64,000 nt of DNA from the NCBI GenBank assembly GCA_017656255.1, contig JACDOE010000010.1:36400-100399 (forward strand). Reading direction: 5' to 3'. Source of the DNA: Bacillaceae bacterium (lineage in GTDB: Bacteria > Bacillota > Bacilli > JACDOE01). The translations under genes were made by a program, and so were the position numbers. Under the pieces are notes generated by a model, which saw only the letters and a list, made by a program, of their open reading frames with translations, made no database searches and was not told the origin of the DNA. Numbering within the stretch: position 1 is the stretch's first letter; the number at the start of each line of letters is the position of its first letter. Below, piece after piece: positions 1 to 64,000 of this stretch.

Positions 1-33
1 GCAGGCAGCACCCGCCCACTCCTAGGTGAGACT

Positions 34-441
34 ATGGATAATACGTATTTAAAACAGCAACTGACCCTGGAAGAACTGAGTATTCTGGAATCGGAAATGC
101 TCAAAAAACGGAAAGGGAAAGAAGCGGCATGGGGCCTGTGGGCCGGGTTATCTTTCTTTGGTGCTCATCGGTTTTACACCGAAGATTATAAATACGCATC
201 GGTGATGCTGACTACAACCATCATTCCGATAATCGGACTGATATTAATCTTAATATACGGTTCCGATACGGATTCCACGTGGTTTCTTGTTCGCCTTTTC
301 CTGATTTTCCTCGCCGGTTCAGTGGTCTGGAGCTGGATCGATGCTTTTTTTCTGAACCGGAGACTGGAAACATTAAATAACGAGATCGAGCAGAAGATCT
401 TACAGGATATTATGCAAAAAAGAGAAAGGCATGGAGCTTAA
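34..441 (+). CDS. TM2 domain-containing membrane protein
   Basis: 135-aa ORF with the TM2-type motif 'AAWGLWAGLSFFGAHRFY', followed by further hydrophobic helices. AGGTGAG lies just upstream of the ATG. Confidence 0.65.
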   Translation: MDNTYLKQQLTLEELSILESEMLKKRKGKEAAWGLWAGLSFFGAHRFYTEDYKYASVMLTTTIIPIIGLILILIYGSDTDSTWFLVRLFLIFLAGSVVWSWIDAFFLNRRLETLNNEIEQKILQDIMQKRERHGA

Positions 442-497
442 GTGCTTCCACGCCTTTCTTTTTATTATGGCTTTTTCCTGTCGTTCTACCTTCTGTC

Positions 498-533
498 CTG
501 TTACACCCATACCCGCGAGTATGTTTGTAACAG
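498..533. repeat. REP-like palindromic intergenic element, copy 1 (same family at 26865-26898 and, inverted, at 48385-48418)
   Basis: 'ctgttacacccatacccgcgagtatgtttgtaacag'. The arms gttacaCCcatac / gtatgTTtgtaac pair 11/13. It lies between convergent genes. Confidence 0.6.
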
Positions 534-551
534 AACCCTCCCTCTCTTCCT

Positions 552-1757
552 CTACGAAGCCGATATCGCCTTCGGTCGAAACACCTTTTCCCCGACGGCA
601 ACAATTACCTTTTCCGAGAGCGGGAAGGCAAATCCTGCCGGATCCTTCTGAACGGCCGGCACGGTCTTCTGAATGGTATCCTGAGGAACGCCGCGATCGG
701 AAAAATCAGCGGGGAGTCCCACCTCTTGCTGCAAATCCCTAATCCGGTCAATTACTTCGGCCAGGACGGTCTGCGGATGCTTGCCTTCCACTTTTAATCG
801 CAACGCTTCACCGAACTCATGGATTCTTGGCAGGTACAATTCGGGCAGTTCCTCCATCACCACCGGCAACAGAACCGCATTCGCCAGTCCGTGGGGGATC
901 CTGAACATGGCCCCGTAGGCATGGGCAAAATTATGAACCGGAATCGGCCCCAGCGCAAAACTGAATGCCGTAATCCCCATCAGGCTTGCCTGCAACATCT
1001 GCAGCCGGGCCTCAATATTCTCTCCGTTCTCCACGGCCTGAGGTAGATAATGCTCAATCAGTCGAATCGTCTGTAGGGCATACGCATCCGTCAACGCCGT
1101 CGCGCTGGGAGACATCAGCGCTTCCACCGCATGAGTGAGGGCATCAAACCCGGTAAAGGCAGTGATAAAAGGAGGCAGTCCCGCCGTCAATTCCGGATCC
1201 AGGACGGCCATGTCAGCACTGATAAACGGATGAATGATGTTGGTCTTCAGTTTCAACTCCTCATGATAGATCACCGCAATCGGGGATACTTCCGACCCGG
1301 TGCCGGCTGTAGTAGGTACGGCAATATGGGGGATCGGGATAAGATTGGCTTCCGGCCAGGTCAGATTGACCAGCCCACCCTGCAACCCGTCTTTGATATC
1401 GGTCAGCTCTTCATGCAAAGAAAATTTGACACCCTTCACCGTATCCATCACACTTCCGCCGCCGACTGCCAGGAGCCCGTCTCCTTCCACGTCGCGAAAA
1501 TAGTGGACGGCCTCATTAACACACCGACTGGCTGCATCCTGTTCAATATCCAGGAACACGCCTGCCAGTTCTACATCGGCATCCTTGAACTGTTCCACGA
1601 CCTTTTCTACGACGCCAGCCTTCTCCAGGCCCCGGTCACTGAACAAAACCACCCGGCGAGACTGCAATCCTTTAAACAGATCCGGGATCAGTTCCCGACT
1701 GCCGGCACCACTGTGCACCGCGGTCCGCATCATAAATTGGGCATGATTTGAAGTCAT
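552..1757 (-). CDS. iron-containing (group III) alcohol dehydrogenase
   Basis: 401-aa ORF. Contains 'LLAVGGGSVMDTVKG' (GGGS nucleotide loop) and His-rich metal motifs ('FDALTHAVEA', 'HNFAHAYGAMFRIPHG') typical of the Fe-ADH family. Confidence 0.85.
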   Translation of the reverse strand: MTSNHAQFMMRTAVHSGAGSRELIPDLFKGLQSRRVVLFSDRGLEKAGVVEKVVEQFKDADVELAGVFLDIEQDAASRCVNEAVHYFRDVEGDGLLAVGGGSVMDTVKGVKFSLHEELTDIKDGLQGGLVNLTWPEANLIPIPHIAVPTTAGTGSEVSPIAVIYHEELKLKTNIIHPFISADMAVLDPELTAGLPPFITAFTGFDALTHAVEALMSPSATALTDAYALQTIRLIEHYLPQAVENGENIEARLQMLQASLMGITAFSFALGPIPVHNFAHAYGAMFRIPHGLANAVLLPVVMEELPELYLPRIHEFGEALRLKVEGKHPQTVLAEVIDRIRDLQQEVGLPADFSDRGVPQDTIQKTVPAVQKDPAGFAFPLSEKVIVAVGEKVFRPKAISAS

Positions 1758-1778
1758 GTCGACACCTCCATCAGGATA

Positions 1779-2675
1779 TCAGGCTTGAACACCCAGTTCA
1801 CTTTCACTGGTTTTGTATATCTCAGCCAAACTTTTTCCCCTTGCTTTAGACAGCACTTCCATCCGTGCCTTGATCTGTTTTTGTGAGAATGCCATGGTAT
1901 CTTCCAGTGCCACCCCGAAGTTACTGACCTCTTTGCCACTCAGCCCTTCCTGATTCAGCCGGAAGGAGTATGGAGCGAGCTCTTCCATTTTTTGAACGAC
2001 ACGATCATAGATGTGGGGCTTTTCACTGATCAGGCGCTGTAACAGAAATGTCCCGTATGCGATATGCCGCGATTCATCCCGCTTCAGATACCCGATCCCC
2101 TTCATCAGCCCCGGCATGATACCGGCTTTGTCCAAAGACTCGTAGAATGAAAAATAACCCGTTTCCGCGAGCACCCCTTCGACGAACATGTTATAAACCG
2201 TTGACGCTTCAGCCAGGGCTTCCGGTGATTGATCCGTCACCAGCCGTTCCATCGCTTCCGGGAGAATCTCATAGAAAATCTCTTTGTAGGTATCCGAATG
2301 AAAATGGGACAAATCGTGGTTCGCCCCGAGGGCATTCAGGACCAACCGGAAAAACTCAGTGTGTTTCGCCTCTTCAAAGAGAAACGTGGTCAAAAACATC
2401 TCTTCCTCCAGGCGTCCTTCCTTCGCAATCACCATAATCAGTGGCAGCAAATCCAGGGTCACCGCTTCTTCCCCCGCCTGAAACTGGGAAATGAGCCGCA
2501 GAATATCATGCTGCTGCTCGGATGTGAGGGTCTGCCAGTCATCTACATCTTTTGAGAAATCAATGTCTTTCGGATCCCACACCCCGAATTTTTTGGCTTT
2601 TTGATACAGCCGGAAGGGGAGCGAGTCTTCGTTGATGCCCCGTTCACTGGTGGTGATAATGTGTGTCCTGCCCAT
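1779..2675 (-). CDS. R2-like ligand-binding oxidase (ferritin-like, ribonucleotide reductase small-subunit family)
   Basis: 298-aa ORF. Shows an RNR-R2-like four-helix signature ('FQAGEEAVTLDL', 'FLFEEAKHTEFF', 'MFVEGVLAETGYF', 'RDESRHIAYG'). AGGAGG RBS upstream. Confidence 0.75.
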   Translation of the reverse strand: MGRTHIITTSERGINEDSLPFRLYQKAKKFGVWDPKDIDFSKDVDDWQTLTSEQQHDILRLISQFQAGEEAVTLDLLPLIMVIAKEGRLEEEMFLTTFLFEEAKHTEFFRLVLNALGANHDLSHFHSDTYKEIFYEILPEAMERLVTDQSPEALAEASTVYNMFVEGVLAETGYFSFYESLDKAGIMPGLMKGIGYLKRDESRHIAYGTFLLQRLISEKPHIYDRVVQKMEELAPYSFRLNQEGLSGKEVSNFGVALEDTMAFSQKQIKARMEVLSKARGKSLAEIYKTSESELGVQA

Positions 2676-2826
2676 TACGCTTACCTCCTTTTACTAAATG
2701 GAATGTATGACGCATAAAATAAACATGTATGATATAGTTATAATATTCAGAATTTTATCCACCTTCATTGTATACCGGTTAGACTCAAGAAAACCATTCC
2801 CGAAAAAAGGGGGGTGAAATGTGTCG

Positions 2827-3498
2827 ATGAACACGGATAACATGAGGCCTTACGTTTCTGAAGAACCTCTGGAAAAATTGAAGGAGATGATGCGGACCAG
2901 CCTGGAGCTTTTTCCGTTTCAGAGAGCCTCACTTTTTACATATTCTCCACTGACACAGGAGGCTCAGGGACTATTGGCGGCAACGCCCTGCGGCATTTTC
3001 TCCATGGAACATATCAAAGAAGATGTCCGCTCCATTCCCCTGGTTGAAATGGCGATTAAACAAAAAAAGGCGCAATTCGCCGTTATTTCCAGGTCCACTT
3101 TTCTTTTTCCTGAGAAATATATAGAGGCTTTTTCTCTTTCTTCCCTGCTGGTGGTCCCCCTGTGTGATCAGCATGCCGTGACCGGCTGTGTGCTGGCCGA
3201 TCGTTTTAGTCGGGACCAGGCCATCGATGATGTCCTGATCGGGAAGGTTGAACGGTACTTTAATCATGAGGTAAAAAAGATGATCGGTCGGGAGGAACCG
3301 GTCTGCAAATTGAGCCGGCGGGAGAGGGAAATCCTGTACTGGTTCTCCCGGGGACTGGGGACGAAGGAAGTGGCGGACCGCATCCGGATCAGTGAATATA
3401 CGGTGCGGGATTATACGAAGTCCTGTATGCGAAAACTGGGGGCGAAAAACCGGACGGAAGCGGTGGCGATTGCGCTACGGGAGAGGATGATTGATTAA
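2827..3498 (+). CDS. LuxR/GerE-family HTH transcriptional regulator with N-terminal sensory (GAF-like) domain
   Basis: C-terminal 'LSRREREILYWFSRGLGTKEVADRIRISEYTVRDYTKSCMRKLGAKNRTEAVAIA' is a LuxR-type HTH. I chose the ATG at 2827 over the GTG at 2821 because it sits 9 nt after GGGGGTGA. Confidence 0.8.
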   Translation: MNTDNMRPYVSEEPLEKLKEMMRTSLELFPFQRASLFTYSPLTQEAQGLLAATPCGIFSMEHIKEDVRSIPLVEMAIKQKKAQFAVISRSTFLFPEKYIEAFSLSSLLVVPLCDQHAVTGCVLADRFSRDQAIDDVLIGKVERYFNHEVKKMIGREEPVCKLSRREREILYWFSRGLGTKEVADRIRISEYTVRDYTKSCMRKLGAKNRTEAVAIALRERMID

Positions 3499-3503
3499 AT
3501 GAA

Positions 3504-3533
3504 AAAGAGGACGTATGTCGTCCCCTTCTTTGA
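3504..3533. terminator. bidirectional rho-independent terminator between the LuxR-family gene and the sigK 3' fragment
   Basis: 'aagaGGACGtatgtCGTCCccttcttt'. On the minus strand the stem is followed by a 'ctcttttt' run, 15-40 nt after the sigK-fragment stop codon. Confidence 0.6.
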
Positions 3534-3544
3534 TGTTTACTCTG

Positions 3545-3920
3545 TTATTTTCGTTCCGGATGTTTGCGGTAAAATTCATGCAGCAGCTTCATCAAGGCCC
3601 TTTTTTCAATCCGGGAGACATAGGAACGTGAAATCCCCAGCTCTCTGGCAATTTCCCGCTGCGTCTTTTCTTCTCCCGATTCAAGCCCGAACCGGCCGAT
3701 GATCACCTCCTTTTCTCTTTTATCCAGCACGTGAATGTTTTTGTAGATCTTGCTTCGTTCGATTTTGAATTCCACTTTGTCGATGACTTCGTTGGCGTCT
3801 GTTCCGAGGATATCCATCAGGCTGATTTCGTTACCTTCTTTGTCGGTGCCGATTGGATCGTGGAGGGAAACGTCTTTGCGGGTTTTTTTGAGGGAGCGCA
3901 GGTGCATGAGGATTTCATTT
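3545..3920 (-). pseudogene. sigK: sigK 3' fragment (codons 122-245 plus stop); direct repeat of 8150-8525
   Basis: 376 bp that match the 3' part of the intact sigK except for one base (3551 t versus 8156 g, a synonymous Arg codon). Homology stops abruptly at 3920|3921. There is no upstream sigK sequence. Confidence 0.9.
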
Positions 3921-3941
3921 CTAAAGTCAATATTTGAGCTA

Positions 3942-3965
3942 TAAATTTGTTATATGAATGTTTAT
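3942..3965. repeat. direct repeat flanking the methyltransferase gene (partner at 4841-4861)
   Basis: 'taaatttgttatatgaatgtttat' versus 'taaatttatatgaatgtttat'. A 15-nt exact core 'tatatgaatgtttat' lies at 3951-3965 and 4847-4861. Confidence 0.6.
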
Positions 3966-4024
3966 TCTCTTTCTTTAAAAAAATCTATAATAAAAACTAT
4001 TATAAGTTTCATATACTCACTAAC

Positions 4025-4801
4025 TTATTTCACTGCCTTCCATATTGTCCATCTATCTTTTTCGACTATATTTTTTTCTATATTAATTGACTTATCTATA
4101 TATTTTATTAGTTTATCCAATTCTTTATCATCTATTTCATATAAAATGCTTCTTCCTGTTCTATTCCTTAAATCTTTAAATAATTCCTCTTTCGTTTCAT
4201 GTACCTTTCTTATTTCCCATAACTTAACTTCTATAACATCTCTGAATCCAACATATTTAAGGGATTCAATAACAGTTTGTCCATTATGACGTCGATCAAT
4301 TTCTTTTTCAATTAGTCTGGGGAAAAGTTTAAAAAAATATCCTCTAATATGAGTTTCGTCCCCTTCTAATAAGCAATCTTCAGGGGTACGGTCTTGAACA
4401 ATATAATATCCATCTTTCTTTAATAATCTATATGCTTCTTTGAAACAAGCATATAAGTCATTAATATGATGTATTAATGCTCTTTCAAGTAATAAATCAA
4501 AACAGTCGCTTTCTAAATCAGTATCAAAAGCATTTCCATACTTAAAAGATATGTTTTTATATTCCTTACAGTTTTCTTCAGCTTCTTTAAGTATAGCTTT
4601 TGAAAAATCAACACCAGTAACGGAAGGTACACCCATATCCGAAAGTGCTTTACAATATATTCCACCACCACAACCGACATCTAAAGCTTTAGAAACATTT
4701 TCGATTGGTACAAGTTTTTTAATTGCTTCTATCCATGATTTGTCTGCCTTTCGTGTTGAATAAGTCTTGCTGTTTTTCTTATTATGAAAATCTATACCCA
4801 T
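4025..4801 (-). CDS. class I SAM-dependent methyltransferase
   Basis: Motif I is 'ALDVGCGGGIYCKAL'. I chose the ATG at 4801 (MGIDFHNKK...) because it sits 7 nt after GAGGAG; the longer ORF reaches 4816. Confidence 0.8.
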   Translation of the reverse strand: MGIDFHNKKNSKTYSTRKADKSWIEAIKKLVPIENVSKALDVGCGGGIYCKALSDMGVPSVTGVDFSKAILKEAEENCKEYKNISFKYGNAFDTDLESDCFDLLLERALIHHINDLYACFKEAYRLLKKDGYYIVQDRTPEDCLLEGDETHIRGYFFKLFPRLIEKEIDRRHNGQTVIESLKYVGFRDVIEVKLWEIRKVHETKEELFKDLRNRTGRSILYEIDDKELDKLIKYIDKSINIEKNIVEKDRWTIWKAVK

Positions 4802-4840
4802 GGTAAATCTCCTCATTCTATTGATTAAACTTTTATAGGG

Positions 4841-4861
4841 TAAATTTATATGAATGTTTAT
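4841..4861. repeat. direct repeat flanking the methyltransferase gene (partner at 3942-3965)
   Basis: See the feature at 3942-3965. Confidence 0.6.
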
Positions 4862-4926
4862 AATTTACCTCTTTAATTTTAAAACATACCACTAATGTTG
4901 CATAAATAGTTACAGAAAATCCAGAT

Positions 4927-5690
4927 TTATATGTTTGCGTGGAAATGGGCTAAAAAGCCAAATGCTAAAGTAAAATGTCCATTTAGAGTTGCAACGATAT
5001 AGATTTTCTTATGGACTACCTCGGATTTCCCATTGAATTTGGCGAACCATTTTTGAAAGGGATTTAATGTTTGTAACCAACGTTTGAAGAAGGGATTGCT
5101 TTGTTCTGTTTCCACGAGTAAACAATTTGTGATTAGGGCGGATTAAAGTCGGTTTTGAACCACCGTTTCCCATTTATACCATAAAAACCCTTTATTCAAA
5201 CATGTTGCTTAAACTATTTGAATAACTTAATTCCCCAACGAAACCAGTAGGTGTTACTAATCTGTTTAGCACTAATATCAAAGCGACTAGTAACGAATAT
5301 CTTTGCCTTGTGAGTCTACCGTTTCCACTAATTGAAATTCATTTTCGGTTCGCTTTACGTAGTTCCGATGACAAAGAGTCTAAGGAAATCGTTTTTATTT
5401 CAGATATAGCAAAGTGCTTGATTGTACAGTTCAACAACGGAATTTTTCTTGAGTCGTGAAGCAAAAGAAAATCCTTTAATAAGAAAAGCGATCAAAAAAC
5501 GTACATAGATTCTTTTTAGTCAATCAAAATCTCATGTTGCTAAAATTTGTTCACACGTTAAGAGTGATGATGACTTTCTCCGTAGATGGTACCGAAATCG
5601 ATAAATGCCAAACTTAAGTATAGTTTTACCCCTGCTTTTGTTTTTTGCGAAAGGATTCTCACTGGTAGTTTGTTAAATACATGTAGAATA
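4927..5690 (-). pseudogene. degenerate IS4-like DDE transposase remnant(s)
   Basis: Minus-strand frames are broken by many stops. They read '...ISNTYWFRWGIKLFK*FKQHV*IKGFYG...' (about 5165-5250) and 'NPFFKRWLQTLNPFQKWFAKFNGKS' (4990-5100). Both resemble the C-terminal Y-2-R-3-E-6-K / 'RWxIExxFKxLKQ' region of IS4-type transposases. Confidence 0.35.
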
Positions 5691-5932
5691 ATACTTGAAT
5701 TAATGATTTATAGATCAACTCATTTACCAAATAACTTGTCACATAGCGTTTTCCTTTCCTTTACTTTAGATTTGGATAGGGATCACCTATACTCTCCATT
5801 GTAAAGGATTTATAACACTTGCAGATCGAACATTCATTGTATTTTTAATACTCTGATTTAATTATTACAATACTAATACATAACAATCTGAATTATAAAT
5901 ATTATTCAAAGATTAACTTTGAAAGGTGCGTT

Positions 5933-7144
5933 TTATTTCATATCCAACTTACTGTTATACTTAATCGAGTCGGGAAGTGGAATATGCTCTACCTTAGGAA
6001 GAGATAAAAGACTTAGTAAACATAAACCCATAAATCCCAAGAATACATAGTGCGTATTCATAATCCCAGCCAAATACCCAGAAAGCAAGGCTGAAGAAAT
6101 CTTAGCAAATGATACCACAATTGACCGGAAACTAATCACGCGGCCCATTAACTCTTTAGGAGTGTTAATCTGAACCAGTGTCTGCATAGAAATCACATGA
6201 AATAGAATGAAGAATCCGAACCCGAACAAAGCAAAAACTGTAAACCAAACGTACCCATCAATTCCCATAAATAAGGAAAATACTACTAAACCAACTAAAG
6301 TTACCACACTAACTTTCTCTTTATATTTATATAATGCTTTTTCCACAACAAATCCACCCAATGATCCACCTAGTGTGAATGAAATGGTTATTATAGAAAA
6401 TAAAACGCTGGAACCTTTCATATCTCGTGCAACCATTGGAGCGAGTAGAGTATTTGTCATTTGATACCCTGCACTACTAATAGTAGCGAGGAAAAACAAG
6501 TATAACATTCCTCTTTTTTCATTTACAAACTTCCAACCAACTTTAATACCTTCAATAACGTCCATACTTTTACTTTGAATATTACGTCTATCTATTCGAC
6601 GAAGCAGTATAAAGAAAATTGATGATACCATAAAGGTTAATGCATTGATTGCAAAACAAATTTCTACTGATAAAATAGACATTACGATTCCTGCTATACC
6701 AGTACCAATCAATGCCATGACAAAATTAATTGAAGATGACTTAGAGATAACATAAACCATTTCTTCATCGCTGAATGATTCTCTAATTAACGTTTGAGAA
6801 GATGGCTTAAATACCAGATGACAAACTGCTAAAACAACTTGAAGAAGATAAAACATAACAATTGATATAGTATCTATAAAAATTAACAGAACAACAATAG
6901 ATACAGCTAACCCACGAATTAACTGAACAGCAACTGTTAACACTTTGGAGTCCTGATGGTCTGTAATTATTCCTACCCATGGTGCGAAAAATAAGGGAGG
7001 TAGGTAATTAATGGCGATTAATATTCCAAGGGACAGGGGACTTCCTGTAAGTTTTAAAACCAACCACATCAACGCTACCGATTGGAAACCATCTCCTAAA
7101 TTATTAATTGCTGAACCTAACAAATAAAAGAACTTATTTCGCAT
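5933..7144 (-). CDS. MFS transporter
   Basis: 403-aa ORF with about 12 hydrophobic helices and an MFS-like N-terminus ('LGDGFQSVALMWLVLKLTGSPLSLG'). GGAAGGG RBS upstream. Confidence 0.8.
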   Translation of the reverse strand: MRNKFFYLLGSAINNLGDGFQSVALMWLVLKLTGSPLSLGILIAINYLPPLFFAPWVGIITDHQDSKVLTVAVQLIRGLAVSIVVLLIFIDTISIVMFYLLQVVLAVCHLVFKPSSQTLIRESFSDEEMVYVISKSSSINFVMALIGTGIAGIVMSILSVEICFAINALTFMVSSIFFILLRRIDRRNIQSKSMDVIEGIKVGWKFVNEKRGMLYLFFLATISSAGYQMTNTLLAPMVARDMKGSSVLFSIITISFTLGGSLGGFVVEKALYKYKEKVSVVTLVGLVVFSLFMGIDGYVWFTVFALFGFGFFILFHVISMQTLVQINTPKELMGRVISFRSIVVSFAKISSALLSGYLAGIMNTHYVFLGFMGLCLLSLLSLPKVEHIPLPDSIKYNSKLDMK

Positions 7145-7308
7145 AGTTGTGCCCTTCCATTTTTTATTTTAACTGGAAAATCATTTTATTTAGAAACATT
7201 AAATCGAGGAGGAATCGAAAAATAACATTCAAAAACACACTCTCTAAAATATATCCTTAAACTGTTGCTATTCGAATTCCTCCTCTGACATTCATGAAGT
7301 GAAGTGTT

Positions 7309-8083
7309 TTATTGTCTTCGTAATGAAAGGTTAGATAACTTAACGAAGCGTTTATATTTAAGAATAGTATCTAATACATCGCAAAGAATTAACATATTAG
7401 ACTCTTCCCCTGGAAAGTCACCCCAACTATCGTCATCGTTGCGAATGCTCATTAACCATTTGAAACCTTTTTCAATAGTGTTATGCCAAGAATAATCATC
7501 AAGGAGTTCACTCGCTAATATTAATGCTCGAATACTGTCACAAGTGTGGTCAACATTCATGTTATCGTAATGTCCTTCAGGATGTTGAGTCTTAACCAAG
7601 TATTGAACTGCTTTCTTAGAAGCTTTAACACCTTTCTTATCATATCCAAGAGTCTTTTGTAATAAGTGTGCTGTAACACAAACTGGTGTTTCATACTTTT
7701 CTTTATATTCCCATTCACCATCCTTACCCTGTCTTTCTATAATAAACTCCATAGCTTTGTTGTAAGGTTCTTCTACCATGTTTCTAATACGTTGTGGTAT
7801 ATCTGGAAGCATTCTAGCGAACATCAATGTACCGGCGCTTACACTAACAGCATCATAGAGTCCCCACTTATCATCCCACAAAGTCCCATCCTCTTTTTGT
7901 TGAGTGATTAACCAGGATAACCCATTATAAATTGCATTATCAAATCGCTCATTCCTCTGAGACAATGCATTATTAGCACGTAGAAGCATTTGTGTAGAAA
8001 ACGCAGTTTTTCTTACATGGCTTTTAATTTCCTTAGTGGTATTTCCCCAGCCACCATCCTCATGTGGGATAGAGCCCCATCTG
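7309..8083 (-). pseudogene. 5'-truncated prenyltransferase / squalene-hopene-cyclase-repeat (alpha-alpha toroid) protein
   Basis: Repeated 'DG.W' motifs are present ('HEDGGWGN', 'QKEDGTLWDDKWG', 'RQGKDGEWEY', 'TQHPEGHYDN', 'RNDDDSWGDF'). The frame stays open up to 8083 with no start codon until 7989, so the N-terminus appears to be missing at the segment boundary. Confidence 0.55.
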
Positions 8084-8149
8084 AATTAACAGGGTCTGGG
8101 GTTTACACAGAAAAATTGACAGACCCTCCCCTTATTTTGACGTGTGCTT

Positions 8150-8525
8150 TTATTTGCGTTCCGGATGTTTGCGGTAAAATTCATGCAGCAGCTTCATCAA
8201 GGCCCTTTTTTCAATCCGGGAGACATAGGAACGTGAAATCCCCAGCTCTCTGGCAATTTCCCGCTGCGTCTTTTCTTCTCCCGATTCAAGCCCGAACCGG
8301 CCGATGATCACCTCCTTTTCTCTTTTATCCAGCACGTGAATGTTTTTGTAGATCTTGCTTCGTTCGATTTTGAATTCCACTTTGTCGATGACTTCGTTGG
8401 CGTCTGTTCCGAGGATATCCATCAGGCTGATTTCGTTACCTTCTTTGTCGGTGCCGATTGGATCGTGGAGGGAAACGTCTTTGCGGGTTTTTTTGAGGGA
8501 GCGCAGGTGCATGAGGATTTCATTT
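8150..8525. repeat. 376-bp direct repeat (partner at 3545-3920)
   Basis: Offset is exactly 4605 bp. I found one mismatch. Confidence 0.9.
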
Positions 8526-8887
8526 TCAATACATCTTGCTGCGTATGTGGCCAATTTGGTCCCTTTGTTTACCTTGTAACTTTCGATGGCCTTGATCAGC
8601 CCGATGGTGCCGATGGAGATCAAGTCTTCGCTGTCTTCGCCGGTGTTTTCAAATTTCTTGACGATATGCGCCACCAGGCGAAGGTTATGCTCGATCAGCA
8701 TATTCCGTGCCTCAACATCTCCCTGTTCCATCAAGCGTAAGTATTTCTCCTCGTCTTCTTCCGACAGTGGCTGGGGAAAGGCATTGTTCTTGACGTAGGA
8801 GACGAACAGAATCAGTTCTTTGTACAGAAGCGCCAGTAACCCGAGCAGTCCAGACACCCGATCCCACCTCCAGGAATAGTGCTTCAT
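8150..8887 (-). CDS. sigK: RNA polymerase sporulation sigma factor SigK (pro-sigma-K), intact copy
   Basis: 245 aa with a pro-sequence plus '[20 protein letters not shown]', '[37 protein letters not shown]' and '[24 protein letters not shown]'. Co-linear with B. subtilis SigK over its whole length. Confidence 0.93.
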
Positions 8888-8925
8888 TTATGCCTATTCC
8901 CTTCTGGGCTTGTTTGTGTCTGTAC
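8656..8925. repeat. 270-bp direct repeat (partner at 15292-15561)
   Basis: Offset is exactly 6636 bp. I found four mismatches: three are synonymous codon changes and one lies in the 5' UTR. The repeat covers codons 1-77 plus 38 bp upstream of the ATG. Confidence 0.9.
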
Positions 8926-9010
8926 TAAAAAAACTGTAATCAGTTTTATTTGCTTTTTTAAATTCTTTAAGTAAGTATCATATAACACCATAACAGACAG
9001 TAAAAGACAA

Positions 9011-9034
9011 GATCCCGGTTTGAATACCGAGATC
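9011..9034 (-). terminator. terminator after the last gene of the segment-B operon
   Basis: The minus strand reads 'GATCTCGGTattcaaACCGGGATCttgtctttt', starting 28 nt downstream of the stop at 9062. Confidence 0.55.
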
Positions 9035-9061
9035 ATCACAGTAACTTAATACATCTCTAAT

Positions 9062-9562
9062 TTAATTAACCTTCTGATCATAAAACGCAATGGCCTCATC
9101 TATTAATTTTTCAAGATGTGGTTTAAGTTCAATTGCTTTTGATTTAGCTTTGTGTGTGTCATAGCCTAAATCAATTAAAAATGCATATGTACTAACCATT
9201 TCCAAAAACTGAGAACTTTCCTTGACCATAGAATTCAAAAGATCAGTATTAATTTTTAAAGAGTATCCTCCATCAGCTTCTAAAGTTTCTTTAAATGCTT
9301 TCCCCTTCTTAGTAATAGAGTACACATAAGCTTCATCGTTTTTTGATTCAGTTAGAAATCCTTGTTGTACTAAAGTATTTATCTCTTCTTGAAGTTCTGC
9401 AGAATATGGGCCATAAAAGTGGTATTCATACTTAAATGGTAAATCTAATCCGGCTGATTCAAGCAAATGCACCATCTTTTGTACCTTTTTTCGACCGTGT
9501 ACCTTTTTAATTTCATCAAACAGACTCAATAAACTGTAGGCTCCTTCGAACAATTCAATCAC
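9062..9562 (-). CDS. YwgA / SocA(Panacea, DUF4065)-like protein
   Basis: 166 aa. 'KVQKMVHLLESAG...YHFYGPYSAELQEEINTLVQQGFL' resembles the YwgA-type partner of YwfO-type HD proteins. It overlaps the upstream HD gene by 4 nt. Confidence 0.55.
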   Translation of the reverse strand: MIELFEGAYSLLSLFDEIKKVHGRKKVQKMVHLLESAGLDLPFKYEYHFYGPYSAELQEEINTLVQQGFLTESKNDEAYVYSITKKGKAFKETLEADGGYSLKINTDLLNSMVKESSQFLEMVSTYAFLIDLGYDTHKAKSKAIELKPHLEKLIDEAIAFYDQKVN

Positions 9563-10869
9563 CCTCCAAAAATTTCATTTTTATAATCTTCGGGCATAAA
9601 GTATCTATCTATAGAGATTTTTTTATTTCTAATTCCATTAATTATATCAGAGATCACTGATAATTCTGTACCATTTCCGTTATTATCAAATAAAATTATT
9701 TGCTCTGAAGCTTCACGTTCGCCTTCTTTTTCATCCGTTTTGGGCGTATGAAAAATATAGGGATCTTTGTATGAACTACTTTTAGCTTCGTCCATTAGAA
9801 AGTAGTACTTAATTGGAATGCCTTTTTTGTTTGAATATTCGAATACCTCCTGCCAAAACTCCATAGGACTTTTGTCTGGAATGGAAACTGACTTAAAAAA
9901 CTTTCTTCTTAATAGTCGAGTACAAAGATCGCTCAATATCGAATCTTGGTGTCTACTCCATATCGAAATAAAATACCAAATCGTATTATCTGTTAAATTA
10001 ATATAATTATGTAGTGTTTCTTTAAGGTTGCCTTTTTCTGATAAAATCCGAATCAAATCTTCAGGAAATTCAATCTCCTGTTTTTCTTGAAAAATCTCAT
10101 AAGCTCTATTAAATATTTTATCTACTAGTAGTTCAGCGCTCCGAGTTGTTTTGTGAAAATACACATTCATATACATATAGTACCTTGCCATAACAAAATC
10201 TTCGGCTATACTAATACCTTTTTCAAGATCTAACCCTACCTCAATTTGACCATTATATTCACCGATTCTCAATACATTTATCATCCATTCAAGATCGAAT
10301 GAACCGTAGCCTGCACCAGTCATTTTAGAGTCTCTTAATAAATAATCAATTCTATCTGTATCTAACTGACTTGATAACAATTTCACAAGAGCTTTGGATC
10401 TATGAGTTCGTTGAATAACATCAGCAACTTCATCTGGGTCCACATTGTACTTTTTGAGAACGCTATTGATTTCTGTATCCCCACGTATTATTTCTATTGT
10501 CCACTTTTCATGTCTAACGCCAGTTGTTTTTTCTAAAGCATGGGAAAAAGGGCCATGCCCAATATCATGTAGGAGTGCTGCAGTTAATGCTAACATTCTA
10601 TTATCAGCTAGCTCTTGAGAATATTGTTTGTATTGTTCATCCTTTAAGCTACATATCTTATTAATAAATCTTTTAGTTAAATGTGTCACACCAATAGAAT
10701 GAGCAAACCGAGTATGTTCGGCTCCTGGATATGTAAATGACGATAATCCAAGTTGTTTTATATGGCGTAGTCTTTGAAATTCTTGGGTATCTATTAATTC
10801 CAAAAGCAAAGCATCTGATTCTTTATCAAAATGAATAATATTATGTACGGGATCACGAATAGTTTTCAC
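9559..10869 (-). CDS. HD-domain dNTP triphosphohydrolase-like protein (SAMHD1 / EF1143 / YwfO family)
   Basis: 436 aa with 'IRDPVHNIIHF', 'FQRLRHIKQLGLSSFTYPGAEHTRFAHSIGV', 'LLHDIGHGPFSH' and 'DTDRIDYLLRDS'. These are hallmark motifs of the family. Confidence 0.8.
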   Translation of the reverse strand: MKTIRDPVHNIIHFDKESDALLLELIDTQEFQRLRHIKQLGLSSFTYPGAEHTRFAHSIGVTHLTKRFINKICSLKDEQYKQYSQELADNRMLALTAALLHDIGHGPFSHALEKTTGVRHEKWTIEIIRGDTEINSVLKKYNVDPDEVADVIQRTHRSKALVKLLSSQLDTDRIDYLLRDSKMTGAGYGSFDLEWMINVLRIGEYNGQIEVGLDLEKGISIAEDFVMARYYMYMNVYFHKTTRSAELLVDKIFNRAYEIFQEKQEIEFPEDLIRILSEKGNLKETLHNYINLTDNTIWYFISIWSRHQDSILSDLCTRLLRRKFFKSVSIPDKSPMEFWQEVFEYSNKKGIPIKYYFLMDEAKSSSYKDPYIFHTPKTDEKEGEREASEQIILFDNNGNGTELSVISDIINGIRNKKISIDRYFMPEDYKNEIFGG

Positions 10870-10917
10870 ATTATCACCCCATTATAAAACTCTTTAATTA
10901 TTATCTAACTCGACAAA

Positions 10918-11556
10918 CTAGAATGCATTGTGTTTTCCCATTTGTCTCAGTACTTCTAATCTATCTAAACAACTTGTACATAATAAGCAATGTCGATCCC
11001 CTAAAGCATTACAAGAAAAGGTTTTTTCTATTGGTACTGACATGTTAATTGCCTCATCAATTACAATCTGTCTGTCTAAACCCACAAATGGAGTGATCAA
11101 TTCAAATTCATGAAGTGATTCTGAAAGAGTAGTAGATATGCTCTCTATAAATGACTTACTTGTATCCTTATAAGATCTTGACCCAGTCACACCTATTGCT
11201 ATTTTTCGTATATCGTTTTTATACGCATATGCTCCAGCCAAAGATATTAAAATCATATTTCTGTTCGGAAAAAACTCGGTATTAAACCATTCTTCTGCTG
11301 AATATCCTGATTGAGGACTATCCCCCACAAGTGATCCAGAGCCAAGGTGCTTCATATTAGAAATGTCTAAAAATAAGACTTTATCCGCATACTCATTTCC
11401 TATTATTGATTTAATTGCTCTAATTTCGCCAGACACTGTTACTTGCCCATAGTTAATATGAATAGGGAATATATCGTATTTTCTTTTTCGCAACCAATAA
11501 TAAAGAACAACAGAATCAATGCCCCCTGATAATAATAATACGACTTTTTTTCTCAT
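10918..11556 (-). CDS. QueC-like PP-loop ATPase (7-cyano-7-deazaguanine synthase family, divergent)
   Basis: 212 aa with the 'LLLSGGIDS' PP-loop, 'INYGQ', 'FFPNRNMILISLAG' and a C-terminal Cys cluster 'SCNALGDRHCLLCTSCLDR'. Co-linear with QueC. Its start overlaps the upstream stop (ATGA). Confidence 0.75.
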   Translation of the reverse strand: MRKKVVLLLSGGIDSVVLYYWLRKRKYDIFPIHINYGQVTVSGEIRAIKSIIGNEYADKVLFLDISNMKHLGSGSLVGDSPQSGYSAEEWFNTEFFPNRNMILISLAGAYAYKNDIRKIAIGVTGSRSYKDTSKSFIESISTTLSESLHEFELITPFVGLDRQIVIDEAINMSVPIEKTFSCNALGDRHCLLCTSCLDRLEVLRQMGKHNAF

Positions 11557-12818
11557 AATATATACAACTTCTCTATTAATTCTTCAATAGATTCAACTAT
11601 AACATTACAACCATAAACTAGCATATTATTTAATTCAAACTGTGAGGTTTTTAAAGCAATTATAGGGATACCTCTTTCATAAGCAAACCCAACTTCAAAA
11701 CATGTACCCGGATCATTATGATCTAACAATGCTACCACAACATCAGATTGTCTTATCAAGTCAAGATCTTTATCAAAAATATTTTTGCGTTCATCCATTG
11801 GTGTGTCTTTCTTTATAATTCCATTTTCTCGTAGAGGTGATAAAACTTTAAATCCACAATTTTCTATTCTATTCGTTATTAATTTAACCCAATCCTCTTC
11901 CTGTTTACTAAAAAATGGACCTGCCAAGTAAACGCTTTTGTCTGAATTACCAGATACAACAATTTCTCTTCTGTCCATATCTTCTTCTACCGCTACTCTA
12001 TTTATTATATTTTCAATTGTAAAATTCTCAATGAAGTTAGCAGCAACACAACTTGCTAACCTCGTACTATACTCAATATCCCTCGTCCTGAGAAATGTAG
12101 CAGCTAATGCACCACCAAAAACATCACCAGAGCCTAAAGTGCATTTAACATTACTTTTATACGCCGGTATATGTATAGTCTTTCCTTCGTTTACTAGAAT
12201 ACAACCTTTATATCCTCTTTTTACGATTATGTACTTAGGCCCCATATGAATTAACTTTTCAATAGCATTCTCTAAAGTATTTGCTTGAGTTAATAATAAA
12301 ACCTCTTCCTCATTTACTAAAAGTACAGATACATATTCTAAAATTTTTCTAGCATCATGAATTGATTTGCTATTTGGTTTTGGGTCAAGAAAAACAGGAA
12401 TATTTTTTTCACATGCTTGCTTACATAAATCTTCCGGAAGCGAGTGATCCACTGGAAATACTAAGATACCCTCACATTCATCACTTAGCTGTGGATTATA
12501 TTCAATACCGATTTTAACATCTATCAAAGGAGTACTTTTTTTAACTTCATAAGCTTTATAACCTTTTACTAAATATTTTGGCAGACAATAATTTTCCATA
12601 TATTTAGCACTCGAAAAACTTACACCCATTAAGTTCCATATTTTTATACTATATGAATCGATTTCGGGCCCGTATACTGTCATAAACTCAACATTGATGC
12701 CTTGTTTTGCTGCAGATATTGATGCATATAAACCGGCTCCCCCAAATCTATCGATAATCTTTGTATCATAATCTAATAATAAGTCAATACCTATCTCTCC
12801 GTATACAGCAATATTCAT
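11553..12818 (-). CDS. fusion protein: PfkB-family sugar/nucleoside kinase + nucleoside 2-deoxyribosyltransferase-like domain
   Basis: The N-terminal part has 'GGAGLYASISAAKQG' and 'TLGSGDVFGGALAA' (PfkB signatures). The C-terminal part has 'VYLAGPFFS' and 'DPGTCFEVGFAYERGIPIIAL' (NDT/DNPH1-type motifs). I chose the start at 12818 (MNIAVYG...) because it sits 5 nt after GTGAGGTGA. Confidence 0.75.
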   Translation of the reverse strand: MNIAVYGEIGIDLLLDYDTKIIDRFGGAGLYASISAAKQGINVEFMTVYGPEIDSYSIKIWNLMGVSFSSAKYMENYCLPKYLVKGYKAYEVKKSTPLIDVKIGIEYNPQLSDECEGILVFPVDHSLPEDLCKQACEKNIPVFLDPKPNSKSIHDARKILEYVSVLLVNEEEVLLLTQANTLENAIEKLIHMGPKYIIVKRGYKGCILVNEGKTIHIPAYKSNVKCTLGSGDVFGGALAATFLRTRDIEYSTRLASCVAANFIENFTIENIINRVAVEEDMDRREIVVSGNSDKSVYLAGPFFSKQEEDWVKLITNRIENCGFKVLSPLRENGIIKKDTPMDERKNIFDKDLDLIRQSDVVVALLDHNDPGTCFEVGFAYERGIPIIALKTSQFELNNMLVYGCNVIVESIEELIEKLYIL

Positions 12819-12823
12819 CGGTA

Positions 12824-13534
12824 TCACCTCACGAATTGAAAGTATCCGTTTCTCCCTAATATCCATAATAAATAGTCCATCTTACCTAAAGGCACTCCAA
12901 TCTTCAAGCAAATAATTCGTAATGCTTCTTCATATTGTAAGTAAACCTTTTCTGTTATGTTTTTAGGAATATTATATCCTAAGTAACCAAGAAATCTTAG
13001 TATATGGATATCCAGTACTGCACAATCATTATTAAATCCTGTATTCCTTAATAGCCAACTAGCTGATTTCATGCCAATACCTGGACATTCACATAGCCAT
13101 GTTCTAGCATCAAATGAATTAAGTTCATTAAGTTTATCAAATAATCTCCAGTGACAGTTCTCCCAAAGCCAATATCCAGCCTTGGATATAACCTTAGGCT
13201 TCGTTTCCACAAATCTATATTTTCTGAACTGGCCGTTACAAGTAATGGGATAAAACTGCTTTTTTGATAACTCTCTCTTTATTACATTTTCAATTATATA
13301 TAAGTTAGATATAGAGGAATAATATTTTGCTTCGATTAACCCTTTATTCTTTAATACATGTAAACCTGATTTGTTTAACTCATAACTGATTCCAAATCCT
13401 CCAAGAACTACGAAAAAAAATTCATCTATAACTTGTTCATTAGATTTTGAAACAAACGAAAACTCTCTTTCAATTGCAATACCATAAGTTTCCCAAAGTT
13501 CTTTTAACACATTGAATGCTCTAGTATTTTCCAT
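12824..13534 (-). CDS. Ogg2/AGOG-like HhH-GPD DNA glycosylase (N-glycosylase/DNA lyase type)
   Basis: 236 aa. 'CPGIGMKSASWLLRNTGFNNDCAVLDIHILRFL' shows a helix-hairpin-helix with the Lys and downstream Asp arrangement of bifunctional Ogg2-type enzymes. Confidence 0.65.
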   Translation of the reverse strand: MENTRAFNVLKELWETYGIAIEREFSFVSKSNEQVIDEFFFVVLGGFGISYELNKSGLHVLKNKGLIEAKYYSSISNLYIIENVIKRELSKKQFYPITCNGQFRKYRFVETKPKVISKAGYWLWENCHWRLFDKLNELNSFDARTWLCECPGIGMKSASWLLRNTGFNNDCAVLDIHILRFLGYLGYNIPKNITEKVYLQYEEALRIICLKIGVPLGKMDYLLWILGRNGYFQFVR

Positions 13535-13540
13535 ATCACT

Positions 13541-13891
13541 TTACGCCTCTACCTCTACTGTAACCTTCGGGTCATGTTGATTCCCTTCTTTTTTTATTAC
13601 AACCCCCTTGTATTCCCACCCTTCTTCAATACATTTTAAGAGCCAACTGTATTTTGGAGGAACGACCCCTATACTAAAATTATCTTTTTCTTTTTTTACT
13701 TCCATGACCGGCAATGTATCATCATTTCTTAAGATAATAGACACTTCATCATTCACAGAAACATTTCTCCACACTGCTTTTTGATTCTCATTAACAATTA
13801 ATAAAATTGTAACTTTTTCACCGCATCTATTTACTGTTTTTCCAGTTCCTCCTCCAAAACCACCAAATGATGAAAAGCCACCACTTCCCAT
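13541..13891 (-). CDS. small protein with Gly/Phe/Ser-rich N-terminus and beta-rich body (possibly HIRAN-like); first gene of the operon
   Basis: 116 aa beginning 'MGSGGFSSFGGFGGGTGK'. Strong AAGGAGGA RBS. Its stop lies 6 nt before the next start. No family was recognised with confidence. Confidence 0.55.
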   Translation of the reverse strand: MGSGGFSSFGGFGGGTGKTVNRCGEKVTILLIVNENQKAVWRNVSVNDEVSIILRNDDTLPVMEVKKEKDNFSIGVVPPKYSWLLKCIEEGWEYKGVVIKKEGNQHDPKVTVEVEA

Positions 13892-14024
13892 ATAAATCCT
13901 CCTTACTAGTTATTTTTTTTTTTGCAATCTTTATAATACTCCAAAACTATTTATATTTAAATTAAATGAAATCTCATTTTGATCACTTCTTTTGTAAATT
14001 GTCTAATGTGCTTAGAATATGTTA

Positions 14025-14860
14025 TTATTTCTCTAGACCAAATTCTCTTTTTAATTTATTAAAGTCATATTCTTTTATTTCGATTGGGATACTAAGGTTC
14101 TTAAGTTTTGACATCAAATCGCTTTTATTAACAACAGGTTTGTCCTCGTAAACAATTGCGAATATCAATTTAAAATTATTTATTGAAGCACTGTCTAAAT
14201 TTTTAGCTGTCTGATATAACGATTCAATAACATTACGAGTTAACTTACCTCGTTTATTATATTTTATCTCAAATCCATAAGTTGAATTATCAGTTTTACT
14301 AATACCATCAATTTCAATTAACTTATCAGAAGATTTAAATGCCATGTGTCTCTGAATAGGAATTTTAAATTCTTGTTCAAGTTTCCTAAACACCAAATCT
14401 TCAGCTAAAAAGTATTGCATTTTGGGATCAACAGTCACTTTGGAAGGCATGTCTAACGTACCCGCTTTATCCTCTTCAATATTATTATCACTAGAAGATT
14501 CTTCAAGCTCTGCTTCTGCTTTCTTTCTTTGTGAATCACTAGTTAATTTTAAGAAATTCCCTTCATCCTTAAAATCACTTGGCGCATATAATTTGGTATG
14601 ATAAAAATCACAAGTCTATAAAATGTAAATAAAACAAGTAAAGGGAAAATTACTATGAAACACACAAGGAACCATTTTTGAGAAACATTTAATTCCGAAC
14701 TAAATTGAAGTACTAATGCTGCTATTCCATAAATTAGTGATATAAATAATGCAATGATACCTAAGGGGTTCTTTGTAAAACCTGATGCACTTCTCGTGAA
14801 TTCTATTATTATCGCTCACCTTCCTTGTAAAAATTTTAAAATGATGCCAACGTTACTCAT
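14025..14860 (-). pseudogene. disrupted membrane-anchored PD-(D/E)xK-like protein
   Basis: The ATG at 14860 begins 'MSNVGIILKFLQGR'. An in-frame TGA follows at 14816-14818. Two hydrophobic helices come next, then a frame change at a T-run near 14600-14610. After that the frame runs into the 141-aa ORF 14025-14450, which has 'IEIDGIS...YGFEIKY'. Confidence 0.5.
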
Positions 14861-15283
14861 TCTTAATACCAATCCAAATCATATCCGTGGACAAAAATGG
14901 CTGGAAAATATAAAACATGTCTGAGTATCAAAAAATTAATCTTTTAATATAACATTCTTCTCTTTTTTCTCATTAACTCCTCCTAGCTTTTGTGCACACC
15001 AATATATTAAAAAACAATCTTCAAAACTATACTTACTCCTTTTAGATCAAAGATCAAAAAATCCCTAACAAAAAAATTAGTGTTTATTCTCAATTGTATT
15101 TCGGTAAAAAAACAGATAATCCCTTTTAGGACAAATAAAAAATAATTAGTAAGGATATCACTCTATACTATATACTTATCTGAATTAATAGGTTTAATTG
15201 GTTTTATAATTATCTTCTTTTAGCTATTTGAAACCCCCCCTGACCCAGCACCACACCAGCATTCTTCCGACATCGCTTCGTGT

Positions 15284-15523
15284 TCACAACCTCTTGACGA
15301 TATGCGCCACCAGGCGAAGGTTATGTTCGATCAGCATATTTCGCGCCTCAACATCTCCCTGTTCCATCAAGCGTAAGTATTTCTCCTCGTCTTCTTCCGA
15401 CAGTGGCTGGGGAAAGGCATTGTTCTTGACGTAGGAGACGAACAGAATCAGTTCTTTGTACAGAAGCGCCAGTAACCCGAGCAGTCCAGACACCCGATCC
15501 CACCTCCAGGAATAGTGCTTCAT
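15284..15523 (-). pseudogene. sigK: sigK 5' fragment (codons 1-77, then 'RL' and a stop)
   Basis: The 79-aa ORF matches intact SigK through '...[10 protein letters not shown]'. Homology ends at 15292. Confidence 0.9.
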
Positions 15524-15561
15524 TTATGCCTATTCCCTTTTGGGCTTGTTTGTGTCTGTAC
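15292..15561. repeat. 270-bp direct repeat (partner at 8656-8925)
   Basis: See the feature at 8656-8925. Confidence 0.9.
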
Positions 15562-15669
15562 CGGAGATTTGTTTTTGCTCTTTTGTTAAAAACTGTTTAA
15601 GCATTTTTAACACTAGCGTTCTCAAATAAATTTAATGTTTCTGTCCTTCACTTCTTTTTTCTACAAGTA

Positions 15670-15710
15670 AACAAACATCCCGCAATACCTTAATAGTAAT
15701 GCGGGATATT
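15670..15710 (-). terminator. terminator of the Hen1-Pnkp operon
   Basis: 'ATCCCGCA-15 nt loop-TGCGGGAT', followed on the minus strand by 'gtttgttt'. Confidence 0.5.
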
Positions 15711-15742
15711 ATGAGAACCTTTTAGACATACCCTTCTTTACC

Positions 15743-18346
15743 TTATAACCTCGGGTCAATTTCTTTCTCTTTACTTACTTCAAATAGCATGTTAGCAACC
15801 ACCTGTTTATATTTATGATCTGACTCATTTATTTTATCTAAATGAAAGGCCAACATCTCTTTCCCAAGTTTGAATTCATTGATAGAGGTTTTTAGTTTCT
15901 TTGAAATATTTTTTTGCTTTAAAAGCTTGGCATATTTGTGTGGAAAGCGATAATCATATCCATAAACAATGGTTAAATAATCTGGATTGCGAACTTTCAT
16001 ATAAGGGGCAGTATCATCTGCCAATTTTTCAGGTTTAATCACGACACCTTCCATTTTTCTTTCTGTTGTCAAAGTCTTAAAAAAGGTTAAAGCTTTTTCA
16101 TAATAATCCTGTTCGTTTAAATCGATCAACATAAATTCATCATCAGATACAAACTTAAAAATTTCCGATGTTGATTCTGCAGGGATGATCTCTTCTCCAT
16201 TTTCCTTGACCATTTTTAAAATATTAAATGGTTTATAGTTAATCTCATCATCCTTTGCATAGAGCTCGATTTGTTCATGATATTTTTGATGGGCTTCCAC
16301 ATGTTTTTCTATTGGTTCATATGACTTTAACATAGTTTGCAACGCCTTATAAGTCTGGTAAGTGGCACCGCCAAACTTTTTAATCAAATCTTTCTTAGAC
16401 ATTGTTTGCTGATCGACTTCATAGTCACTTGATTTATATTGCTCAACAAGTTTTTGAAAGTGGGCATCAAAGCCTTGCTCCTTTAAAAAATCCAACTCTG
16501 TTTGTAAAGCTCTGTCTATAGTCCTAAATTGCTTTTCAATCAATTCCTCTCCCAAAATAGACCAGGGCAGTAATTCACCATCAAACACGATTGTTTTTAT
16601 TTTATTCTCTTTCATGTAATCCGAAAATTTATTTAACAGATTATCATATACCGGAGACAAATCCACTTTCTTAATTTTAAATCCATTTCGACTCACTGCA
16701 TAACATTGATCTAGTTCCCTTGCTAAGTAAATGTTACATCTTGACCCCATGTACTTCGGTTGCAAAACCACTTTATGGACGCCTTTTCTCTTAAAATACA
16801 ACAACCCCTGTTTTAAAGATTCCAATTCATTGCTATCCAAATCTTTGTCAGCCGGCGACATGGTACCAGAAATATAATTAATCTTATTTTTCAAGACATA
16901 ATTAAGGCGCTTTTGGTCCTGTTCATGTAAATCCTCGATGTTAACATGTTTATCTCTTTGTTTAAATAAAGTAGGTAAAGGTTCGTTCCAGTATTTACTA
17001 GTGCTTGTAATTCGCTGCTGTTTAAAAAACGGTCTCCAGGAGTCAATCACAACAGAAGAAAGAACATTTCCATTGGCAGCTCCCGTATCAATGTTAATCT
17101 TATTTTTAATTTGGACTATTTCTTTTACAGCAACATGTCCAAAAATATGATACGGATGATTTCCAACACTCTCTGACTCCAGAAAGTGCAATTGCTCCTC
17201 GTAGGGTTTTTCTCGATCAAGAACAAAGCTTCTTTGCTTTTTCAGAGACGTTTTATCTAACTTCCCTATATATTTGTTTTGACACGGAGCATGTGTCACA
17301 TAAAAGGAAGGCTTTTGTAATCCAATATACCTGTAGAATTCTTTCGAAGATTCAACGAGTCGGAAAAATTTGTGTTTTAAATCCTCATCCTTTTCAAAGA
17401 TTTCTATAGAGTCAAAGTAGTTGTCTAGTAAACTTGAATCTACTGAATTCTTATCAATTTCACCTTTCAAGTATTTGTAAACAAAATTCTCATGATTTCC
17501 TTTTACAAGCACAAAATGATCCATATTTTGTTCAATAAATTCTACCGTCTCTTTGGTAGCATTTCCTTTGTCAATCCAGTCTCCGTTAAGAATAATTTTA
17601 TATTCATCCGTTTTTTCAGTGGATAAAATACGATTATTTTCAATATTAAACCCATAGCTGATAAGCAGCTTTTTTAAATCAGCCACTTTTTCATGAACAT
17701 CTCCAACAATTATATATTTGTGTTCCTGCGGCAAAATATGACTGAGATAATGATCTAAATCCTCTATCATAATTTTATAATTTGCATTCGGTTCATTGGT
17801 ATCAGGGTTATAGAAATCCCGCTCCCTAATTTTGTGTATTCGACGAAATTTTGACTTTGAAATTTGTTTCAGAACCTCTCTTTTGAGACGAGTGACATGA
17901 TTTGAAATTAATCGTCTTGAACCACCTGAAGCATAGAAATCTTCTCTATTTTTAAAATCAAAAAGTATAGCTTCCAGGTTATATTGCTTTTCTTTAGCAA
18001 TTTCCATGATTTGCTCACGGAATTCTTCTGAAAGGCCAATTGTATCAACAATGACGAACTCGGCGTTAATTGGAAATGACGTAACGGCTTTTAGTTTCTC
18101 AAATAAAATATGAAAGGCTTGTTCGCTGCTTTCCATCATAATTCTGTCATGTTTGTCATATTCATGTCCCAAAATATCCTGCCTGATTTCATCAGAGGAA
18201 ATATATTGAACATTGGTTTTAAAGCCCCGATCCTTATCCTGAATAGAAAGTTGAGGCAACAATATTTCTTTAGCAAATGTTGATTTACCGGAATTAGTAG
18301 CACCAATTAACATAAATATGGTATGCATATTTGTTTTTAATTCCAT
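15743..18346 (-). CDS. pnkp: bacterial polynucleotide kinase-phosphatase (Pnkp): kinase + metallophosphoesterase + ligase/adenylyltransferase domains
   Basis: 867 aa. Contains an N-terminal P-loop 'IGATNSGKSTFA', central 'IIVGDVHE...GDWIDKG...GNHE' phosphoesterase motifs, and a C-terminal 'QPKYMGSRCNIY' ligase-like lysine motif. Confidence 0.85.
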   Translation of the reverse strand: MELKTNMHTIFMLIGATNSGKSTFAKEILLPQLSIQDKDRGFKTNVQYISSDEIRQDILGHEYDKHDRIMMESSEQAFHILFEKLKAVTSFPINAEFVIVDTIGLSEEFREQIMEIAKEKQYNLEAILFDFKNREDFYASGGSRRLISNHVTRLKREVLKQISKSKFRRIHKIRERDFYNPDTNEPNANYKIMIEDLDHYLSHILPQEHKYIIVGDVHEKVADLKKLLISYGFNIENNRILSTEKTDEYKIILNGDWIDKGNATKETVEFIEQNMDHFVLVKGNHENFVYKYLKGEIDKNSVDSSLLDNYFDSIEIFEKDEDLKHKFFRLVESSKEFYRYIGLQKPSFYVTHAPCQNKYIGKLDKTSLKKQRSFVLDREKPYEEQLHFLESESVGNHPYHIFGHVAVKEIVQIKNKINIDTGAANGNVLSSVVIDSWRPFFKQQRITSTSKYWNEPLPTLFKQRDKHVNIEDLHEQDQKRLNYVLKNKINYISGTMSPADKDLDSNELESLKQGLLYFKRKGVHKVVLQPKYMGSRCNIYLARELDQCYAVSRNGFKIKKVDLSPVYDNLLNKFSDYMKENKIKTIVFDGELLPWSILGEELIEKQFRTIDRALQTELDFLKEQGFDAHFQKLVEQYKSSDYEVDQQTMSKKDLIKKFGGATYQTYKALQTMLKSYEPIEKHVEAHQKYHEQIELYAKDDEINYKPFNILKMVKENGEEIIPAESTSEIFKFVSDDEFMLIDLNEQDYYEKALTFFKTLTTERKMEGVVIKPEKLADDTAPYMKVRNPDYLTIVYGYDYRFPHKYAKLLKQKNISKKLKTSINEFKLGKEMLAFHLDKINESDHKYKQVVANMLFEVSKEKEIDPRL

Positions 18347-19618
18347 TTACTTTTCACCTCTTGCTTTAACCAAAACTCCCTGAGTGGTATAAACCCCGTC
18401 TACACAATCGCCAATACTTAAATGATGAATCTCAAAATCTCGTTCATCAAAAATCTCACTTATCCATTGTTTAAATTCATTTGTCCCCATTTCCCATTTA
18501 TGATCTTCATGCCGATATTCATCCAGGGAATAATACTTATTAAAATCATGATTTGGAGTCGTTATAATAATGGATTCAAAATGAATGTCATCAAGAATTG
18601 TTAAAATTAGTTTTTTAGCCTCATCCTTCTCCATGTGTTCAATGACTTCTGTAAGGATGACATCAACTAATTCCCCATTGTAATCTTCAATAAAATCCTC
18701 AATGGATCCATAAGTTAATATATTTTCAATACCCCTTTTTTTAATTCTTGCATCCAGCGAACGAATGATATCTTCATCAATGTCAATGGCATAATAGTAT
18801 TTGTCACCTATACTTTCGGAGAAAAGAAAGGCATAATAACCTTCCCCACATCCAACATCAACAATTGGTTTGTTGAAGGGTAATAACTTTTTTATCGCTT
18901 CTCTTCTTTGGTGAGCTGTATGTCCGTAAGAAAAGTTTATGTCATACCTTTGTGTTTCTTCCAGGCTTTCTTTAAATTTTGAAAATAATTTCCTGCTGGT
19001 AAGTATGTTTCGTGCAAACAGATACCTTATAAAAAACGGAGCATCCAGGACTTTAATTTGATTAACATACTTTTCAATCAAACTATCTGTAACATCAAGG
19101 TATTCGTTACCTATTAAAGATAAAAATAAAAACAATAGATTAGCTGTATTCAATAAATCATAAATACTTTTGTTCGTTTTGATTTTAATTGAATAGCTCT
19201 TGTGAGATTGATGAATCATTTCGATAGAGAAATCCTCAAAATGTTTGCTAAAAAAATCTATATATCTTGGTAGTGTGATATGAACCATATTCACAAATAA
19301 TTCATTTTCATATCCTTCAAGATCATTATCATACCGGTTTTTGATTGTGGAATTAAAGAATTCTGTCATTGCGTTTAATGGAAAAAGAGGTGTATTATAT
19401 CTTGAAACATTTAGATATTCAAAGCTTTCTTCTTTATGTTGCTTGTAAGATATCTCGTTGTCAGCGTCCTTAAAATATATATTGTAGGTTTGATCATCAG
19501 AATACCAGCCAAACGCAATTCCCTGTCTGACTGTACGCAACATCATGCCTGAAGCTGGATTTTTGCGTATTAAAAAAGAAAAGTGCGGATTCGTTGATTT
19601 TAACTGAACAATAGCCAT
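18347..19618 (-). CDS. hen1: Hen1 3'-terminal RNA ribose 2'-O-methyltransferase
   Basis: 423 aa. The N-terminal 'FSFLIRKNPASGMMLRTVRQGIAFGWY' is Hen1-type, and the C-terminal SAM motif is 'IVDVGCGEGYY'. The stop codon abuts the pnkp start codon. Confidence 0.8.
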   Translation of the reverse strand: MAIVQLKSTNPHFSFLIRKNPASGMMLRTVRQGIAFGWYSDDQTYNIYFKDADNEISYKQHKEESFEYLNVSRYNTPLFPLNAMTEFFNSTIKNRYDNDLEGYENELFVNMVHITLPRYIDFFSKHFEDFSIEMIHQSHKSYSIKIKTNKSIYDLLNTANLLFLFLSLIGNEYLDVTDSLIEKYVNQIKVLDAPFFIRYLFARNILTSRKLFSKFKESLEETQRYDINFSYGHTAHQRREAIKKLLPFNKPIVDVGCGEGYYAFLFSESIGDKYYYAIDIDEDIIRSLDARIKKRGIENILTYGSIEDFIEDYNGELVDVILTEVIEHMEKDEAKKLILTILDDIHFESIIITTPNHDFNKYYSLDEYRHEDHKWEMGTNEFKQWISEIFDERDFEIHHLSIGDCVDGVYTTQGVLVKARGEK

Positions 19619-19773
19619 CTACTTTCACTCCTGTTATTTCCCTCAATCATTTTCCAATAAACCAATAAACTTTAATTGCTATACTAACCTGATTCCCAGT
19701 TCAAAAGAATAATCAAATAAAATATGAAAAGAGGAAAAATGTAGTCCCCTTTTCCTAGTGCTTGGTAAAAATA

Positions 19774-21105
19774 TCATGCTTTTGAAGATATACAACACAA
19801 CATAAAGAGACCAATTATGAATCCATATAAGATTAAAATCCAGTAGCATAAACTTAACACATACTTTCTTTTGATTCGTCGTCTCATCTGAATCCAATAT
19901 TCAATTATAGAGGCTTTAAGTAATATTCGGACATAAAAAAATTGATATATCATAACTAGCAATATAATCCCCGCTGTCATTATTGTCGCAAGTAACAACT
20001 TGAACCAAAAAGAAACAGTTTGAATATCAATCATCATAATAAATAGTAATATGCTGCCCCCTGTTCCTAATGCAATCAGTAACAGCATAGATAAAGAAGC
20101 AATAATTCTTTTAGATAGGGAAATATGGTCAATATTTAACGTTTCCTCCAAAACTTCTTTGTTCTCCTCATGATTTTTTAGTTCGTCAAGATTTTCAATA
20201 CCTCTTAAATCAAAAAAGTCTCTAAACTTATCTAAAAACCACTTAGCTATATCATGTGCATCTTTTTCAAGTTCTTCAGAACGAAGAGATAATTGGATAT
20301 ACTTTTCATCTTTATCTGTCGTGTCTTCAATAACACCTTTAACTCCCTCTCCCCTTCTATCAATCTGGATATACATAAGTAATTGATCCTCTTTAATTTG
20401 AAAAATTATCTGAATTTCATCCATCTTATCCCATAGAATTTCCTTTATCGGTTTAAAATCGTATATAAACATAAAAGGTTTCTCATCACTATAGGTATAA
20501 AAAGAGTTGAAATTCATTCTCATATTATCAATAGACACATGGGATTCTGTTTTTAAATTCTTTTTATATCCTTGCCAATTTTTAAACTGATACAAAATGT
20601 AAGATAATGAAAAACCAAGTTCTTTCTGAAGAGCTTCAATTACTTTTTGTACCCATGGATGAGGGAAAACATTAATTTCGTTATATTCCTTCCAATTTGG
20701 CCACTTGTCAAGGGAGCATATCGTGTCAATCGATATATGAAAGAATCCTTTAGAAACCAAATCCTTATCTCCATTTTCTGATTCTTTTACATTGTGAACG
20801 GCAATAGGGGTATCATAGGGAACCTGAAAAGAAAAGGAAAATTCTAATTTTTCACCAATTTCAATTTTACGTTCTTTTGCAATCGTAGTTTTTAACAGTG
20901 GGACACGAGAATATATTAAGTCGTCACGGGTATCCATTTTTGTTGTAATCTGAATGACTAATTCCTTAATTATTCTTTCCTGTATTCCTCCCTGAACTAT
21001 TACTTTGCCCGATACTTGTTCACCGGGGCGGTAATAATTTTTATCCAGAATAGTCTTGATTGCTATATCTCCATGTCTTAGCCTCCAAAGCTTTTTTCTT
21101 AACAT
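19774..21105 (-). CDS. Spo0M-like (arrestin-fold) protein with C-terminal multi-pass membrane region
   Basis: The N-terminus 'ILDKNYYRPGEQVSGKVIVQGGIQERIIKELVIQI...FSFQVPYDTPIAV' resembles Spo0M. The last 120 aa or so contain 3-4 hydrophobic helices. Confidence 0.6.
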   Translation of the reverse strand: MLRKKLWRLRHGDIAIKTILDKNYYRPGEQVSGKVIVQGGIQERIIKELVIQITTKMDTRDDLIYSRVPLLKTTIAKERKIEIGEKLEFSFSFQVPYDTPIAVHNVKESENGDKDLVSKGFFHISIDTICSLDKWPNWKEYNEINVFPHPWVQKVIEALQKELGFSLSYILYQFKNWQGYKKNLKTESHVSIDNMRMNFNSFYTYSDEKPFMFIYDFKPIKEILWDKMDEIQIIFQIKEDQLLMYIQIDRRGEGVKGVIEDTTDKDEKYIQLSLRSEELEKDAHDIAKWFLDKFRDFFDLRGIENLDELKNHEENKEVLEETLNIDHISLSKRIIASLSMLLLIALGTGGSILLFIMMIDIQTVSFWFKLLLATIMTAGIILLVMIYQFFYVRILLKASIIEYWIQMRRRIKRKYVLSLCYWILILYGFIIGLFMLCCISSKA

Positions 21106-21294
21106 ATTTTCACCTACTCCTTAAAAGCCTTTTATCAATTTCATATTCTACAAATTTCAACAATTACCTTTAAGTAGAAAAGGCATAAAGAAAGGAGATA
21201 AATATTGCCGCTAATCCCCATGGCTAAATAATGGGCCAAAAGAGAGTAAGATTGCAGATTGTCCTTATTATTATTTTGATCTGGCCAGTACATA

Positions 21295-21643
21295 TCAGGG
21301 TGCTCTATAAGATATTCCTTTTAATCTTTGTAGTCGAATCTTTTGATACCCCCCATCTGAACTCTCGGAAGTGACAATTTCGATGTTAGCACCTAAATCT
21401 TTTAAACGGTTATATAATTATATCCCTTGATAACATTCTTAGAGCTATTTCAAATGTCCCCGATGTCGTTTATAATATGACTACCTTTTCTTATAAACTT
21501 CTTTTCTTCTGCTTTTTGTAGAATATGTTTTAGGTTAACTTCATAATATAAAAACTTGCCCCCAAACAAATTTTTCTCTAATGGTCTATTCCAGGTAATA
21601 CATAATCTGAAAAAGGCCAACCTTTTGTAGGAAAGCCAAACAT
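21295..21643 (-). pseudogene. degraded ORF of unknown family
   Basis: An ATG at 21643 preceded by AGGGAGGG begins 'MFGFPTKGWPFSDY'. The reading then continues only by switching frames at least three times ('ITWNRPLEKNLFGGKFLYYEVNLKHILQKAEEKKFIRKG...', 'YNRLKDLGANIEIVTSESSDGGYQKIRLQRLKG'). Confidence 0.3.
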
Positions 21644-21664
21644 ATAAATACCCTCCCTAAAAAA

Positions 21665-22810
21665 TCAAAAAGATAAACCTTTAAAACCATGAGAGGTGGA
21701 AATGGCCAGGATTCTGTCAGATTCATCCACCTCATGTTTAAGTTGTGTGATAGCACTCCAGATCGTGGCTGACGACGTTTCCAAATACAATCCATATCTC
21801 CCTAATTCCTGTTGACTTTGCAACGCATTTTGAAGGTTAACGACTTTGACCAGGCCCTTTGTATCAGTAATCGTCTTTTTTAACTGATACGTTACCGTTG
21901 ACCCACTGATAGAAGGAAGGCCATCAGATACACCTGCAAAATGATTTCTGTAATCTTCACCTTTTATGACACGCGTTAATCTGGGAAACGGTTCCACCGC
22001 TACAAATTTTGGGATTTCATTAATCCATCCAAGTTCTCTGGCGTCCCTGAAACCGCGATATATGCCCCAGATTAAATCGCCTCGAGAAGCTGGCGCTACA
22101 ATAATACTCGGCAGCGTCTCTTTCAGTTCTTCCATAATTTCATAGGCAATCGTTTTATATCCTTCAACCCCAAACACATGACTGCCGACGGGTGGGTTAA
22201 TGAAATTTGTTGCAGGATACCACCCTTTGTTTGAAACGGCTTTCTCCATACAGTCCCAGCGACTCAATGAAGTTTGCGTATAAATCATTTTGGCTCCGGT
22301 CATTTTAATCGCTTTAGAGTATGTCTTCTGAATGGCATCCGTAGCGATAATGACACATTTCAGACCAGAAGCAGCACTATAACTGGCTATCGACACGCCG
22401 GCATTGCCTGATGAAGCGGCCACCACTGTCGAATACCCCATGTTCTTCGCTCTTGCCATGATGAGAGGACTCATTCGATCTTTGTGAGAACCGGTCGGAT
22501 TTTGAGCTTCATTTTTGATCCAGACATGGCGAACACCGATTTGTCTGGCTAAATCCCTTAATTCCATGATAGGAGTCGATCCTTCTCCCAATGTAGGAAA
22601 AGAACGATAAGGCAATAAATCGGTGTATCTTTGTAAGCCTCTTTGTGACCGGTCAATATTAACTTTTTGATAATCATACAGAGCAGTCAAACTGGCCGGA
22701 TACCCTTCTTCCAGACAAAGAGGACATCCTTTGAAATAATCTTTGACTTCAAAGATAGAATGACATCGAATGCATTGGAAACCGATCATATTTTTGTTTA
22801 ATTGATACAT
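21665..22810 (-). CDS. threonine synthase-like PLP-dependent enzyme with N-terminal zinc ribbon
   Basis: Contains 'FQCIRCHS...CPLC', 'NPTGSHKDRMS' (PLP lysine) and 'SSGNAGVSIA'. I chose the start at 22810 (MYQLNK...) because it sits 9 nt after GAAGGGG; the longest ORF reaches 22894. Confidence 0.7.
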   Translation of the reverse strand: MYQLNKNMIGFQCIRCHSIFEVKDYFKGCPLCLEEGYPASLTALYDYQKVNIDRSQRGLQRYTDLLPYRSFPTLGEGSTPIMELRDLARQIGVRHVWIKNEAQNPTGSHKDRMSPLIMARAKNMGYSTVVAASSGNAGVSIASYSAASGLKCVIIATDAIQKTYSKAIKMTGAKMIYTQTSLSRWDCMEKAVSNKGWYPATNFINPPVGSHVFGVEGYKTIAYEIMEELKETLPSIIVAPASRGDLIWGIYRGFRDARELGWINEIPKFVAVEPFPRLTRVIKGEDYRNHFAGVSDGLPSISGSTVTYQLKKTITDTKGLVKVVNLQNALQSQQELGRYGLYLETSSATIWSAITQLKHEVDESDRILAISTSHGFKGLSF

Positions 22811-23116
22811 GTTTAAAATCCCCTTCATGGAAATATGTTTTGAATCAAAACCCCAACAAAACATATACCGGATAAAGCTAAGCCAGGCCGCCATTCACAT
22901 CCCTGTCAGACCCGGACCTTATTCCATGCCTCCCTGCACTATTTGACAACCACCCAGTAAAATCCTTCCTTATAATGATTAAATCCCCATCAACCTAAAT
23001 ACATCCAAAGACTATACCGAAGTATAATATCTTCCACCGGTGCACCGTGATACATTATTGACAAAGAGATGTTTTCAGGAGAGAAACGGAAACATCAATT
23101 AAAAGGAGAGATCATT

Positions 23117-23440
23117 TTGCTTGAAGAAAAAGTGGAAACGAAAGACGTTGAGGAAAACAAAGCGATGGGGATACTGGCTTACATTTTGTTTTTCATCCCC
23201 CTGCTTGCTGCCAGAGAATCAAAGTTTGCTATGTACCATGCCAACCAGGGGCTAAACCTGTTCTTAACCAGCGTGATCATAAACGTTGTCGGTACTATCA
23301 TTCCCCTTCTGGGCTGGCTGCTCATCCTGCCGATCGGAAACCTGTTTGTCATCATCCTGGCCGTCATGGGAATTATTCATGCGGCAAAAGGGGAAACCAA
23401 ACCGCTCCCCATTATCGGAAAATACAAACTGCTGAAATAA
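23117..23440 (+). CDS. DUF4870-like small membrane protein
   Basis: Contains 'GILAYILFFIPLLAARESKFAMYHANQGLNLFL'. I chose the TTG at 23117 because it sits 6-7 nt after AAAGGAGAG. Confidence 0.6.
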   Translation: MLEEKVETKDVEENKAMGILAYILFFIPLLAARESKFAMYHANQGLNLFLTSVIINVVGTIIPLLGWLLILPIGNLFVIILAVMGIIHAAKGETKPLPIIGKYKLLK

Positions 23441-23513
23441 CCAAACCTGCCATCGAGTATGCAGATATCGAGTTGGCCAGGATATCTGCATCTCATCCCA
23501 TTATCCCGTCATC

Positions 23514-25544
23514 TCACATAAACCGTTTCATCAATTGTAACCGGTTCTTGACCCCGGTCTTTTTAAGAATGCTGCTGACATGCTTTTTCACCGTAATCTC
23601 CGTGACATGCAGCTGTTTCGCTATCTCTTTATTGGAGAGCTCCTGCAGGATCAGTTTGACAATTTCTTTTTCCCGTTCCGTCAATTGAAACTGTTCAGCC
23701 AGCTCATGCAGATTCTGATCCTCAGCAAACAGGTGGGACGTGATCTTCTTAAGATAGTGAGCCAGTTTCGGCCCGCGCAAATCCAGCACATAAGTGGGAG
23801 AGGGCTGATCAGGACCGTAGTCATAGTGAGTGGCACCATCCACCTGTTGATATCCCATTCGTTTGTTAAGTTCCTGATAAAAAGGGATCGGCGTAGATAC
23901 AATAATGCGTCCACCGGTGAGAAGAAGAGGAAAGAGGTTATACAGGAGAAACGAGCGGATATCCGCATTGGTCGGATCAAGAACATCCAGCATCCGGATA
24001 AACCACCCGGCACACCGATCTTCTCGGACCGCATATTCCTTTTCTTCATCCGGGCTTAGACGGCTAAAATACGCTCTCGAGACAGGCTCCGTTTTCAGGT
24101 GAGGCAGAGTGCGTTCATTGATGGGGACAATGATGGACAGACCCAGCGTCTCACCCTGCCTGTTTTTAACCAGTTTTGCCGAATCATACCCCATTTTTTT
24201 CACATAATCGGCACCGATTAATTCCGATTCCTTTTTGTTATGCTGGGCTGTAACATAATAATGATACATTTCATCGGTTTCCCGGTTATAAAAATGGGCA
24301 CTTGTTTCGATCGCCTGTTTTTTTCGCCTGTCAAAGTACTCTTCTATCTCGTGAAAATTGTGGGGCCCTACGTGTTCAATATACTTGTCATCATCCAGCG
24401 CCCCCTGGAAAAAGGTGGATTGAATAACCCTGTCCCCCATATGGTAAAAGAACTGGGCCACATCCCAGTAGGATACAGATTGTTCGTTAATTTTGTTGTA
24501 ATAATAAGTCATGGCTCGCTGGCGCAAAGCCTGGCACCGATCCGGATTTCGCTGTTGCAATTCAACTTTAATGGCATCACCGATCAATTCATGCAACATC
24601 CAGCCACGGCTGTTCTTTTTAATAAAGGAGAGTGAGACGAATGCTTTAAATTGAGAGGCGGAAATTTCCTGCTCCAGCAGAAATGAAAGAGAGGATTGAT
24701 CGAAGTGTCCCATGACGGCCGCCGCTTCCAGCATATCATGCCACTCCGGTTCCGATACTTCTTCCAGCCATTTGTGGGTAAGCTCCGTTAAGATATCTAT
24801 TTTTTCATCTGCTTCCGGGAGAGATGACAGATTTTCCTCCCCGGCCATCACGGCCAGCGACAGCGTGAGCGGGTGTCCCTGGCTGAACAGCCACAGATTA
24901 CGAATCGTCCTGTCTTCTTTAATGTCATAGCGATTTAAATACTGGCGGGTTTGCGAACGGGTAAACTCCTTAATCTCAAGCTTTTGGACCATCCTTCGCC
25001 ACGCCGGCGATTGCGACCAGGTTCCGGACAACGGAAACCGGCCGGCAAGGATGATCTTCACCTGCCCGGGGAGTTGTTCCAGAAAGAACTCTCGAATCCA
25101 GCGATCCATATCACCCATTTTTTCATAGGTGTCAATGGCGATAACCACCCGGTTATCCCGGACCAGCTTTTCCAGCATATTGACCACGTAGGTCAGACTA
25201 CTGGAATGGTTTGAAAGTGGCATGTTCAACTGGCTCTCCAGCGCAGCCAGCAGATTGTGGGCCAGTGTAAATGGTGAGTGCAGAAAGTCCTGGCTGTCCA
25301 GCATCAGGAAAATCACATCTTTTTCACGTTCAGCCACCCTCTGAAAGGCGTGAAGCAGATACGTCTTGCCGGTTCCACCGGTTCCGTACAGATTGAGAAC
25401 ACGTGGGGTTTCTTCACGTTGTTGAAGAAAACGGCGAAATACATCCAATTCTTTTTCCCGTCCGACAAAGAAATGCTCTTCCATCCTGCTTACAGCCGAA
25501 CCCATTTTTCCCACTTGCTTGTTCGGCTCTTTAGAAACTTCCAT
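23514..25544 (-). CDS. LuxR-family transcriptional regulator with N-terminal STAND/AAA ATPase (MalT-like)
   Basis: 676 aa with Walker A 'LYGTGGTGKTYLL' and a C-terminal LuxR HTH 'LTEREKEIVKLILQELSNKEIAKQLHVTEITVKKHVSSILKK'. Confidence 0.8.
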   Translation of the reverse strand: MEVSKEPNKQVGKMGSAVSRMEEHFFVGREKELDVFRRFLQQREETPRVLNLYGTGGTGKTYLLHAFQRVAEREKDVIFLMLDSQDFLHSPFTLAHNLLAALESQLNMPLSNHSSSLTYVVNMLEKLVRDNRVVIAIDTYEKMGDMDRWIREFFLEQLPGQVKIILAGRFPLSGTWSQSPAWRRMVQKLEIKEFTRSQTRQYLNRYDIKEDRTIRNLWLFSQGHPLTLSLAVMAGEENLSSLPEADEKIDILTELTHKWLEEVSEPEWHDMLEAAAVMGHFDQSSLSFLLEQEISASQFKAFVSLSFIKKNSRGWMLHELIGDAIKVELQQRNPDRCQALRQRAMTYYYNKINEQSVSYWDVAQFFYHMGDRVIQSTFFQGALDDDKYIEHVGPHNFHEIEEYFDRRKKQAIETSAHFYNRETDEMYHYYVTAQHNKKESELIGADYVKKMGYDSAKLVKNRQGETLGLSIIVPINERTLPHLKTEPVSRAYFSRLSPDEEKEYAVREDRCAGWFIRMLDVLDPTNADIRSFLLYNLFPLLLTGGRIIVSTPIPFYQELNKRMGYQQVDGATHYDYGPDQPSPTYVLDLRGPKLAHYLKKITSHLFAEDQNLHELAEQFQLTEREKEIVKLILQELSNKEIAKQLHVTEITVKKHVSSILKKTGVKNRLQLMKRFM

Positions 25545-25659
25545 TTCGCCTCAACTCAGCCCCCTTAACATAATGGTTAAATTAAATTTTACCAGCTATA
25601 CGATAAAAAGAAAGAGAAATATACATAAAATATCATTAAATAGACGGTAATCAGATGAC

Positions 25660-26781
25660 TTAATCGGTTATACGGCTGTGACGTTTTTGAAAATCCACAC
25701 CCGGATAATATACATTTTTAACCAGAAGATTGGGGCCCAGACACTTGACTTCCGGGCAATGACAACTGAGACTCCCTGCTGTTTCAGATGCGACCCATTT
25801 TTGATAGGCCTCATGTAACGTATCCTGTTGAATGTGTCCCAGCGGGGGTTCATCACCGAAGTCCGTCACGATGATCTCACCGGTGAAAATATTGACATTT
25901 AGCCGAGAACGTCCGTCGGGATCATTGCGAACGGTGACGTTTTTTTCCTGGTGGAGTCGTTTTAACAGGTGCAGGTCTTGTTCACGGTCACTGCACGCAA
26001 AAAAGGGCAATGTTCCGAACAGTAGCCAGATGTCCGGGTGACGGTGATCCAGCAGTGTATGGATCGCCTGCCTGATTTCATCGAGAGAAAGAGTGTCCAG
26101 GTTACCGGCAAAATCGCTGGGATACATCGGATGGACCTCATGCCTCCTGCAACCCATTTCGGCGATCTGGTGATGGATCTCTTTTAAATAGGGAACCGTT
26201 CGCTTATTTAACATGGTCTCCGCCGAAATGAACACACCTGCATCCGCCAATACCTTCGCATTCTTGATCATGCGCTCAAAATAGGCGACGCGCTGCTGAT
26301 AGGACGGCTTTCGTTCCATCATGGCGAACCCGAATTCAGCAAACTCTGCTTCGGTTCCCCAGTTGTGTGAAATATGCAGCACATCCAGATACGGGATAAT
26401 CTTCTCGTAACGTTTCAGGTCCAGCGTCAGATTGGAATTGATCTGGGTACGGACACCCCGCTCGCGAGCATATTTTAACAGCGGCACCACGTATTCTTCC
26501 ACGGATTTCATGGATAGCATGGGTTCACCGCCGGTGATGCTTAAAGCCCTTAACTTCGGTACTTCTTCCAGGCGTTGAATCAAGAGATCAAGTGGAAGAG
26601 CCTCCGGATCTCTGCTCTGCAGGGTTTCACCCACGGCGCAGTGCCCGCACCGCATATTGCACAGGGTCGTCGTAGTAAATTCGACATTGGTTAATTGAAG
26701 TTGACCGTATTGTTCGACATCCAGATACGCTTCCCACGGATCAAAAGAAGGGGAAATGTGCTGTTGTTTTATTGTATTCAT
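25660..26781 (-). CDS. radical SAM / CxCxxxxC-motif protein (YfkAB-like)
   Basis: Contains the 'CNMRCGHCAVG' CxxxCxxC cluster and a C-terminal 'SCHCPEVKC' (CxCxxxxC) motif. Confidence 0.7.
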   Translation of the reverse strand: MNTIKQQHISPSFDPWEAYLDVEQYGQLQLTNVEFTTTTLCNMRCGHCAVGETLQSRDPEALPLDLLIQRLEEVPKLRALSITGGEPMLSMKSVEEYVVPLLKYARERGVRTQINSNLTLDLKRYEKIIPYLDVLHISHNWGTEAEFAEFGFAMMERKPSYQQRVAYFERMIKNAKVLADAGVFISAETMLNKRTVPYLKEIHHQIAEMGCRRHEVHPMYPSDFAGNLDTLSLDEIRQAIHTLLDHRHPDIWLLFGTLPFFACSDREQDLHLLKRLHQEKNVTVRNDPDGRSRLNVNIFTGEIIVTDFGDEPPLGHIQQDTLHEAYQKWVASETAGSLSCHCPEVKCLGPNLLVKNVYYPGVDFQKRHSRITD

Positions 26782-26864
26782 GCGTCATCACCTTTTTTAC
26801 ATGGAAATCAGGGTCAAGTCTATGATAGCGTAAAATCGTATTTTATCAATGAGTGAATTCGCTT

Positions 26865-26898
26865 TGTTACACCCATACTCGCGGGTATGTTTGTAACA
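26865..26898. repeat. REP-like palindromic intergenic element, copy 2
   Basis: 'tgttacacccatactcgcgggtatgtttgtaaca'. Confidence 0.6.
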
Positions 26899-26967
26899 GA
26901 ACTTAAGGTAAATGCAATAAAATTCCTCACCTCCATCATTGAGGTGAGGGTATTGGTGAAATCGGAT

Positions 26968-27630
26968 TTATTCCTTTCTCCGTGACAACCCGTGCATCAA
27001 AAACTGAATCGTATGCTCAATCTCCACATCATCATCCCAGTCCCTTTCAGGGAGAACCAGAAACCGGGTAATCAAATAACCGACAATCGTGGTAATCGTC
27101 ATACGTATCACAGTCTCTGGCGGCAGCTCGATGATTTCCCCTTTTTGCTGAAAATGAGAGACAATCTTTCTAAATTTGTCATAGACATGTTCCACAAAGA
27201 TGTGACGATATTGTTCCTTGATTTCAGGGTGAAAAGCCAACTCCTGCAAAAATATCTTGATCATCGGCAGGTGCTTTTTCACAAAATCAAAGCGGTTGCG
27301 AATCAGGGCCCGAATGAAATTCTCATAACTCTGGTAATCATCTTCAAACACTTTCTGGGCAAAATCCCGGGCCAAAAAAGGAGCCACCACCCGGGTCAGC
27401 ACGGGTGTGACAATGGCCATCAACAGATCCTTTTTCGTTTTGTAGTGACGAAAAATGGTTCCTTCCGCCACCCCTGCTTTTCTGGCGATCTCACTGGTGG
27501 ACGTTGCCGCATACCCTTTTTCCGAGAACATCTCGATCGCCGCTTCCAGGATCTTTACTTTTTTTTCACTCATTTTTTCCTGCTCGTCACCGGCCTGCAA
27601 CAGTTCCCGCAGCAGCTCCTGTTCGGTCAT
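26968..27630 (-). CDS. TetR/AcrR-family transcriptional regulator
   Basis: N-terminal HTH 'ILEAAIEMFSEKGYAATSTSEIARKAGVAEGTIFRHYKTKKDL'. Confidence 0.85.
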   Translation of the reverse strand: MTEQELLRELLQAGDEQEKMSEKKVKILEAAIEMFSEKGYAATSTSEIARKAGVAEGTIFRHYKTKKDLLMAIVTPVLTRVVAPFLARDFAQKVFEDDYQSYENFIRALIRNRFDFVKKHLPMIKIFLQELAFHPEIKEQYRHIFVEHVYDKFRKIVSHFQQKGEIIELPPETVIRMTITTIVGYLITRFLVLPERDWDDDVEIEHTIQFLMHGLSRRKE

Positions 27631-27650
27631 GATCCATCATCCTCTAACAT

Positions 27651-28676
27651 TTATAATCGACGGTGTTTTTTAAGAGCATAGACATTTAATATCATAAAAA
27701 ACAGAGAGAAGGCAAGCAAGATGTAGATATCGTGATCAATGAACGACCAGCCTTTTCCTCGAATCATCACTTCCCGCAGGGCATCTGCGCCATAAGTAAG
27801 CGGCATGATCACGCTTATAGACCTTAACCATTCCGCCATCGTGTCCAGATTGAACAATCCGGAAAAGAAAATCTGCGGAATCACCACCAGTGGAATAAAC
27901 TGCATCATCTGCAGTTCGTTATTGGCGAAGGCAGACAAAAGCGTCCCCAGCGTCAGCGCGGTCATCGCCAGCAAAAACGTGATTAACAGGACATATCCAA
28001 AAGAACCTGCCATCATGATGCCGAGTACCTTAATCGCAAACCAGGAAATAATACTGGCTTGAAACGTGGTGAATATACCAAACCCGAGTACGTATCCGGT
28101 GACAATCTCCCATCTTCTCAAAGGTGTGGCCAGCAGCCGTTCCAGTGTTCCGCCGGTCCGTTCACGCAGGAAAGAAACCCCGGAAATGATGAAAACAAAG
28201 AAAAAGATGAAAAAACCGATAAGCACCGGACCAAAATTGTCGAACAGGGACAAATCTTCCGCACCATACAGATACGTGACATCAGGACGAACACTTCGTT
28301 CCGATGGTTTCATGTTCTCAAACGCCTGCTGGAGAGCCTGCATCACTGCCCGATTGGCGGTCGGATCACTCCCTTCCAGTATAACAGAAGGTGTCATACC
28401 GTTCATCGTAATGAACGCATCGATTTCCTGATGGTCCATCGCCGTGTAAGCTTCCGGTTCCGTCATCCGATCCGTTTTTGCCCCTGTATCCGCCAGTTGG
28501 TCTTCAATCTGCTCCGGTACGTCCCCCACACCGATTACCGGGATATAATCCTCCCCGTTGAAGACCAGGTGCAGAAGCAAGAGAATAAACATCGGAGCTA
28601 CGATCATCAGAGCCAGTGTTCTTTTGTCCCGGAAAAACTGGCGGATAATACGGATCACAATCGCTCTCACTCTCAT
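27651..28676 (-). CDS. ABC-2 type transporter permease
   Basis: The start MRVRAIVIRIIRQFFRDKRTL at 28676 overlaps the ATPase stop by 4 nt. Six hydrophobic helices are present. Confidence 0.8.
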   Translation of the reverse strand: MRVRAIVIRIIRQFFRDKRTLALMIVAPMFILLLLHLVFNGEDYIPVIGVGDVPEQIEDQLADTGAKTDRMTEPEAYTAMDHQEIDAFITMNGMTPSVILEGSDPTANRAVMQALQQAFENMKPSERSVRPDVTYLYGAEDLSLFDNFGPVLIGFFIFFFVFIISGVSFLRERTGGTLERLLATPLRRWEIVTGYVLGFGIFTTFQASIISWFAIKVLGIMMAGSFGYVLLITFLLAMTALTLGTLLSAFANNELQMMQFIPLVVIPQIFFSGLFNLDTMAEWLRSISVIMPLTYGADALREVMIRGKGWSFIDHDIYILLAFSLFFMILNVYALKKHRRL

Positions 28677-29395
28677 TGTCTTGCACCCCCGTAATACAGA
28701 AACGCTTCTTCGAGCGTGGCGGAAGAAGAGGCTTCCTTCAGTTGATCCGGTGCTCCCATAGCAATCAGCCGTCCATCCCTTAACATACCGAGGGAATCGC
28801 ATTTTTCGGCTTCATCCATCACATGCGTGGTGACGACGATGGTGGTCCCTCTCTGACTCCACTGGTGAAGTTCTTCCCACACGGCCTGACGAAGGACGGG
28901 ATCGATTCCCACTGTCGGTTCGTCGAGAATCAGGATATCCGGTTCGTGGAGCAGGACGGCTGCCAGGGAAAGCCGTCGTTTCATACCGCCGGAAAACTGG
29001 TTGACGATTTTCTTCCGGTCCTCCGTCAAATTGACCAGTTCCAGCACTTTTTCGATCCGTTCTTGACGCTTTTTTTTGGGAAGGCCATAGACCGATGCAA
29101 AAAAGTCCAGATTCTCATAGGCGCTTAACTCGCCGTACAGGGCATCAGATTGCGCCATGAAGCCGATCCTGCCCATGGTGTTCAGATCAGGCATCACCGT
29201 ACCCAGAACGGTAATCCTTCCGGTTGAGGGCGATTCGATGCCGGCCATCATCTTGACCAGTGTTGTCTTGCCGGCACCGGAAGGGCCCAGCAGGCCGAAA
29301 ATTTCAGATCCCTTGACTGTTAGAGAGACGTCTTTTAAAACTTCTTTTTTTCCAAAGGACTTACTCACGTGATCGACCTTTATGTGAGGTTGCAA
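28673..29395 (-). CDS. ABC transporter ATP-binding protein
   Basis: Contains Walker A 'GPSGAGKTT', signature 'FSGGMKRRLS' and Walker B 'ILILDEP'. The start is uncertain: a TTG at 29395 follows GGAGAGGAG, while the longest ORF reaches 29440. Confidence 0.8.
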   Translation of the reverse strand: MQPHIKVDHVSKSFGKKEVLKDVSLTVKGSEIFGLLGPSGAGKTTLVKMMAGIESPSTGRITVLGTVMPDLNTMGRIGFMAQSDALYGELSAYENLDFFASVYGLPKKKRQERIEKVLELVNLTEDRKKIVNQFSGGMKRRLSLAAVLLHEPDILILDEPTVGIDPVLRQAVWEELHQWSQRGTTIVVTTHVMDEAEKCDSLGMLRDGRLIAMGAPDQLKEASSSATLEEAFLYYGGARQ

Positions 29396-29428
29396 GTGTA
29401 TCCGACTCCTCTCCCTGATTAAAATAGT

Positions 29429-29491
29429 GTGAGTAATCACTCATTTTTATTTTAAGGGGTAAAAGATTGTTTGTAAAGTGAGTAATCACTC
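29429..29491. promoter_or_regulatory. two copies of a 14-bp imperfect palindrome; candidate TetR operator pair
   Basis: 'gtgagtaatcactc' occurs at 29429-29442 and 29478-29491. The core GAGTaATcACTC is 10/12 self-complementary. The sites lie directly upstream of the ABC-ABC-TetR operon. Confidence 0.4.
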
Positions 29492-29531
29492 GCTTTTTTC
29501 AAAAAATGGGAGCTTTCCGATCTCCGGCAAA

Positions 29532-30035
29532 CTAATTTTCCAACAACTCAACCAGCGAAAACGATTGTTCAATTTTTTCCCCGTTTTCAACCCAGCTTAC
29601 ATCAATGTATTCATCTTTAAAAATATGTTTTAAATCCGCCACATCAAGCCCCTGATAGTCAAAAACCAGATCCCGACTCGCAACCAGATTTGTCCCTTCG
29701 CTGCCGATATCTCTGGAATAGGAGGATATAGACCGCATCCGGTCATAACCGTCGATGCTCGGTACCAGTTCCGGAATTAAAACCTCAACATCCCGAACAT
29801 CACCGGGATGTTCGATCGTGACCGTCACCCTTAACAGTCTGACATCTTCACGTTGCAAATCATCTCTCGGTCGAAACGCATTGTTAATTGCATTAAATTC
29901 CGCTTTCGTTACGGTGGTTAATTGAACGTCCGGAACCACACTGAATCCGGAATGGCAGGATGTGAGACTCAGCAATAGCATGAGCATGATCAATCCGGTG
30001 ACCCATGTATCAACCCATTTACTAAACCACTTCAT
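29532..30035 (-). CDS. lipoprotein of unknown function
   Basis: Signal peptide with lipobox 'LLLSLTSC'. The ATG at 30035 follows GGGAGGG. Confidence 0.6.
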   Translation of the reverse strand: MKWFSKWVDTWVTGLIMLMLLLSLTSCHSGFSVVPDVQLTTVTKAEFNAINNAFRPRDDLQREDVRLLRVTVTIEHPGDVRDVEVLIPELVPSIDGYDRMRSISSYSRDIGSEGTNLVASRDLVFDYQGLDVADLKHIFKDEYIDVSWVENGEKIEQSFSLVELLEN

Positions 30036-30297
30036 CGTATTCTTTCCCTCCCGAAAATGACTCACTTACCAAAATCACGAAACCCTTCCCGTCCATTTTG
30101 TCAAACCATTACCGTTCAATTATTTCCCTGTATTTTTCATTATATATTCAGATTTACTCAATAGCCATAAAAAGTGAAAACACGGCTGTTATAAAAACTT
30201 AAAACCTGCCAATCAATCTGATTGCGATTAAGAGGATTTTGCGACAAAAAATAGAAAGTAGTAAAAAAGAACGATTTTGGTCGAAAGGATTGGAACA

Positions 30298-32463
30298 ATG
30301 TCGGAAAACACGAACGAAGCTATCTTTTCTCTCGATATCGGAACCAGAAGTGTTGTCGGATTGATTCTGGAACCGGAGGACAACGGAAAAATGAAAGTGG
30401 CCGGATGTGAAGTGGTCGAACATGAGGACCGCTCCATGCTGGATGGACAGATTCACGACGTCGTCGCCGTATCTAAAGTCATTCGGCAGGTCAAGGAAAA
30501 ACTGGAGAAAAACCACGGCCCTCTTCACAAAGTAGCGGTGGCGGCAGCCGGGCGCTCCCTGAAAACCATCCGGGCCTCGGTGGAAAAAGAAATTAACGGC
30601 ATGCCGATACTAACCCGGGATGACATCCTTGCCCTGGAACTATCGGCGGTCCAGGATGCTCAGAAACAGCTGGCTGCAGAACAGGATACCCACGACCAGC
30701 ACGAATACTACTGCGTCGGCTACAGTGTGGTTCATTACTATCTGGATCATGAGGTTATCGGGAACTTAATCGATCAACGCGGCGAAACGGCAAGCGTCGA
30801 AGTCATCGCTACCTTTTTGCCCCGGGTGGTGGTCGATTCTTTGCTCGCTGCCCTGAAACGGGCCGATCTGGAAATGAACGCTCTGACTCTGGAACCGATC
30901 GCGGCCATCAATGTCCTCATCCCCTCCACCATGCGTAAATTAAATATTGCGCTGGTGGACATCGGGGCCGGCACCTCCGACATTGCCATCGCGGAACACG
31001 GCACGATTACCGCCTATGGCATGGTTCCCAGTGCCGGCGATGAAATTACAGAGGCACTCAGTGAAGCGCTGCTGCTCGACTTCACGATGGCGGAACAGCT
31101 GAAGCGGAACCTGAATGATCCGAAGCAGGAAGAATATAAAGTCACCGACATCCTCGGCTTCGAACAAACGATGAGCAAGACGGACATTCTGGATCAAATC
31201 GACGAACCGATCGACCGTCTGGCCCAATTAATCAGTGATAAAATCCTGGAATTGAACGGCAGGGCGCCCCAGGCCGTCATGTTGATCGGAGGCGGAAGCC
31301 AGATTCCCCGGCTGACAGATAAAATCGCGAAAAAAACGGGACTCTCACCGAACCGGGTGGCGGTGCGCGGTGCCGATGCCCTGCAGAATACCATTCACAA
31401 ACACCGGAAAATCAAAGGGCCTGAATTTGTCACACCGGTTGGTATCGCCGTGGCAGCGACGCTTCATCCGGTCAAATATTTGACAGTCACGGTCAATGAC
31501 AATATTCTGCGTATTTTTGACCTGAAAGAACTGACCATCGGCGATGCCCTGCTGCATGAAGGCATTGATATCAAAAAACTGCACGGACGTCCGGGATTGG
31601 CTGTAACAATCCAGGTCAACGGCAAACTTAAATTTATTCCCGGCGGGCACGGTACGCCCCCGTCCATTCTTTTGAACGGTGAACCTGCCCATCTGGATAC
31701 GCCCATTTCCGAAGGGGACAGTATCACGGTCATCAAGGGCGAAGATGGTGCGGACGCCAGCGCCAGCGTCAAGGATGTGATCGATGAATTGACGACACTC
31801 GATATCACCATCGACGGCCGTCCCTATTCCCTGGCACCTCTCATTCGGGTCAACGGGGAACCGGCCACACTGGAAACTTCACTGACAGACCGGGACGAAC
31901 TGGATATCCACCTCCCTTCCACGCTGGAAGAAGTAGTGGATGAATCGGAGCTTCTGAGCTGGGATGATATTATTGCCAGCTACACGTACCGTTTAAACGG
32001 ATCAGAAAAACAGTTGAAATGGCAAAAGGCCACGATCTATGTGAACGGAAGAAAAGCCGGACGCAAAACACCGGTCAAAACCGGTGACCGGATTACGATT
32101 GAACCGCAACCATCTGGTCAGCCGTTATTGAAAGATGTGATCCCGGCGGACCAACTTTCCGGGATGATGACACCGGTCACTTTTAACGGTGAAAAGGTGA
32201 ACATCCACGACCTGCAGTACAGCATCATCATGAACGGTGAGAAGGTCTCTCCTGATGAGCCGCTGGTTGACGGGGCGACGATCCGGATTGAACGTCATGA
32301 AGACCAGGGGCTCATTTTCAGCGATGTTTTCCGTTACGTTGAAGTGGATACCGGGCAACCGCCCGGCAAAAAAAAGCTGGTGATTCTCGTCAACGGGGAA
32401 CCCGCTGATTTAAACACCCCGATCAAGGCCGGCGATCATCTGGAAATGAGATGGGAAGCCTGA
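30298..32463 (+). CDS. FtsA/PilM-like actin-fold ATPase fused to tandem ThiS-like repeats
   Basis: The N-terminus has 'IFSLDIGTRSVVGLI', 'ALVDIGAGTSDIAI' and 'MLIGGGSQIP' (actin/HSP70-fold phosphate motifs). The C-terminal 330 aa or so hold five or more repeats of 'VNGEPxxLxTPIxxGDxIxI'. Confidence 0.65.
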   Translation: MSENTNEAIFSLDIGTRSVVGLILEPEDNGKMKVAGCEVVEHEDRSMLDGQIHDVVAVSKVIRQVKEKLEKNHGPLHKVAVAAAGRSLKTIRASVEKEINGMPILTRDDILALELSAVQDAQKQLAAEQDTHDQHEYYCVGYSVVHYYLDHEVIGNLIDQRGETASVEVIATFLPRVVVDSLLAALKRADLEMNALTLEPIAAINVLIPSTMRKLNIALVDIGAGTSDIAIAEHGTITAYGMVPSAGDEITEALSEALLLDFTMAEQLKRNLNDPKQEEYKVTDILGFEQTMSKTDILDQIDEPIDRLAQLISDKILELNGRAPQAVMLIGGGSQIPRLTDKIAKKTGLSPNRVAVRGADALQNTIHKHRKIKGPEFVTPVGIAVAATLHPVKYLTVTVNDNILRIFDLKELTIGDALLHEGIDIKKLHGRPGLAVTIQVNGKLKFIPGGHGTPPSILLNGEPAHLDTPISEGDSITVIKGEDGADASASVKDVIDELTTLDITIDGRPYSLAPLIRVNGEPATLETSLTDRDELDIHLPSTLEEVVDESELLSWDDIIASYTYRLNGSEKQLKWQKATIYVNGRKAGRKTPVKTGDRITIEPQPSGQPLLKDVIPADQLSGMMTPVTFNGEKVNIHDLQYSIIMNGEKVSPDEPLVDGATIRIERHEDQGLIFSDVFRYVEVDTGQPPGKKKLVILVNGEPADLNTPIKAGDHLEMRWEA

Positions 32464-32556
32464 ACCGGATAATATGATGACCCCAAATCGCATACAAATG
32501 AAAAAACATCCCGATCCACCTGTATGGAACGGGGTGTTTTGTTTGTCGGCTACTAT

Positions 32557-32748
32557 TTAATAACACTCAGGATAATAACGGTACAACCACCCAAGTCCCA
32601 AAAACAAGATCGAGACGACACCCAGCGTCAACATACGTTCTGATAGTGAACCGTCAGCCATCAGAACCGGCCCCAGCCCGAAGAAGGCAACCAGTAACAG
32701 GCAAAATATAAAAATGAGGTGTACGAATAACCTTTTCACTTGTATCAC
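32557..32748 (-). CDS. small two-helix membrane protein (hypothetical)
   Basis: 63-aa ORF consisting of two hydrophobic helices. No family recognised. Confidence 0.35.
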   Translation of the reverse strand: MIQVKRLFVHLIFIFCLLLVAFFGLGPVLMADGSLSERMLTLGVVSILFLGLGWLYRYYPECY

Positions 32749-32813
32749 GCTCCTGTTCTCTCATTTTATCGCAGATACAGAAGAACAGGTACAGGAAACA
32801 GATGGACCGTATG

Positions 32814-33209
32814 TCAGATTTCGATATCTTCCGGTGGCCGGTCAGACAGATACAACAAATGGCTTACACACCGGCAATCTGAAGAGCCAAATCCCCTTGC
32901 CGGCATACTCGCCCTATTTTCGTTCTTCACATGTTCACACAGGCTGCATTCTGTCCACACGTCTCCGGAAAACGTCTCCACCCGGACAATGTCCGCATGC
33001 GGTCGCAGATAATCCATGTGCCATCGCTTCTTTTTCTCTCTCTTTAGATGGCGTTCAATTCTCGCTTTAATATGCTTACGGGCACTTCCGATATAAGCAT
33101 AGAATCCGGGCGGAAAATGAAAGCTTCCCAGTTTGCCGATTTGTAGCGTTTGATCCTGTGCCACATAAAGATGCAGGACATACAACTGATGTTCCGTGTT
33201 AATATCCAT
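32814..33209 (-). CDS. GIY-YIG superfamily DUF123-like endonuclease
   Basis: Contains 'YVLHLYV...LGSFHFPPGFYAYIGSARKHIKARIERHL...KRWHMDYL', typical of the DUF123/Uri-like family. The start is uncertain (33209 or 33242). Confidence 0.6.
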   Translation of the reverse strand: MDINTEHQLYVLHLYVAQDQTLQIGKLGSFHFPPGFYAYIGSARKHIKARIERHLKREKKKRWHMDYLRPHADIVRVETFSGDVWTECSLCEHVKNENRASMPARGFGSSDCRCVSHLLYLSDRPPEDIEI

Positions 33210-33428
33210 TCCAGAACGTACTCCTTTATACCTTCCGTTCATATTATATTAACATTGAGATCTTGAGTTGAACACCATCGCTATTATGGCATCCTTTTAA
33301 TAGGTATGAATCAAAATAAAAAAATCGTATTAAAAGACAATGTTTCAGGTGTCATCCTTTTTTTATTATAAAGAAGTTTCCCTGGTTGCGACCTGATCAT
33401 CCATATTAAAATGAACCCGAGCGAAAAC

Positions 33429-33470
33429 AAAAAAAGACCCTGTTATTTTCCGGGAAATAATAAGGGTCTT
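33429..33470 (-). terminator. terminator of the FtsZ-like gene
   Basis: The minus strand reads 'GACCCTTATTATTTCCcggAAAATAACAGGGTCttttttt'. Confidence 0.6.
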
Positions 33471-33504
33471 CGATTCAATCTCGCCGTAACTTCAACGTAT
33501 GTAC

Positions 33505-34398
33505 TTATCCTCTCGGCCCCGCCTGTTCTTCCCTGTTTTTCACCATGTTCATCCAGCGGTTATTGACACATTTTTTCTTGAATAGATTCCATTTATGGCG
33601 AATTTGATATCGCTGATTGATGCGTGTTGCAACACCCTGTTCCGGAAGTGGATACGGATCTTCAATCCCGGTCACAAATAGACTCACTTTAAAGCGTTGG
33701 CCGGGTTCATCCATCGAATAGGTGCCCATCTTCAGAATGTCCGCTTTGTGAAACAGGTCATTAAGACGGAGCGTCATGTGGCGAAAGGTATTCATGTCCA
33801 CCTCACGCGCATACCCGATATTGACGATCATATTGCGCCCTTCCGCATAATCCGGGGCCAGGTAAGGTGCCGATATGGCATACTTTAAAGGTTCATTGAA
33901 AGAGTCGCCTTCGATCGTCCGGATAAAAACCGGACCGTCATCTCCTTTCAACAGCGTTTTGATATCATGGACATCGATATTGATTTCACCGGATAAACGA
34001 ACCATCTCCTCTACAATTCGCACCGGGGCTTCTTCAAGGGATTCAATGGTCTCCTGGGCCTGCTTGTACGGCACCTCCGGGTCCATCAATTCCATCATCC
34101 CGTCACTGTCAAAATAAGTGACCGCGTCGCAGATTCCCTTCATCTGGTGGTACTGCATCACAGCCGTTTCAAGTCGCTTTTTTCCTTCAAACTTGAACGG
34201 AAACCGAAAGATGCCGATCAAAAAACCCTGCGTCTCTTTCAAACGGTACAAACTTTCCACCATCTCCTCCGTTTCACCCGGATTGCCGCCACGAAACCGG
34301 AAAAAACAGATGTCATCCGGTTCTATCTGAGAGACCTGCGACATATCCTTGTTACCCACAGACTGTTTAAAAATAAAGATGCTGACCTCTTGACCCAT
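33505..34398 (-). CDS. FtsZ-derived protein lacking the N-terminal GTP-binding loops
   Basis: 'IGIFRFPFKFEGKKRLETAVMQYHQMKGICDAV' and 'INIDVHDIKTLLKGDDGPVFI...NMIVNIGYAREVDM...KVSLFVTGI' are co-linear with the FtsZ core. No GGGTGTG/T4-type loop is present. The ATG at 34398 follows AAGGGGGA. Confidence 0.6.
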   Translation of the reverse strand: MGQEVSIFIFKQSVGNKDMSQVSQIEPDDICFFRFRGGNPGETEEMVESLYRLKETQGFLIGIFRFPFKFEGKKRLETAVMQYHQMKGICDAVTYFDSDGMMELMDPEVPYKQAQETIESLEEAPVRIVEEMVRLSGEINIDVHDIKTLLKGDDGPVFIRTIEGDSFNEPLKYAISAPYLAPDYAEGRNMIVNIGYAREVDMNTFRHMTLRLNDLFHKADILKMGTYSMDEPGQRFKVSLFVTGIEDPYPLPEQGVATRINQRYQIRHKWNLFKKKCVNNRWMNMVKNREEQAGPRG

Positions 34399-34565
34399 AG
34401 CCTGTCCCCCTTGCTTTTTATTCATTATATACGGAACAGGACGTAAAGAATGTCATCCCGGGTCGATGGCGGGGTTCTAGTTTTGCAGAATTTTGATGAA
34501 ACTGATTGTAATTCCTGATATACTCTAGTAACGAATAGATAATGACATAAATTGGAGGCATTGAC

Positions 34566-35798
34566 ATGGATCAATTTGCTGAAAAACTTGAAAAATACGC
34601 TGAACTGGCTGTCAAAAAAGGGGTAAACATCCAGAAGGATCAAACCCTGGTGATCCACGCCCCGATTACAGCCGCCGATTTTGTGCGAAGAACCGCCAGA
34701 ATTGCCTATCAAAGCGGAGCACGGCATGTTCATGTCGACTGGCAGGATGAACAATTGTCACTCACCCGCTTTATGTATGCTCCGGACGAATCATTTGATG
34801 AATATCCGATGTGGAAAGCCAGAGGTCTGGAAGAAATGGCGGAAAACGGCGCCGCTTTCCTGGCAATTTATGCGCCAAATCCCGATCTGTTGAAAGATGC
34901 AGATCCGGATCGCGTGGCCCGCGCCAATCGCGCCAGTGCGCAGGCCCTTGAAAAATATGCCGACTACCGGAAAAAAGATGAGGTGAGTTGGTCGATTATT
35001 TCAGTTCCCACGCCGGAATGGGCCACCCGGGTTTTCCCCGATGCCACGGAGGAAGAAGCGATGAATCGGTTGTGGGAGCGCATTTTTAAAGCGACCCGCA
35101 TCGAGGAGGCGGATCCGGTGCAGGCGTGGGATGAACACAGCCGCACGCTGCATGAAAAAGTGAATTATCTCAACCAGAAAAAATATAAAAAGCTTCACTA
35201 CCGGGCACCCGGCACTGACCTGACTGTGGAACTTCCGGATGGGCACATCTGGGTAGGCGGCGGCTCGACCAATAAAAACGGCGTTCCCTTTATCGCCAAC
35301 ATTCCGACAGAAGAAGTGTTCACCCTTCCCAAAAAGGACGGGGTAAACGGAACCGTATCCAGCACCAAACCGCTCAACTACAGCGGAAACCTCATCGACA
35401 ACTTCACCCTGACGTTTAAAGACGGAAAAATTGTTGATTTTAAGGCTGAAAAAGGGGAAGAAACGCTGAAACGCCTGATTGAGACGGACGAAGGATCTCA
35501 TTACCTTGGAGAACTGGCGCTTGTTCCGGATGACTCACCCATATCCAACCAGAACACCATTTTCTACAACACCCTGTTCGATGAGAACGCTTCCTGCCAT
35601 CTGGCAATCGGCGCGGCCTATCCCCTGTGTCTGGAGGGAGGCACCAAAATGAACAAAGAAGAGCTTGAAAAGAACGGAGCCAATACCAGCCTGACTCACG
35701 TCGATTTTATGATCGGTTCCAGCAAGCTGGACATCGACGGCATAACCGAAGACGGAAAAACAGAACCGGTGTTTCGCGGAGGTAACTGGGCATTTTAA
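34566..35798 (+). CDS. aminopeptidase, M29 family (AmpS/PepS-like)
   Basis: 410 aa. 'LEKYAELAVKKGVNIQKDQTLVI', 'GTDLTVEL' and 'HLAIGAAYP' are typical of thermophilic aminopeptidase II family members. Confidence 0.8.
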   Translation: MDQFAEKLEKYAELAVKKGVNIQKDQTLVIHAPITAADFVRRTARIAYQSGARHVHVDWQDEQLSLTRFMYAPDESFDEYPMWKARGLEEMAENGAAFLAIYAPNPDLLKDADPDRVARANRASAQALEKYADYRKKDEVSWSIISVPTPEWATRVFPDATEEEAMNRLWERIFKATRIEEADPVQAWDEHSRTLHEKVNYLNQKKYKKLHYRAPGTDLTVELPDGHIWVGGGSTNKNGVPFIANIPTEEVFTLPKKDGVNGTVSSTKPLNYSGNLIDNFTLTFKDGKIVDFKAEKGEETLKRLIETDEGSHYLGELALVPDDSPISNQNTIFYNTLFDENASCHLAIGAAYPLCLEGGTKMNKEELEKNGANTSLTHVDFMIGSSKLDIDGITEDGKTEPVFRGGNWAF

Positions 35799-35825
35799 AC
35801 TCTCTTTACGGTCCTCCCTGTCAAT

Positions 35826-35853
35826 AAGCCGCCTTGATCAGGCGGCTTTTTCT
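35826..35853 (+). terminator. rho-independent terminator
   Basis: 'AAGCCGCCttgatcaGGCGGCTTttt'. Confidence 0.75.
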
Positions 35854-35871
35854 ATCAGAGCGAATCTTACA

Positions 35872-35907
35872 TTAAAATACCCGGCATCACTGAAACGTGC
35901 CGGGTAT
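35872..35907 (-). terminator. rho-independent terminator of dapA
   Basis: 'ATACCCGGCA-11 nt-TGCCGGGTAT', followed by 'tttta' on the minus strand. Confidence 0.65.
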
Positions 35908-35924
35908 GTATCGATTCCACATGA

Positions 35925-36815
35925 TCAGCTGACCGCATCGGTAATCATCTTGTGGTGAAACACCTGCTTCAATGCCGCCATCTCTTCGTCCGTCAGAGGG
36001 ACCAGGGGCAGACGAACCGATCCAACCTGAACCCCTGTCAACTCCAGCGCCGCCTTGACCGGAGTCGGACTCGGCGCGGCAAACAGAGCTTTCATCATGG
36101 GGAGCAGTTCCCGATGCAGACGGGCTGCCTCCTGTACCTCACCGTTAAAATAGGCTGATACCATTTGTTTCATTTCGTTACCAATCACGTGAGACGCCAC
36201 GGATACCACACCCCGACCCCCGATGGACAGGACGGGAAGTGTCATGGAATCGTCTCCGCTGTACAGGCTGAAATCAGCATCGGTTTGTTGAATGATCTCT
36301 GCCATCGCGTCCAAATTGCCACTCGCTTCTTTAACCGCAACGATATTTTCAATCCGGGACAGCCGCACGATGGTCTCGACAGAGATGTTGACGACACTTC
36401 TGCCCGGGATATTGTAGAGCATCACCGGAAGTGTTGTTGATTCTGCAATCGCCTTGAAGTGCTGATACAACCCTTCCTGTGACGGTTTGTTGTAATAGGG
36501 AGCCACCAGCATAATCCCATCAACGCCGCAACGCTCCGCTTCTCTTGTCAATGCAATCGATTCCGCCGTATTGTAAGAACCGGTTCCGGCAATAACCGGG
36601 ACCCGTCCGTCAACAACTTCCACCACATGCCTGAATAACTGGATTTTCTCATCCTTCGAGAGTGTCGGAGATTCCCCCGTTGTACCGGCTACGACAAGTC
36701 CGTCGGACCCATTGCTGATCAAATGGCGGATCAGCTTACTGGTTGCCTCGAAATCCACTTCATTGTTCTGATCAAACGGTGTTACCATTGCCGTCAATAC
36801 CTGACCAAAGTTCAT
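35925..36815 (-). CDS. dapA: 4-hydroxy-tetrahydrodipicolinate synthase
   Basis: 296 aa with 'ALVTPF', 'GLVVAGTTGESPTLS', 'VIAGTGSYNT' and 'YNIPGRS'. These are classic DapA motifs. Confidence 0.92.
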   Translation of the reverse strand: MNFGQVLTAMVTPFDQNNEVDFEATSKLIRHLISNGSDGLVVAGTTGESPTLSKDEKIQLFRHVVEVVDGRVPVIAGTGSYNTAESIALTREAERCGVDGIMLVAPYYNKPSQEGLYQHFKAIAESTTLPVMLYNIPGRSVVNISVETIVRLSRIENIVAVKEASGNLDAMAEIIQQTDADFSLYSGDDSMTLPVLSIGGRGVVSVASHVIGNEMKQMVSAYFNGEVQEAARLHRELLPMMKALFAAPSPTPVKAALELTGVQVGSVRLPLVPLTDEEMAALKQVFHHKMITDAVS

Positions 36816-36900
36816 GCATTTTCACCCTCTACTTAGAATTTTAGATTGCCGGGTATCTCCGCCTGACCTGAGACGTTCACACCAAACGCCCTTTAAACGC

Positions 36901-37140
36901 AAAAAAGCAACAGCGGAGGGTTTCCGTTGTTGCTTTAGAAACAATACCGGATCGTTTCCTTAGCGTGAGATAGCCCTCCATATAGCAACAAGACTATATG
37001 ACAGTTCTGCACTTATTCAGTGCAAAACCAGCTGCAGGAATCATGAGCTTCCCGAAGCTTCGGCAAATCCCCCTTTCCACAACCTTCACCGGAGCTCATT
37101 CTCCTCTGATTGTGTACTGATGGTCTTTGCGCCTCTATCC
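36901..37140 (-). ncRNA. lysine riboswitch (L-box) with terminator, leader of dapA
   Basis: The minus strand reads 'GATAGAGGCGC...GAGCTCCGGTGAAGG...GCCGAAGC...CTGG...GAACTGTCA...TGGAGGGCTATC'. The terminator 'AGCAACAACGGaaaccctCCGCTGTTGCTTTTTT' follows at 36901-36936. Confidence 0.85.
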
Positions 37141-37186
37141 TCACTCCATATATATTACTGAAGCAGGAAATATTGAATTTTCCTGT

Positions 37187-37215
37187 ACTATATCAAATAA
37201 ATTTTTTTCTTGCAA
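37187..37215 (-). promoter_or_regulatory. sigma-A-type promoter for the L-box/dapA transcript
   Basis: Minus strand: TTGCAA, 17 nt, TATAGT. Confidence 0.5.
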
Positions 37216-37240
37216 GGTGTTTGTCACATTTTTTTGTATT

Positions 37241-37280
37241 TTTATAAAATCAGGCCGTTACTCCGCAAGGAGTAACAGCC
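37241..37280 (-). terminator. terminator of MCP gene 1
   Basis: 'GGCTGTTACTCCttgcGGAGTAACGGCC' on the minus strand, followed by a T-rich tract. Confidence 0.6.
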
Positions 37281-37296
37281 TTAAATGTAAGATCTG

Positions 37297-39033
37297 TTAC
37301 ATTTTGAATCGGGACAGGGACTGATTCAATTCTTCCGCCATCTGGGCCAGGTTCTCGGCCATGCTGTTGATCTCCTGCATGGACGCGTTCTGCTGTTCCA
37401 TCGAGGCAGACAGTTCTTCCGTTCCCGCGGATGATTCTTCCGTCACGGCAGCGATGTCTTCCACCGCTTTCACACCCTGTTCCACTCTTCCCGTAATCTG
37501 TTCCGTTGCCATCGACACCTGCTGGATCTTGCCGCCCATCTCCTGGATGATTGCCGCAATCTCTTCGAAGGTCTTGCCGTTGGTTTCGATTACTTCCGAA
37601 CCTTCTTTGACCTGATCCACCGCTTCCTGCATCACCGTACCGGCTTCTTCTGCTTCCTTCAGCACCGAATGAACGATATCGGCGATCTCATTGGTAGATT
37701 TACCCGCCTGTTCTGCCAGTTTCCGTACTTCATCAGCCACCACGGCAAACCCTCTTCCCTGTTCACCGGCACGGGCTGCTTCAATCGCTGCATTCAGTGC
37801 CAGCAGGTTGGTCTGCTCGGCTATTTCATTGATCACTTTCAAGATTTCACTGATCTCTTTCGACTTTTCACTCAGCGTAAACACCACATTGGCCGATTGT
37901 GACACTTTCTGTTCGATGATTTGCATCTGTTCGATGGACTGATGGGCACTTTCCGCTCCCTGCCTGGATGCTTCATCTCCCCGGCGGGAACTTTCTTCCA
38001 TCTCCGTGGCACTGGCATTAATCTGTTTGATCTCTTCGTCGATCTGCTGCATGATCTCCAGCGCACTGCCTGCCTGCTCCGCCTGTGTGGTAGCACCTGC
38101 CGCCAGTTCTTCGGTGGTGGCAGATACCTGTTCGATTCCCTGGGTGATCTGGTTGGACGAAGCCGTCAGTTCCTCACTGGAGCCCGTCACCTTCTCAGAA
38201 ATGGTGCTGGCATCCTTGATCAGGGATCTCAGGTTATCCACCATGGCGTTCATGGCCTCGGACAGCTGACCGATCTCATCTTTCGAACGCACTTTCATCT
38301 GCGAAATCGCCAGGTTACCGTCCGCCAGCTGTTTCATTTTCTCCGTAATCTGTACGATCGGCGTACCCATGCGTCCGGCAAACATATAAATCACCACGAT
38401 ACCCACCACCAGTGCAATACCGAGGGTCAGCATCAACACCTGCAGAATACGGGTCGCTCCGCTGTTATAGTCCTCCATGTAAGAACCGGCACTGATCACC
38501 CATCCCCAGTGAGGGTCCAGTTCGCTGTAAGAAATTTTCGGCGCCAGTTTATCGGGGTTATCGGGAAGCGGCCACTCGTAATAGGTGAAACCTCCGCCTT
38601 CCTGAGCCTTTTTAATAAAATCACGAATAAAATAAAAACCGTTTTGTGTCTGGAAATCCCACATGTTTTTCCCTTCTACTGCGGGATGAGCCAGGGTATT
38701 CCCTTTTTGATCCACAACGGTAAAGTACCCGCGGGCCCCCAGATCGATCGTCTTATCGACCGGGCGCTTGCCCTCACTGTTTTTTTCACCGAGAATCTGT
38801 ACTTTGACCCGCTCCTGAGCTTCTTCGAGGGTCAGGGTTCCTTTCTGTACTTCCTCATCCAGCGTGGCAATCATTTTTTTAACCATCCGTACATTATTCT
38901 GGAGTCCCGTCGCTCCGGCATCATTCAGCTCATTCTCGGCGATCTGATAGGCTATCACGCCGATGATGAGACCGGGTATCACCAGTAAAGCAAGGCTGAT
39001 CAAAATAAGTTTCGCTTTAATGTTAAGTTTCAT
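37297..39033 (-). CDS. methyl-accepting chemotaxis protein (dCache-type sensor, HAMP, MA domain), paralog 1
   Basis: 578 aa with an N-terminal TM helix, a periplasmic Cache-like region, a second TM helix, a HAMP domain and the highly conserved signalling hairpin '[40 protein letters not shown]'. Confidence 0.9.
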
Positions 39034-39074
39034 TGTCCTACTCCCATCCTTTTAATCTGTCTTTGTATATGAAT

Positions 39075-39235
39075 ATAAAAAGACTATTTCAACCATATGA
39101 AATAGCCTCCGTTACCTGTAGATGCACGTTCCCTGAAGCTGGTTCTCTCTTCGGTAACCCGGCATCTGTTCGATCTGATTTCAGACACCTGGGCTTTGCG
39201 CCCCCATCTCTCAATGAGTTTGCCGTTTCGGAGTT
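39075..39235 (-). ncRNA. c-di-GMP-I (GEMM-I) riboswitch with terminator, leader of MCP gene 1
   Basis: The minus strand reads 'GGCAAACTCATTGAGAGATGGGGGCGCAAAGCC...CCGGGTTACCGAAG', with a GNRA-capped P1a and the GCGCAAAGCC core. A hairpin 'CTATTTCAtatggTTGAAATAG' plus a T-run follows at 39083-39105. Confidence 0.8.
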
Positions 39236-39287
39236 CATTATGTATTTGTGACAAAAACATGAAAGTTTTTCCTGTAAAACAATTAAT

Positions 39288-39316
39288 AATATACGACAAT
39301 TTTTTATATTTTTCAA
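39288..39316 (-). promoter_or_regulatory. sigma-A-type promoter of the riboswitch/MCP-1 transcript
   Basis: Minus strand: TTGAAA, 17 nt, TATATT. The block is conserved at 41460-41488. Confidence 0.55.
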
Positions 39317-39431
39317 CATCTGCAGTGTAAAATTGCAGTTAAAAAGTACTATTTCCTTTGTACCAGTAGGTGATCAGGGAATTCGCAAAAAATTATTTTG
39401 CACGTCGTTAAATAGTCTGTCTGAAACAAAA

Positions 39432-39464
39432 TAAAAATGCCGCCACTCCCGAAGGAGTAACGGC
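39432..39464 (-). terminator. terminator of MCP gene 2
   Basis: 'GCCGTTACTCCttcgGGAGTGGCGGC' followed by 'atttttatttt' on the minus strand. Confidence 0.6.
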
Positions 39465-39479
39465 ATGATCTGACCGCTG

Positions 39480-41219
39480 TTACATTTTGAATCGGGACAG
39501 GGATTGATTCAATTCTTCCGCCATCTGGGCCAGGTTCTCGGCCATGCTGTTGATCTCCTGCATGGACGCGTTCTGCTGTTCCATCGAGGCAGACAGTTCT
39601 TCCGTTCCCGCGGATGATTCTTCCGTCACGGCAGCGATGTCTTCCACCGCTTTCACACCCTGTTCCACTCTTCCCGTAATCTGTTCCGTTGCCATCGACA
39701 CCTGCTGGATCTTGCCGCCCATCTCCTGGATGATTGCCGCAATCTCTTCGAAGGTCTTGCCGTTGGTTTCGATTACTTCCGAACCTTCTTTGACCTGATC
39801 CACCGCTTCCTGCATCACCGTACCGGCTTCTTCTGCTTCCTTCAGCACCGAATGAACGATATCGGCGATCTCATTGGTAGATTTACCCGCCTGTTCTGCC
39901 AGTTTCCGTACTTCATCAGCCACCACGGCAAACCCTCTTCCCTGTTCACCGGCACGGGCTGCTTCAATCGCTGCATTCAGTGCCAGCAGGTTGGTCTGCT
40001 CGGCTATTTCATTGATCACTTTCAAGATTTCACTGATCTCTTTCGACTTTTCACTCAGCGTAAACACCACATTGGCCGATTGTGACACTTTCTGTTCGAT
40101 GATTTGCATCTGTTCGATGGACTGATGGGCACTTTCCGCTCCCTGCCTGGATGCTTCATCTCCCCGGCGGGAACTTTCTTCCATCTCCGTGGCACTGGCA
40201 TTAATCTGTTTGATCTCTTCGTCGATCTGCTGCATGATCTCCAGCGCACTGCCTGCCTGCTCCGCCTGTGTGGTAGCACCTGCCGCCAGTTCTTCGGTGG
40301 TGGCAGATACCTGTTCGATTCCCTGGGTGATCTGGTTGGACGAAGCCGTCAGTTCCTCACTGGAGCCCGTCACCTTCTCAGAAATGGTGCTGGCATCCTT
40401 GATCAGGGATCTCAGGTTATCCACCATGGCGTTCATGGCCTCGGACAGCTGACCGATCTCATCTTTCGAACGCACCTTCATCTGCGAAATCGCCAGGTTA
40501 CCGTCCGCCAGCTGTTTCATTCTCTCCGTAATCTGTACGATCGGCGTACCCATGCGTCCGGCAAACAGGTAAATGGCCACGATACCTACCACCAGCGCAA
40601 TGCCGAGGGTCAGCATCAATACCTGCAGAATACGGGTTGCTCCGCTGTTATAATCTTTCATATAGGAACCGGCAGCCACTATCCAACCCCAGTGGGGATC
40701 CAGTTCCGTGTATGCAATCTTGGGCGCAAGAGAGTCCGGGTCATCCGGAAGCGGCCAGTCATAATAAGTGAATCCTCCGCCCTCCTCCGCCTTCTTTACC
40801 ATATCACGGGCAAAGTAGTATCCGTCTTCTGTTTTTGTATCCCACAAACTCTCTCCCTCAAGCAGTGGATGTGCAATAAGGACTGCTTTTCGCGACATAA
40901 CAAAATAGTAACCGTTTTCACCAATGTCAATCGTTTTATCGATCGGGCGCTTGCCCTCACTGTTCATTTCTCCCAGAATCTGTACCTTCACCCGCTCCTG
41001 GGCTTCTTCGAGGGTCAGGGTTCCTTTCTGTACTTCCTCATCCAGGGCGGCAATCATCTTTTTTACCAGGCGGACATCATTTTTCAATCCCGTAGCCCCG
41101 GCGTTGTTCAATTCGTCCTTGGCAATCTGAAAGGCCGTCATCCCGATGATCAGGCCGGGGACCGCCAGCAAAGCAAGGCTGATTAAGATAAGCTTGGCTT
41201 TAATGTTGATGAGTTTCAT
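39480..41219 (-). CDS. methyl-accepting chemotaxis protein, paralog 2
   Basis: 579 aa. The C-terminal 330 aa or so match paralog 1 exactly, while the sensor domain has diverged. Confidence 0.9.
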
Positions 41220-41254
41220 ATGTAGCTTCCCATCCTTCTTTTCTTTTTGATGAT

Positions 41255-41410
41255 TATAAAAAGGCTATTTCAACCCGTTGAAATAGCCTTCGTTACCTGC
41301 TGTTGATGACTCTTGATGAGGATTTCTCACGGTAACCCGGCATCTTTCATCTACTTCACAGACACCAGGGCTTTGCGCCCCCATCTTTCGATGAGTTTGC
41401 CTTTTCTAAA
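41255..41410 (-). ncRNA. c-di-GMP-I (GEMM-I) riboswitch with terminator, leader of MCP gene 2
   Basis: The minus strand reads 'GGCAAACTCATCGAAAGATGGGGGCGCAAAGCC...CCGGGTTACCGTGAG'. The hairpin 'GGCTATTTCAacgggTTGAAATAGCC' plus a T-run follows. A compensatory change occurs in P1a relative to copy 1. Confidence 0.8.
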
Positions 41411-41459
41411 TCCTGTTGAAACGACATATCGTAAGATATTCCCGATTCATTTATACTAA

Positions 41460-41488
41460 AATATACGACAATTTTTGTTATTTTTCAA
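41460..41488 (-). promoter_or_regulatory. sigma-A-type promoter of the riboswitch/MCP-2 transcript
   Basis: Minus strand: TTGAAA, 17 nt, TATATT. Confidence 0.55.
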
Positions 41489-41577
41489 CAATTATTGTGT
41501 CGAGTGGGATAATAAAGGTTTATATCCTATGATAAATTATTATAGCCCCGATCACCACGGTTGGGCCGGCCGGGACT

Positions 41578-42075
41578 TTAATTTTTTACCTCATAGAAAC
41601 GATGCTCAAATGTCAGCTTGTCCCCAACAGTCAAGACACCATATGAATAGCGGGGTTGTCTGCGTTTATCCGTTGGAGAGCCCGGATTAAACAAAATGAT
41701 TCCGTCACGTTCTTCAAGCAGCGGAATATGCGAATGACCGAAAATAATGGCATCCACCTGTTCCCCCTTAAAGGCATCCACCGCCCGCTGTAAGGTAGTC
41801 TTCCCCCGACCGTCCCCGTGAACGAGACCGACTCTGAACCCTTCCAGAGAGAGAATCTTCTTTTTGCCAAACCGCCGGATGATCTCTTCGCCGTCTACAT
41901 TACCTGCTACCCCTTCAACCGGGGCGTAGGTTCTAAGTAACTCATAGATCTCCATGGTCTGCCAGTCTCCGGCATGGATGATGAGATCCGCCTGTTCCAG
42001 CTCCTCCACCAGTTGATGGGGGAATTCCTTAGCGCGACGCGGCATATGGGTATCGGAAACAACACAGACTCTCAT
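41578..42075 (-). CDS. YfcE/MJ0936-family metallophosphoesterase
   Basis: Contains 'VVSDTHMP', 'IIHAGD', 'GNVD', 'LVHGD' and 'FGHSHIP'. Confidence 0.8.
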   Translation of the reverse strand: MRVCVVSDTHMPRRAKEFPHQLVEELEQADLIIHAGDWQTMEIYELLRTYAPVEGVAGNVDGEEIIRRFGKKKILSLEGFRVGLVHGDGRGKTTLQRAVDAFKGEQVDAIIFGHSHIPLLEERDGIILFNPGSPTDKRRQPRYSYGVLTVGDKLTFEHRFYEVKN

Positions 42076-42704
42076 GCCTGACGACCTCCTGAAGGTAACA
42101 TTTTTAAATAGGTCAACACCTGATCGGGATGATCAATCAGGTTCCATCCCCTGGCCTGCAATTGTTCTTGATGGACACGATTAAATGACTCCGCCTCTTC
42201 GATAATACTTCTTTGCCACGTTTTCAATTGCTGCCGGGTTTCTTCCGCAGCCTGATCTTCAATGGTATGACAGACAAACGAGCGGCAGATACTGGTCTTG
42301 TAACGGGGTGGCAGGCCGCACCCCTTTCCTGAAACAAAAAAAGAACAGATCGAATATGTCATCTTGAAATCCACCGCGCGATAACGGGTGGAAGCATTGG
42401 CCAGCCATTTCCTGTATTTCTCCTGTTCCTCTGAACGGTAAAACCGGTCATCCACCTGTGCTTCAACCAGGATCTCGTAAGGGAAGATACGTCGTTTCGG
42501 ATGATGATAGATATGATTCATAAAAAAATCGTCATCTCCATCCCGCACCATTTTATAGATTTCAAACAGAGTAAACACCGGCTCATACCGGCAGCACCCC
42601 ACATTTTCCATATCGTCAAAAACAGGCGTGAAATCCGGATCACCGCAGTGCATACACAGCGAGGAAAGGATCTGTTTGTTGTCACCGTCCCAGCGGCAGG
42701 ACAT
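42072..42704 (-). CDS. Cys-rich hypothetical protein (possible YkgJ/UPF0153-like cysteine cluster)
   Basis: 210 aa with 'CMHCGDPD...VGCCRYEP' and 'CSFFVSGKGCG...SICRSFVCH'. It overlaps the downstream gene by 4 nt. Confidence 0.4.
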   Translation of the reverse strand: MSCRWDGDNKQILSSLCMHCGDPDFTPVFDDMENVGCCRYEPVFTLFEIYKMVRDGDDDFFMNHIYHHPKRRIFPYEILVEAQVDDRFYRSEEQEKYRKWLANASTRYRAVDFKMTYSICSFFVSGKGCGLPPRYKTSICRSFVCHTIEDQAAEETRQQLKTWQRSIIEEAESFNRVHQEQLQARGWNLIDHPDQVLTYLKMLPSGGRQA

Positions 42705-42896
42705 ACCACATTCTCCTTTGTTTCTGAGCTAATATTATGTTCATTATCTTAACACATCCCCCGGTATCACGGGAAACGAAATACTTTCCCCCGGCAGATC
42801 ACCCCTGTTGACGCAAGGATAAAATATTTGAAAATTCGTGAAATAACATCTACAATGAAAGAAGTTAGGAAAAGTCAGTGTTCAGGAGGAAAATCA

Positions 42897-44843
42897 ATGA
42901 CATGTAATCATCTGTTTCAACCGATTCAAATTGGGGGAACAACTCTGCCCAACCGGGTGATGATGGGTTCGATGCATGTTGGACTTGAAGGTATTGATGA
43001 AGACGGTGAAGCCCTGATCGCATTTTACAGGGAAAGAGCTGGCACGGACGGCCCGTCCCTGATCGTCACCGGGGGTATCGCCGTGTCTCCGGAGGGCGAA
43101 GGAGGCGGCCATTTTCATGGATTTTACCGGGAAAAAGACTGCCGATTTATGCAGCGGATGAACGATGAAATCCACAGGGCCGGCGGACGCATGGCCGCTC
43201 AATTGTTTCATGCCGGCCGCTATGCCCATGCTTTTGCAGGAAAAGGGACCGTTGCCCCGTCAGCCATCCAGTCACCGATTACCCGCTTTCCACCCCGTGC
43301 CCTTACGTCCGGAGAAATTGAAGCCCTGATCGAAAAATACGCCGCCAGTGCAGCAAAAGCAAAGGAAGTCGGATTTGATGCGATTGAAATTATGGGCTCA
43401 GAAGGATATCTGATCAATCAATTTCTGTCTCCGGTCACCAACCAGCGGGACGATGAATGGGGCGGCGATTTTGAGCGAAGAACCCGCTTTCCCCTGGCGA
43501 TCATCAAAGCGATCCGCCGCGAGGTGGGCAAAGATTGTCCCGTCATTTTCAGGCTTTCCGGTGCTGATCTGGTCCCGGACAGCACGACGGAAGACGAAAC
43601 GCTCCGGTTTGCCCGAATGGTACAGGAAGCCGGTGTGGACCTGATCAATGTCGGCATCGGCTGGCATGAGTCCCGGGTTCCGACCATTTCCATGATGGTG
43701 CCCCGTGCCGGATTTGCTCCTATCGCCCGGAAAATCAAAGAAGCCGTTGAGATTCCAGTGGTGGGCAGCAATCGTATCAACGACCCGCTGCTGGCAGACA
43801 GACTGATTGAACAGGGTGATTGTGACATGGTTTCCATGGCCCGCCCCTTCCTGGCTGATCCAGATCTACTGCGGAAGGCACGCAGGGAGGAATATGACCG
43901 AATCAACACCTGCATCGCCTGTAACCAGGCTTGTCTCGATCATATCTTCGAAGGAAAACCGGCTTCATGCCTGGTCAATCCGCGGGCGGGACGGGAGTGG
44001 AAGTGGCCTCTATCTGCAACGGATAACCGGAAGACTGTCGTGGTGATCGGCGGAGGCGCCGCCGGTATGGAAGCCGCTCGTTCCCAGGCCGAAATCGGCA
44101 ACCGGGTGATCCTTTATGAAAAAAGTGACCGGCTCGGTGGACAGCTCAATCTGGCCACCCGAATTCCAGGGAAAGAAGAATTTAACGAAACACTCCGTTT
44201 CTACAGGCATGAGCTGGATCGATTAGAGGTGGACATCCGGTTCAACCACACCCCTTCCGCTGCAGAAATTATGGAAGACAAACCGGATCTGGTGGTCATC
44301 TCGACCGGTGTCCGTCCCCGCGTTCCATCTATTCCGGGTGTTGATCTTCCTCATGTGATGTCGTATCCCGAAGCTCTTCGGGAGCCTGAGCGGATCGGCA
44401 AACAGGTAGCGATTATCGGAGCCGGCGGCATCGGATGTGATCTCGCTCATTTTTTGACGGAACAGGGAGATCATCAGGTGGTGCTGATGAGAAGGAAAGG
44501 AAAAATGGGTGAAAATCTGGGGAAAACAACCCGCTGGGCGTTAATATCCCACCTGTATCAGCAGGGAGTTCGTTTTTTAAATAACCTGCGGTATGAAAAG
44601 ATTGAAAAAGACGGCGTTCTCATTACCCTTTTTGGAGAAGAAGGTGCCGAACAGAAAAAGATCCCGGCCGATACCGTCATTCTGGCGGCCGGACAGGAAT
44701 CAGTTCTATTCGATCAAGAACGTCTGAAACAGGCAGGGATCCCTGTCGTCACGGTGGGTGGTGCCCGGGAAGCGGGCGAACTGGATGCCAAACGGGCCAT
44801 TTATGACGGCGCCCGACTTGCCTATTCCACGACGACCGTTTAA
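42897..44843 (+). CDS. NADPH-dependent 2,4-dienoyl-CoA reductase-like flavoenzyme (OYE-type FMN domain + FAD/NAD(P) domain)
   Basis: The N-terminus has 'LPNRVMMGSMH...QLFHAGRY' (OYE family). The C-terminus has the 'VVVIGGGAAGMEAA' and 'VAIIGAGGIGCD' dinucleotide folds. The ATG at 42897 follows AGGAGGA. Confidence 0.8.
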   Translation: MTCNHLFQPIQIGGTTLPNRVMMGSMHVGLEGIDEDGEALIAFYRERAGTDGPSLIVTGGIAVSPEGEGGGHFHGFYREKDCRFMQRMNDEIHRAGGRMAAQLFHAGRYAHAFAGKGTVAPSAIQSPITRFPPRALTSGEIEALIEKYAASAAKAKEVGFDAIEIMGSEGYLINQFLSPVTNQRDDEWGGDFERRTRFPLAIIKAIRREVGKDCPVIFRLSGADLVPDSTTEDETLRFARMVQEAGVDLINVGIGWHESRVPTISMMVPRAGFAPIARKIKEAVEIPVVGSNRINDPLLADRLIEQGDCDMVSMARPFLADPDLLRKARREEYDRINTCIACNQACLDHIFEGKPASCLVNPRAGREWKWPLSATDNRKTVVVIGGGAAGMEAARSQAEIGNRVILYEKSDRLGGQLNLATRIPGKEEFNETLRFYRHELDRLEVDIRFNHTPSAAEIMEDKPDLVVISTGVRPRVPSIPGVDLPHVMSYPEALREPERIGKQVAIIGAGGIGCDLAHFLTEQGDHQVVLMRRKGKMGENLGKTTRWALISHLYQQGVRFLNNLRYEKIEKDGVLITLFGEEGAEQKKIPADTVILAAGQESVLFDQERLKQAGIPVVTVGGAREAGELDAKRAIYDGARLAYSTTTV

Positions 44844-44873
44844 CGAATCTTTCATAATATCGATTCAAAAGAA

Positions 44874-44910
44874 ATGATCCCGTCCGGAAATGGGGACGGG
44901 ATCATTTTTA
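44874..44910. terminator. bidirectional terminator between the reductase gene and motB
   Basis: 'ATGATCCCGTCCggaaatgGGGACGGGATCATtttt'. Confidence 0.7.
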
Positions 44911-45699
44911 CTATTTCTGAAGGGGGCGCAGGACCGGTTGTTCCTTATCGGCATTACTCACAAATTTGTAGATTGAGATTTCAACACGGCGATTCAGCGC
45001 TCTTCCCTCTTTCGTTTCATTGGTTGCAATCGGACGGAATTCCCCGTAGCCTTCTGCATGAAACCGGCCGGGATTTAACTGATCATTTTGCAACAGGATT
45101 TTCATAAAATTGAGTGCCCGTTCGGTGCTGAGATCCCAGTTGGATTCAAACTGAGCAGTACGAATGGGACGATTGTCCGTATGACCGGCCACCACCACTT
45201 CATAGCCCGGATATTCAACCAGCATTTCCGAAAGGGCGACGCCGAGTTGTCTGGCTCCGGGATTGACCTCGGCACTTCCCGAGTCAAACAGGGCATGGTC
45301 GCGAATGGTGATCATCAGCAGGTTTTTGTTCAGGCTCGTTTCAATTTCCGATTCCAGATGATTCTCTTGAATGTAGCGATCAACCCTTTTTTTCAATTCT
45401 TCCAGATTTTTTAATTCCGCCCCGATGTTTTTATCCGTATCGGAACCCCGGTGTTCCGTCGACTCCGTCGGTTGATCCACTTCAAGCGGAAAGGCACTGG
45501 TATACTCCAAAATGCCTGAACCACTATGGAAGGCAGAATTCATGGCCAGTATCAACCGGTCATATTTCTTCTGATCAATGTTACTGACAGCAAAGAGAAC
45601 AATGAACAGAGCCAGCAGCAGGGTCAGCAGATCGGCATATGGAATAAGCCAGGTTTCATCAATATGCTCTTCCTCATGCTGTTTGCGCTTCTTCGGCAT
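44911..45699 (-). CDS. motB: flagellar motor stator protein MotB (OmpA-like C-terminal domain)
   Basis: Contains the N-terminal 'WLIPYADLLTLLLALFIVLFA' with the conserved Asp, and the C-terminal 'VVAGHTDNRPI...FESNWDLSTERA...NRRVEI'. Confidence 0.88.
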   Translation of the reverse strand: MPKKRKQHEEEHIDETWLIPYADLLTLLLALFIVLFAVSNIDQKKYDRLILAMNSAFHSGSGILEYTSAFPLEVDQPTESTEHRGSDTDKNIGAELKNLEELKKRVDRYIQENHLESEIETSLNKNLLMITIRDHALFDSGSAEVNPGARQLGVALSEMLVEYPGYEVVVAGHTDNRPIRTAQFESNWDLSTERALNFMKILLQNDQLNPGRFHAEGYGEFRPIATNETKEGRALNRRVEISIYKFVSNADKEQPVLRPLQK

Positions 45700-46498
45700 T
45701 TGCCGGATCCTCCTGTTGAGTGCCTGTATCCTCCTGCACCTGTTTCAATTCGGAGCTAGAAACAAATACAGACAATTTTTGTTCAATATTCGTTGGCGAC
45801 ATCCCCAGTTGGATGGACAACAATCCTTCCACCATCAACAGTTTGGTTTCAACTTCCTGTCTGGACAAACGTTTAAGTTTGTTGGCAATGGGATGCCACA
45901 GGACATATCCGGTAAAAATACCGAGGAGCGTTGCGACAAACGCGGCAGCAATCGAATGCCCGAGGACTTCAATGTCATCCAGATTTCCCAGGGCAGCAAT
46001 CAGGCCGACAACAGCCCCAAGTACCCCCAGTGTCGGTGCATATGTACCAGCCTGTGTAAAAATCAGGGCTCCAGCTTTATGTCTCTCTTCGATGGCTTCG
46101 ATCTTTTCCAGCAACACATCGCGGACAAAGTCGTTTTCACTTCCGTCAATAATCATCATCAGCCCGTCTTTTAAAAAGGGATCGTCCAGATCTTCCACTT
46201 TGTTTTCCAGGGATAAAAGGCCTTCGCGTCTGGCATGTCCGGCCAGGTCGACAAATAATTTGATCAATTCCGGTTTGGAGGGAATATCCGGTTTCTTAAA
46301 CACAATTTTGATCAATTTGGGGAATTTTTTTAATTCTTCCAGCGGAAAACCGATAAACAGAGAAGCAGCTGTTCCGACGATAATAATTAAAAATGCAGCC
46401 GGGTTAATCAGTGCGGCGAGGGAGGCGCCTTTTAACACCATTCCCAGTCCCACTGCAATAAGTCCCAGTGTAATCCCGATCCATGTTGATCTTTCCAT
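45674..46498 (-). CDS. motA: flagellar motor stator protein MotA (MotA/TolQ/ExbB channel family)
   Basis: Four TM helices with 'GTYAPTLGVLGAVVGLI' and 'AAAFVATLLGIFTGYVLWHPIANKL'. The ATG at 46498 follows AAGGGAG. It overlaps motB. Confidence 0.88.
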   Translation of the reverse strand: MERSTWIGITLGLIAVGLGMVLKGASLAALINPAAFLIIIVGTAASLFIGFPLEELKKFPKLIKIVFKKPDIPSKPELIKLFVDLAGHARREGLLSLENKVEDLDDPFLKDGLMMIIDGSENDFVRDVLLEKIEAIEERHKAGALIFTQAGTYAPTLGVLGAVVGLIAALGNLDDIEVLGHSIAAAFVATLLGIFTGYVLWHPIANKLKRLSRQEVETKLLMVEGLLSIQLGMSPTNIEQKLSVFVSSSELKQVQEDTGTQQEDPANAEEAQTA

Positions 46499-46880
46499 GA
46501 TTGCCACTCCCTTTCGGTCCATGGTCCTTGTTGCGTTCTACATGTTTCGATTTATTTTTTAAGATTATATCATTAATTGGTCAAAACTACCAAGTTTTTT
46601 TACATATCATGACACTGCATTTAATTTTATGTAATAAATTGTCGTATAGATAAATGTTATCCATTTATAGAAAAAGGTCACCGGGGTTCAATGGTTGTCG
46701 TGGAAGGCAGAGTTCGACCGAAGGAGTGTCTCCGAATTAAAAGGGGGACCCGTCCTGGAGAATTTCTCTGTTATACGCCGATTTAGACTCGAATATGAGG
46801 CGACGGGTTGAGAGCTGATCTTCCGTTTTCCGGAACACCTGACGACTGTTTCTGTCACATCTTCACCCATCCCCTGTAAA

Positions 46881-46918
46881 AAAAAGCTGTTTCACACAGG
46901 AATGTGAAACAGCTTTTC
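46881..46918 (-). terminator. terminator of the small zinc-ribbon gene
   Basis: The minus strand reads 'AAGCTGTTTCACAttcctgTGTGAAACAGCTTTTTTTT'. Confidence 0.75.
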
Positions 46919-46984
46919 ACATGGATTCGACAGGGTCTATCTTACGGGGTTTCGGACCACTCATCAGACAGGAACGGCCGCCAT

Positions 46985-47116
46985 TTACTCCTGATGTGTA
47001 TTCATACACCGGCAGCATTCATACATCACACCATCACGCTGATCCAACAGTTCGACTCCGCACTCGACACAGGTTCCTTTCGTCCTCCGGTTCTGCTCAC
47101 GATTGTTTTTCATCAT
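46985..47116 (-). CDS. 43-aa zinc-ribbon protein (YhfH-like size class), absent from the supplied ORF track
   Basis: 'TAAGGAGGAaaaacATG' precedes 'MMKNNREQNRRTKGTCVECGVELLDQRDGVMYECCRCMNTHQE'. Two CxxC pairs are present and a strong terminator follows. Confidence 0.6.
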   Translation of the reverse strand: MMKNNREQNRRTKGTCVECGVELLDQRDGVMYECCRCMNTHQE

Positions 47117-47312
47117 GTTTTTCCTCCTTAATCGTTTTTTAATCCGTTTATCTTTGTTAATGGTATTGTACTATAACAGTTTTTATAAGTCAACAACTGT
47201 TTTAAAACAATTCACCCATTTTATGATTACCACTATTTGGTTGATGAATCGAGGCCCTATCAATTTTAAAATGGAATCGGTAGGATATGAATAAATACTG
47301 GGAGGGAAACAA

Positions 47313-48353
47313 ATGCGCGTCTGGCATAAAATCAAATGGAAAAAATGGATGTTGACCGGTTTCACCGCCACGATGATAGCAGGAACGGGGCTTCTAACCG
47401 GTGAGGCCAGTGTCCATGCAGCAGCCGACACCGCCATACACACGGTACAACCGGGAGACAGCCTGTATAAAATTGCACAGAAGTACAACATTACCGTTGA
47501 ACAAATCATGACATGGAATCAATTGCAAACTACCTGGATCTATCCTCAGGATCAACTAATTGTATCACCTGTTCGTACATATCAGGTCAAAGCGGGAGAT
47601 TTCCTCTGGAAAATCGCTAAGGAACAGGGAACAACGGTAGAAACCATTCAAAACCTCAATCATTTGACCTCCAGTTTGATCTATCCGGGGCAAACGCTTC
47701 GTATCCCGGAATCATCAGCAAAATCCAGTGTCTCCGATTCCCCGCAACCGGAACAATCACGGGTCGAATACAAAACCCATACCGTCCAACAGGGGGAAAC
47801 CGGCTGGACCATTGCACTGAAATACGGAATCCCGTTCCAGGAATTTCTCGACCTGAACAATCTGAAGGAATCTTCCATTTTGATGCCGGGAGATCAGGTA
47901 ACGGTCGCCATCCATCACATTGCCGTCAAACCGACACTGGGCCCCCGTTTCGGAGAATATCTGGACTGGTGGAGTGAAGCTCAGTATGTATGGCCGATCG
48001 GAACTGTGGCAAAGGTGACAGATTTTGAGACAGGAGCAAGCTGGAAAATGAAACGAACCATCGGCGCTTTTCATGCGGATGTTGAGCCGCTTACAGCACA
48101 GGATACAGCGACCATGAAGAAAGTGTGGGGGGGAACATGGAGTTGGGAGAGACGCCCTGTACTGGTAGAAGTAAACGGACACCGCATTGCGGCGTCAGCC
48201 AGTGCCATGCCGCACAGCGTCCAGTACATTCAGGATAACCAGTTCCCGGGGCATACGGATATTCATTTTGCCGGAAGCCGGCGTCATAAAGATAACCGGA
48301 TCGACCCCGAACATCAGAAAAATGTGCGGATTGCCGCCGGTCAGGATCAATAA
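47313..48353 (+). CDS. secreted LysM-repeat peptidoglycan-binding protein
   Basis: Signal peptide plus three LysM repeats ('HTVQPGDSLYKIAQKYNITVEQIMTWN', 'YQVKAGDFLWKIAKEQGTTVETIQNLN', 'HTVQQGETGWTIALKYGIPFQEFLDLN'). The C-terminal domain was not identified. Confidence 0.8.
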   Translation: MRVWHKIKWKKWMLTGFTATMIAGTGLLTGEASVHAAADTAIHTVQPGDSLYKIAQKYNITVEQIMTWNQLQTTWIYPQDQLIVSPVRTYQVKAGDFLWKIAKEQGTTVETIQNLNHLTSSLIYPGQTLRIPESSAKSSVSDSPQPEQSRVEYKTHTVQQGETGWTIALKYGIPFQEFLDLNNLKESSILMPGDQVTVAIHHIAVKPTLGPRFGEYLDWWSEAQYVWPIGTVAKVTDFETGASWKMKRTIGAFHADVEPLTAQDTATMKKVWGGTWSWERRPVLVEVNGHRIAASASAMPHSVQYIQDNQFPGHTDIHFAGSRRHKDNRIDPEHQKNVRIAAGQDQ

Positions 48354-48384
48354 TTGAATGTTTAATGGTTCATAATACAAAAAA

Positions 48385-48418
48385 TGTTACAAACATACCG
48401 ACGGGTATGGGTGTAACA
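48385..48418. repeat. REP-like palindromic intergenic element, copy 3 (inverted orientation); probable bidirectional terminator
   Basis: 'tgttacaaacataccgacgggtatgggtgtaaca', flanked by an A-run and a T-run between convergent genes. Confidence 0.6.
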
Positions 48419-48423
48419 TTTTT

Positions 48424-49548
48424 TTATAGATTTACTGTTTTGGCATCGCTGTAAATGATTCGGTTGCGACCGGCCTTTTTGGCTGCATACATGGCCTGGT
48501 CCGTCCGGTTGATCATTTGATCCGCACTTTCAGCAGTTCCGGGTACCACCGTGGTAACGCCGATACTGACGGTCACCCGTGAAGACGTATCTGAATGCGG
48601 GTGTTTAATGTCCAGAGACTCAATGTCACGACGGATATTTTCCGCTATGTGGAGCGCATTGTCCTTGTCTGTATCAGGGAGGATCATCATAAATTCTTCT
48701 CCACCGTAGCGCGCCGCCAGGTCTCCCGGTCGCGTCGCCGCATCAACCAGTACCCGTGCCACCTCTTTCAAACAGGCATCCCCGGCCTGGTGACCGTAAA
48801 CATCATTGTAGTTCTTAAACCGATCGATATCGAGCATCAGTAAAGAGAGTGGATTTTTCTCACGAATCGCCCTGTTCCATTGCTTTCTCAGGGTCTTTTC
48901 AAACTGTCTCCGGTTTGGGATACCGGTGAGGCCGTCCACCATGGAAAGACGCCGCAGCGAATCTTCTCTTTTTTTACTCTCTGTGATATCGCGGGACACT
49001 CCCAAAAGGTGCGTACAGTTCCCTGTTTCATCAAGCATGGGAATCAGGGATGTTTCTACAATCAGCGTTCCCACCGGAAGCTGAACGTCCTCTTCATATT
49101 TTAAGGTATCCCGTTGTTGAACCGCTTCTTTATATTTACCGATGACAAAATCGGCTTCACGTGGTGGAAGGATGTGTTCAATACGATTTCCCACGACGTC
49201 CTCCCTTTTCATTCCCGTTGCCTGCAGATAAGCGTCGTTCACCTCGACACATCGAAAGACTTGTCCCGGTTCCACCCTCATTAAAAACATCAAATCGGAT
49301 ACCCCGTTAAAAATGAGGGAAAGCCTTCTTTTTTCATGCATTTCCCGGGCAAGAAAACGAACACCAAACAGATAGACAAAAGGTAAGCTGATCAGTGATA
49401 AAAGCACAGCATCAACCAAGTGCTCCCAGCGATTCGGAAGGGTTAGCCTTTCCAGAAATATCATGATGAAATATTCAATGATTCCGATGATGACCAGATT
49501 CAGCAGAAACAGATAAACCAGGGTTCCGGTCTTTTTATTAGGCAACAT
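48424..49548 (-). CDS. membrane-anchored PAS-GGDEF diguanylate cyclase
   Basis: Two N-terminal TM helices, a PAS-like region, and a GGDEF domain ('DRFKNYNDVYGHQAGD', 'ARYGGEEFMMIL'). Confidence 0.85.
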   Translation of the reverse strand: MLPNKKTGTLVYLFLLNLVIIGIIEYFIMIFLERLTLPNRWEHLVDAVLLSLISLPFVYLFGVRFLAREMHEKRRLSLIFNGVSDLMFLMRVEPGQVFRCVEVNDAYLQATGMKREDVVGNRIEHILPPREADFVIGKYKEAVQQRDTLKYEEDVQLPVGTLIVETSLIPMLDETGNCTHLLGVSRDITESKKREDSLRRLSMVDGLTGIPNRRQFEKTLRKQWNRAIREKNPLSLLMLDIDRFKNYNDVYGHQAGDACLKEVARVLVDAATRPGDLAARYGGEEFMMILPDTDKDNALHIAENIRRDIESLDIKHPHSDTSSRVTVSIGVTTVVPGTAESADQMINRTDQAMYAAKKAGRNRIIYSDAKTVNL

Positions 49549-49690
49549 CCTCACGCCTTTCACTGTAAACGATAGCTTATCTTAAGTATACACGGGTTCA
49601 GACTGGAAAGAAATATAAAAATGGCAAGTTTCGACTTTTTTCTTGAAACTGTTTCCAGCTTAACAGAGGTCGGAGGTTAGAGGCCGGAAG

Positions 49691-50428
49691 TCAGATTATG
49701 GGGGCATTCAGCAGGATTTTACTGAACAAATCCATTTTGTTCCCTTTTATTCCGAAGGGATACCCATTTCCATCCTCTCTTTCATGGTGTTGAAGGGCAA
49801 CCAGCGCCAGGCGGCGTGAAGCACCTACCGTATTTTGAATTAATTCATAGCCGTAAATGGTATGTTTTTGTATAATTTCATACTCTTGATCTGTGAGTTT
49901 ACCCGGTTTGTTCAGAATCTCGACAGGGATTCTGGTTTTGCCGATATCGTGGAGTGTAGCAGCGAGGGATAGAAGTGAAAGCTGAGAAGATTCAAGGTTC
50001 ATCCAGTTACCGATCATTGTCGCGATGATTCCCACTCCGATATTATGCCGGAATGTATAATCATCTTTGGACTGCAGTTCAGCAAACAATTGAAAAATGT
50101 CCGGATCTTCCGTGGCCTGATGAATGGCAGGAATGATTTTTTCTCTGATTTCAAAAAGAGGGATTTTTTTGCTGAACCTGACCGATTCGAATATGTGCGT
50201 GATCTCCTCAGTCGCCTGTTCGATCAGCACCTGACTTGCCTTTTTCTCCGGTGATTCCTCCGTCAACACAACATCGTCTTCCGTCAACCGAACGTTGTTT
50301 TCTACCATAATCATCCGGAGATAATGTTCATTGAGAACCGTGTCTTTTGGTAACAACAGAATTCCGGAAGCGTTAAAGATATCTCGCCTCAACCGTAAAC
50401 CGATCCATTTTTTAAAAGATGATGCCAT
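49691..50428 (-). CDS. HD-GYP domain protein (c-di-GMP phosphodiesterase family), C-terminally short
   Basis: Contains 'ATLHDIGKTRIP' and 'HHEREDGNGYP'. The ORF ends only about 25 aa after the GYP motif. Confidence 0.7.
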   Translation of the reverse strand: MASSFKKWIGLRLRRDIFNASGILLLPKDTVLNEHYLRMIMVENNVRLTEDDVVLTEESPEKKASQVLIEQATEEITHIFESVRFSKKIPLFEIREKIIPAIHQATEDPDIFQLFAELQSKDDYTFRHNIGVGIIATMIGNWMNLESSQLSLLSLAATLHDIGKTRIPVEILNKPGKLTDQEYEIIQKHTIYGYELIQNTVGASRRLALVALQHHEREDGNGYPFGIKGNKMDLFSKILLNAPII

Positions 50429-50624
50429 GCATTCCCCTTCCTTTGACAAATGGATTCATTTTTTGAATGCGCCGTATACCAGATGATGCTAGTTAATGTT
50501 AGATTATGTATGATATTCTTCATAAAAGTAAAATCTCCTTTTTTACAAATGGTTTATTTCTTCCTAAAGCCATAAAAAAAAGGCGGAATAAACGCCGCCT
50601 TTCATGTTATCCATTAAGTTATAC

Positions 50625-51797
50625 TCAGGATTTAACCGTTTTTTTCTGCGGGGTATCCGGTAATTCATCCACGGACACCACTTGATCGGTTTTCTTCTTC
50701 GGTTTATTCCAGTACTTTTCGTTTCCGGGCAGATCATCAAACCAGGCCGCATCTTTCGGGCAATCCAGTACCATGAACTTGCCGTAATGGCCATCGCGGG
50801 ACTGGTGATACTTGAGGTAGGCCTTTCCGTTTTCGATAGCCAGAATTTCGATCTTACCAGACGTATGACTCATGGACAGGCGTACCCGCTTACCAAGACC
50901 GGATGTTTTCGCTTTCGCCTGTTCCACAATGTTGTACACTTCTTCAAGAGTCAACACGAAGTCGCGGTTTCCGGCCACCGGACGGTTGACGAAGAAGTAA
51001 TACGGGGTGACGCCGGCCCAGGACAGTTTATCCAGCAGTTCACCCAGAACTTCCGGGTCATCATTAATCCCTTTGAGAACCGGTGTCTGGTTGACGACAA
51101 TTGCACCGGCATCATGCAGGGCGTCGATTGCTTTCTTGGCCTGTTCCGTAATTTCACGCGGATGGTTGATGTGAGCCATGACGTAAATCCGTTTGTCCGG
51201 GGAGGAATGCTCACGGATCAATTCAAGCAACTCCTGGTCTTCATAAATACGCATCGGATTAAAGACCGGCAGTTTGGATCCGAAACGGATAATCTTCACG
51301 TGATCGATGGCACGCAATCTTTCCACGATCATCCGCAGTTTCTTCGTAGCCAGAATAAGTGAATCTCCACCAGTCAGGAGAACGTTGTTAATCTCGGGAT
51401 GTTCACTGATATATTTCAAACCGGGTTCAACGTCGGACATCGCTTCTTTAACGTCATTTCTGAACAAACGCTTGCGGAAACAATAACGGCAGTAAGCACC
51501 GCATACTTCTGAAACGATTAATAGAGCCGTGGTTTCATATTTGTGCTGGCAGCCCGGCACCACATAATTGGTGGCTTCATCGGAAGCATCCCAGCGTCCG
51601 TATTCCATTAACTCTCCTTCATTGGGGATGACCAGCTTTCGAATCGGGTCATTGGGGTCATTCCAGTCAATCAGGCTGAGATAATAGTCATTTACGCGAA
51701 ACACATATTTTTCAGTGATTTGCTTCAGCTTCTTCCGCTCTTCCTCCGGAATCTGCTCAATCTTGTCAATGTCCGTAATATACTTCGGCATTGCCAT
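50625..51797 (-). CDS. KamA-family radical SAM aminomutase (lysine 2,3-aminomutase-like)
   Basis: Contains 'CGAYCRYCFRK', 'LLTGGDSL' and a KamA-type N-terminus 'EERKKLKQITEKYVFRVNDYYLSLIDWNDPNDPIRK'. Confidence 0.8.
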   Translation of the reverse strand: MAMPKYITDIDKIEQIPEEERKKLKQITEKYVFRVNDYYLSLIDWNDPNDPIRKLVIPNEGELMEYGRWDASDEATNYVVPGCQHKYETTALLIVSEVCGAYCRYCFRKRLFRNDVKEAMSDVEPGLKYISEHPEINNVLLTGGDSLILATKKLRMIVERLRAIDHVKIIRFGSKLPVFNPMRIYEDQELLELIREHSSPDKRIYVMAHINHPREITEQAKKAIDALHDAGAIVVNQTPVLKGINDDPEVLGELLDKLSWAGVTPYYFFVNRPVAGNRDFVLTLEEVYNIVEQAKAKTSGLGKRVRLSMSHTSGKIEILAIENGKAYLKYHQSRDGHYGKFMVLDCPKDAAWFDDLPGNEKYWNKPKKKTDQVVSVDELPDTPQKKTVKS

Positions 51798-52126
51798 CGC
51801 GTATCACCCTCCCATTAAGATTATTGAAAACACGCCTGAAAAAACTTGTCTTATAACAAGCAAGCCTCCGGCGCATTTGTACGGCTCAGCTGCCTCTTAA
51901 GCTTAACAGGATTAAAGAATTCATTCCTGTCCGCCAAAAAAAAGAGAGCAACTATATTATAACAGGAGGGGTGTCAAACGGTCAAAAATGAAATAAAATT
52001 TCAATTATAATTCTATTGACGAAAAAAATCAATCATTTTTGAAGGAAAAGATTCATTTTTTAAGAATGAAAGAATTCTTTTATCATTTTGTCCCAATATG
52101 ACAGGCCTGTTTCATGGGAGACCCAC

Positions 52127-52267
52127 TCAGGTTGATGGACGATTGGGACCATCCAGTTTTTTATTGCCGTAACCCGGTGCTTTTTCCTTCGTCACTTCCG
52201 GTTGTTCCGTATGTTCTTCCACTCTTTTCTCGACATTGCTGCTCGTCCGCTTCGGGTCCTGTTTCAT
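52127..52267 (-). CDS. small charged protein (46 aa), hypothetical
   Basis: 'MKQDPKRTSSNVEKRVEEHTEQPEVTKEKAPGYGNKKLDGPNRPST'. GGAAAGGAGG lies upstream. No family recognised. Confidence 0.4.
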   Translation of the reverse strand: MKQDPKRTSSNVEKRVEEHTEQPEVTKEKAPGYGNKKLDGPNRPST

Positions 52268-52343
52268 TTTGACAGAAACCTCCTTTCCGTTGTAGTATGT
52301 GCAAAAATAACGAAAATCAGAAGGACGTTTTGAGAGGGTGATC

Positions 52344-52988
52344 ATGATTAAAGGAATTCTGTTCGACCTGGACAACACACTGCTTCAATCCCGGATTGAT
52401 TTTTTCGCCATGAAAAAAGAGCTTTATGAAAAGCTCCTTGACAAAAGTATATTTGAGCCCTTTGACTGGAAACACAACACCCCGTCCCAGATCATTGAGC
52501 TGGCCCGGAACAAGGGGATTGACCCCGAAACAGAGGCGATGATCTGGGAAACGGTGACCCGATTTGAAGAAGAAGGGATGCGCGATGCCGCTCTGTCACC
52601 AGGCGTTCCGGAAATGCTGCAGTTCCTTTCACAGCAGGGGATCGTCCTGACCGTTGTCACCAATAATGCTCATTCCGCCGCCGTGAAAGCCCTGAAGGAA
52701 ACCGGTATCGTGTCCTTTTTCGACCGGATTGCCGGCCGGGAGCAGATGAAGGCGCTCAAACCTTCCCCTTCCGGCATTGAATACATACTGGCCGGGTATC
52801 CGGACATCCGGCGCAGCGAATGGCTGTATGTGGGAGATTCATGGATCGATGGCCGTGCCTCAGAGCTGGCAGGGATTTCATTCGTTGCCTTCTGCGCCTG
52901 TGAAAAAACACTGAAGCAAAAAGGGGTTGAGCCGGTGGCCCGGATCACTCAATTCTCCGATCTGCCGGATATCCTTGCGGCTCTTTGA
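52344..52988 (+). CDS. HAD-superfamily hydrolase (phosphatase)
   Basis: Contains motif I 'ILFDLDNTL', 'VVTNN' and 'YVGDSWIDG'. Confidence 0.8.
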   Translation: MIKGILFDLDNTLLQSRIDFFAMKKELYEKLLDKSIFEPFDWKHNTPSQIIELARNKGIDPETEAMIWETVTRFEEEGMRDAALSPGVPEMLQFLSQQGIVLTVVTNNAHSAAVKALKETGIVSFFDRIAGREQMKALKPSPSGIEYILAGYPDIRRSEWLYVGDSWIDGRASELAGISFVAFCACEKTLKQKGVEPVARITQFSDLPDILAAL

Positions 52989-53692
52989 CCTTTCTTCCTG
53001 CGGCACGCCTCGATGAACGCCTGAAACAGGCGGTGTGCCAGGGCATCGGTGGCAGTCATGTTTTCCGGATGCCACTGTACCCCCAGCACAAACGGGTGGC
53101 TTCGGCTTTCAATCGCTTCAATTACCCCGTCTGCCGTCCTTGCCGAAACCACAAAACCGGGGGCGGGTTCTTTCACCGCCTGGTGATGAAAACTGTTCAC
53201 CTTAAAACTTTCTTCCCCTGTGATTTGATACAGTAGAGACGGTTTCACGACCCGGATTTTGTGGGAAGCATGATACCTCGGAGCCTGCTGGGTGTGCTGT
53301 AACAGGCCGTCGAGCTGACTGTCCAGATCCTGGTACATGTCTCCTCCGGCAGCGACATTGAGAATCTGGCATCCCCGGCATATCGCGAAAATCGGGCTGC
53401 CGCGATTCAGCATGAGCCGAATCATCCTGATTTCCAAGTGGTCCCTTTCCGGTGTAATGGGCCCCAGCCCCGGCAATGGATCTTCACCAAACAGGGACGG
53501 ATCGATATCGCCTCCCCCGGTGAGAAGCAGTCCGTCCACCTGATCCGCCATCTGATTGAAATCCTCGTCATCCGTGGAATAGGGCAAAATGAACGGGAGT
53601 CCTCCCGCCCTTCGGACACTGTCCGTATAATCACGATGAACCCTCACCGACTCATTTTCCAGAGATGGGATGATGCCGATAATCGGTTTCAT
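52949..53692 (-). CDS. class I glutamine amidotransferase-like peptidase C26 (gamma-glutamyl-GABA hydrolase family)
   Basis: Contains 'IIGIIP', 'LLLTGGGDIDP', 'IFAICRGCQILNVAAGG', 'HHQAV' and 'GVQWHPE'. Confidence 0.85.
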   Translation of the reverse strand: MKPIIGIIPSLENESVRVHRDYTDSVRRAGGLPFILPYSTDDEDFNQMADQVDGLLLTGGGDIDPSLFGEDPLPGLGPITPERDHLEIRMIRLMLNRGSPIFAICRGCQILNVAAGGDMYQDLDSQLDGLLQHTQQAPRYHASHKIRVVKPSLLYQITGEESFKVNSFHHQAVKEPAPGFVVSARTADGVIEAIESRSHPFVLGVQWHPENMTATDALAHRLFQAFIEACRRKKGQRAARISGRSEN

Positions 53693-53783
53693 GGCCGGCT
53701 CCTTTCAGGGGCTGACAGATTTGTGCGTATGACGCTACATTAATTATAAAATGCAACGGGATGCCATGAGGTTCGCCCGAATC

Positions 53784-55607
53784 CTAGACAACAGTCCTGC
53801 CGGAATCGGCTGAAAACCTCCCGTCATGGATTAAGGTTTCCACCGGAATGTGGCCATACTCCATTAATTTTTCAAAATAGTCCAGTTCCACCGGACGTGC
53901 GTCTTTTAAACCCCTGTCCTGGAAACACTCAAAATGTTTCTTTTTGTAAAGGCGTGCCACCACAAATTTACGTGCGTTCCCGTCACGGGTGACCTGATCC
54001 TCCGCTTCTTTTAAAATCTGAATCAGTTGGAATACGTCGATCATGTAATCGGCAAAACGCTTCATGTGCCAGGTGATCACGTCTTCTTTTTGCTGAAACA
54101 GGAATTGGATTGTTTCCCTGATCTCCGCCACGGCATTGTTTAGCACCGGTATGAAGGCCTGAGAAAGCGGATGGTTCAGTTCATTTATCTCCTGTTCCAT
54201 GACACGAATAAAGACATCATGCCCCTTTTCCTTACGAAATACCCTAATCACATCAAGGGCCAGGATGTTGGACGTTCCCTCCCAGACAGTCAGCACCTGG
54301 GCGTCCCGCAAAAGGCGGGGCGTGACATATTCCTCGATATATCCGTTGCCGCCGTGGGTTTCAATCGATTTGTGCGCGGCGGCTACCGCCTCTTCCCCGG
54401 TCCGGTATTTCAGCAATGGAACCAACAGCCGGGCCATCACCTTTTCATCCCGGGTGGCATCGCCGGTGGTTACCACACGGTCAAAATAGCGAATCATCTC
54501 AAAACAGGCGCCTGTGTTGACCTCCAGTTCCATCAGCATATCCAAAAGCGTTTCACGTACCATGGGATAACGGCTGATCGCCTGGCCGAAGGCCTTTCGC
54601 TGCGACGCATAGTGCCAGGCCTCATAAAAAGCCCGCCGCATAATCCCTACTGAAGCTATTGCGTTACAGATCCGCGAGATATTGAGGGCATCCGCCATAT
54701 ACTTGAATCCTTTATCCGGATCTCCGATCAGATAACCTTCCGCCTCCTCCAGGATCACTTCAGCCGATGGGACGGCATTGACACCCAGCTTATCCTTCAG
54801 GCGGCGGACATAAACGGTATTACGGGTCCCATCCGGTTTCACCCACGGGACCAGAAACAGGCCAAGCCCTTTTGTCCCCGGCTTATCCGGGTTGACCCGA
54901 GCCAGAACAGTAGCGACCATCGCCCCGGCATTGCTGGCGAAAAACTTTTCACCGGTCAGGCGATACACACCCCGTCGCTTTGGATCCGGTTCCGCCACCG
55001 TCAGATTCGCTCCCACATCAGACCCTCCCTGCCGCTCCGTCAGCCACGTGGCACCTTCGTAGAGGGTCTTATAGTCAAGGGAAGCCAGGCCTTTCAGGTA
55101 GGTTTCTTTTTGTTCTTCCGAACCGTAACGGTCAATCAGGTAAGCCGCCGACATGGTGAGGGTCACCGGGCAGTAGAATCCGGGTTCACTCTGGCTGAGC
55201 AAGTAGCCCTGCAGATAGGAATAGGCATAGGGTGCCTTATGTTTCAATTCGGGAATCTCGTGGTACAGATACCCGACGATGCCGGATTCATAAACGTCTT
55301 TCACCGTCTGTTTATAGCCGTCATTGGTGATAATCTCCGAAATCTCTTCTCCGCGTCGGTTGTATCGCTTTAATCGGGGACGCCCTTCGTCATCGGTGTA
55401 AGATGCCCGCTCATCCACCGGACCGGCCACCAGTTCCCCGAATCGAGACAGTTCACGGTCCGCCCATTCCTGCATGGATGCCGGCAGATAACGCATCATC
55501 AGATAGCGGATGTTGGGATCATCCTCATAGAAATTGGAGTTTTCGGCGGGGCGCGGAATATTGTTCGAATAGGCGCCGCTGTCAATTTCCCGCTGGATGT
55601 GCCTCAT
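53784..55607 (-). CDS. acyl-CoA dehydrogenase family protein (AidB-like long form)
   Basis: 607 aa. Contains 'TERQGGSDVGAN', 'KFFASNAGA' and 'HGGNGYIEEY', which resemble ACAD-family motifs. The ATG at 55607 follows GAGGAGAGGA. Confidence 0.75.
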   Translation of the reverse strand: MRHIQREIDSGAYSNNIPRPAENSNFYEDDPNIRYLMMRYLPASMQEWADRELSRFGELVAGPVDERASYTDDEGRPRLKRYNRRGEEISEIITNDGYKQTVKDVYESGIVGYLYHEIPELKHKAPYAYSYLQGYLLSQSEPGFYCPVTLTMSAAYLIDRYGSEEQKETYLKGLASLDYKTLYEGATWLTERQGGSDVGANLTVAEPDPKRRGVYRLTGEKFFASNAGAMVATVLARVNPDKPGTKGLGLFLVPWVKPDGTRNTVYVRRLKDKLGVNAVPSAEVILEEAEGYLIGDPDKGFKYMADALNISRICNAIASVGIMRRAFYEAWHYASQRKAFGQAISRYPMVRETLLDMLMELEVNTGACFEMIRYFDRVVTTGDATRDEKVMARLLVPLLKYRTGEEAVAAAHKSIETHGGNGYIEEYVTPRLLRDAQVLTVWEGTSNILALDVIRVFRKEKGHDVFIRVMEQEINELNHPLSQAFIPVLNNAVAEIRETIQFLFQQKEDVITWHMKRFADYMIDVFQLIQILKEAEDQVTRDGNARKFVVARLYKKKHFECFQDRGLKDARPVELDYFEKLMEYGHIPVETLIHDGRFSADSGRTVV

Positions 55608-55647
55608 AATATATCCTCTCCTCTGGTTCGGGCAACGCCCGTGACTT

Positions 55648-56046
55648 TTATTCTTGCAACGCGGCCAGTTTCGCTTCAAACTTCTTCTTGTATGCCATCA
55701 TCTCGTCCCGCAGCCGGGTCAACTCGTCAATCTGCTCATTGATTTCCGTGATTTTCCGTTCACCGTATTCAATCGTTTTCTCCAGTTGTTTTTTTCCGCT
55801 GCGGTCCTCATCAAACAGCGTAATCAGTTCCTTGATTTCCCTCAGGGAAAACCCGAATCGTTTCCCGCGCAAAATCAGTTTCAATCTAGCCCGGTCCTTT
55901 CGGGTATAATACCGGGTACCCCGCCCGCTTCGCGCCGGTTGCAACAGATCCAGTTCTTCATAATACCGAATCGTCCGTGTACTGATGTCAAGTTCCCGGG
56001 CCAGTTCGGAAATTGTAAAATAGGTTTCTGACGGATTGAGTGGGAT
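55648..56046 (-). CDS. MerR-family transcriptional regulator (start codon unresolved)
   Basis: The HTH 'YFTISELARELDISTRTIRYYEELDLLQPARSGRGTRYY' lies upstream of the first canonical start (TTG at 55944). The frame is open to 56052, and the only candidate start after GGAGGTG is ATC at 56046. Confidence 0.65.
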   Translation of the reverse strand: MPLNPSETYFTISELARELDISTRTIRYYEELDLLQPARSGRGTRYYTRKDRARLKLILRGKRFGFSLREIKELITLFDEDRSGKKQLEKTIEYGERKITEINEQIDELTRLRDEMMAYKKKFEAKLAALQE

Positions 56047-56224
56047 GGCCGTTCACCTCCTGTACGCTGCCATGTTACCTGGTTTCATCATAATGGCTGG
56101 ATCTCATTAACGTCAACGTTAATTTAGTTAATTGATAAAATTATCAGATTATTATGCACGCCTGTTATTCATGTTATCCGGCCATCCGGTAATCCTATAA
56201 CTATCACATCATGCAGCAGGAGGA

Positions 56225-56692
56225 ATGAATTTGTACAAAATGCTGACAGCAATCACGTTGTGCCTGGTTGTGTTGACGTTTCTGTTTCCTGCGCAGGCGG
56301 AACCTGCAAAACCGCCTCCGGAATCAACGGAGGAACTTTATCACGATCTGTTCATCACCCTGCTTCATCCACATATCAAGCAGGCGGTAGCCGCTTATTA
56401 TACAAAGGCCGGAAAAAGGGTCCCCATGGTCTATCCATACATGGTCGAGCTCATCGAGGCCGAACGGATTCTCGGCTATCGCTCCTTTTTATTCAGAGTC
56501 ACGCTTGACGTCACATCCGTTGTAGGGCCGCACCACCCTGTGGGCCGGGACCGGTTAACCTTTAAAATCGGAACGGGACGCATACAACTGGAACAGTTTA
56601 AACACCTTGAGAGTTATGATCCTCCACCACGGGGACCGGCTGAACCCATCATTTCCATCCGTCAGGAACCATACGTATTCCGTAAAATCTGA
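56225..56692 (+). CDS. secreted hypothetical protein (DUF3888-like)
   Basis: Signal peptide 'MLTAITLCLVVLTFLFPAQA'. Contains 'YHDLFITLLHPHIKQAVAAYY'. Confidence 0.5.
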   Translation: MNLYKMLTAITLCLVVLTFLFPAQAEPAKPPPESTEELYHDLFITLLHPHIKQAVAAYYTKAGKRVPMVYPYMVELIEAERILGYRSFLFRVTLDVTSVVGPHHPVGRDRLTFKIGTGRIQLEQFKHLESYDPPPRGPAEPIISIRQEPYVFRKI

Positions 56693-58458
56693 ATCACCTG
56701 CCGGAACATCTCGACTGCCTGATTGTTCCCATAAGACGGCTGATTTTCAGCCACAACCGCAATCGCATAACGGGGACGATCAGCGGGAGCATAACCGACA
56801 AACCACTGGTTGACCCTGCTGGTCGGTGAATCCGTGACTTCCGCCGTCCCACTTTTGCCCGCCACCTGCCACCCGGCATCCTGCAGGTCGGAACCGGTAC
56901 CTTCGGTTACGACCATCCGCATCATCCGCTGCAGTTGATAGGCGGTGTAACGTTCAATCGAATCAGTTGAGAGGCTGCGGCTTTCAAAGGTGTAAAAAGG
57001 AACGCCGGTTTTATACCGGATTTCGTTGACAATCCGCACCTGTTCACTCCTCCCCTCTTCGGCGATGGTTGCCGCCATGTTCGCCGCCTGAAGGGGTGTC
57101 ATGCGGACGTCCCGCTGGCCGATGGCCGTCTGGATCAGAACCCCCTCATCATCGGACGGGGTGGAAGGGGCAAATACCTGCCCGACATCTTCGGCATCAA
57201 ACTGGGCAAACGCCTCCATCTTAAAAAAGGGGGCTTTTTGCCAGCCATTGGGGAGCGTGACCCCTATTTTTCCAGCATATTCCCTGATTTTTTCATCCCC
57301 CAGTTCCAGGGCAACCCGGGCAAAGGTAATGTTACAGGATTGGGCATACGCTTCGGCAAAGGTCAGTTCACCGTGACCCCCTTTTTTCCAGCAGGAGAAC
57401 CCGTATTTTCCCCATTCCCCGTCGCAATAAAAACGATCCAGGGGCTTCGCTACGCCTTCTTCAAGGGCCGCTGCGGCAATCACGGTTTTGAATACAGAAC
57501 CCGGCGCAATCTGTTCCAGGGCACGATTTCGCCAGCCGCCCTGCTCCAGGTCCACCTGATTGGGATCAAACCCGGGCCGGCTGACCATCGCCAGCACCTC
57601 CCGGCTTTCCACATCCAGCACCACAACCGACCCTTTATGAAGGCCCTGCCGGTCCGCAAGCTGCTCCAGTTCCCGCTGCAACTCCAGATCGAGGGTGGTG
57701 ACCAGTGAGAGGGGATAAAACTGATTTTCAGGCTGATACAAACGAACATCCAGCCCCTTTAATGGATTGCCGTAGGCATCGACAAAATAGGAAACGGTCG
57801 TCGGCCCCACTCCATGCAAAAAAGATTGGAAACTGCGCTCCAGGCCGGATCCGCCGATCAGGCTGTCCAGATGAAGAATCCCGTCTTCCCATTCTTCCCG
57901 GTAACGGGTTCTGATGGCCTCCGGGTTCTGGCTGATGTAGCCGATCACCTGTGCCGCCATCATATCCGAAGGGTAACGTTCTTTGACGGGAAACGTAAGG
58001 ATACCGGGTATGTTCATTTCCTGAACCGCTTCAGCCTCCATCGGGGTTAAACGCACGATTTCACCACGTCGATTCCGATACACCGCCGGCTGTTTCAAAT
58101 GCTTGACAAACCGGATCAGTTCATCGACGGGGATCTGCAATTGACGGGCTACTTTTTGCAATTCATCCGTCCGGTCTTCATGCCGGACCACGGGAAAAAT
58201 GATCAGGGCCTGTGTCTTTTTACCGGTGAGGGGACGGCCTTCCCGATCCAGGATATCTCCCCGTCCGGTGTCCAGCACTAGACTCTGCTGACGCTGCTTG
58301 ACGGCCTGGCGGACCAGATCAATCCCCTGATCGGAAAAGTGGCGGGTATCGACCAGTTGAATCCAGGCCAGTCGCGACCACAGGAGAGCGATCATGAAGC
58401 TGATCACCAGAAGTGTCGCAAACATGCGACGTTTGGTGGACTTCGGAGCGGTTTCCAC
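56662..58458 (-). CDS. class B penicillin-binding protein (transpeptidase)
   Basis: N-terminal TM anchor. The SxxK motif is 'GSVFKTV' and the KTG-type motif is 'KSGTAE'. Its position matches yrrR/pbpI in the B. subtilis yrr cluster. Confidence 0.85.
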   Translation of the reverse strand: METAPKSTKRRMFATLLVISFMIALLWSRLAWIQLVDTRHFSDQGIDLVRQAVKQRQQSLVLDTGRGDILDREGRPLTGKKTQALIIFPVVRHEDRTDELQKVARQLQIPVDELIRFVKHLKQPAVYRNRRGEIVRLTPMEAEAVQEMNIPGILTFPVKERYPSDMMAAQVIGYISQNPEAIRTRYREEWEDGILHLDSLIGGSGLERSFQSFLHGVGPTTVSYFVDAYGNPLKGLDVRLYQPENQFYPLSLVTTLDLELQRELEQLADRQGLHKGSVVVLDVESREVLAMVSRPGFDPNQVDLEQGGWRNRALEQIAPGSVFKTVIAAAALEEGVAKPLDRFYCDGEWGKYGFSCWKKGGHGELTFAEAYAQSCNITFARVALELGDEKIREYAGKIGVTLPNGWQKAPFFKMEAFAQFDAEDVGQVFAPSTPSDDEGVLIQTAIGQRDVRMTPLQAANMAATIAEEGRSEQVRIVNEIRYKTGVPFYTFESRSLSTDSIERYTAYQLQRMMRMVVTEGTGSDLQDAGWQVAGKSGTAEVTDSPTSRVNQWFVGYAPADRPRYAIAVVAENQPSYGNNQAVEMFRQVIQILRNTYGS

Positions 58459-58536
58459 AATAAAAATCCCCTTTCACACCGATTTACTTCCATTTTTGCC
58501 GGTGTAAAAGAGGATTTATACCTTCTTAATGGCAGA

Positions 58537-59829
58537 TTAGACACTCTCTTTTCGCATCATATCCCGCGGCCGAACGGGCCGGTCTACTTTCATCCGGACC
58601 AGTTGCAGCGGATGGCGGGCGGCATCCAGTTCGTTCCCGTCCTCATCCCAGATGGTATCGATGGTCTGGACGAAGGTATAGTCGGGTCCGAAAAATTCCA
58701 CTTCCTGTCCCGGTTTGAAGTGATTGCGCTGCTGAACCGTGGCGATACCCGTCTGCTCGTCATAATCGACAACCAGGCCGGCAAATTCATACTGCGCATG
58801 TTCTTCCGCTTCATGGAACAGCTGATCTTCATGTCCCGGTTTTCCATAAAAGAACCCGCTGGTCGCCGAACGATGTCCCGATTTTTTCAATTCTTCGATC
58901 CATTCGGGTTTCAGTTCATAGTTGTCGGGATCTTCACAATAGGCGTCGATCGCCTGACGATAGACTTTGACGACGGTAGCCACGTAGTGAATACTCTTCA
59001 TCCGCCCTTCAATCTTGAAGCTTTCCACGCCAAGATCGACGATGTCCGGAATGTGGCGGATCATCGATAAATCCTTGGAGCTCATCGTGAACGGATCATC
59101 CTGTTCGTTAAACAGCGGAATTTCCCGTTTACCCACGTTTGCCTGAAGGGCATCCTCATCCGGTCCTTCTTCGAATAGATCATATTTCCAGCGACAGGAC
59201 TGGCAACAACCGCCCCGATTGGAATCCCGCGCCGTAAAATGGTTGGAGAGGACGCAGCGTCCCGAGTAGGAAATGCACATGGCACCATGAATAAAGACTT
59301 CCAGCTCCACGTCCACATGTTCCTTGATCTGGCGAATCTCCTCCAGGGAAACTTCCCGGGCCAGCACGATCCGGGAGACCCCTTCCTCTTTCCAGAACTT
59401 GACCGCCTGCCAGTTGGCCGTCGAAGTCTGGGTACTGAGATGAACTTCCAGATCGGGAGCAGCCTCCCTGCAGGCCTGGATCAGGGCCGGGTCGGCCACG
59501 ATGACGGCGTCAATGCCGATATCCTGTAGCGTTCGGTAATAATCATGCACGCCGGGTAAATCTTCATTATGGGCGATAATATTGGTGGCGACAAATACTT
59601 TGGCGCCCCGTTCATGGGCAAAACGGACGCCTTCTTCCATCTCTTCAAAGGAAAAGTTGTCAGCGTTGGCACGGAGCCCGTACTGCTGTCCGCCGATATA
59701 GACAGCATCCGCTCCGTAATGAACGGCACACTTCAATTTTTCCAGATTGCCGGCCGGCGCCAGCAATTCCGGCTTCTCGAGTCTGGGCCGGACGATTTTT
59801 TTATCTGGTACCGTAATGGTTGACGACAT
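58537..59829 (-). CDS. peptidase U32 family protein (YrrO-like)
   Basis: Contains 'ELLAPAGNLEKLK.AV.YGADAVYIGG' and the Cys-rich 'GGCCQSCRW'. By synteny it is the YrrO counterpart. Published work links YrrN/YrrO to tRNA U34 hydroxylation. Confidence 0.8.
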   Translation of the reverse strand: MSSTITVPDKKIVRPRLEKPELLAPAGNLEKLKCAVHYGADAVYIGGQQYGLRANADNFSFEEMEEGVRFAHERGAKVFVATNIIAHNEDLPGVHDYYRTLQDIGIDAVIVADPALIQACREAAPDLEVHLSTQTSTANWQAVKFWKEEGVSRIVLAREVSLEEIRQIKEHVDVELEVFIHGAMCISYSGRCVLSNHFTARDSNRGGCCQSCRWKYDLFEEGPDEDALQANVGKREIPLFNEQDDPFTMSSKDLSMIRHIPDIVDLGVESFKIEGRMKSIHYVATVVKVYRQAIDAYCEDPDNYELKPEWIEELKKSGHRSATSGFFYGKPGHEDQLFHEAEEHAQYEFAGLVVDYDEQTGIATVQQRNHFKPGQEVEFFGPDYTFVQTIDTIWDEDGNELDAARHPLQLVRMKVDRPVRPRDMMRKESV

Positions 59830-59864
59830 GTGAGTTCCCCCCTTTTTACACACTTTTATCCTAA

Positions 59865-60794
59865 CTAAAAGATCTGTTCCTTGAAAAAGAATCCGGTGGT
59901 CAGCGGACGTCCGTCAGGTTGCATCGCTTCTAACTGTTGTCTCAGTTCAGACGCCTGTTGCTCATAGTCAACAGGGTTCTCCAGATACAGATCGATAGCT
60001 TCCCGGTACGCTTTCACCACGTTAATCTGGTAATCCGCCGATTTCATCAACCCATCCACTTTCAGGCTGTCGATGCCGGCGTCAAGGAGTTCCGACAGGT
60101 GGTCAATCATGCAGACATCCTCGGCACTCATGATATGGGTACCGTGATCATCTTCGTAAATGGGGTATTTATAATCTTCCCTTTTTTCTTCCCTGATAAA
60201 TAAACGGCGCTCAAGTGACGTATCCCGGTCCCGGTCTTCTCCGCGATGGGTCAGGTAGTTGGTAACCAGATCCCGCTTCGAGTGAAACATACACATTATG
60301 CCGTGCACCTGAACCTGGATCTCCAGATTGGCCTGCTCCTTGGTTTCAATAATCTCTTCCATATTCAGCTCCCGGGCGAGATCGGCACGACTTGCTCCCC
60401 GGGATGCCCAGTAATTGATGGTCGCCACATTGGTGGTCGTGATTTCCGTACTGAAATGAAGCGGTATCTCGGGAATCTCCGCCCGCGCCGTCATCAAGAC
60501 TGCCGGATCGCTGAATACAATCGCATCCACACCGGCTTCTCCCAGTTCAGACAGATAGGCGGGCAGGCCGTCCAGGTCTTCATTATGCATCAGACTGTTG
60601 ACGGCAACATAGAGCTTCGCTCCTTTTTCCCGGGTGTATGCGGCGGCCGTGCGGATCTCTTCCATGCTAAACCTGCCGGGGGTGCGCAGGGCGTACTTTT
60701 CGCCTCCTATATGAACAGCATCGGCACCCGCTTCGATGACGCCTTTCAGTTCATCAAAATCAGCTGCCGTTGCCAGCAGTTCCGGTTTCTTCAT
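59865..60794 (-). CDS. peptidase U32 family protein (YrrN-like)
   Basis: Contains 'ELLATAADFDELKGVIEAGADAVHIGG'. The ATG at 60794 follows AAGAGGTGA. Confidence 0.8.
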   Translation of the reverse strand: MKKPELLATAADFDELKGVIEAGADAVHIGGEKYALRTPGRFSMEEIRTAAAYTREKGAKLYVAVNSLMHNEDLDGLPAYLSELGEAGVDAIVFSDPAVLMTARAEIPEIPLHFSTEITTTNVATINYWASRGASRADLARELNMEEIIETKEQANLEIQVQVHGIMCMFHSKRDLVTNYLTHRGEDRDRDTSLERRLFIREEKREDYKYPIYEDDHGTHIMSAEDVCMIDHLSELLDAGIDSLKVDGLMKSADYQINVVKAYREAIDLYLENPVDYEQQASELRQQLEAMQPDGRPLTTGFFFKEQIF

Positions 60795-61437
60795 CGGTTT
60801 CACCTCTTTTTACGCCAACCGCCAGTCCGTCCCCGACCGGAATAAAAGACACGTCCAGTTGCGGATGGCGGCTCAAATACGCATTAAATGCCTTCAGTTT
60901 CTCAACAAGCTGTCTGTAACGGCCGGAGGGGGGCTCATCTTCCGCCACCATGCCGCGAAACAGCACGTTGTCACAGACGAGAATCCCCTGTTCTTTTAAC
61001 CGGGGAAAATATAAGTCAAAATAAGTGCGATATTGCCCCTTGGCCGCATCCAGAAAAATAAGATCAAAGGTATAGTGATCAGGCAAACCATCCCGGGCAT
61101 CTCCTTCGATCACTTCCACCCGGTCCCGTACTCCGGCCTGTTCCAGGTTGTTCAGGGCGCGCGTGACCCGGTCCGGATCCAGTTCCATGGTGGTTATCCG
61201 GGCGCGGGGAGCGGCCAGGGCCAGCCAGATGGTGGAGTATCCGATGGCTGTTCCTACTTCCAAAATCCGGGTCGGCTGCCGGGCGGCAACCAGGGTGGCG
61301 AGAAACTGTATCGCCGGCAGCTGCATAACCGGAATATTTTCTTGCGCGGCCTCCCGTTCCAGCCGTTCAAGCAGCGGCGTTCTGGGGGGAACGAGTTGCT
61401 GGAGATAGGCCTCTGTTTTCGGGTCCGTGATCGTCAT
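60760..61437 (-). CDS. class I SAM-dependent O-methyltransferase (YrrM/TrmR-like)
   Basis: Contains 'ILEVGTAIGYSTIWLA', 'FDLIFLDAAK' and caffeoyl-CoA-OMT-like architecture. Synteny with yrrM. Confidence 0.8.
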   Translation of the reverse strand: MTITDPKTEAYLQQLVPPRTPLLERLEREAAQENIPVMQLPAIQFLATLVAARQPTRILEVGTAIGYSTIWLALAAPRARITTMELDPDRVTRALNNLEQAGVRDRVEVIEGDARDGLPDHYTFDLIFLDAAKGQYRTYFDLYFPRLKEQGILVCDNVLFRGMVAEDEPPSGRYRQLVEKLKAFNAYLSRHPQLDVSFIPVGDGLAVGVKRGETDEETGTAGNGS

Positions 61438-61443
61438 CAATGG

Positions 61444-62538
61444 TCACTCCGTTCCCAGCTCGCGCTGGTTCTGTTTGCTTTTGGCGATGTTTCGCTGATG
61501 CTCGGGAAATGTCTCGGCAAAATAATGCTCGCCGGATCCGTCTTTTTTGGTCACGTAATAGAAATACGGGTGTTCTTCAGGATAAACCACCGCTTCCAGG
61601 GATTTGCGTCCCGGGCTTCCGATCGGTCCGGGAGGAAGTCCTTTTTGAATGTAGGTATTGTAAGGATCTTTGATCTCCAGATCCTCATAGGTCACGATTT
61701 CCTTCTGTTCTCCCAGAATGTACTGAATGGTGGCATCCGCCTGAAGCAGCATATCGATGGCCATTCGATTGTAGTAAACGCCTGCCACTTTGGCCCGTTC
61801 TTTATCGGAGCGGACTTCCCGTTCCACGATGGAAGCGAGGGTGACAGCGTCATGTATCGTCAGCCTTTTCTGTTCCATGACCTGTTGCCATTCTGCTTTA
61901 AATTCGGTGTCAAATTGTTTTAGCATGCGGTTGATAATATCATGCTCAGTGGCCCCGACTTCCATTTCATAGGTCTCGGGAAACAGGTAGCCTTCCAGGC
62001 GGTATTTGATGTCTGGATTGTCCGGAATCTGTTTGACAAAGTCGTAATCAAACTGACCCTCATTAACCTCTTTTAAAAAAGTTTCCCGGTCCACCAGTTC
62101 CTGTGCAGCCAGCCGGTCCGCAATCTGCTCGACGGTGAACCCTTCCGGAATGGTAAAGGTGAAGGTTTCCATATAGGTATCGCCTTTGACCAGTTTTTCC
62201 AGAATCTCTTCCTTGGATACGCCGGGTGTGAATTGATAGTCCCCGGCCTTTAACTGGCTCCCTTTTTCCGTGTATTTAATATAGTAATTAAAGATAGTAG
62301 CATTTTTAATCAGTCCGTTATCCTCCAGAATCTGAGCAATCTTCAAGCTGGTCGCTCCGGACGGAATAGTGACGATAACCGGTTCCACATCCCCGGACGC
62401 TTCGACTGGCTCAAGATTACTGAAAATGTAGGCAGCCAAGCCTCCCAGACCGGCAATTCCCAGGATAACGACTGTCATGACTGAAATGATGAGTATTTTC
62501 CAGATATTCGTGCCAGATTGATTTTCTTTGAATCCCAC
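61444..62538 (-). CDS. mltG: endolytic murein transglycosylase MltG (YceG-like)
   Basis: TM anchor plus the YceG domain ('LASIVEREV', 'VYYNR', 'LQADATIQY', 'YNTYIQKGLPPGPI'). I chose the GTG at 62538 because it sits 7 nt after GAGAGGAGGGG; the longest ORF reaches 62568. Confidence 0.88.
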   Translation of the reverse strand: MGFKENQSGTNIWKILIISVMTVVILGIAGLGGLAAYIFSNLEPVEASGDVEPVIVTIPSGATSLKIAQILEDNGLIKNATIFNYYIKYTEKGSQLKAGDYQFTPGVSKEEILEKLVKGDTYMETFTFTIPEGFTVEQIADRLAAQELVDRETFLKEVNEGQFDYDFVKQIPDNPDIKYRLEGYLFPETYEMEVGATEHDIINRMLKQFDTEFKAEWQQVMEQKRLTIHDAVTLASIVEREVRSDKERAKVAGVYYNRMAIDMLLQADATIQYILGEQKEIVTYEDLEIKDPYNTYIQKGLPPGPIGSPGRKSLEAVVYPEEHPYFYYVTKKDGSGEHYFAETFPEHQRNIAKSKQNQRELGTE

Positions 62539-62616
62539 GAGGATTCCCCTCCTCTCACCAGATTCCATTATACAATAACGGGGAAAATAAAAAAAACGGC
62601 TGAACCTGCTTGAAGA

Positions 62617-62931
62617 TCAGCCGTTCTCCTTATGTTTGAAATACAACCATTCATCATAGGCGTCTGCTACCTGTTCCCATTCCTGGTCATCCTCAATCGG
62701 TTCCACCCGGTGATGATCGCCATCCAGCTGATACCGGTAGATATAGAGATCATCCCGTCTGGCGTCCTGCGGAAGCAGACAGGCATAAAATTCTCCGCTG
62801 ATTTCCAGTTCCGCAACGATGTGGCAGGGAACTTCCTGTGCATCTTCCTGCAGTGACAGCCGGGATCCGATTTTCTCACGCAACAGTTGTATTTCTCTGG
62901 CCAGCGGCCGGTTCGAGGACAAGGTCATCAC
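62617..62931 (-). CDS. DUF1292 domain protein, paralog 1
   Basis: 'HIVAELEISGEFYACLLPQD...DLYIYRYQLDGDHHRVEPIEDDQEWEQVADAYDEW'. Confidence 0.7.
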   Translation of the reverse strand: MMTLSSNRPLAREIQLLREKIGSRLSLQEDAQEVPCHIVAELEISGEFYACLLPQDARRDDLYIYRYQLDGDHHRVEPIEDDQEWEQVADAYDEWLYFKHKENG

Positions 62932-63272
62932 CCTTGCTGGTCATCAGTTTCTGCTTCATGAACCAGTGTTTCAAAAGTCTGCTGGACATTTTCCCATTCC
63001 TGTTCATCTTCAATGGGTTCCAGTGTATCCGTTCCGTTGTAGCGCAGGAAATAGACATCATATTCTTCCTCGGTCTGCTGTTCGACCGGAACCAGGCACA
63101 GATAGGTCTGGTCCTCAATATCGAATGCATACATAATGGTAAAGTCTTTTTCAAACTCCTCATTGCCTTCTTCGGTCAGGGTGATTGTTTCACCGACTTC
63201 AATCCCATCCAACATAGGAAAATTATCATCCCTTCTTTCAAAATTTACAGGCCGGTGGATGACCTGTTTCAC
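62928..63272 (-). CDS. DUF1292 domain protein (YrzB-like), paralog 2
   Basis: '[21 protein letters not shown]...[32 protein letters not shown]'. The start is uncertain (GTG at 63272 overlaps the ruvX stop). Confidence 0.7.
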
Positions 63273-63694
63273 TCCTTCAACTGGTTTCCCCTGTAATCCA
63301 GATAACTCTGAAGGATCATCACCGCAGCCATCTTGTCGATGACGCGTTTGCGTTTCTTACGGCTGACATCGGCTGAGAGAAGGGCACGTTCAGCGGCCAT
63401 GGTGGTCAGTCGCTCATCCCACATGGTAACGGGGAGGTCCAGCGACGCTTCCAGCTGTCCGGCAAAACGCTGACATTCCTCCCCTCTGAAACCGATGGAT
63501 CCATTCATATTTTTGGGAAGACCTACGACGATGTGACGGACCTGATATTCATTGACAAGTTCCTGTAAACGTCTGATGTCCGTTTGAAGATCACGGCGAC
63601 GGATCGTTTCGATGCCCTGGGCAGTCCAGCCCATTTCATCACTGACCGCAACACCGATTGTCTTCTCCCCGACATCAAGTGCCATGATTCTCAT
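63269..63694 (-). CDS. ruvX: Holliday junction resolvase-like RNase RuvX (YqgF family)
   Basis: Contains '[17 protein letters not shown]', '[12 protein letters not shown]' and 'DERLTT'. Confidence 0.9.
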
Positions 63695-63752
63695 TGTTTA
63701 CTGACTCCTGTTTTTTAGTGTGGCAACGGAAAGCGGCAAATATTCATCGCTT

Positions 63753-63995
63753 TTACCTGCTGTGCTGGTTCAGATAAGATCTGACCAGTTCTTCGATGAG
63801 TTCGTCTCTTTCCAGTTTGCGAATAATGGTGCGGGCATTGTTGTGCCTCGGGATATAAGCCGGGTCTCCGGACAGAAGGTAGCCGACGATCTGGTTGATG
63901 GGATTGTATCCTTTCTCCTCCAGAGCCTGATAGACTGTGAGAAGTGCTTCCTGGGCACTGATCTCCACTTCTTCCGTCTTCATATTGAATTTCAT
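63753..63995 (-). CDS. ireB: IreB-family regulatory phosphoprotein (UPF0297, YrzL-like)
   Basis: Contains '[51 protein letters not shown]'. The start lies near the window edge. Confidence 0.8.
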
Positions 63996-64000
63996 AGTCC

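Follow-up and report, generated by a model that had tools for sequence, protein, structure and literature searches.

What would bring a ribokinase/PfkB-type kinase and a nucleoside 2'-deoxyribosyltransferase (NDT) together in one protein? The question is raised by a gene on a 64,000-nucleotide stretch of DNA from a Bacillaceae bacterium (contig JACDOE010000010.1), which we refer to as the window. An earlier note on this DNA, which read the gene in isolation, had described a single polypeptide joining a PfkB kinase to an NDT-like domain and had regarded this architecture as uncharacterized. The single polypeptide is borne out by Pfam, by an AF2 model, and by conservation of the fusion, and the searchable literature holds only passing mentions of the architecture.

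The kinase-deoxyribosyltransferase fusion and its active sites

The fusion gene and its parts are as follows.

11553..12818 (minus strand): PfkB-NDT fusion gene, 421 amino acids (aa); from the ORF list, Pfam, homologue lengths, ribosome-binding site, and AF2
11964..12818 (minus strand): ribokinase/PfkB kinase domain, residues 1 to 285; from Foldseek and conserved columns
12123-12125 (minus strand): catalytic Asp232 of the GSGD motif
11556..11939 (minus strand): nucleoside 2'-deoxyribosyltransferase domain, residues 294 to 421; from Pfam and alignment to NDT structures
11694-11696 (minus strand): codon of the nucleophile Glu375, predicted from the NDT motif

The mechanical minus-strand ORF covers 11553-12866 (437 aa), with an upstream ATG at 12866 and a stop codon at 11553-11555, and the earlier span of 11553-12818 corresponds to a start at the internal Met17 of this ORF. 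Because homologues of the fusion (421 to 430 aa) begin at the Met17 position and a GAGGTGA Shine-Dalgarno sequence lies 5 nt upstream, the ATG at 12818 is the real start. Pfam assigned both PfkB (PF00294; E = 6.9e-24, 85 bits versus a cutoff of 25.8) and Nuc_deoxyrib_tr (PF05014; E = 2.4e-21, 76.5 bits against a gathering score of 28.8) to the protein, as well as PF15891 at 2.4e-15, and all four motifs quoted previously were found in the translation. A sequencing frameshift that merged two separate genes had been raised as a possible refutation. However, the same two domains are joined in a distant clade as well as in 64 close homologues of full length, and more than 80 independent sequences keep the fusion, as do 37 plasmids. 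Since the fused architecture is conserved among homologues and loci, the artefact is ruled out. Residue conservation was counted over 81 fusion homologues, down to 21% identity, and throughout this set neither half varies in its catalytic residues, so both active sites are intact. The AF2 model is confident (pLDDT 92.7, pTM 0.88).

For the kinase half, the Pfam match spans only profile positions 149 to 290, the N-terminal half having diverged beyond what the Pfam model recognizes. A truncated kinase is nonetheless ruled out by a full-fold match of residues 1 to 285: Foldseek gave an E value of 8e-21 and TM scores of 0.73 to 0.80 (target-normalized, over ~300 columns) to ribokinases, pseudouridine kinase, and nucleoside kinases. 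These residues are modeled as a complete ribokinase alpha/beta fold with a beta-sheet lid. The domain has an acidic residue 12 in beta-1, G27, D145-P146, N169/E172 (NxxE), and GSGD at 229 to 232; E172, D145, P146, and GSGD are found in 81/81 homologues, N169 in 80/81, and an acidic residue (D/E) at position 12 in 79/81. The fusion thus resembles ribokinase/PfkB kinases in its complete fold, NxxE, and GxGD, and differs from them in scoring far below every NCBIfam equivalog cutoff (at best 76 bits versus 300 for ribokinase, and 44 versus 450 for nucleoside kinase).

The C-terminal half had been called "NDT/DNPH1-like," and only the first part of this label held up. PDB profile matches were found to the NDT structures 7M5H (4e-9) and 6EVS (1e-8), and the NDT motifs line up residue by residue with 7M5H, 6EVS, and 7O62, whereas DNPH1/Rcl matches had E values of 0.02 to 1. 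A DNPH1-type hydrolase is therefore unsupported, since true NDTs are far closer (4e-9 versus 0.02 or weaker). The domain carries YLAGPFF (Y297), S327-P328, D351, D366, D369-x-G-T-x-F-E375, and C404, and Y297, D351, D369, and E375 are found in 81/81 homologues; we take these four to correspond to Y7, D72, D92, and E98 of Lactobacillus leichmannii NDT. The N-terminal YLAGPFF is of the NDT type, unlike the phosphate-binding DNPH1 motif. This motif and the nearness to true NDTs suggest a non-phosphorylated sugar, which would explain the need for a kinase. The fusion family shares with NDTs (PF05014; 7M5H and 6EVS) the fold, YxAGPxF, the Asp, and the nucleophile Glu of DxGTxxExG; it differs from them in its constant PfkB partner, its setting beside a QueC-family gene, a clade-specific insertion, and the invariant Cys404.

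The conserved cassette around the fusion

The genes that accompany the fusion in the window are as follows.

13541..13891 (minus strand): small partner protein, 116 aa
13826-13891 (minus strand): disordered Gly/Ser-rich tail of the small protein, residues 1 to 22
12824..13534 (minus strand): Ogg2-type 8-oxoguanine-glycosylase/AP-lyase-like protein, 236 aa; from Pfam, NCBIfam, and PDB
10918..11556 (minus strand): QueC-family (Cap9-like) predicted ATP-dependent ligase, 212 aa; from Pfam, PADLOC, and PDB
9559..10869 (minus strand): accessory EF1143/SAMHD1-like HD dNTP triphosphohydrolase, 436 aa; from PDB and Pfam
9062..9562 (minus strand): accessory winged-helix-like protein, 166 aa; from PADLOC and a weak Pfam match

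The fusion occurs at more than 352 loci in species-representative genomes, and a conserved cassette emerged from the 87 loci used for gene-neighborhood counts. About 80 of these 87 loci keep the order small protein, PfkB-NDT, QueC-like: the small protein and the QueC-like protein are each present in 80, the latter directly downstream of the fusion, and the Ogg2-type glycosylase is present in 65. The cassette is mobile, comprises three to five genes, and has the fusion as its fixed center. In the window its genes overlap or abut, and the QueC-like start overlaps the fusion stop by 4 nt. Bacillota loci, including the window, add the dNTPase and the winged-helix protein; extras elsewhere are a nitroreductase-family protein (45 loci) and a Dam-like methylase, with DNA methylase and OGG found together in 15 loci.

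The QueC-like protein matched QueC in both Pfam (1.7e-37) and PADLOC (1.2e-32), and its best PDB match was Cap9 (9NTO, 1.7e-11), ahead of Bacillus subtilis QueC (3BL5, 2.8e-10). It has an SGGxDS motif (S10 to S15), a Y129/D131 base-binding pair, and cysteines at 182, 190, 193, and 196; its SYKDT aligned to PYYDC of Cap9, placing Y129/D131 onto Cap9 Y115/D117. Across the 80 loci, SGGxDS, the base-recognizing Asp (80/80), and the Zn-site cysteines are invariant, and the stacking residue is His in 70 (and in most clades), Tyr in 8, and Phe in 2.

The small protein has no Pfam family, and a word-indexed homology search with it alone found only itself; its homologues were gathered with a profile built from the loci. 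This family comprises ~1,450 clusters with the general motif M[S/G]G[S/G]G, and in nearly all of them the profile match begins with the first residue. M1 is found in 100%, S/G2 in 97%, and G3 in 98%, with residue 2 being Ser, not Gly, in most members. Counted as far as the first Cys, whose median position is 19, the tail consists of 41% Gly and 21% Ser. The window copy begins with MGSGG and has invariant cysteines, C23 and C87, in an alpha/beta domain, and AF2 gave pLDDT below 50 for residues 1 to 18. Two methods gave a HIRAN-like fold (Foldseek E of ~0.02, from a model with pLDDT of 72); by sequence, none of 99 members matched Pfam HIRAN at E ≤ 1, and the profile had no match among PDB sequences, so HIRAN-like is a predicted class assigned from fold only. 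The N-terminal motif is matched by the N termini of CdnD (GGSGGSFGSGF, with NDG on G2) and QatB (MGTS), the two known protein substrates of QueC-family enzymes, and by this analogy the small protein appears to carry the same kind of tail as proteins that undergo deazaguanylation.

The OGG-like protein matched Pfam Ogg-HhH (4.4e-21), placing it in the HhH-GPD fold, and NCBIfam PRK01229 (1.2e-25) below the equivalog cutoff (90 versus 183); the PADLOC OGG model did not match it. Its predicted catalytic residues are Lys156 (GIGMK) and Asp175 (AVLD), with K and D found in 63/63 sequences, and in PDB 9O00 (8.9e-15) their counterparts are the sites of the 9O02 and 9O01 mutations, respectively. The HD protein matched PDB 2O6I over its full length (1e-77), SAMHD1 structures, and Pfam HD and HD_assoc_2, and its products, by homology, would be deoxynucleosides; an HD gene lies near the cassette in 20/87 loci. 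The 166-aa protein, whose gene is translationally coupled to the HD gene, resembles the C-terminal region of DarG (PADLOC 7.8e-11, C-terminal part) and LmuC (1e-5), with weak Pfam matches to DUF4364/wHTH, and the two genes are found together in Bacillota loci.

The genomic surroundings point to defense. The fusion is carried on 37 plasmids and occurs in 0 of 50,697 phage records, which rules out a phage-encoded DNA modification module. Neighbors of the cassette include Wadjet-like, TerB/BrxC, SLFN-helicase, McrB, type II CBASS, and Gabija genes, and PADLOC hits in the flanks, given as family tallies without a per-gene background rate, include mad3, MkoA, type I, II, and III restriction-modification, Upx, SngA, TIR effectors, IetA, PtuA, and PDC systems. 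PADLOC has no model that matches the fusion, the OGG-like protein, or the small protein, and the cassette contains no obvious toxic effector; we infer a defense role from context only. In Yersinia and Citrobacter, anti-phage dGTPases adjoin the cassette and belong to a separate known system.

Relation to known QueC-based systems

Protein deazaguanylation by QueC-family enzymes was discovered only in 2025-26, and the known systems are type IV CBASS and QatABCD. In type IV CBASS, an accessory module of Cap9 (QueC-like), Cap10 (TGT-like), and Cap11 (OGG-like) acts on the CD-NTase N terminus (Wassarman et al., bioRxiv 10.1101/2025.04.06.647259). The cassette shares with it a QueC-family enzyme, of which Cap9 is the nearest solved relative, with SGGxDS and a Tyr/Asp pocket for 7-carboxy-7-deazaguanine (CDG); a substrate N terminus of similar kind (MGGSGGSF... 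for Cap9, a Gly/Ser extreme N terminus here); a second enzyme of a base-exchange family, positioned in both systems for a free N9; an OGG-family protein that is frequent but not universal; and a defense-island location. It differs in that the window and the recurrent families of the 87 loci hold no CD-NTase, Cap effector, or cyclic-nucleotide effector, and in that the TGT-like Cap10 is absent and a kinase-fused NDT takes the analogous position. Its putative substrate is a ~110-aa, HIRAN-like, possibly DNA-binding module rather than an enzyme, with Ser as the usual residue 2, and His is the commonest stacking residue of the QueC-like enzyme. These last two features may point to a base or a chemistry unlike that of Cap9.

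QatABCD likewise combines a QueC-family enzyme, QatC, with a small substrate of no known function, QatB, whose N terminus forms a long disordered tail and bears a Gly motif that is essential (Gao, Wassarman & Kranzusch 2026, PMC13279940). The cassette lacks the QatA ATPase and the QatD TatD nuclease, the QatC pocket is Thr/Thr where the cassette enzyme has Tyr(His)/Asp, and QatB is helical, in contrast to the predicted alpha/beta fold of the cassette small protein. As their defining genes are absent, type IV CBASS, QatABCD, and Dpd were all rejected as identities for the cassette.

The association itself has been noticed before. In a recent survey, ~89% of QueC "Cluster 4" neighborhoods contained a PF00294-PF05014 protein, and the pair was read as purine salvage (Libby et al. 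2026, PMC13329287). The majority Cys signature of that cluster, CH(x)5CxxCxGCxK, is that of the non-Bacillota copies here, from which the QueC-like protein of the window departs in its Cys spacing and in having Tyr for His. That account makes no mention of OGG, the small protein and its N-terminal motif, or defense islands. In a Stenotrophomonas genome paper, repair or modification of DNA with 7-deazaguanine was put forward. The component genes are currently misannotated as "PfkB family carbohydrate kinase" and "preQ0 synthase."

Proposed chemistry and competing explanations

The invariant partners make protein-linked 7-deazaguanine the more likely acceptor base for the NDT domain, ahead of the two routes in the earlier note, which would act on free nucleosides or on a released sugar, and a Cap9-like QueC, a protein with a deazaguanylation-type tail, and an Ogg2-type glycosylase point to a mobile defense-island cassette, not nucleoside metabolism. 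We tentatively propose that the cassette is a third QueC-family N-terminal conjugation system, in which the QueC-like protein, NDT, and PfkB act on the small protein; this is our leading reading, held with less than even confidence. After Met removal, the QueC-like enzyme and ATP would activate host CDG and ligate it to the alpha-amine of the N-terminal Gly/Ser of the small protein. The NDT domain would then move a 2'-deoxyribosyl group from a donor deoxynucleoside onto the free N9 of the tethered base, and the fused PfkB domain would phosphorylate the new sugar, presumably at the 5'-OH. In the window locus, the EF1143-like dNTPase could provide the donor, although HD genes occur in only 20/87 loci. 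The product would be a DNA-end-binding protein with a nucleotide on a flexible tail, acting on or joined to invading DNA, and the Ogg2-like glycosylase/lyase might remove or process the adduct. The reverse order, in which a free CDG deoxynucleotide is made first and then ligated to the protein, would give the same product. Known NDTs use free bases and nucleosides, and none is known to take a protein-tethered base, which counts against the proposal. A fully specified outcome is considerably more speculative, and we offer it with low confidence: 7-amido-7-deaza-2'-deoxyguanosine 5'-phosphate would be built stepwise, by QueC-like, NDT, and PfkB in turn, on the N-terminal alpha-amine of the HIRAN-like, putatively 3'-DNA-end-binding protein, the conjugate would form a covalent block by being linked to invading DNA or built into it, and the Ogg2-like protein would reverse or exploit the adduct.

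If true, the conjugation proposal would define a third family of QueC-based immune systems, spread across bacterial phyla and conjugative plasmids, and a new post-translational modification, the assembly of a nucleotide on a protein, and it might offer a route to site-specific protein-DNA conjugation. The fully specified outcome would be the first case of enzymes glycosylating and phosphorylating a nucleobase tethered to a protein, and would supply the N9 step left open for type IV CBASS deazaguanylation. Because the partner chemistries are textbook ones (base to deoxynucleoside to nucleotide) and the predicted fold is DNA-end binding, the downstream step lends itself to a direct test, in which the 12-kDa protein would show three mass shifts. 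Should the model fail, the cassette is still a very common uncharacterized island operon.

The same enzymes could instead serve a small-molecule 7-deazapurine nucleotide route, in salvage or in pre-replicative DNA modification. The NDT domain would place free CDG, preQ0, or ADG on deoxyribose, the base having been made or amidated by the QueC-like protein, PfkB would yield the dNMP, and cellular kinases and polymerases would carry it into DNA; the OGG-like protein and Dam-like methylase would then police or repair the DNA, and the small protein would be a regulator or DNA-binding accessory. This agrees with the purine-salvage filing of the Cluster 4 pair (PMC13329287), with the repair or modification role suggested in the Stenotrophomonas paper, with the resemblance of the NDT domain to ordinary free-nucleoside NDTs, with deoxynucleosides that would come from the EF1143-like dNTPase, and with the methylase beside OGG in 15 loci. 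It leaves unexplained the near-obligate small protein, whose extreme N-terminal motif and disordered tail are hallmarks of a QueC substrate. Moreover, across the 87 loci neither QueD/QueE (CDG/preQ0 biosynthesis) recurs in the cassette nor is TGT/DpdA part of it, and the fusion resides on plasmids and in defense islands, not in DNA-modifying phages. We regard this route as rather unlikely.

Distinctly unlikely, in our judgment, is an effector that demolishes the nucleotide pool and starves phage replication. Here the HD enzyme would convert dNTPs to deoxynucleosides, the NDT domain would act as a hydrolase to give base and deoxyribose, and PfkB would be a deoxyribokinase trapping dR-5-P (the second route offered by the earlier note), with the QueC-like and small proteins as a sensor or switch. 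The HD protein is indeed a full-length EF1143/SAMHD1-like dNTPase and the kinase is structurally nearest to ribokinases, and dNTP depletion is an established defense strategy, with the dGTPases of Yersinia and Citrobacter adjoining the cassette. Yet those dGTPases belong to a known system of their own, only 20/87 loci have the HD gene, the NDT domain retains every motif of the transferase type and not the DNPH1-type hydrolase set, and OGG is left with no role.

Two further readings are very improbable. The NDT-like domain could be a toxic N-glycosidase effector that cleaves NAD+ or nucleotides, with PfkB as a ligand-sensing or regulatory module; NDT-like effectors are among the listed retron effector types, and one of them is an NADase, but the invariant NxxE and GSGD of the kinase argue for catalysis over sensing and the NDT domain is nearest to genuine transferases. 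Biosynthesis of a peptide-nucleoside metabolite or signal, with the small protein as a precursor or carrier whose Gly/Ser N terminus would receive a deazaguanine nucleotide before being cleaved off and the nitroreductase-family enzyme as a tailoring enzyme, fits the conserved tail, the 45 nitroreductase loci, and the existence of amide-linked 7-deazaguanine natural products, but not the lack of a recurrent protease or exporter in the cassette across the 87 loci, the conserved folded HIRAN-like domain (needless for a mere leader), or the defense-island context.

Two features lie at the edges of the operon.

14025..14450 (minus strand): 141-aa ORF upstream of the small protein, in 1/87 loci
9011..9034 (minus strand): terminator-like hairpin after the last cassette gene; from a scan with 3 sites versus 2.3 expected

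The 141-aa ORF had no Pfam, PADLOC, or NCBIfam match and, given its single locus, is a doubtful cassette member. A promoter scan found 33 sites versus 33.7 expected. The position of the hairpin is suggestive, and it probably marks the end of the operon.

The PfkB-NDT fusion protein

Mechanical calling gave an open reading frame of 437 aa (11553-12866, minus strand) in which position 12818 is an internal Met. The sequence indicates that this Met is the true start, because homologues, which are 421 to 430 aa long, align from it and because GAGGTGA lies 5 nt upstream of the ATG. The earlier note had described a single polypeptide joining a PfkB kinase to a domain resembling nucleoside 2'-deoxyribosyltransferases (NDTs), and this description is borne out: both halves score well over the Pfam gathering cutoffs (PfkB, 6.9e-24; Nuc_deoxyrib_tr, 2.4e-21; Nuc_deoxyri_tr2, 2.4e-15), and the four motifs that it quoted are all found in the translation. 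The PfkB match is limited to the C-terminal half of the profile. Despite this, the structure prediction that the note had proposed, an AlphaFold2 model with 81 homologues as input (pLDDT 92.7, pTM 0.88), gives residues 1 to 285 a complete ribokinase fold, with TM scores of 0.73 to 0.80 against ribokinases, sulfofructose kinase, pseudouridine kinase, and nucleoside kinases. The C-terminal region is NDT-like, as claimed; in addition to the Pfam match, its motifs fall on their equivalents in solved NDTs in a residue-level alignment (7M5H, 4e-9; 6EVS, 1e-8; 7O62, 8e-6). DNPH1/Rcl, the other name in the note's label for this domain, gave only marginal matches (0.02 to 1).

Residue conservation was counted over 81 aligned fusion sequences. 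In the kinase half, the NxxE motif (N169 in 80 sequences, E172 in all 81) and GSGD (residues 229 to 232, 81/81) are retained, and D145-P146, G27, and an acidic residue at position 12 are also conserved. Invariant positions of the NDT half are Y297 of YLAGPFF, S327-P328, D351, D369, G371, and the nucleophile Glu375. The fusion approaches no equivalog cutoff in NCBIfam, which argues that its kinase substrate is none of the characterised ones. In a large protein database, 64 homologues are close and full length (47 to 100% identity, Bacillota), and a more distant clade (21 to 30% identity, Proteobacteria and others) has both Pfam domains as well; more than 352 fusion loci were confirmed in species-representative genomes. 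Since close and distant homologues keep the architecture, a sequencing artefact is ruled out, including the frameshift joining two genes that the note had raised. The fusion is very probably a real bifunctional enzyme.

The cassette and its partner proteins

Features of the cassette in the window, in gene order
13541-13891, minus strand: small protein, 116 aa; first in the cassette
12824-13534, minus strand: Ogg-HhH protein (OGG-like); second
11553-12818, minus strand: PfkB-NDT fusion; third
10918-11556, minus strand: QueC-family protein; after the fusion, 4-nt overlap
9559-10869, minus strand: HD protein; after the QueC-like gene
9062-9562, minus strand: 166-aa winged-helix-like protein; after the HD gene, 4-nt overlap
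9034-9011, minus strand: terminator-like hairpin; after the 166-aa gene

The survey of partners covered 87 loci, namely the window, 6 loci from contig look-ups, and 80 found by a genome scan. ORFs were called in each and searched with iterated profiles that started from the window proteins. Of these loci, 80 have the small protein and 80 the QueC-like protein; 65 have the OGG-like protein, 20 an HD protein, and 6 the 166-aa protein. The order small protein, fusion, QueC-like protein is essentially fixed, and an independently annotated plasmid copy has an identical gene string. The position of the OGG-like gene is variable: some copies lie upstream, others downstream in the opposite orientation, and those of Bacillota separate the small-protein gene from the fusion. 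In 45 non-Bacillota loci, a nitroreductase-family protein lies directly 3' of the QueC-like gene, with OGG present every time (e.g., L013:11342-12058, L046:11356-12030, and L004:9813-10496), and 15 loci pair OGG with a Dam-like D12 DNA adenine methylase on the opposite strand (e.g., L086:12835-13509); the window has neither. Three loci (L048, L075, and L076) contain two small-protein/fusion(/QueC) units within ~10 kb, which points to the cassette having been duplicated in tandem or having diversified.

The closest solved relative of the QueC-like protein is Cap9 of type IV CBASS (9NTO, 1.7e-11), narrowly ahead of Bacillus subtilis QueC. Across 80 loci, its SGGxDS motif, four Cys residues, and base-recognising Asp do not vary; at the stacking position, the Bacillota clade has Tyr (Y129 in the window) and most others have His. 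The OGG-like protein is of the Ogg2 type (9O00, 8.9e-15) and gave no match to the OGG model of PADLOC. Its Schiff-base K156 and its D175 are invariant (63/63) and, in the alignment, fall at the residues altered by mutation in 9O02 and 9O01. The HD protein is related over its full length (1e-77) to EF1143, a SAMHD1-like HD protein. EF1143 is a dNTP triphosphohydrolase, so the reaction would be expected to release deoxynucleosides, which NDTs use as donors. The 166-aa protein is similar to LmuC and to the DarG antitoxin, in the latter case to the C-terminal part outside the macrodomain (PADLOC, 7.8e-11; NCBIfam, 1.6e-7). Its pairing with the HD gene is seen again in Bacillota loci as well as in L021 and L041, and the two may form an independent two-gene module.

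A possible conjugation mechanism

In type IV CBASS, Cap9 is the deazaguanylase that ligates 7-carboxy-7-deazaguanine to the CD-NTase. The acceptor is Gly2 of this protein, which has the N-terminal peptide GGSGGSFGSGFDPR, and the TGT-like Cap10 next holds the adduct "poised for transfer" (Wassarman et al., bioRxiv 10.1101/2025.04.06.647259). QatC/QatB offers a parallel, with an essential MGTS N-terminus and a disordered tail (Gao, Wassarman & Kranzusch 2026, PMC13279940). The cassette bears the marks of such a system, and as the leading reading we tentatively propose it to be a third case of N-terminal conjugation by the QueC family. Its QueC-like protein would load a 7-deazaguanine onto the N-terminus of the small protein, and modification of that N-terminus is the step toward which we lean. 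The NDT domain would glycosylate the tethered base with 2'-deoxyribose, attachment at purine N9 being the defining NDT chemistry, and the fused kinase would phosphorylate the newly added sugar; that the two act on this adduct is doubtful. Such a kinase step would fit the NDT-type (non-phosphate) substrate motif and explain the fusion of two activities. What results would be a HIRAN-like protein, presumably one that binds DNA ends, with a nucleotide on its flexible tail; removal or processing of the adduct in DNA would fall to the Ogg2-like glycosylase/lyase, and at the window's Bacillota locus the dNTPase could supply donor deoxynucleosides. Compared with type IV CBASS, the NDT domain is proposed to fill the place of Cap10, giving a system marked by a Cap9-like ligase, a putative MSGSGG-tailed HIRAN-like substrate, an NDT-kinase replacing TGT, and OGG.

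The fusion gene is a member of an existing, uncharacterised family, and its architecture is in databases and already noticed. Libby et al. (2026, PMC13329287) found a PF00294-PF05014 protein in ~89% of QueC "Cluster 4" neighbourhoods and named purine salvage; a Stenotrophomonas genome report suggested repair or DNA modification for an OGG-nitroreductase-QueC-NDT island operon. These passing mentions were the only ones of the fusion-QueC association in the literature searched, relative to which the system-level reading, as a variant of QueC-based immune systems, appears new. These published guesses, like the ordinary-looking NDT domain, agree with a route through free 7-deazapurine nucleotides, for salvage or pre-replicative DNA modification; it leaves the small protein unexplained, and we judge it unlikely. 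A pathway demolishing dNTPs to dR5P is improbable, as only those 20 of the 87 loci have the HD gene. An NDT-like toxin with a regulatory kinase, weakened as a reading by the invariant kinase catalytic residues, is very unlikely, and a peptide-nucleoside metabolite is equally so. For 7-deazaguanine and anti-phage specialists, the conjugation reading makes the open question of what happens at N9 a three-mass-shift experiment.

Mobility and the sigK region

The window cassette sits in a stretch of 32% GC in a genome of ~49% GC. Its neighbours elsewhere include Wadjet-like genes, TerB/BrxC, an SLFN-type helicase, McrB, type II CBASS, Gabija, and dGTPase. A PADLOC scan of the flanks (152 large ORFs from 80 loci, E <= 1e-10) matched mad3, MkoA, type I, II, and III restriction-modification genes, Upx, SngA, TIR and PN effectors, IetA, PtuA, several PDC candidates, and TnsB transposases. 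The full-length fusion occurs on 37 plasmids, 19 of them conjugative, and in 0 of 50,697 phage records, where only standalone NDT domains were found. The fusion is very likely an obligate part of a mobile defence-island cassette. Also in the flanks, one ORF matches PADLOC OGG (Cap11-type, 1.4e-82) and another is DpdA/TGT-like (2.9e-127), and at least one genome may thus have, beside the cassette, a 7-deazaguanine system resembling type IV CBASS or Dpd. Kinase-less NDT domains akin to the C-terminal half occur in archaeal MAGs (L064:1370-1834 and L072:8488-8940) and in three phages of Streptococcus, Geobacillus, and Vibrio (PQ819873.1, OK896991.1, and MW073017.1).

In the window, an intact gene for the sporulation sigma factor sigK (8150-8887, minus strand; NCBIfam, 1e-118) lies between 99%-identical duplicates. 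Its 3' 300 nt (8147-8446) recur downstream at 3542-3841, and its 5' 270 nt plus upstream sequence (8656-8925) recur upstream at 15292-15561. The duplicates delimit two low-GC inserts, one each: element A (3842-8146) and element B (8926-15291), which carries the cassette; no integrase was seen in either. They look like two Campbell-type insertions sparing sigK, unlike the skin element, which splits its gene, although the source is a MAG and an assembly artefact is possible. Element A encodes an SAM methyltransferase (4025-4816), an MFS transporter (5933-7144), and a short squalene-cyclase/prenyltransferase-repeat protein (7309-7989), all on the minus strand. It entered at the sigK 3' end and could represent a small module for a metabolite or for resistance. 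Directly past the duplicated sigK fragment, in low-GC DNA, lies an RNA-repair pair, Pnkp (kinase-phosphatase-ligase, 867 aa; 15743-18346, minus strand) and Hen1 (423 aa, Hen1_N 1e-93; 18347-19618, minus strand), followed by a Spo0M/arrestin-like protein (19774-21105). Just beyond the low-GC region, 23514-25544 (minus strand) encodes a 676-aa STAND/AAA_16 NTPase with a C-terminal LuxR/GerE HTH.

Follow-up and report, generated by a model that had tools for sequence, protein, structure and literature searches.

Gene content of the locus

The QueC-like gene occupies the fourth place in a compact operon (Table 1). It follows the genes for a small protein, an Ogg2-type glycosylase-like protein, and a PfkB kinase fused to a deoxyribosyltransferase (NDT). 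The boundaries between the genes overlap or lie at most 6 nt apart in the window, by which we mean the whole 64,000-nt stretch of DNA that was analysed, taken from a 103-kb MAG contig. The last 4 nt of the PfkB-NDT gene are also the first 4 nt of the QueC-like gene. An HD-domain gene starts 48 nt past the QueC-like stop, with no terminator-like site between them, and the gene for a 166-aa protein overlaps the HD stop by 4 nt. The hairpin that follows is the sole minus-strand terminator-like site within positions 8800-15800; judging from its sequence, it is the probable 3' end of the transcription unit. A promoter scan was uninformative (33 sites versus 32 expected in AT-rich DNA), and Rfam turned up no preQ1 riboswitch at its gathering score. 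A 141-aa ORF at 14025-14450 was rejected as a member of the system; it is missing from all other loci.

Table 1. Positions and properties of the operon genes and of the features downstream of them
Feature	Position in window	Strand	Properties
Small protein, candidate acceptor	13541..13891	-	116 aa; no Pfam match
Ogg2-type HhH-GPD glycosylase-like protein	12824..13534	-	236 aa; PF22175 E 4.4e-21
PfkB (ribokinase-like) kinase and NDT fusion	11553..12866	-	437 aa; PF00294 E 6.9e-24, PF05014 E 2.4e-21
QueC-family PP-loop ATPase	10918..11556	-	212 aa, ATG start; intact ORF
HD-domain phosphohydrolase (HD and HD_assoc_2)	9559..10869	-	436 aa; PF01966 E 1.8e-11, PF19276 E 2.1e-7
166-aa protein, similar to DarG C-terminal region and DUF4364	9062..9562	-	PADLOC DarG E 7.8e-11, PDC-M19A E 1.2e-7
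Terminator-like hairpin	9011..9034	-	9-bp stem, 5 G-C pairs, T-rich tail; consensus match

The initial annotation, made from the sequence alone, described the QueC-like gene as an orphan with an OGG-like gene two genes upstream. The upstream gene is there as described; the orphan status did not hold, as the QueC-like gene belongs to an operon that is conserved in every complete related locus. The annotation was also right that preQ0-pathway partners, a cyclase and a TGT are lacking nearby: a Pfam scan of 37 window ORFs found no QueD, QueE, QueF, FolE, TGT or CD-NTase domain. No queD, queE or queF was found in the annotated neighbourhoods of the related loci, and neither a CD-NTase nor a TGT occurs in the cassettes of 23 related loci. 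At one locus, an unrelated-looking DUF6884-TGT gene lies 2 kb off.

The QueC-like protein

PF06508, the Pfam model for QueC, covers the protein end to end (E 1.7e-37; residues 4-206 align to positions 1-209 of 210 in the profile), confirming the co-linearity with QueC that had been noted earlier. Against TIGR00364, the NCBIfam QueC equivalog, the protein scores 112.9 bits, below the cut-off of 150.3, and against NF008317 it scores 52 bits, with a cut-off of 378. Annotation pipelines call every member of the family '7-cyano-7-deazaguanine synthase'.

The SGGIDS motif (residues 10-15), the NYGQ motif (residues 35-38), and the C-terminal cysteine quartet (C182, C190, C193, and C196) are unchanged in 27 relatives. 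All three had been recognised in the initial annotation, which gave the cysteine spacing incorrectly; it is C-x7-C-x2-C-x2-C, whereas canonical QueC has Cx8. The canonical YxQxHxxE/VPxRN/YPDC signature (Libby et al. 2026) is not present as a whole. The equivalent of YxQxHxxE is YGQVTVSGE, in which the His is gone and there is one residue more; VPxRN is kept as FPNRN; and YPDC is replaced by YKDT, in which the Tyr and Asp are kept and the Cys is a Thr. The divergence from QueC stated in the initial annotation is borne out by both the equivalog score and the motifs. The family shares with canonical QueC the fold, the PP-loop, the Zn(Cys)4 site, the R-N and Y-x-D residues, and the overall length. 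It differs from canonical QueC in the lost His, in a G-x-L-x-G loop and in the Cys to Thr change, and also in scoring below the equivalog cut-off and in being accessory, mobile, and unlinked to queD/queE in the examined loci.

In type IV CBASS, the QueC-fold PP-loop enzyme Cap9, which is encoded together with Cap10 and Cap11, was shown to put 7-amido-7-deazaguanine on the N-terminus of CdnD (NDG; Wassarman et al. 2025; structure PDB 9nto). Cap9 (9nto_B) is the best match of the QueC-like protein in the PDB by sequence (E 1.7e-11, with QueC 3bl5 behind it) and also by fold (TM 0.84, normalised to target length). The residues with which Cap9 contacts NDG and ATP (S18, D22, S23, L83, R86, Y115, and D117, the last four of them contacts to NDG) are kept in the window enzyme as S10, D14, S15, L76, R99, Y129, and D131. 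All seven are invariant or nearly invariant in the family; L76, R99, and D131 are of the first kind and Y129 of the second. The YGQ(x)5E motif without the His and the G-x-L-x-G loop are common to the family and Cap9 and absent from canonical QueC. The window enzyme differs from Cap9 in its length (212 aa versus about 185), in a loop of about 20 residues (from GSL to RN) that Cap9 has lost, and in having YxDT where Cap9 has YxDC.

A neighbour-joining (NJ) tree places the QueC-like family in its own clade, apart from both housekeeping QueC and Cap9, with 100% bootstrap support for each group and with the family about equidistant from the other two. The deep splits, which would make the family sister to either Cap9 or QueC, have bootstrap values of 13-37%. 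With the deep order of Cap9, the family, and QueC so weakly supported in this tree, convergence or retention from an ancestor may account for what the family has in common with Cap9. In BLAST comparisons, the window protein scores 61-94 bits with Cluster-4-type proteins, 68 bits with Cap9, and 57 bits with E. coli QueC. The low equivalog score, the separate clade and the conserved operon agree with the earlier suggestion that this is a repurposed QueC paralogue and not a housekeeping enzyme.

Cluster 4 of PF06508 adjoins a PF00294-PF05014 fusion, and a role in purine salvage was proposed for it (Libby et al. 2026, Biochem J, PMC13329287). The QueC-like gene in the window likewise comes directly after a PfkB-NDT (PF00294-PF05014) fusion; as in Cluster 4, its product is slightly shorter than QueC, has SGGxDS, and has YGQ...E without the His. 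Cluster 4 members are also the best BLAST partners of the window protein outside its own family. Cluster 4 is mostly proteobacterial and has CH(x)5CxxCxGCxK, with H-x-D where QueC has Y-x-D; in contrast, the window family is Firmicute, with CNxLGxRHCxxCxSC and Y-x-D-T. The CH(x)5CxxCxGCxK signature is absent from the window protein, which has SCNALGDRHCLLCTSCLDR, and present in P0070 and in the Citrobacter, Moraxella, Agrobacterium, and Halorubrum proteins. Libby et al. do not mention a small tail-bearing protein or Ogg-like or dGTPase partners. In the literature on QueC with PfkB, deoxyribosyltransferase, OGG or HIRAN, we found only this paper and a passing mention of the gene set in a Stenotrophomonas island.

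A small protein with a glycine-rich tail

The first gene of the operon was overlooked in the initial annotation. No possible start precedes the ATG in its ORF, and an AAGGAGG Shine-Dalgarno sequence lies 7 nt upstream of it. Residues 1-20 of the product form a tail of Gly, Ser, and aromatic residues that is predicted to be disordered (MGSGGFSSFGGFGGGTGK), and its N-terminus (MGSGGFSSFGGFGGG) fits M(G/S)G(G/S)GG, the published NDG-conjugation motif of the type IV CBASS CD-NTases. The start of the tail reads MGSGGFSSFGGF in the window protein and MSGSGGGSFGGQFG in the Citrobacter protein, compared with MGGSGGSFGSGFDPR in CdnD. In an AF2 model, predicted from an alignment without rows derived from the loci, the pLDDT is below 50 at residues 7-19 and above 90 in the domain that follows. 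This domain (residues 21-116) matches the HIRAN fold in the model. Pfam HIRAN gave no sequence match at E <= 0.01, and we call the domain HIRAN-like on the strength of the predicted fold. HIRAN domains bind DNA ends, including 3' ends.

In a word-indexed search, the 116-aa protein matched nothing but itself. An exhaustive phmmer search recovered only 27 real representative clusters of the family among 1.84 billion; two further matches, P0074 and P0101, were rejected as eukaryotic tandem-repeat artefacts. Each of the 23 complete loci has a homologue of about 115 aa at this place in the operon. The start M[GS][GS][GSP] was found in 40 of 45 small proteins, with Gly-rich sequence containing Phe or Tyr after it, versus 3 of 351 background ORFs. 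Among the five small proteins without the motif, one is truncated and another possibly has a mis-called start.

The other genes of the operon

The Ogg-like protein scores 90 bits against NF002305, below the cut-off of 183. Its best matches in the PDB are Ogg2 enzymes (9o00, 3n0u, 3fhf, and 3knt), and it has the catalytic Lys (GIGMKSAS) and Asp (VLDIH) positions. The gene is present in 15 of the 16 complete Firmicute-type loci and in three of the seven divergent ones; in Citrobacter and E. coli, a Dam-like methylase gene adjoins it. Similarity to Cap11 of a Rhizobiales system is weak (E 0.013 in a tiny database), and given this marginal match we do not claim orthology with Cap11.

The PfkB-NDT fusion matches ribokinases and the NDTs 7m5h and 6evs in the PDB. 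NxxE, G[ST]GD, YLAGPFF, and the Glu of FE(V/I/M)G do not vary among 14 orthologues. In the PfkB, NDT, and Ogg2-like proteins alike, the catalytic motifs are intact.

Models for dGTPases gave weak matches to the N-terminal part of the HD protein and no more. At least 10 of 19 Firmicute-type loci have an HD gene, of the HD_assoc_2 or HD_assoc subtype, immediately after the QueC-like gene, and in Moraxella, an HD gene annotated as anti-phage dGTPase overlaps the QueC-like gene. The HD phosphohydrolase is thus a frequent fifth gene and a candidate effector or nucleotide-handling partner. The 166-aa protein, whose DUF4364 score is below the cut-off, follows the HD gene in the window and in loci L004, L013, and L022 (about 67% identity); it accompanies the HD_assoc_2-type HD gene. 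The last gene varies among the loci: it encodes an HD dGTPase-like protein, an Mrr-type nuclease (Mrr_cat, after the QueC-like gene in Agrobacterium), a nitroreductase-like protein or a phosphatase. A guanylate kinase gene is present in locus L002 and a NUDIX gene in locus L114.

Conservation and distribution of the operon

The gene order small protein, PfkB-NDT fusion, QueC-like protein is found in all 23 complete loci (16 of 16 Firmicute-type and 7 of 7 divergent loci), and in every locus, the QueC-like gene directly follows the PfkB-NDT gene. A B. cereus megaplasmid encodes PfkB, NDT, and QueC as parts of one 658-aa protein, a fusion that we count as functional coupling of these parts. The related loci span Firmicutes, Proteobacteria, high-GC metagenome contigs, and one haloarchaeon; the divergent ones include those of Citrobacter/E. 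coli, Moraxella, Agrobacterium, B. cereus, and Halorubrum. Of 5426 complete E. coli genomes, only 10 have the proteobacterial version. One of the carriers, E. coli KMi029, has the operon in addition to queC at its normal locus.

In the window, the operon lies in a low-GC island (0.31-0.35 versus about 0.5). Related loci are located in defence islands and on plasmids, with Wadjet, TerB/BrxC-D/helicases, Zorya, pPIWI-RE, SIR2, Mrr/McrB, a Gabija-like pair, an annotated anti-phage dGTPase, SAVED, and integrases among their neighbours. The operon, of four to six genes, is mobile and has spread horizontally. IMG/VR viral contigs contained only QueC homologues of at most 33% identity and no close relative, which has no bearing on a defence role; L033, the viral-contig match that was checked, has no cassette genes. 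Three of the operon proteins (the small protein, the PfkB-NDT fusion, and the Ogg-like protein) have no match in PADLOC, whose 2023 release therefore does not list the operon as a system; the QueC-like gene has no QatC match there.

Comparison with known deazaguanylation systems

Protein deazaguanylation has been described only in 2025-2026, and in two systems, type IV CBASS and QatABCD. The initial annotation had noted an echo of the type IV CBASS accessory set. The echo is real and runs deeper than was noted; the 116-aa partner bears an acceptor-type tail. The window operon shares with type IV CBASS a Cap9-like enzyme, a partner whose disordered N-terminal tail has the form M(G/S)G(G/S)GG, an accessory gene of the Ogg family in the position of Cap11, and location in defence islands. 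In contrast to type IV CBASS, it has neither a CD-NTase nor a TGT; the tail is on a HIRAN-like protein, the PfkB-NDT fusion stands where the TGT-like Cap10 does, and the Ogg-like protein, remotely similar to Cap11, is of the Ogg2 type with a catalytic Lys.

The initial annotation pointed to the absence of FolE, QueD, and QueE nearby. The type IV CBASS locus that we examined likewise lacks CDG-synthesis genes, and linkage to queD/queE is reported for the canonical cluster only (Libby et al. 2026). Their absence is therefore not anomalous for a Cap9-like enzyme. Deazaguanylation systems are thought to draw CDG from the host pathway.

QatABCD, a defence system with a nuclease output, has a QueC-family enzyme (QatC) and a partner (QatB) with a disordered tail starting with an essential Gly (MGTS). 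QatC differs from the window enzyme in its length of about 400 aa, with N- and C-terminal extensions, in a remodelled active site, and in its 18-19% identity to QueC and Cap9; moreover, QatC is partnered by a KAP ATPase and a TatD nuclease, neither of them encoded near the window gene. DpdC, the QueC paralogue of the Dpd DNA-modification system, is encoded with DpdA/DpdB and the Dpd restriction genes, whereas the window has no TGT/DpdA-like gene.

Discussion

Since the operon's first gene encodes a protein with a CBASS-type Gly-rich tail, the locus is most likely a new version of protein-tagging immune machinery. Homology, operon conservation, the tail motif, the fold, the island context, and the gene fusion were computed here. 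By analogy with Cap9, the QueC-like gene most likely encodes a protein-modifying ligase and not a preQ0 synthase, and we infer that its target would be the small protein, the proposed acceptor of a 7-deazaguanine tag on Gly2. On the same analogy, we think it rather probable that the operon is a third deazaguanylation-type defence system, in which an NDT and a kinase take the place of the TGT. The repurposing and the CBASS echo of the initial annotation both form part of this interpretation; its orphan reading does not, and it missed the decisive small-protein partner.

Three other explanations were considered. In the first, the operon would be a small-molecule pathway. The QueC-like enzyme, which keeps nearly the whole canonical QueC catalytic set and so may still make free ADG or preQ0, would do just that, or would amidate another carboxylated base; the NDT would load deoxyribose, PfkB (with Gmk in some loci) would phosphorylate, and the HD protein would trim the pool. 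Such a pathway would yield a 7-deazapurine (deoxy)nucleotide, either salvaged or antiviral, and the small protein would serve only in regulation or DNA binding. That the enzyme retains the canonical motifs for the nucleobase and for ATP is compatible with this, as are the nucleotide-centred enzymes at the loci (the guanylate kinase, the NUDIX protein, and the HD dNTPase-like proteins of many loci), and Libby et al. placed the PfkB-NDT-linked Cluster 4 in purine salvage. However, the pathway leaves unexplained the tail-bearing protein, which is the one universal non-enzymatic partner, and the loss of the canonical His, common to the family and Cap9. The rarity of the operon, its location in islands and on plasmids, and its variable last gene look defence-like, and are also left unexplained. 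We consider this account unlikely.

In the second, the operon would modify DNA and restrict unmodified DNA in the manner of the Dpd system. The Ogg2-like protein would remove guanine, and the NDT would put in its place a 7-deazaguanine supplied by the QueC-like enzyme; the HIRAN-like protein would target DNA, and the last gene (an Mrr-type nuclease or a dGTPase) would attack DNA that lacks the modification. The co-occurrence of a glycosylase and a transglycosylase fits this scheme, as would the Mrr_cat nuclease of Agrobacterium, the Dam-like methylase of Citrobacter and E. coli, and a DNA-end-binding fold in the small protein, if the model is correct; and in published accounts, 7-deazaguanines in DNA are an established theme of defence and counter-defence. 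Against it, NDTs are nucleoside enzymes and are not known to act on DNA; several loci have no Ogg-like gene; the tail motif and the PfkB kinase are given no role; and there is no DpdA/TGT, save for the DUF6884-TGT gene mentioned above. We consider it improbable.

Finally, that this is a displaced housekeeping queC, with unrelated neighbours gathered by chance in a genomic island, is strongly disfavoured and hardly credible: the pipeline names would suit it, and the search for the host's own queC covers the window only, but the protein falls below the equivalog cut-off and in a separate clade, the neighbours recur across phyla and in one case are fused to it, the segment is low-GC cargo, and the E. 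coli carrier has queC besides.

Under the preferred reading, that of a deazaguanylation-type defence system, methionine aminopeptidase would bare Gly2 of the small protein, and the QueC-like enzyme would adenylate 7-carboxy-7-deazaguanine (CDG) made by the host. The alpha-amine of Gly2 would then attack instead of ammonia, giving an N-terminal 7-amido-7-deazaguanine (NDG) conjugate as Cap9 does on CdnD. The anti-phage role and every step after conjugation are speculative. By analogy with type IV CBASS, we propose that the PfkB-NDT protein acts on N9 of the tethered base in the stead of the Cap10 TGT. The NDT domain, as a base-exchanging transglycosylase, would add (deoxy)ribose to the free N9; phosphorylation of the added sugar would fall to the PfkB kinase with which it is fused. 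The Ogg2-like glycosylase would undo the sugar step, the kind of role that has been suggested for Cap11. The variable last gene would be the output, and the HIRAN-like domain could sense or target DNA 3' ends. Put together, and only tentatively, the operon might build a protein-tethered 7-deaza(deoxy)guanosine nucleotide, glycosylated at N9 by the NDT, phosphorylated by PfkB and erased by the Ogg2-like enzyme, which the HIRAN domain would deliver to DNA 3' ends or the HD partner would read as an allosteric ligand.

If true, this proposal would reveal the 'next step at N9' of type IV CBASS, and the protein-tethered nucleotide would be a new class of protein-nucleotide conjugate in immunity. The operon would keep the tag writer and the acceptor tail and swap the enigmatic TGT for well-understood chemistry, that of a deoxyribosyltransferase and a sugar/nucleoside kinase. 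The N9 question would become directly testable, as mass shifts on a 12-kDa protein, and among the carriers of this branch are some rare E. coli strains amenable to laboratory work. If the preferred reading is true, a branch of PF06508 that has been filed under purine salvage would be an immune module of Firmicutes, Proteobacteria, and haloarchaea.

The QueC-like protein and its relatives

The protein contains a PP-loop (SGGIDS), an NYGQ motif, and four C-terminal cysteines, and with a TIGR00364 score of 112.9 bits, short of the trusted cut-off (150.3), it is a divergent QueC-type protein, as the initial annotation had stated. The cysteine cluster had been given as C-x8-C-x2-C-x2-C; the four cysteines are present, but the spacing is one residue shorter (C-x7-C-x2-C-x2-C). 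By sequence, the closest solved relative was Cap9, the QueC-like protein of type IV CBASS (9nto_B, E = 1.7e-11), with B. subtilis QueC just behind. The AF2 model (pLDDT 88.5) had Cap9 as its top fold match (TM 0.84, normalized to the target length) and QueC as its second. About 70 relatives were found; the named sources are mostly Firmicutes (45-77% identity), and most named relatives carry an automatic QueC label.

The residues with which Cap9 contacts ATP and NDG (N-terminal 7-amido-7-deazaguanine), namely S18, D22, S23, L83, R86, Y115, and D117, align with S10, D14, S15, L76, R99, Y129, and D131 of the window protein, which are invariant or nearly so across its family. Their retention makes a 7-deazaguanine carboxylate the likely substrate, as judged from the alignment. 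Two features separate the family, Cap9, and Cluster-4-type proteins from canonical QueC: YGQ(x)5E lacks the His of YxQxHxxE, and a G-x-L-x-G loop (GSGSLVG in the window protein, GSGELVG in Cap9) is found where QueC has (A/S)xxALTR.

In a neighbor-joining tree (100 bootstraps), the family and Cap9 formed two separate, fully supported clades. The mean distances from the family were about equal (0.80 to Cap9 and 0.81 to QueC), and the tree gave no deep branching order. Accordingly, the window protein belongs neither to the Cap9 clade nor to housekeeping QueC. Its BLAST scores were 61-94 bits for Cluster-4-type proteins, 68 for Cap9, and 57 for E. coli QueC. Because the Cluster-4-type proteins are the best matches outside its own family, the Firmicute family is best seen, on sequence, as a sister group of Cluster 4, whose signature, CH(x)5CxxCxGCxK, is carried by the proteobacterial and archaeal QueC-like proteins.

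The operon in the window

The gene had been described as an orphan; it belongs instead to a tightly packed minus-strand run whose order is conserved in relatives. An Ogg-like glycosylase gene does lie two genes upstream, and the reported lack of preQ0-pathway partners, cyclase, and TGT held: a Pfam scan of 37 window ORFs found no domain of QueD, QueE, QueF, FolE, TGT, or CD-NTase, and Rfam found no preQ1 riboswitch in the window. The QueC-like gene lies in a stretch of low GC content (0.31-0.35, compared with about 0.5 in the flanks).

Features of the window, with positions and strands
Feature	Position	Strand	Description
GGDEF protein gene	48424-49563		
c-di-GMP-I riboswitches	39150-39234; 41328-41411	-	one before each of two adjacent genes
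genes after c-di-GMP-I riboswitches	37297-39033; 39480-41219		578 and 579 aa
lysine riboswitch	36963-37145	-	precedes gene 35925-36815
443-aa protein	19774-21105	-	N-terminal Spo0M/arrestin-like domain, PF07070, E 7.9e-24
Pnkp and Hen1	15743-19618	-	RNA-repair pair, 867 and 423 aa
141-aa ORF	14025-14450	-	directly upstream of the cassette
small protein	13891-13541	-	116 aa, no Pfam match
Ogg-type HhH glycosylase-like	13534-12824	-	PF22175, E 4.4e-21
PfkB kinase + nucleoside 2-deoxyribosyltransferase (NDT) fusion	12866-11553	-	PF00294 + PF05014
QueC-like	10918-11556	-	212 aa, ATG start, PF06508 full-length, E 1.7e-37 (Pfam)
HD + HD_assoc_2 phosphohydrolase	10869-9559	-	
166-aa protein	9562-9062	-	resembles DarG C-terminal region
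terminator-like hairpin	9034-9011	-	
sigK, sporulation sigma factor	8150-8887	-	intact; TIGR02846, 375.6 bits

The genes from the small protein to the QueC-like protein are here called the cassette. In the PfkB/NDT fusion, the catalytic Glu of the NDT and the NxxE and GSGD motifs of the kinase are invariant, and the Ogg2-like protein has both the catalytic Lys and Asp. PADLOC (2023) includes no model for the partner proteins of the cassette.

The HD gene and the overlapping 166-aa gene (9062-10869) also occur paired in Cohnella and Paenibacillus loci, at 67-74% identity. The pair may be a separate module merely attached to the cassette and presumably resembles ywfO-ywgA of B. subtilis. The 166-aa protein had PADLOC matches to DarG (C-terminal part), PDC-M19A, and LmuC. 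The 141-aa ORF had no family match in Pfam, NCBIfam, or PADLOC and is not conserved in other loci, being found only in this organism (Logan contig L016); a possible hint of a PD-(D/E)xK nuclease motif lies in its sequence (…EIDGIS…GFEIKY…).

The sigK repeats

The 3' 300 nt of sigK are duplicated once (3542-3841 = 8147-8446, 99%), as are its 5' 270 nt (8656-8925 = 15292-15561, 99%). These repeats flank two low-GC cargo segments. One (3841-8147) contains a methyltransferase, an MFS transporter, and a squalene-cyclase-like fragment; the other (8925-15292) contains the whole cassette along with the 141-aa ORF, the HD gene, and the 166-aa gene. This arrangement resembles two Campbell-type insertions at the sigK locus, or skin-like intervening DNA; neither segment showed a recombinase gene. 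The repeats may also be an artefact of MAG assembly; the independent contig L016 (6.4 kb), compared by gene content, contains seven genes only, the 141-aa ORF through the 166-aa gene.

Just past the cassette, in the same low-GC region, Pnkp has kinase, phosphatase, and ligase domains and Hen1 has Hen1_N and a methyltransferase domain; both are weak PADLOC "mad" matches. At the far end of the island, the hydrophobic C-terminal half of the 443-aa protein may span the membrane.

A small protein with an acceptor-type tail

The small protein is the key partner of the QueC-like protein. Its start is secure: the ORF offers no earlier start than this ATG, and AAGGAGG lies 7 nt upstream. An exhaustive phmmer search recovered 27 real clusters among 1.84 billion representatives; the family is thus rare. 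Forty of 45 members start M[GS][GS][GSP] and continue Gly/Ser-rich with Phe or Tyr, compared with three such starts among 351 background ORFs (150 aa or longer) of the same DNA. The N-termini include MGSGGFSSFGGFGGG in the window, MGGSGGGYGG, MSGSGGGSFGGQFGQ in Citrobacter, and MGGGSGGYERPS in Halorubrum. In type IV CBASS, Cap9 conjugates Gly2 of the CD-NTase with CDG (7-carboxy-7-deazaguanine), and every CD-NTase of this type begins M(G/S)G(G/S)GG (Wassarman et al.); the N-terminus of the Rhizobiales CD-NTase is MGGSGGSFGSGFDPR. QatB likewise requires an N-terminal glycine and a disordered tail.

Conservation across relatives

Loci of relatives were taken from genomes, metagenomes, and assemblies, and all their ORFs were compared with the window proteins by BLAST. 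The order small protein, (Ogg), PfkB/NDT, QueC-like was kept in 16/16 Firmicute-type loci with complete upstream sequence, the Ogg-like gene being absent from Thermohydrogenium only. An HD phosphohydrolase gene of one of two subtypes directly follows the QueC-like gene in at least 10 of 19 loci, sometimes alongside a guanylate kinase (L002), a PolyA_pol-like nucleotidyltransferase (L003), or SIR2 (L017).

Outside the Firmicutes we searched plasmids with PfkB-NDT (tblastn), annotated regions, and two assemblies looked up with divergent QueC-like proteins. A Citrobacter plasmid and 10 of 5426 complete E. coli chromosomes encode a 110-aa protein, PfkB/NDT, QueC-like, and a nitroreductase-like protein; Ogg-like and Dam-like genes lie on the opposite strand, and 2 kb away is a gene with the annotation anti-phage dGTPase. 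A Moraxella plasmid has small protein, PfkB/NDT, QueC-like, and an overlapping HD/HD_assoc gene with that same annotation; an Agrobacterium plasmid has Ogg-like, an unannotated 131-aa ORF, PfkB/NDT, QueC-like, and an Mrr_cat nuclease. In the archaeal Halorubrum plasmid pHLAC01, PfkB/NDT and QueC-like follow a 362-aa protein (L117, 3379-4467) in which an acidic low-complexity linker (about 200 residues) joins an MGGGSGG tail to two tandem HIRAN-like (small-protein) domains. The high-GC metagenome contigs L015 and L019 have the same core.

The PfkB-NDT query also matched 44 Bacillus plasmid records. On a B. cereus megaplasmid (NZ_CP042875.1), a NUDIX gene and a 118-aa small protein precede a single PfkB-NDT-QueC polypeptide of 658 aa (L114, 4320-6296); by Rosetta-stone reasoning, this fusion argues for joint action of the three activities.

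In three soil metagenome contigs (L029-L031), ORFs of 357, 325, and 207 aa come after a QueC-like gene (29% identity), for example at L029 5146-8992, and an Ogg-like gene lies on the other strand. This run resembles a type IV CBASS operon, and its Ogg-like protein matched that of the window at 30% over 76 aa (E = 2.8e-5).

Neighboring defense genes

The QueC-like family is rare, occurs in islands and on plasmids, and never adjoins queD or queE in the loci examined. Across the various genomes, the cassette neighbors Wadjet and a TerB/BrxC-D/helicase set; Zorya and YopA; an SLFN-type helicase, McrB, and Mrr; SIR2; pPIWI-RE; PemK, SAVED, and NB-ARC; TIR genes; and integrases and IS elements. The gene at the end of the operon differs between loci (HD dNTPase-like, Mrr nuclease, nitroreductase-like, or PTP-like phosphatase), which is typical of swappable effectors. 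In Bacillus sp. V59.32b, a 683-aa DUF6884-TGT fusion (L001, 12691-14742) heads a further gene run 2 kb downstream of the cassette; it is the only TGT-family gene seen near any locus and may represent a 7-deazaguanine system, Dpd-like or otherwise, beside the cassette.

A proposed pathway and its alternatives

On balance, sequence, predicted structure, and gene context lead us to regard the cassette, with moderate confidence, as a further QueC-family protein deazaguanylation system. By analogy with Cap9, the QueC-like enzyme would adenylate CDG from the host, and attack on the adenylated CDG by the small protein's Gly2 amine would give an NDG conjugate. NDTs swap purine bases on deoxyribose via a glutamyl-sugar intermediate; this chemistry, together with the invariant Glu and kinase motifs, makes N9 glycosylation and sugar phosphorylation possible. 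From its domain chemistry, the NDT could place a sugar on the tethered base at its free N9, and the PfkB domain could phosphorylate this sugar, the N9-step role hypothesized for the TGT-like Cap10 in type IV CBASS. The Ogg2-like enzyme could undo this step, as proposed for Cap11. More speculatively, the HD enzyme might deplete dNTPs or handle the tethered nucleotide, and the HIRAN-like domain might sense or target DNA ends.

A small-molecule pathway for 7-deazapurine nucleosides or nucleotides fits the enzyme set of the operon, but leaves the universal acceptor-type tail without explanation. Libby et al. 2026 (PMC13329287), who found PfkB-NDT next to Cluster 4 in 89% of cases, suggested purine salvage. 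In the searchable literature, which included few subscription papers, the gene set appeared only there and in a remark on a Stenotrophomonas island, neither of which mentions the small protein or protein modification. A Dpd-like exchange of DNA bases fits in part: it would account for the Ogg-like gene, the NDT, the HIRAN-like domain, and the nuclease, but gives the kinase and the tail no role and needs an NDT that acts on DNA, an activity that NDTs are not known to have.

A displaced housekeeping queC is essentially excluded. E. coli KMi029, which carries the cassette, has a normal queC at the usual ybaE-queC-fadM locus. In the region 4338595-4358767 of its chromosome, the cassette lies in an integrase-bounded island at yjcB/soxS, beside a Gabija-like nuclease/UvrD pair and an annotated anti-phage dGTPase gene. 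The evidence for a non-housekeeping role is direct for the proteobacterial branch only; for the window MAG we infer it. In its 10 complete E. coli genomes the proteobacterial cassette is always chromosomal, and this version offers a convenient experimental entry point.

Follow-up and report, generated by a model that had tools for sequence, protein, structure and literature searches.

FtsA (TIGR01174; PDB 3wqt, 7q6d, and 1e4f) is an ATPase with an actin fold, an SHS2/1C subdomain, and intact ATP-binding motifs. It shares these features with a 721-residue protein encoded in the window, the whole 64,000-nucleotide stretch of Bacillaceae contig JACDOE010000010.1 that was analyzed. Identity between the two is approximately 15-21%, and the 721-residue protein scores below the FtsA equivalog cut-offs (96.7 bits versus 175.85 for TIGR01174 and 46.5 versus 409 for PRK09472). 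Whereas FtsA has a C-terminal membrane-targeting helix, this protein instead ends in a 330-residue β-grasp tail, and whereas the FtsA gene adjoins ftsZ in the dcw cluster, genes of this family lie between aroA and ytxJ in Bacillales and in che operons elsewhere. The protein was rejected as FtsA proper on its sub-cut-off score, the lack of a C-terminal amphipathic helix, and its location outside the division cluster. It is a paralog distinct from divisome FtsA and belongs to a widespread, uncharacterized family.

PilM (TIGR01175; PDB 2ych and 5eou) has the FtsA-type fold in common with the 721-residue protein, which differs by its extra tail. PilM proper was rejected as an identity because the protein scores 67.8 bits against a cut-off of 133 and because the pilN/pilO/pilP/pilQ cluster does not recur among 171 loci.

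ThiS, MoaD, SAMP1, and Mth1743 are small sulfur carriers or modifiers that share the β-grasp fold with the units of the tail. Unlike these proteins, the tail units are internal, occur in five copies, and have no Gly-Gly end. Canonical ThiS follows the order strand 1-strand 2-helix-strands 3, 4, and 5, while the hairpins of the tail units appear displaced in sequence.

Bub-type multi-ubiquitin proteins (PDB 9cd2, 8u38, 9d5b, and 9d59) are bacterial chains that, like the tail, contain several β-grasp domains. They are its best Foldseek match (E 1e-5), although identity to the tail is only 8-20%, and the titles of their PDB entries indicate that some form filaments. These proteins are encoded with E1, E2, and JAB enzymes (Iyer et al., 2006). 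They have no ATPase domain, whereas the 721-residue protein has one and has no E1, E2, or JAB neighbors. The HUBL tail of USP7 (PDB 2ylm and 4wph, also found with Foldseek) resembles the layout described here in that five non-conjugatable UBL domains, with regulatory and partner-binding functions, come after an enzyme. USP7 itself is a deubiquitinase of eukaryotes whose catalytic domain is unrelated, and the likeness is one of analogy only.

ParC and PpfA are ParA-type ATPases that are encoded in che clusters and position chemoreceptor arrays. The presence of a cytoskeletal-type ATPase gene inside chemotaxis operons is the functional analogy behind the role proposed below. Their ParA/MinD P-loop fold is wholly unlike that of the actin-like 721-residue protein, for which array positioning is proposed by analogy.

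Gene and ATPase Domain

The gene occupies positions 30298-32463 of the plus strand and is complete, with an uninterrupted reading frame of 721 codons and a stop codon. The NCBI call of the identical protein (P0001), labeled ‘cell division protein FtsA’ and derived from a ‘Bacillaceae bacterium’ MAG, has the same ATG start and the same length. A ribosome-binding site, GAAAGGA, can be read from the sequence at 30283-30289 (plus strand), 8 nt 5′ of the ATG at 30298, and a promoter scan found no convincing sigma-70 promoter upstream of the gene. A weak terminator-like stem-loop with a T-rich tail lies at 32519-32543 on the plus strand, 56 nt 3′ of the stop codon; its assignment is uncertain, since the terminator-like sites in the scan were no more common than in shuffled sequence.

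The FtsA/PilM-type actin-fold ATPase comprises residues 1-389 (30298-31464, plus strand), with the SHS2/1C subdomain inserted at about residues 89-175. The original prediction that actin-fold motifs occupy the first 390 residues or so agrees with the phosphate-1 motif DIGT (residues 13-16), the LTLEPIAA motif (residues 196-203), the phosphate-2 motif DIGAGTSD (residues 221-228), and the adenosine motif GGGS (residues 331-334). It agrees as well with Pfam matches to FtsA (PF14450, residues 218-382, E 8e-14) and PilM_2 (residues 12-384). In 425 full-length homologs, the ATP-site signatures DIGT, LTLEP(IAA), DIGAGTSD, AGDE, and GGGS are 97-100% conserved, and a family-specific motif, EH..R.M.DGQIH, is conserved just as strongly. 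Because the signature motifs are conserved, the domain is predicted to bind ATP. It probably hydrolyzes ATP as well and, by analogy with FtsA and PilM, probably self-associates or cycles between states.

Repeats and Ubiquitin-Like Fold of the Tail

The C-terminal region of about 330 residues contains a tandem array of the motif [VILMF]NG[EGRK]..[GR][DA]x[ILVM]x[ILVM], which occurs at residues 459, 518, 582, 645, and 698. When this region was shuffled 5000 times, a single occurrence arose in 1/5000 shuffles and two or more in 0/5000, and none of the other window ORFs of at least 100 residues contains the motif. Profile-profile comparison (hhalign) of the five units, with profiles built from 60 homologs, gave probabilities of 96.8-99.1% for every pair. 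The tandem repeat is real.

Unit 1 (residues 391-482; 31468-31743) is defined by DSSP of AF2 models, hhalign, and partial ThiS-like and ThiS Pfam matches. It consists of an N-terminal hairpin (393-408), a helix (413-428), a second hairpin (436-447), and a three-strand block (456-480) that carries LNGEPAHLDTPISEGDSITV. Units 2, 3, and 4 are each defined by AF2 DSSP, the motif, and hhalign. Unit 2 (residues 487-540; 31756-31917) has a short helix and a hairpin at 501-512 (ITIDGRPYSL), followed by VNGEPATLETSLTDRDELDI. Unit 3 (residues 541-605; 31918-32112), onto which positions 14-69 of the Pfam ThiS model align, has a helix at 542-558 and a long hairpin at 559-576 (YRLNGSEKQL), followed by VNGRKAGRKTPVKTGDRITI. 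Unit 4 (residues 608-669; 32119-32304) has a helix at 610-621 and a hairpin at 624-637 (VTFNGEKVNI), followed by MNGEKVSPDEPLVDGATIRI. Unit 5 (residues 671-721; 32308-32460), defined by AF2 DSSP, the motif, and Pfam, has no hairpin of its own; its conserved helix FSDVFRYV (674-679) is followed by VNGEPADLNTPIKAGDHLEM. All five units are encoded on the plus strand. The hairpins at 436-447, 501-512, 559-576, and 624-637, together with the N-terminal one at 393-408, account for the second xVNG/xIDG strand that had been noticed ahead of most repeats.

The suggestion that the repeats are of the ThiS/MoaD β-grasp type has gained support from both profiles and structure prediction. The 721-residue protein matches Pfam ThiS (PF02597) with an E-value of 2e-13, although per-unit ThiS scores are sub-threshold at 16-19 bits, and weak matches to Ub-Mut7C, TGS, S4, and ThiS-like all fall on the VNGE..GDxIxI motifs. 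AF2 modeling from a 60-sequence alignment reached a pLDDT of 85.2 for the full-length chain and 90.5 for the tail (residues 386-721), for which it predicts a β-grasp fold. Foldseek matches the tail to multi-ubiquitin proteins at the E-value given above (PDB 9cd2; also 9d5b and 8u38). An FtsA/PilM-type actin-fold ATPase followed by five ThiS-type β-grasp domains is therefore a very likely structural identity.

The tail is acidic throughout the family (median net charge -11, pI 5.1) and contains no hydrophobic segment. Its units end in KGEDG, HLPS, EPQPSG, ERHED, and RWEA; the last of these is the C-terminus, which has no Gly-Gly, and the final element is a β strand (714-720). A C-terminal Gly-Gly is found in 0/425 family members. 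The product is a soluble, acidic, cytoplasmic two-part protein. Together, the acidity, the lack of a hydrophobic segment, and the lack of Gly-Gly speak against a tail that binds RNA, anchors the protein in a membrane, carries sulfur, or is conjugated. The weak TGS and S4 matches in Pfam had raised the idea of RNA binding as in those domains, which the acidic tail makes unlikely.

Sulfur transfer by the ThiS-like domains, or their participation in Bub-type poly-ubiquitin conjugation or defense, is largely refuted and can be regarded as very improbable. The domains are internal, and the Gly-Gly end required of a carrier or modifier is missing from the family. Genes for the E1-like ThiF and MoeB, ThiG, and MoaE are absent from the window and the related loci, as are E1, E2, and JAB neighbors from every locus examined, and no PADLOC model for a defense system matched.

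A 390-residue ATPase followed by a 330-residue β-rich tail is also an Hsp70-like layout, so that by analogy the protein might be an ATP-driven chaperone or reactivase related to Hsp70 or EutJ, with the tail binding clients. The chance of this is slight: the SHS2/1C subdomain is a hallmark of FtsA and PilM rather than of Hsp70, the tail is β-grasp instead of the Hsp70 substrate-binding sandwich, and neither chaperone partners (DnaJ, GrpE) nor microcompartment genes occur among the neighbors examined.

Arrangement of the Tail Domains

DSSP of the AF2 models gives the tail five each of hairpins, helices, and three-strand blocks in the order hairpin-helix, (hairpin, three-strand block, helix) x4, and a final three-strand block. 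A tandem array of five ThiS domains in canonical form would give (hairpin, helix, three strands) x5. The departure from canonical order implies that each three-strand block has traded position with the hairpin of the unit after it. The spacing between hairpin and VNGE strand is only 1-2 residues (residue 577; residues 513-514), which is too short for a turn and argues that the hairpins are common to neighboring units. Unit 5 alone consists of a helix and three strands only, which likewise argues that the hairpins are not private to one unit.

Covariation in the tail was analyzed by mean-field DCA of 423 sequences (Neff 300). The strongest hairpin couplings, 439-534, 504-598, and 629-715, exceed the 99.9th percentile, as does the first-unit coupling 398-475, and these four pairs are in the parallel register expected where strand 1 lies beside strand 5 of the unit that follows. 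Among the top 400 pairs, 31 link a hairpin with the next unit versus 25 with its own unit; because own-unit covariation is also present, interlocking is unproven. Element order and covariation thus give about an even chance that the five domains form an interlocked rod in which each hairpin also packs on the next unit. The original picture of a string of β-grasp modules stands for the β-grasp units themselves, which are probably not simple beads: a bead-on-a-string parse is the less favored one on the same two lines of evidence.

An interlocked rod would be a domain arrangement not described for the β-grasp fold. The tail may be the first case of tandem β-grasp domains that interlock, and as such would be of interest for ubiquitin-fold evolution. 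Between the ATPase and the tail, whole-protein covariation gives 230/600 top pairs of the N-to-C type, which is not above the expected share, and these form no coherent patch.

Family Distribution and Annotation

At 50% identity, a tail-only search against 1.84 billion representatives yielded 745 clusters, of which 478 had E<=1e-10. Most of the listed matches have approximately 700-730 residues, with the tail occupying about 385-720, and shorter ones look like truncated or partial gene calls. Since most listed matches share both length and tail position, the tail appears mainly with this ATPase domain. The family has a fixed length of approximately 705-730 residues and at least 478 clusters at 50% identity.

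Carriers were found in at least 570 GTDB species in a scan of one genome per species. The best 80 of these are all Bacillales and include Brevibacillus, Aneurinibacillus, Anoxybacillus, Peribacillus, Cytobacillus, Heyndrickxia, and Pontibacillus. Remoter members occur in Heliobacteriaceae and in MAGs of Goldiibacteriota, Omnitrophota, the PVC group, and Spirochaetia. The architecture had been called unusual; it is not rare, and it forms a fixed-length family in many phyla.

No NCBIfam family is above threshold for the 721-residue protein. Full-text searches, weak because ‘ThiS’ reads as ‘this’ and ‘cheC’ as ‘check’, and the Aravind-group β-grasp surveys yielded neither a fusion of an FtsA or actin fold with ThiS nor an FtsA-like protein in che operons. 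The domain matches are already visible in databases, and no description of the family or experiment on it was found. In hundreds of species, from Bacillales to Omnitrophota, proteins of this strictly conserved 720-residue architecture bear the label ‘cell division protein FtsA’ on sub-threshold evidence. This name is an over-annotation that deserves correction at a minimum.

Gene Neighborhood in Bacillales and in the Window

In 60-71/80 Bacillales loci, the position of the gene is fixed, and it is alone on its strand. On the 5′ side the order is acuABC, motPS, ccpA, and aroA (minus strand), then the family gene (plus strand); on the 3′ side it is ytxJ, ytxH, and ytxG (minus strand), an M29 aminopeptidase, murC, and sftA. 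The Bacillales family gene is monocistronic, with the aroA and ytxJ-ytxH-ytxG flanks on the opposite strand. The window is rearranged, and only the aminopeptidase remains of this fixed order.

A degenerate FtsZ-like protein is encoded about 1 kb from the 30298-32463 gene, as the original prediction had noted. Its ORF lies at 33505-34425 on the minus strand and belongs to a small Bacillales family of short, degenerate FtsZ paralogs. The functional link implied by this proximity is not supported: an FtsZ-like gene accompanies family members in 0/171 related loci, and the FtsZ-like gene of Salirhabdus has no family member nearby. For these two reasons, the FtsZ-like protein was rejected as a partner, and its proximity is incidental.

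One alternative is that the protein is a second FtsA with a part in division or in septation during sporulation, perhaps alongside this FtsZ-like protein. That would fit the database name, the nearest solved structure (FtsA), the presence of murC and sftA a few kb away in Bacillales synteny, and the perfect Spo0A-box 7-mers found upstream in 17/77 orthologous loci, mostly of Brevibacillus, where such boxes are enriched. Such a role is distinctly improbable in light of the TIGR01174 score, the C-terminus, which is a β strand in place of an amphipathic helix, the location of the gene outside any dcw cluster, and the lack of linkage to FtsZ-like genes. The Spo0A boxes are limited to a clade, and the window carries a one-off variant, TTGCGACA, at -59. 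They were not taken as a clue to the family at large, since Omnitrophota and Goldiibacteriota, neither of which is known to include spore formers, have members of it too. The protein probably does not act in cell division.

Chemotaxis-Linked Loci and Proposed Function

Outside Firmicutes, the family gene directly follows cheA-cheC in 5/5 long contigs examined (L086 and L088-L091). The operon reads MCP-cheW-cheY-cheC-cheD-cheB-cheA-cheC and then the family gene, which is separated from cheC by a gap of 2-168 nt or overlaps it by 1-4 nt. In all, 85 loci (L081-L171) were collected from a metagenome scan and earlier look-ups, 72 of them flanked upstream by 800 nt or more. A cheA, cheB, and/or cheC cluster lies upstream on the same strand in 13/85. 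Several loci show rearranged linkage; with X as the family gene, these are response regulator (REC)-X-cheC-cheC-cheD-cheY in L131, cheA-GAF-X-cheC-cheD-cheY in L100, cheR-X in L135, and X-kinase-cheW in L152. The che-linked loci group into four or more sequence clusters, and their pairwise identity falls as low as 31%. In another clade, the gene for a membrane GAF-GGDEF cyclase lies directly downstream in 8 further loci, and many family members occur in unrelated contexts (MurJ, HemL, and Nth-GlgA).

The persistence of che linkage through rearrangement points to chemosensory or motility signaling rather than division and is the sole functional clue available. No che gene is adjacent in the Bacillales loci, including the closest relatives of the window, so the chemotaxis link is transferred from proteins only 33-40% identical. 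Because the family is embedded in che operons in several phyla, a chemotaxis or motility role is proposed, although its assignment to this protein is rather doubtful.

Che-like systems govern type IV pili in several bacteria. The 721-residue protein could also be imagined as a PilM-like platform of a type IV or competence pilus, with the tail replacing or extending PilN binding and Che-type regulation where the genes are linked, and a pilin-type N_methyl gene does lie upstream of the che-X operon in L091. The TIGR01175 score lies at about half its cut-off, and a pilN/pilO/pilB-type cluster recurs nowhere among the neighbors in the 171 loci, which makes a pilus platform distinctly improbable.

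The best explanation overall, to which we give slightly less than an even chance, is that the actin-fold ATPase and its non-conjugating β-grasp rod serve chemosensory or motility signaling as a scaffold or adaptor under ATP control. The actin-fold domain would bind and probably hydrolyze ATP, and it may self-associate or switch states as FtsA and PilM do. The stiff, acidic tail of five ubiquitin-fold modules would recruit partners non-covalently, by analogy with the USP7 UBL tail and the filament-forming multi-ubiquitin proteins. Judging from the operons in other phyla, these partners would most likely be components of the chemotaxis pathway or of its output. One possibility is that the protein organizes or positions chemoreceptor arrays or couples their output.

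A more specific form of this scaffold or adaptor reading holds that the protein is an unrecognized chemosensory or motility component, a polymer or scaffold, actin-like and dependent on ATP, in which an interlocked five-domain rod binds Che proteins or receptors to organize, position, or segregate arrays. This form is unlikely; if true, it would provide an actin-fold counterpart to the ParA-type ParC/PpfA systems. If the che link reflects function, the family would represent a new kind of cytoskeletal ATPase in bacterial signaling, one amenable to testing in Bacillales that can be cultured (Brevibacillus, Anoxybacillus, and Peribacillus, for example).

The window itself contains two MCP genes 5-9 kb downstream of the family gene and motB/motA 12 kb downstream, which may be background synteny.

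Genes Flanking the FtsA-like Gene

The FtsZ-type neighbor of the FtsA-like gene is a degenerate FtsZ paralogue of 306 aa encoded on the reverse strand at 33505-34425. This ORF matches Tubulin and FtsZ_C only below threshold, scores 53.9 bits against TIGR00065 compared with a cut-off of 295, and has a degraded G-box that reads GGNPGET. The protein is part of a small family of approximately 30 clusters (242-319 aa) found only in Bacillales, including Effusibacillus, Ferviditalea, Salirhabdus, Evansella, and Ornithinibacillus, and all members are named 'FtsZ' in databases. Outside this window, the paralogue and the FtsA-like gene are unlinked. Between the two genes lies a reverse-strand gene for a 142-aa DUF123 protein (32814-33242; PF01986, E 5e-23) with weak similarity to GIY-YIG, and no DUF123 gene is present in any of the 171 related loci compared with the window.

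Upstream of the Bacillales orthologues, the intergenic region between aroA and the orthologue contains a conserved element, TGTCACGAA ... TTAAACGCTTTTAAGCG(A)TAAAGTAT, in 42 of 77 upstream regions. The element includes the inverted repeat CGCTT/AAGCG and is located about 40-90 nt before the orthologue start (loci L021, L024, L025, L057, and L064, among others). Brevibacillus loci instead contain a perfect Spo0A-box 7-mer, TTCGACA.

Chemotaxis, Motility, and Signaling Contexts

Two methyl-accepting chemotaxis protein genes are arranged in tandem on the reverse strand (37297-39033 and 39480-41219) with a spacing of 2183 nt. The encoded proteins have identical C-terminal halves of ~390 aa and diverged sensor domains, and this combination suggests that the pair arose through recent tandem duplication or gene conversion. 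The MotS/MotP-like stator genes motB and motA (44911-45699 and 45674-46522, reverse strand) are found at a distance of ~12 kb from the FtsA-like gene. The FtsA-like orthologue of most Bacillaceae has motPS 3.5-4.3 kb upstream; the closeness of the mot genes may be plain synteny.

Besides the che operons of other phyla, the FtsA-like family has a second signaling-type context. In one clade, the family gene is preceded by glgA-nth and followed by a gene for a membrane GAF-GGDEF diguanylate cyclase, which starts between -9 and +120 nt from the stop codon of the family gene (L109, L115, L128, L129, L160, L161, and L164, with L123 and L169 nearby).

Longer family members occur at L087, L119, L130, L140, L145, L147, L150, and L170; their lengths of 843-952 aa, versus the usual ~720, derive from our own ORF calls and possibly include upstream extensions. 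For one longer member, P0276, however, the database entry itself has 871 aa.

Elsewhere in the window, the reverse-strand gene at 23514-25544 encodes a STAND-type ATPase of 676 aa that carries a LuxR-type HTH at its C-terminus. The ATPase has weak PADLOC matches (STAND_TPR and CARF-associated HTH), and its gene adjoins a radical-SAM gene at 25660-26781.
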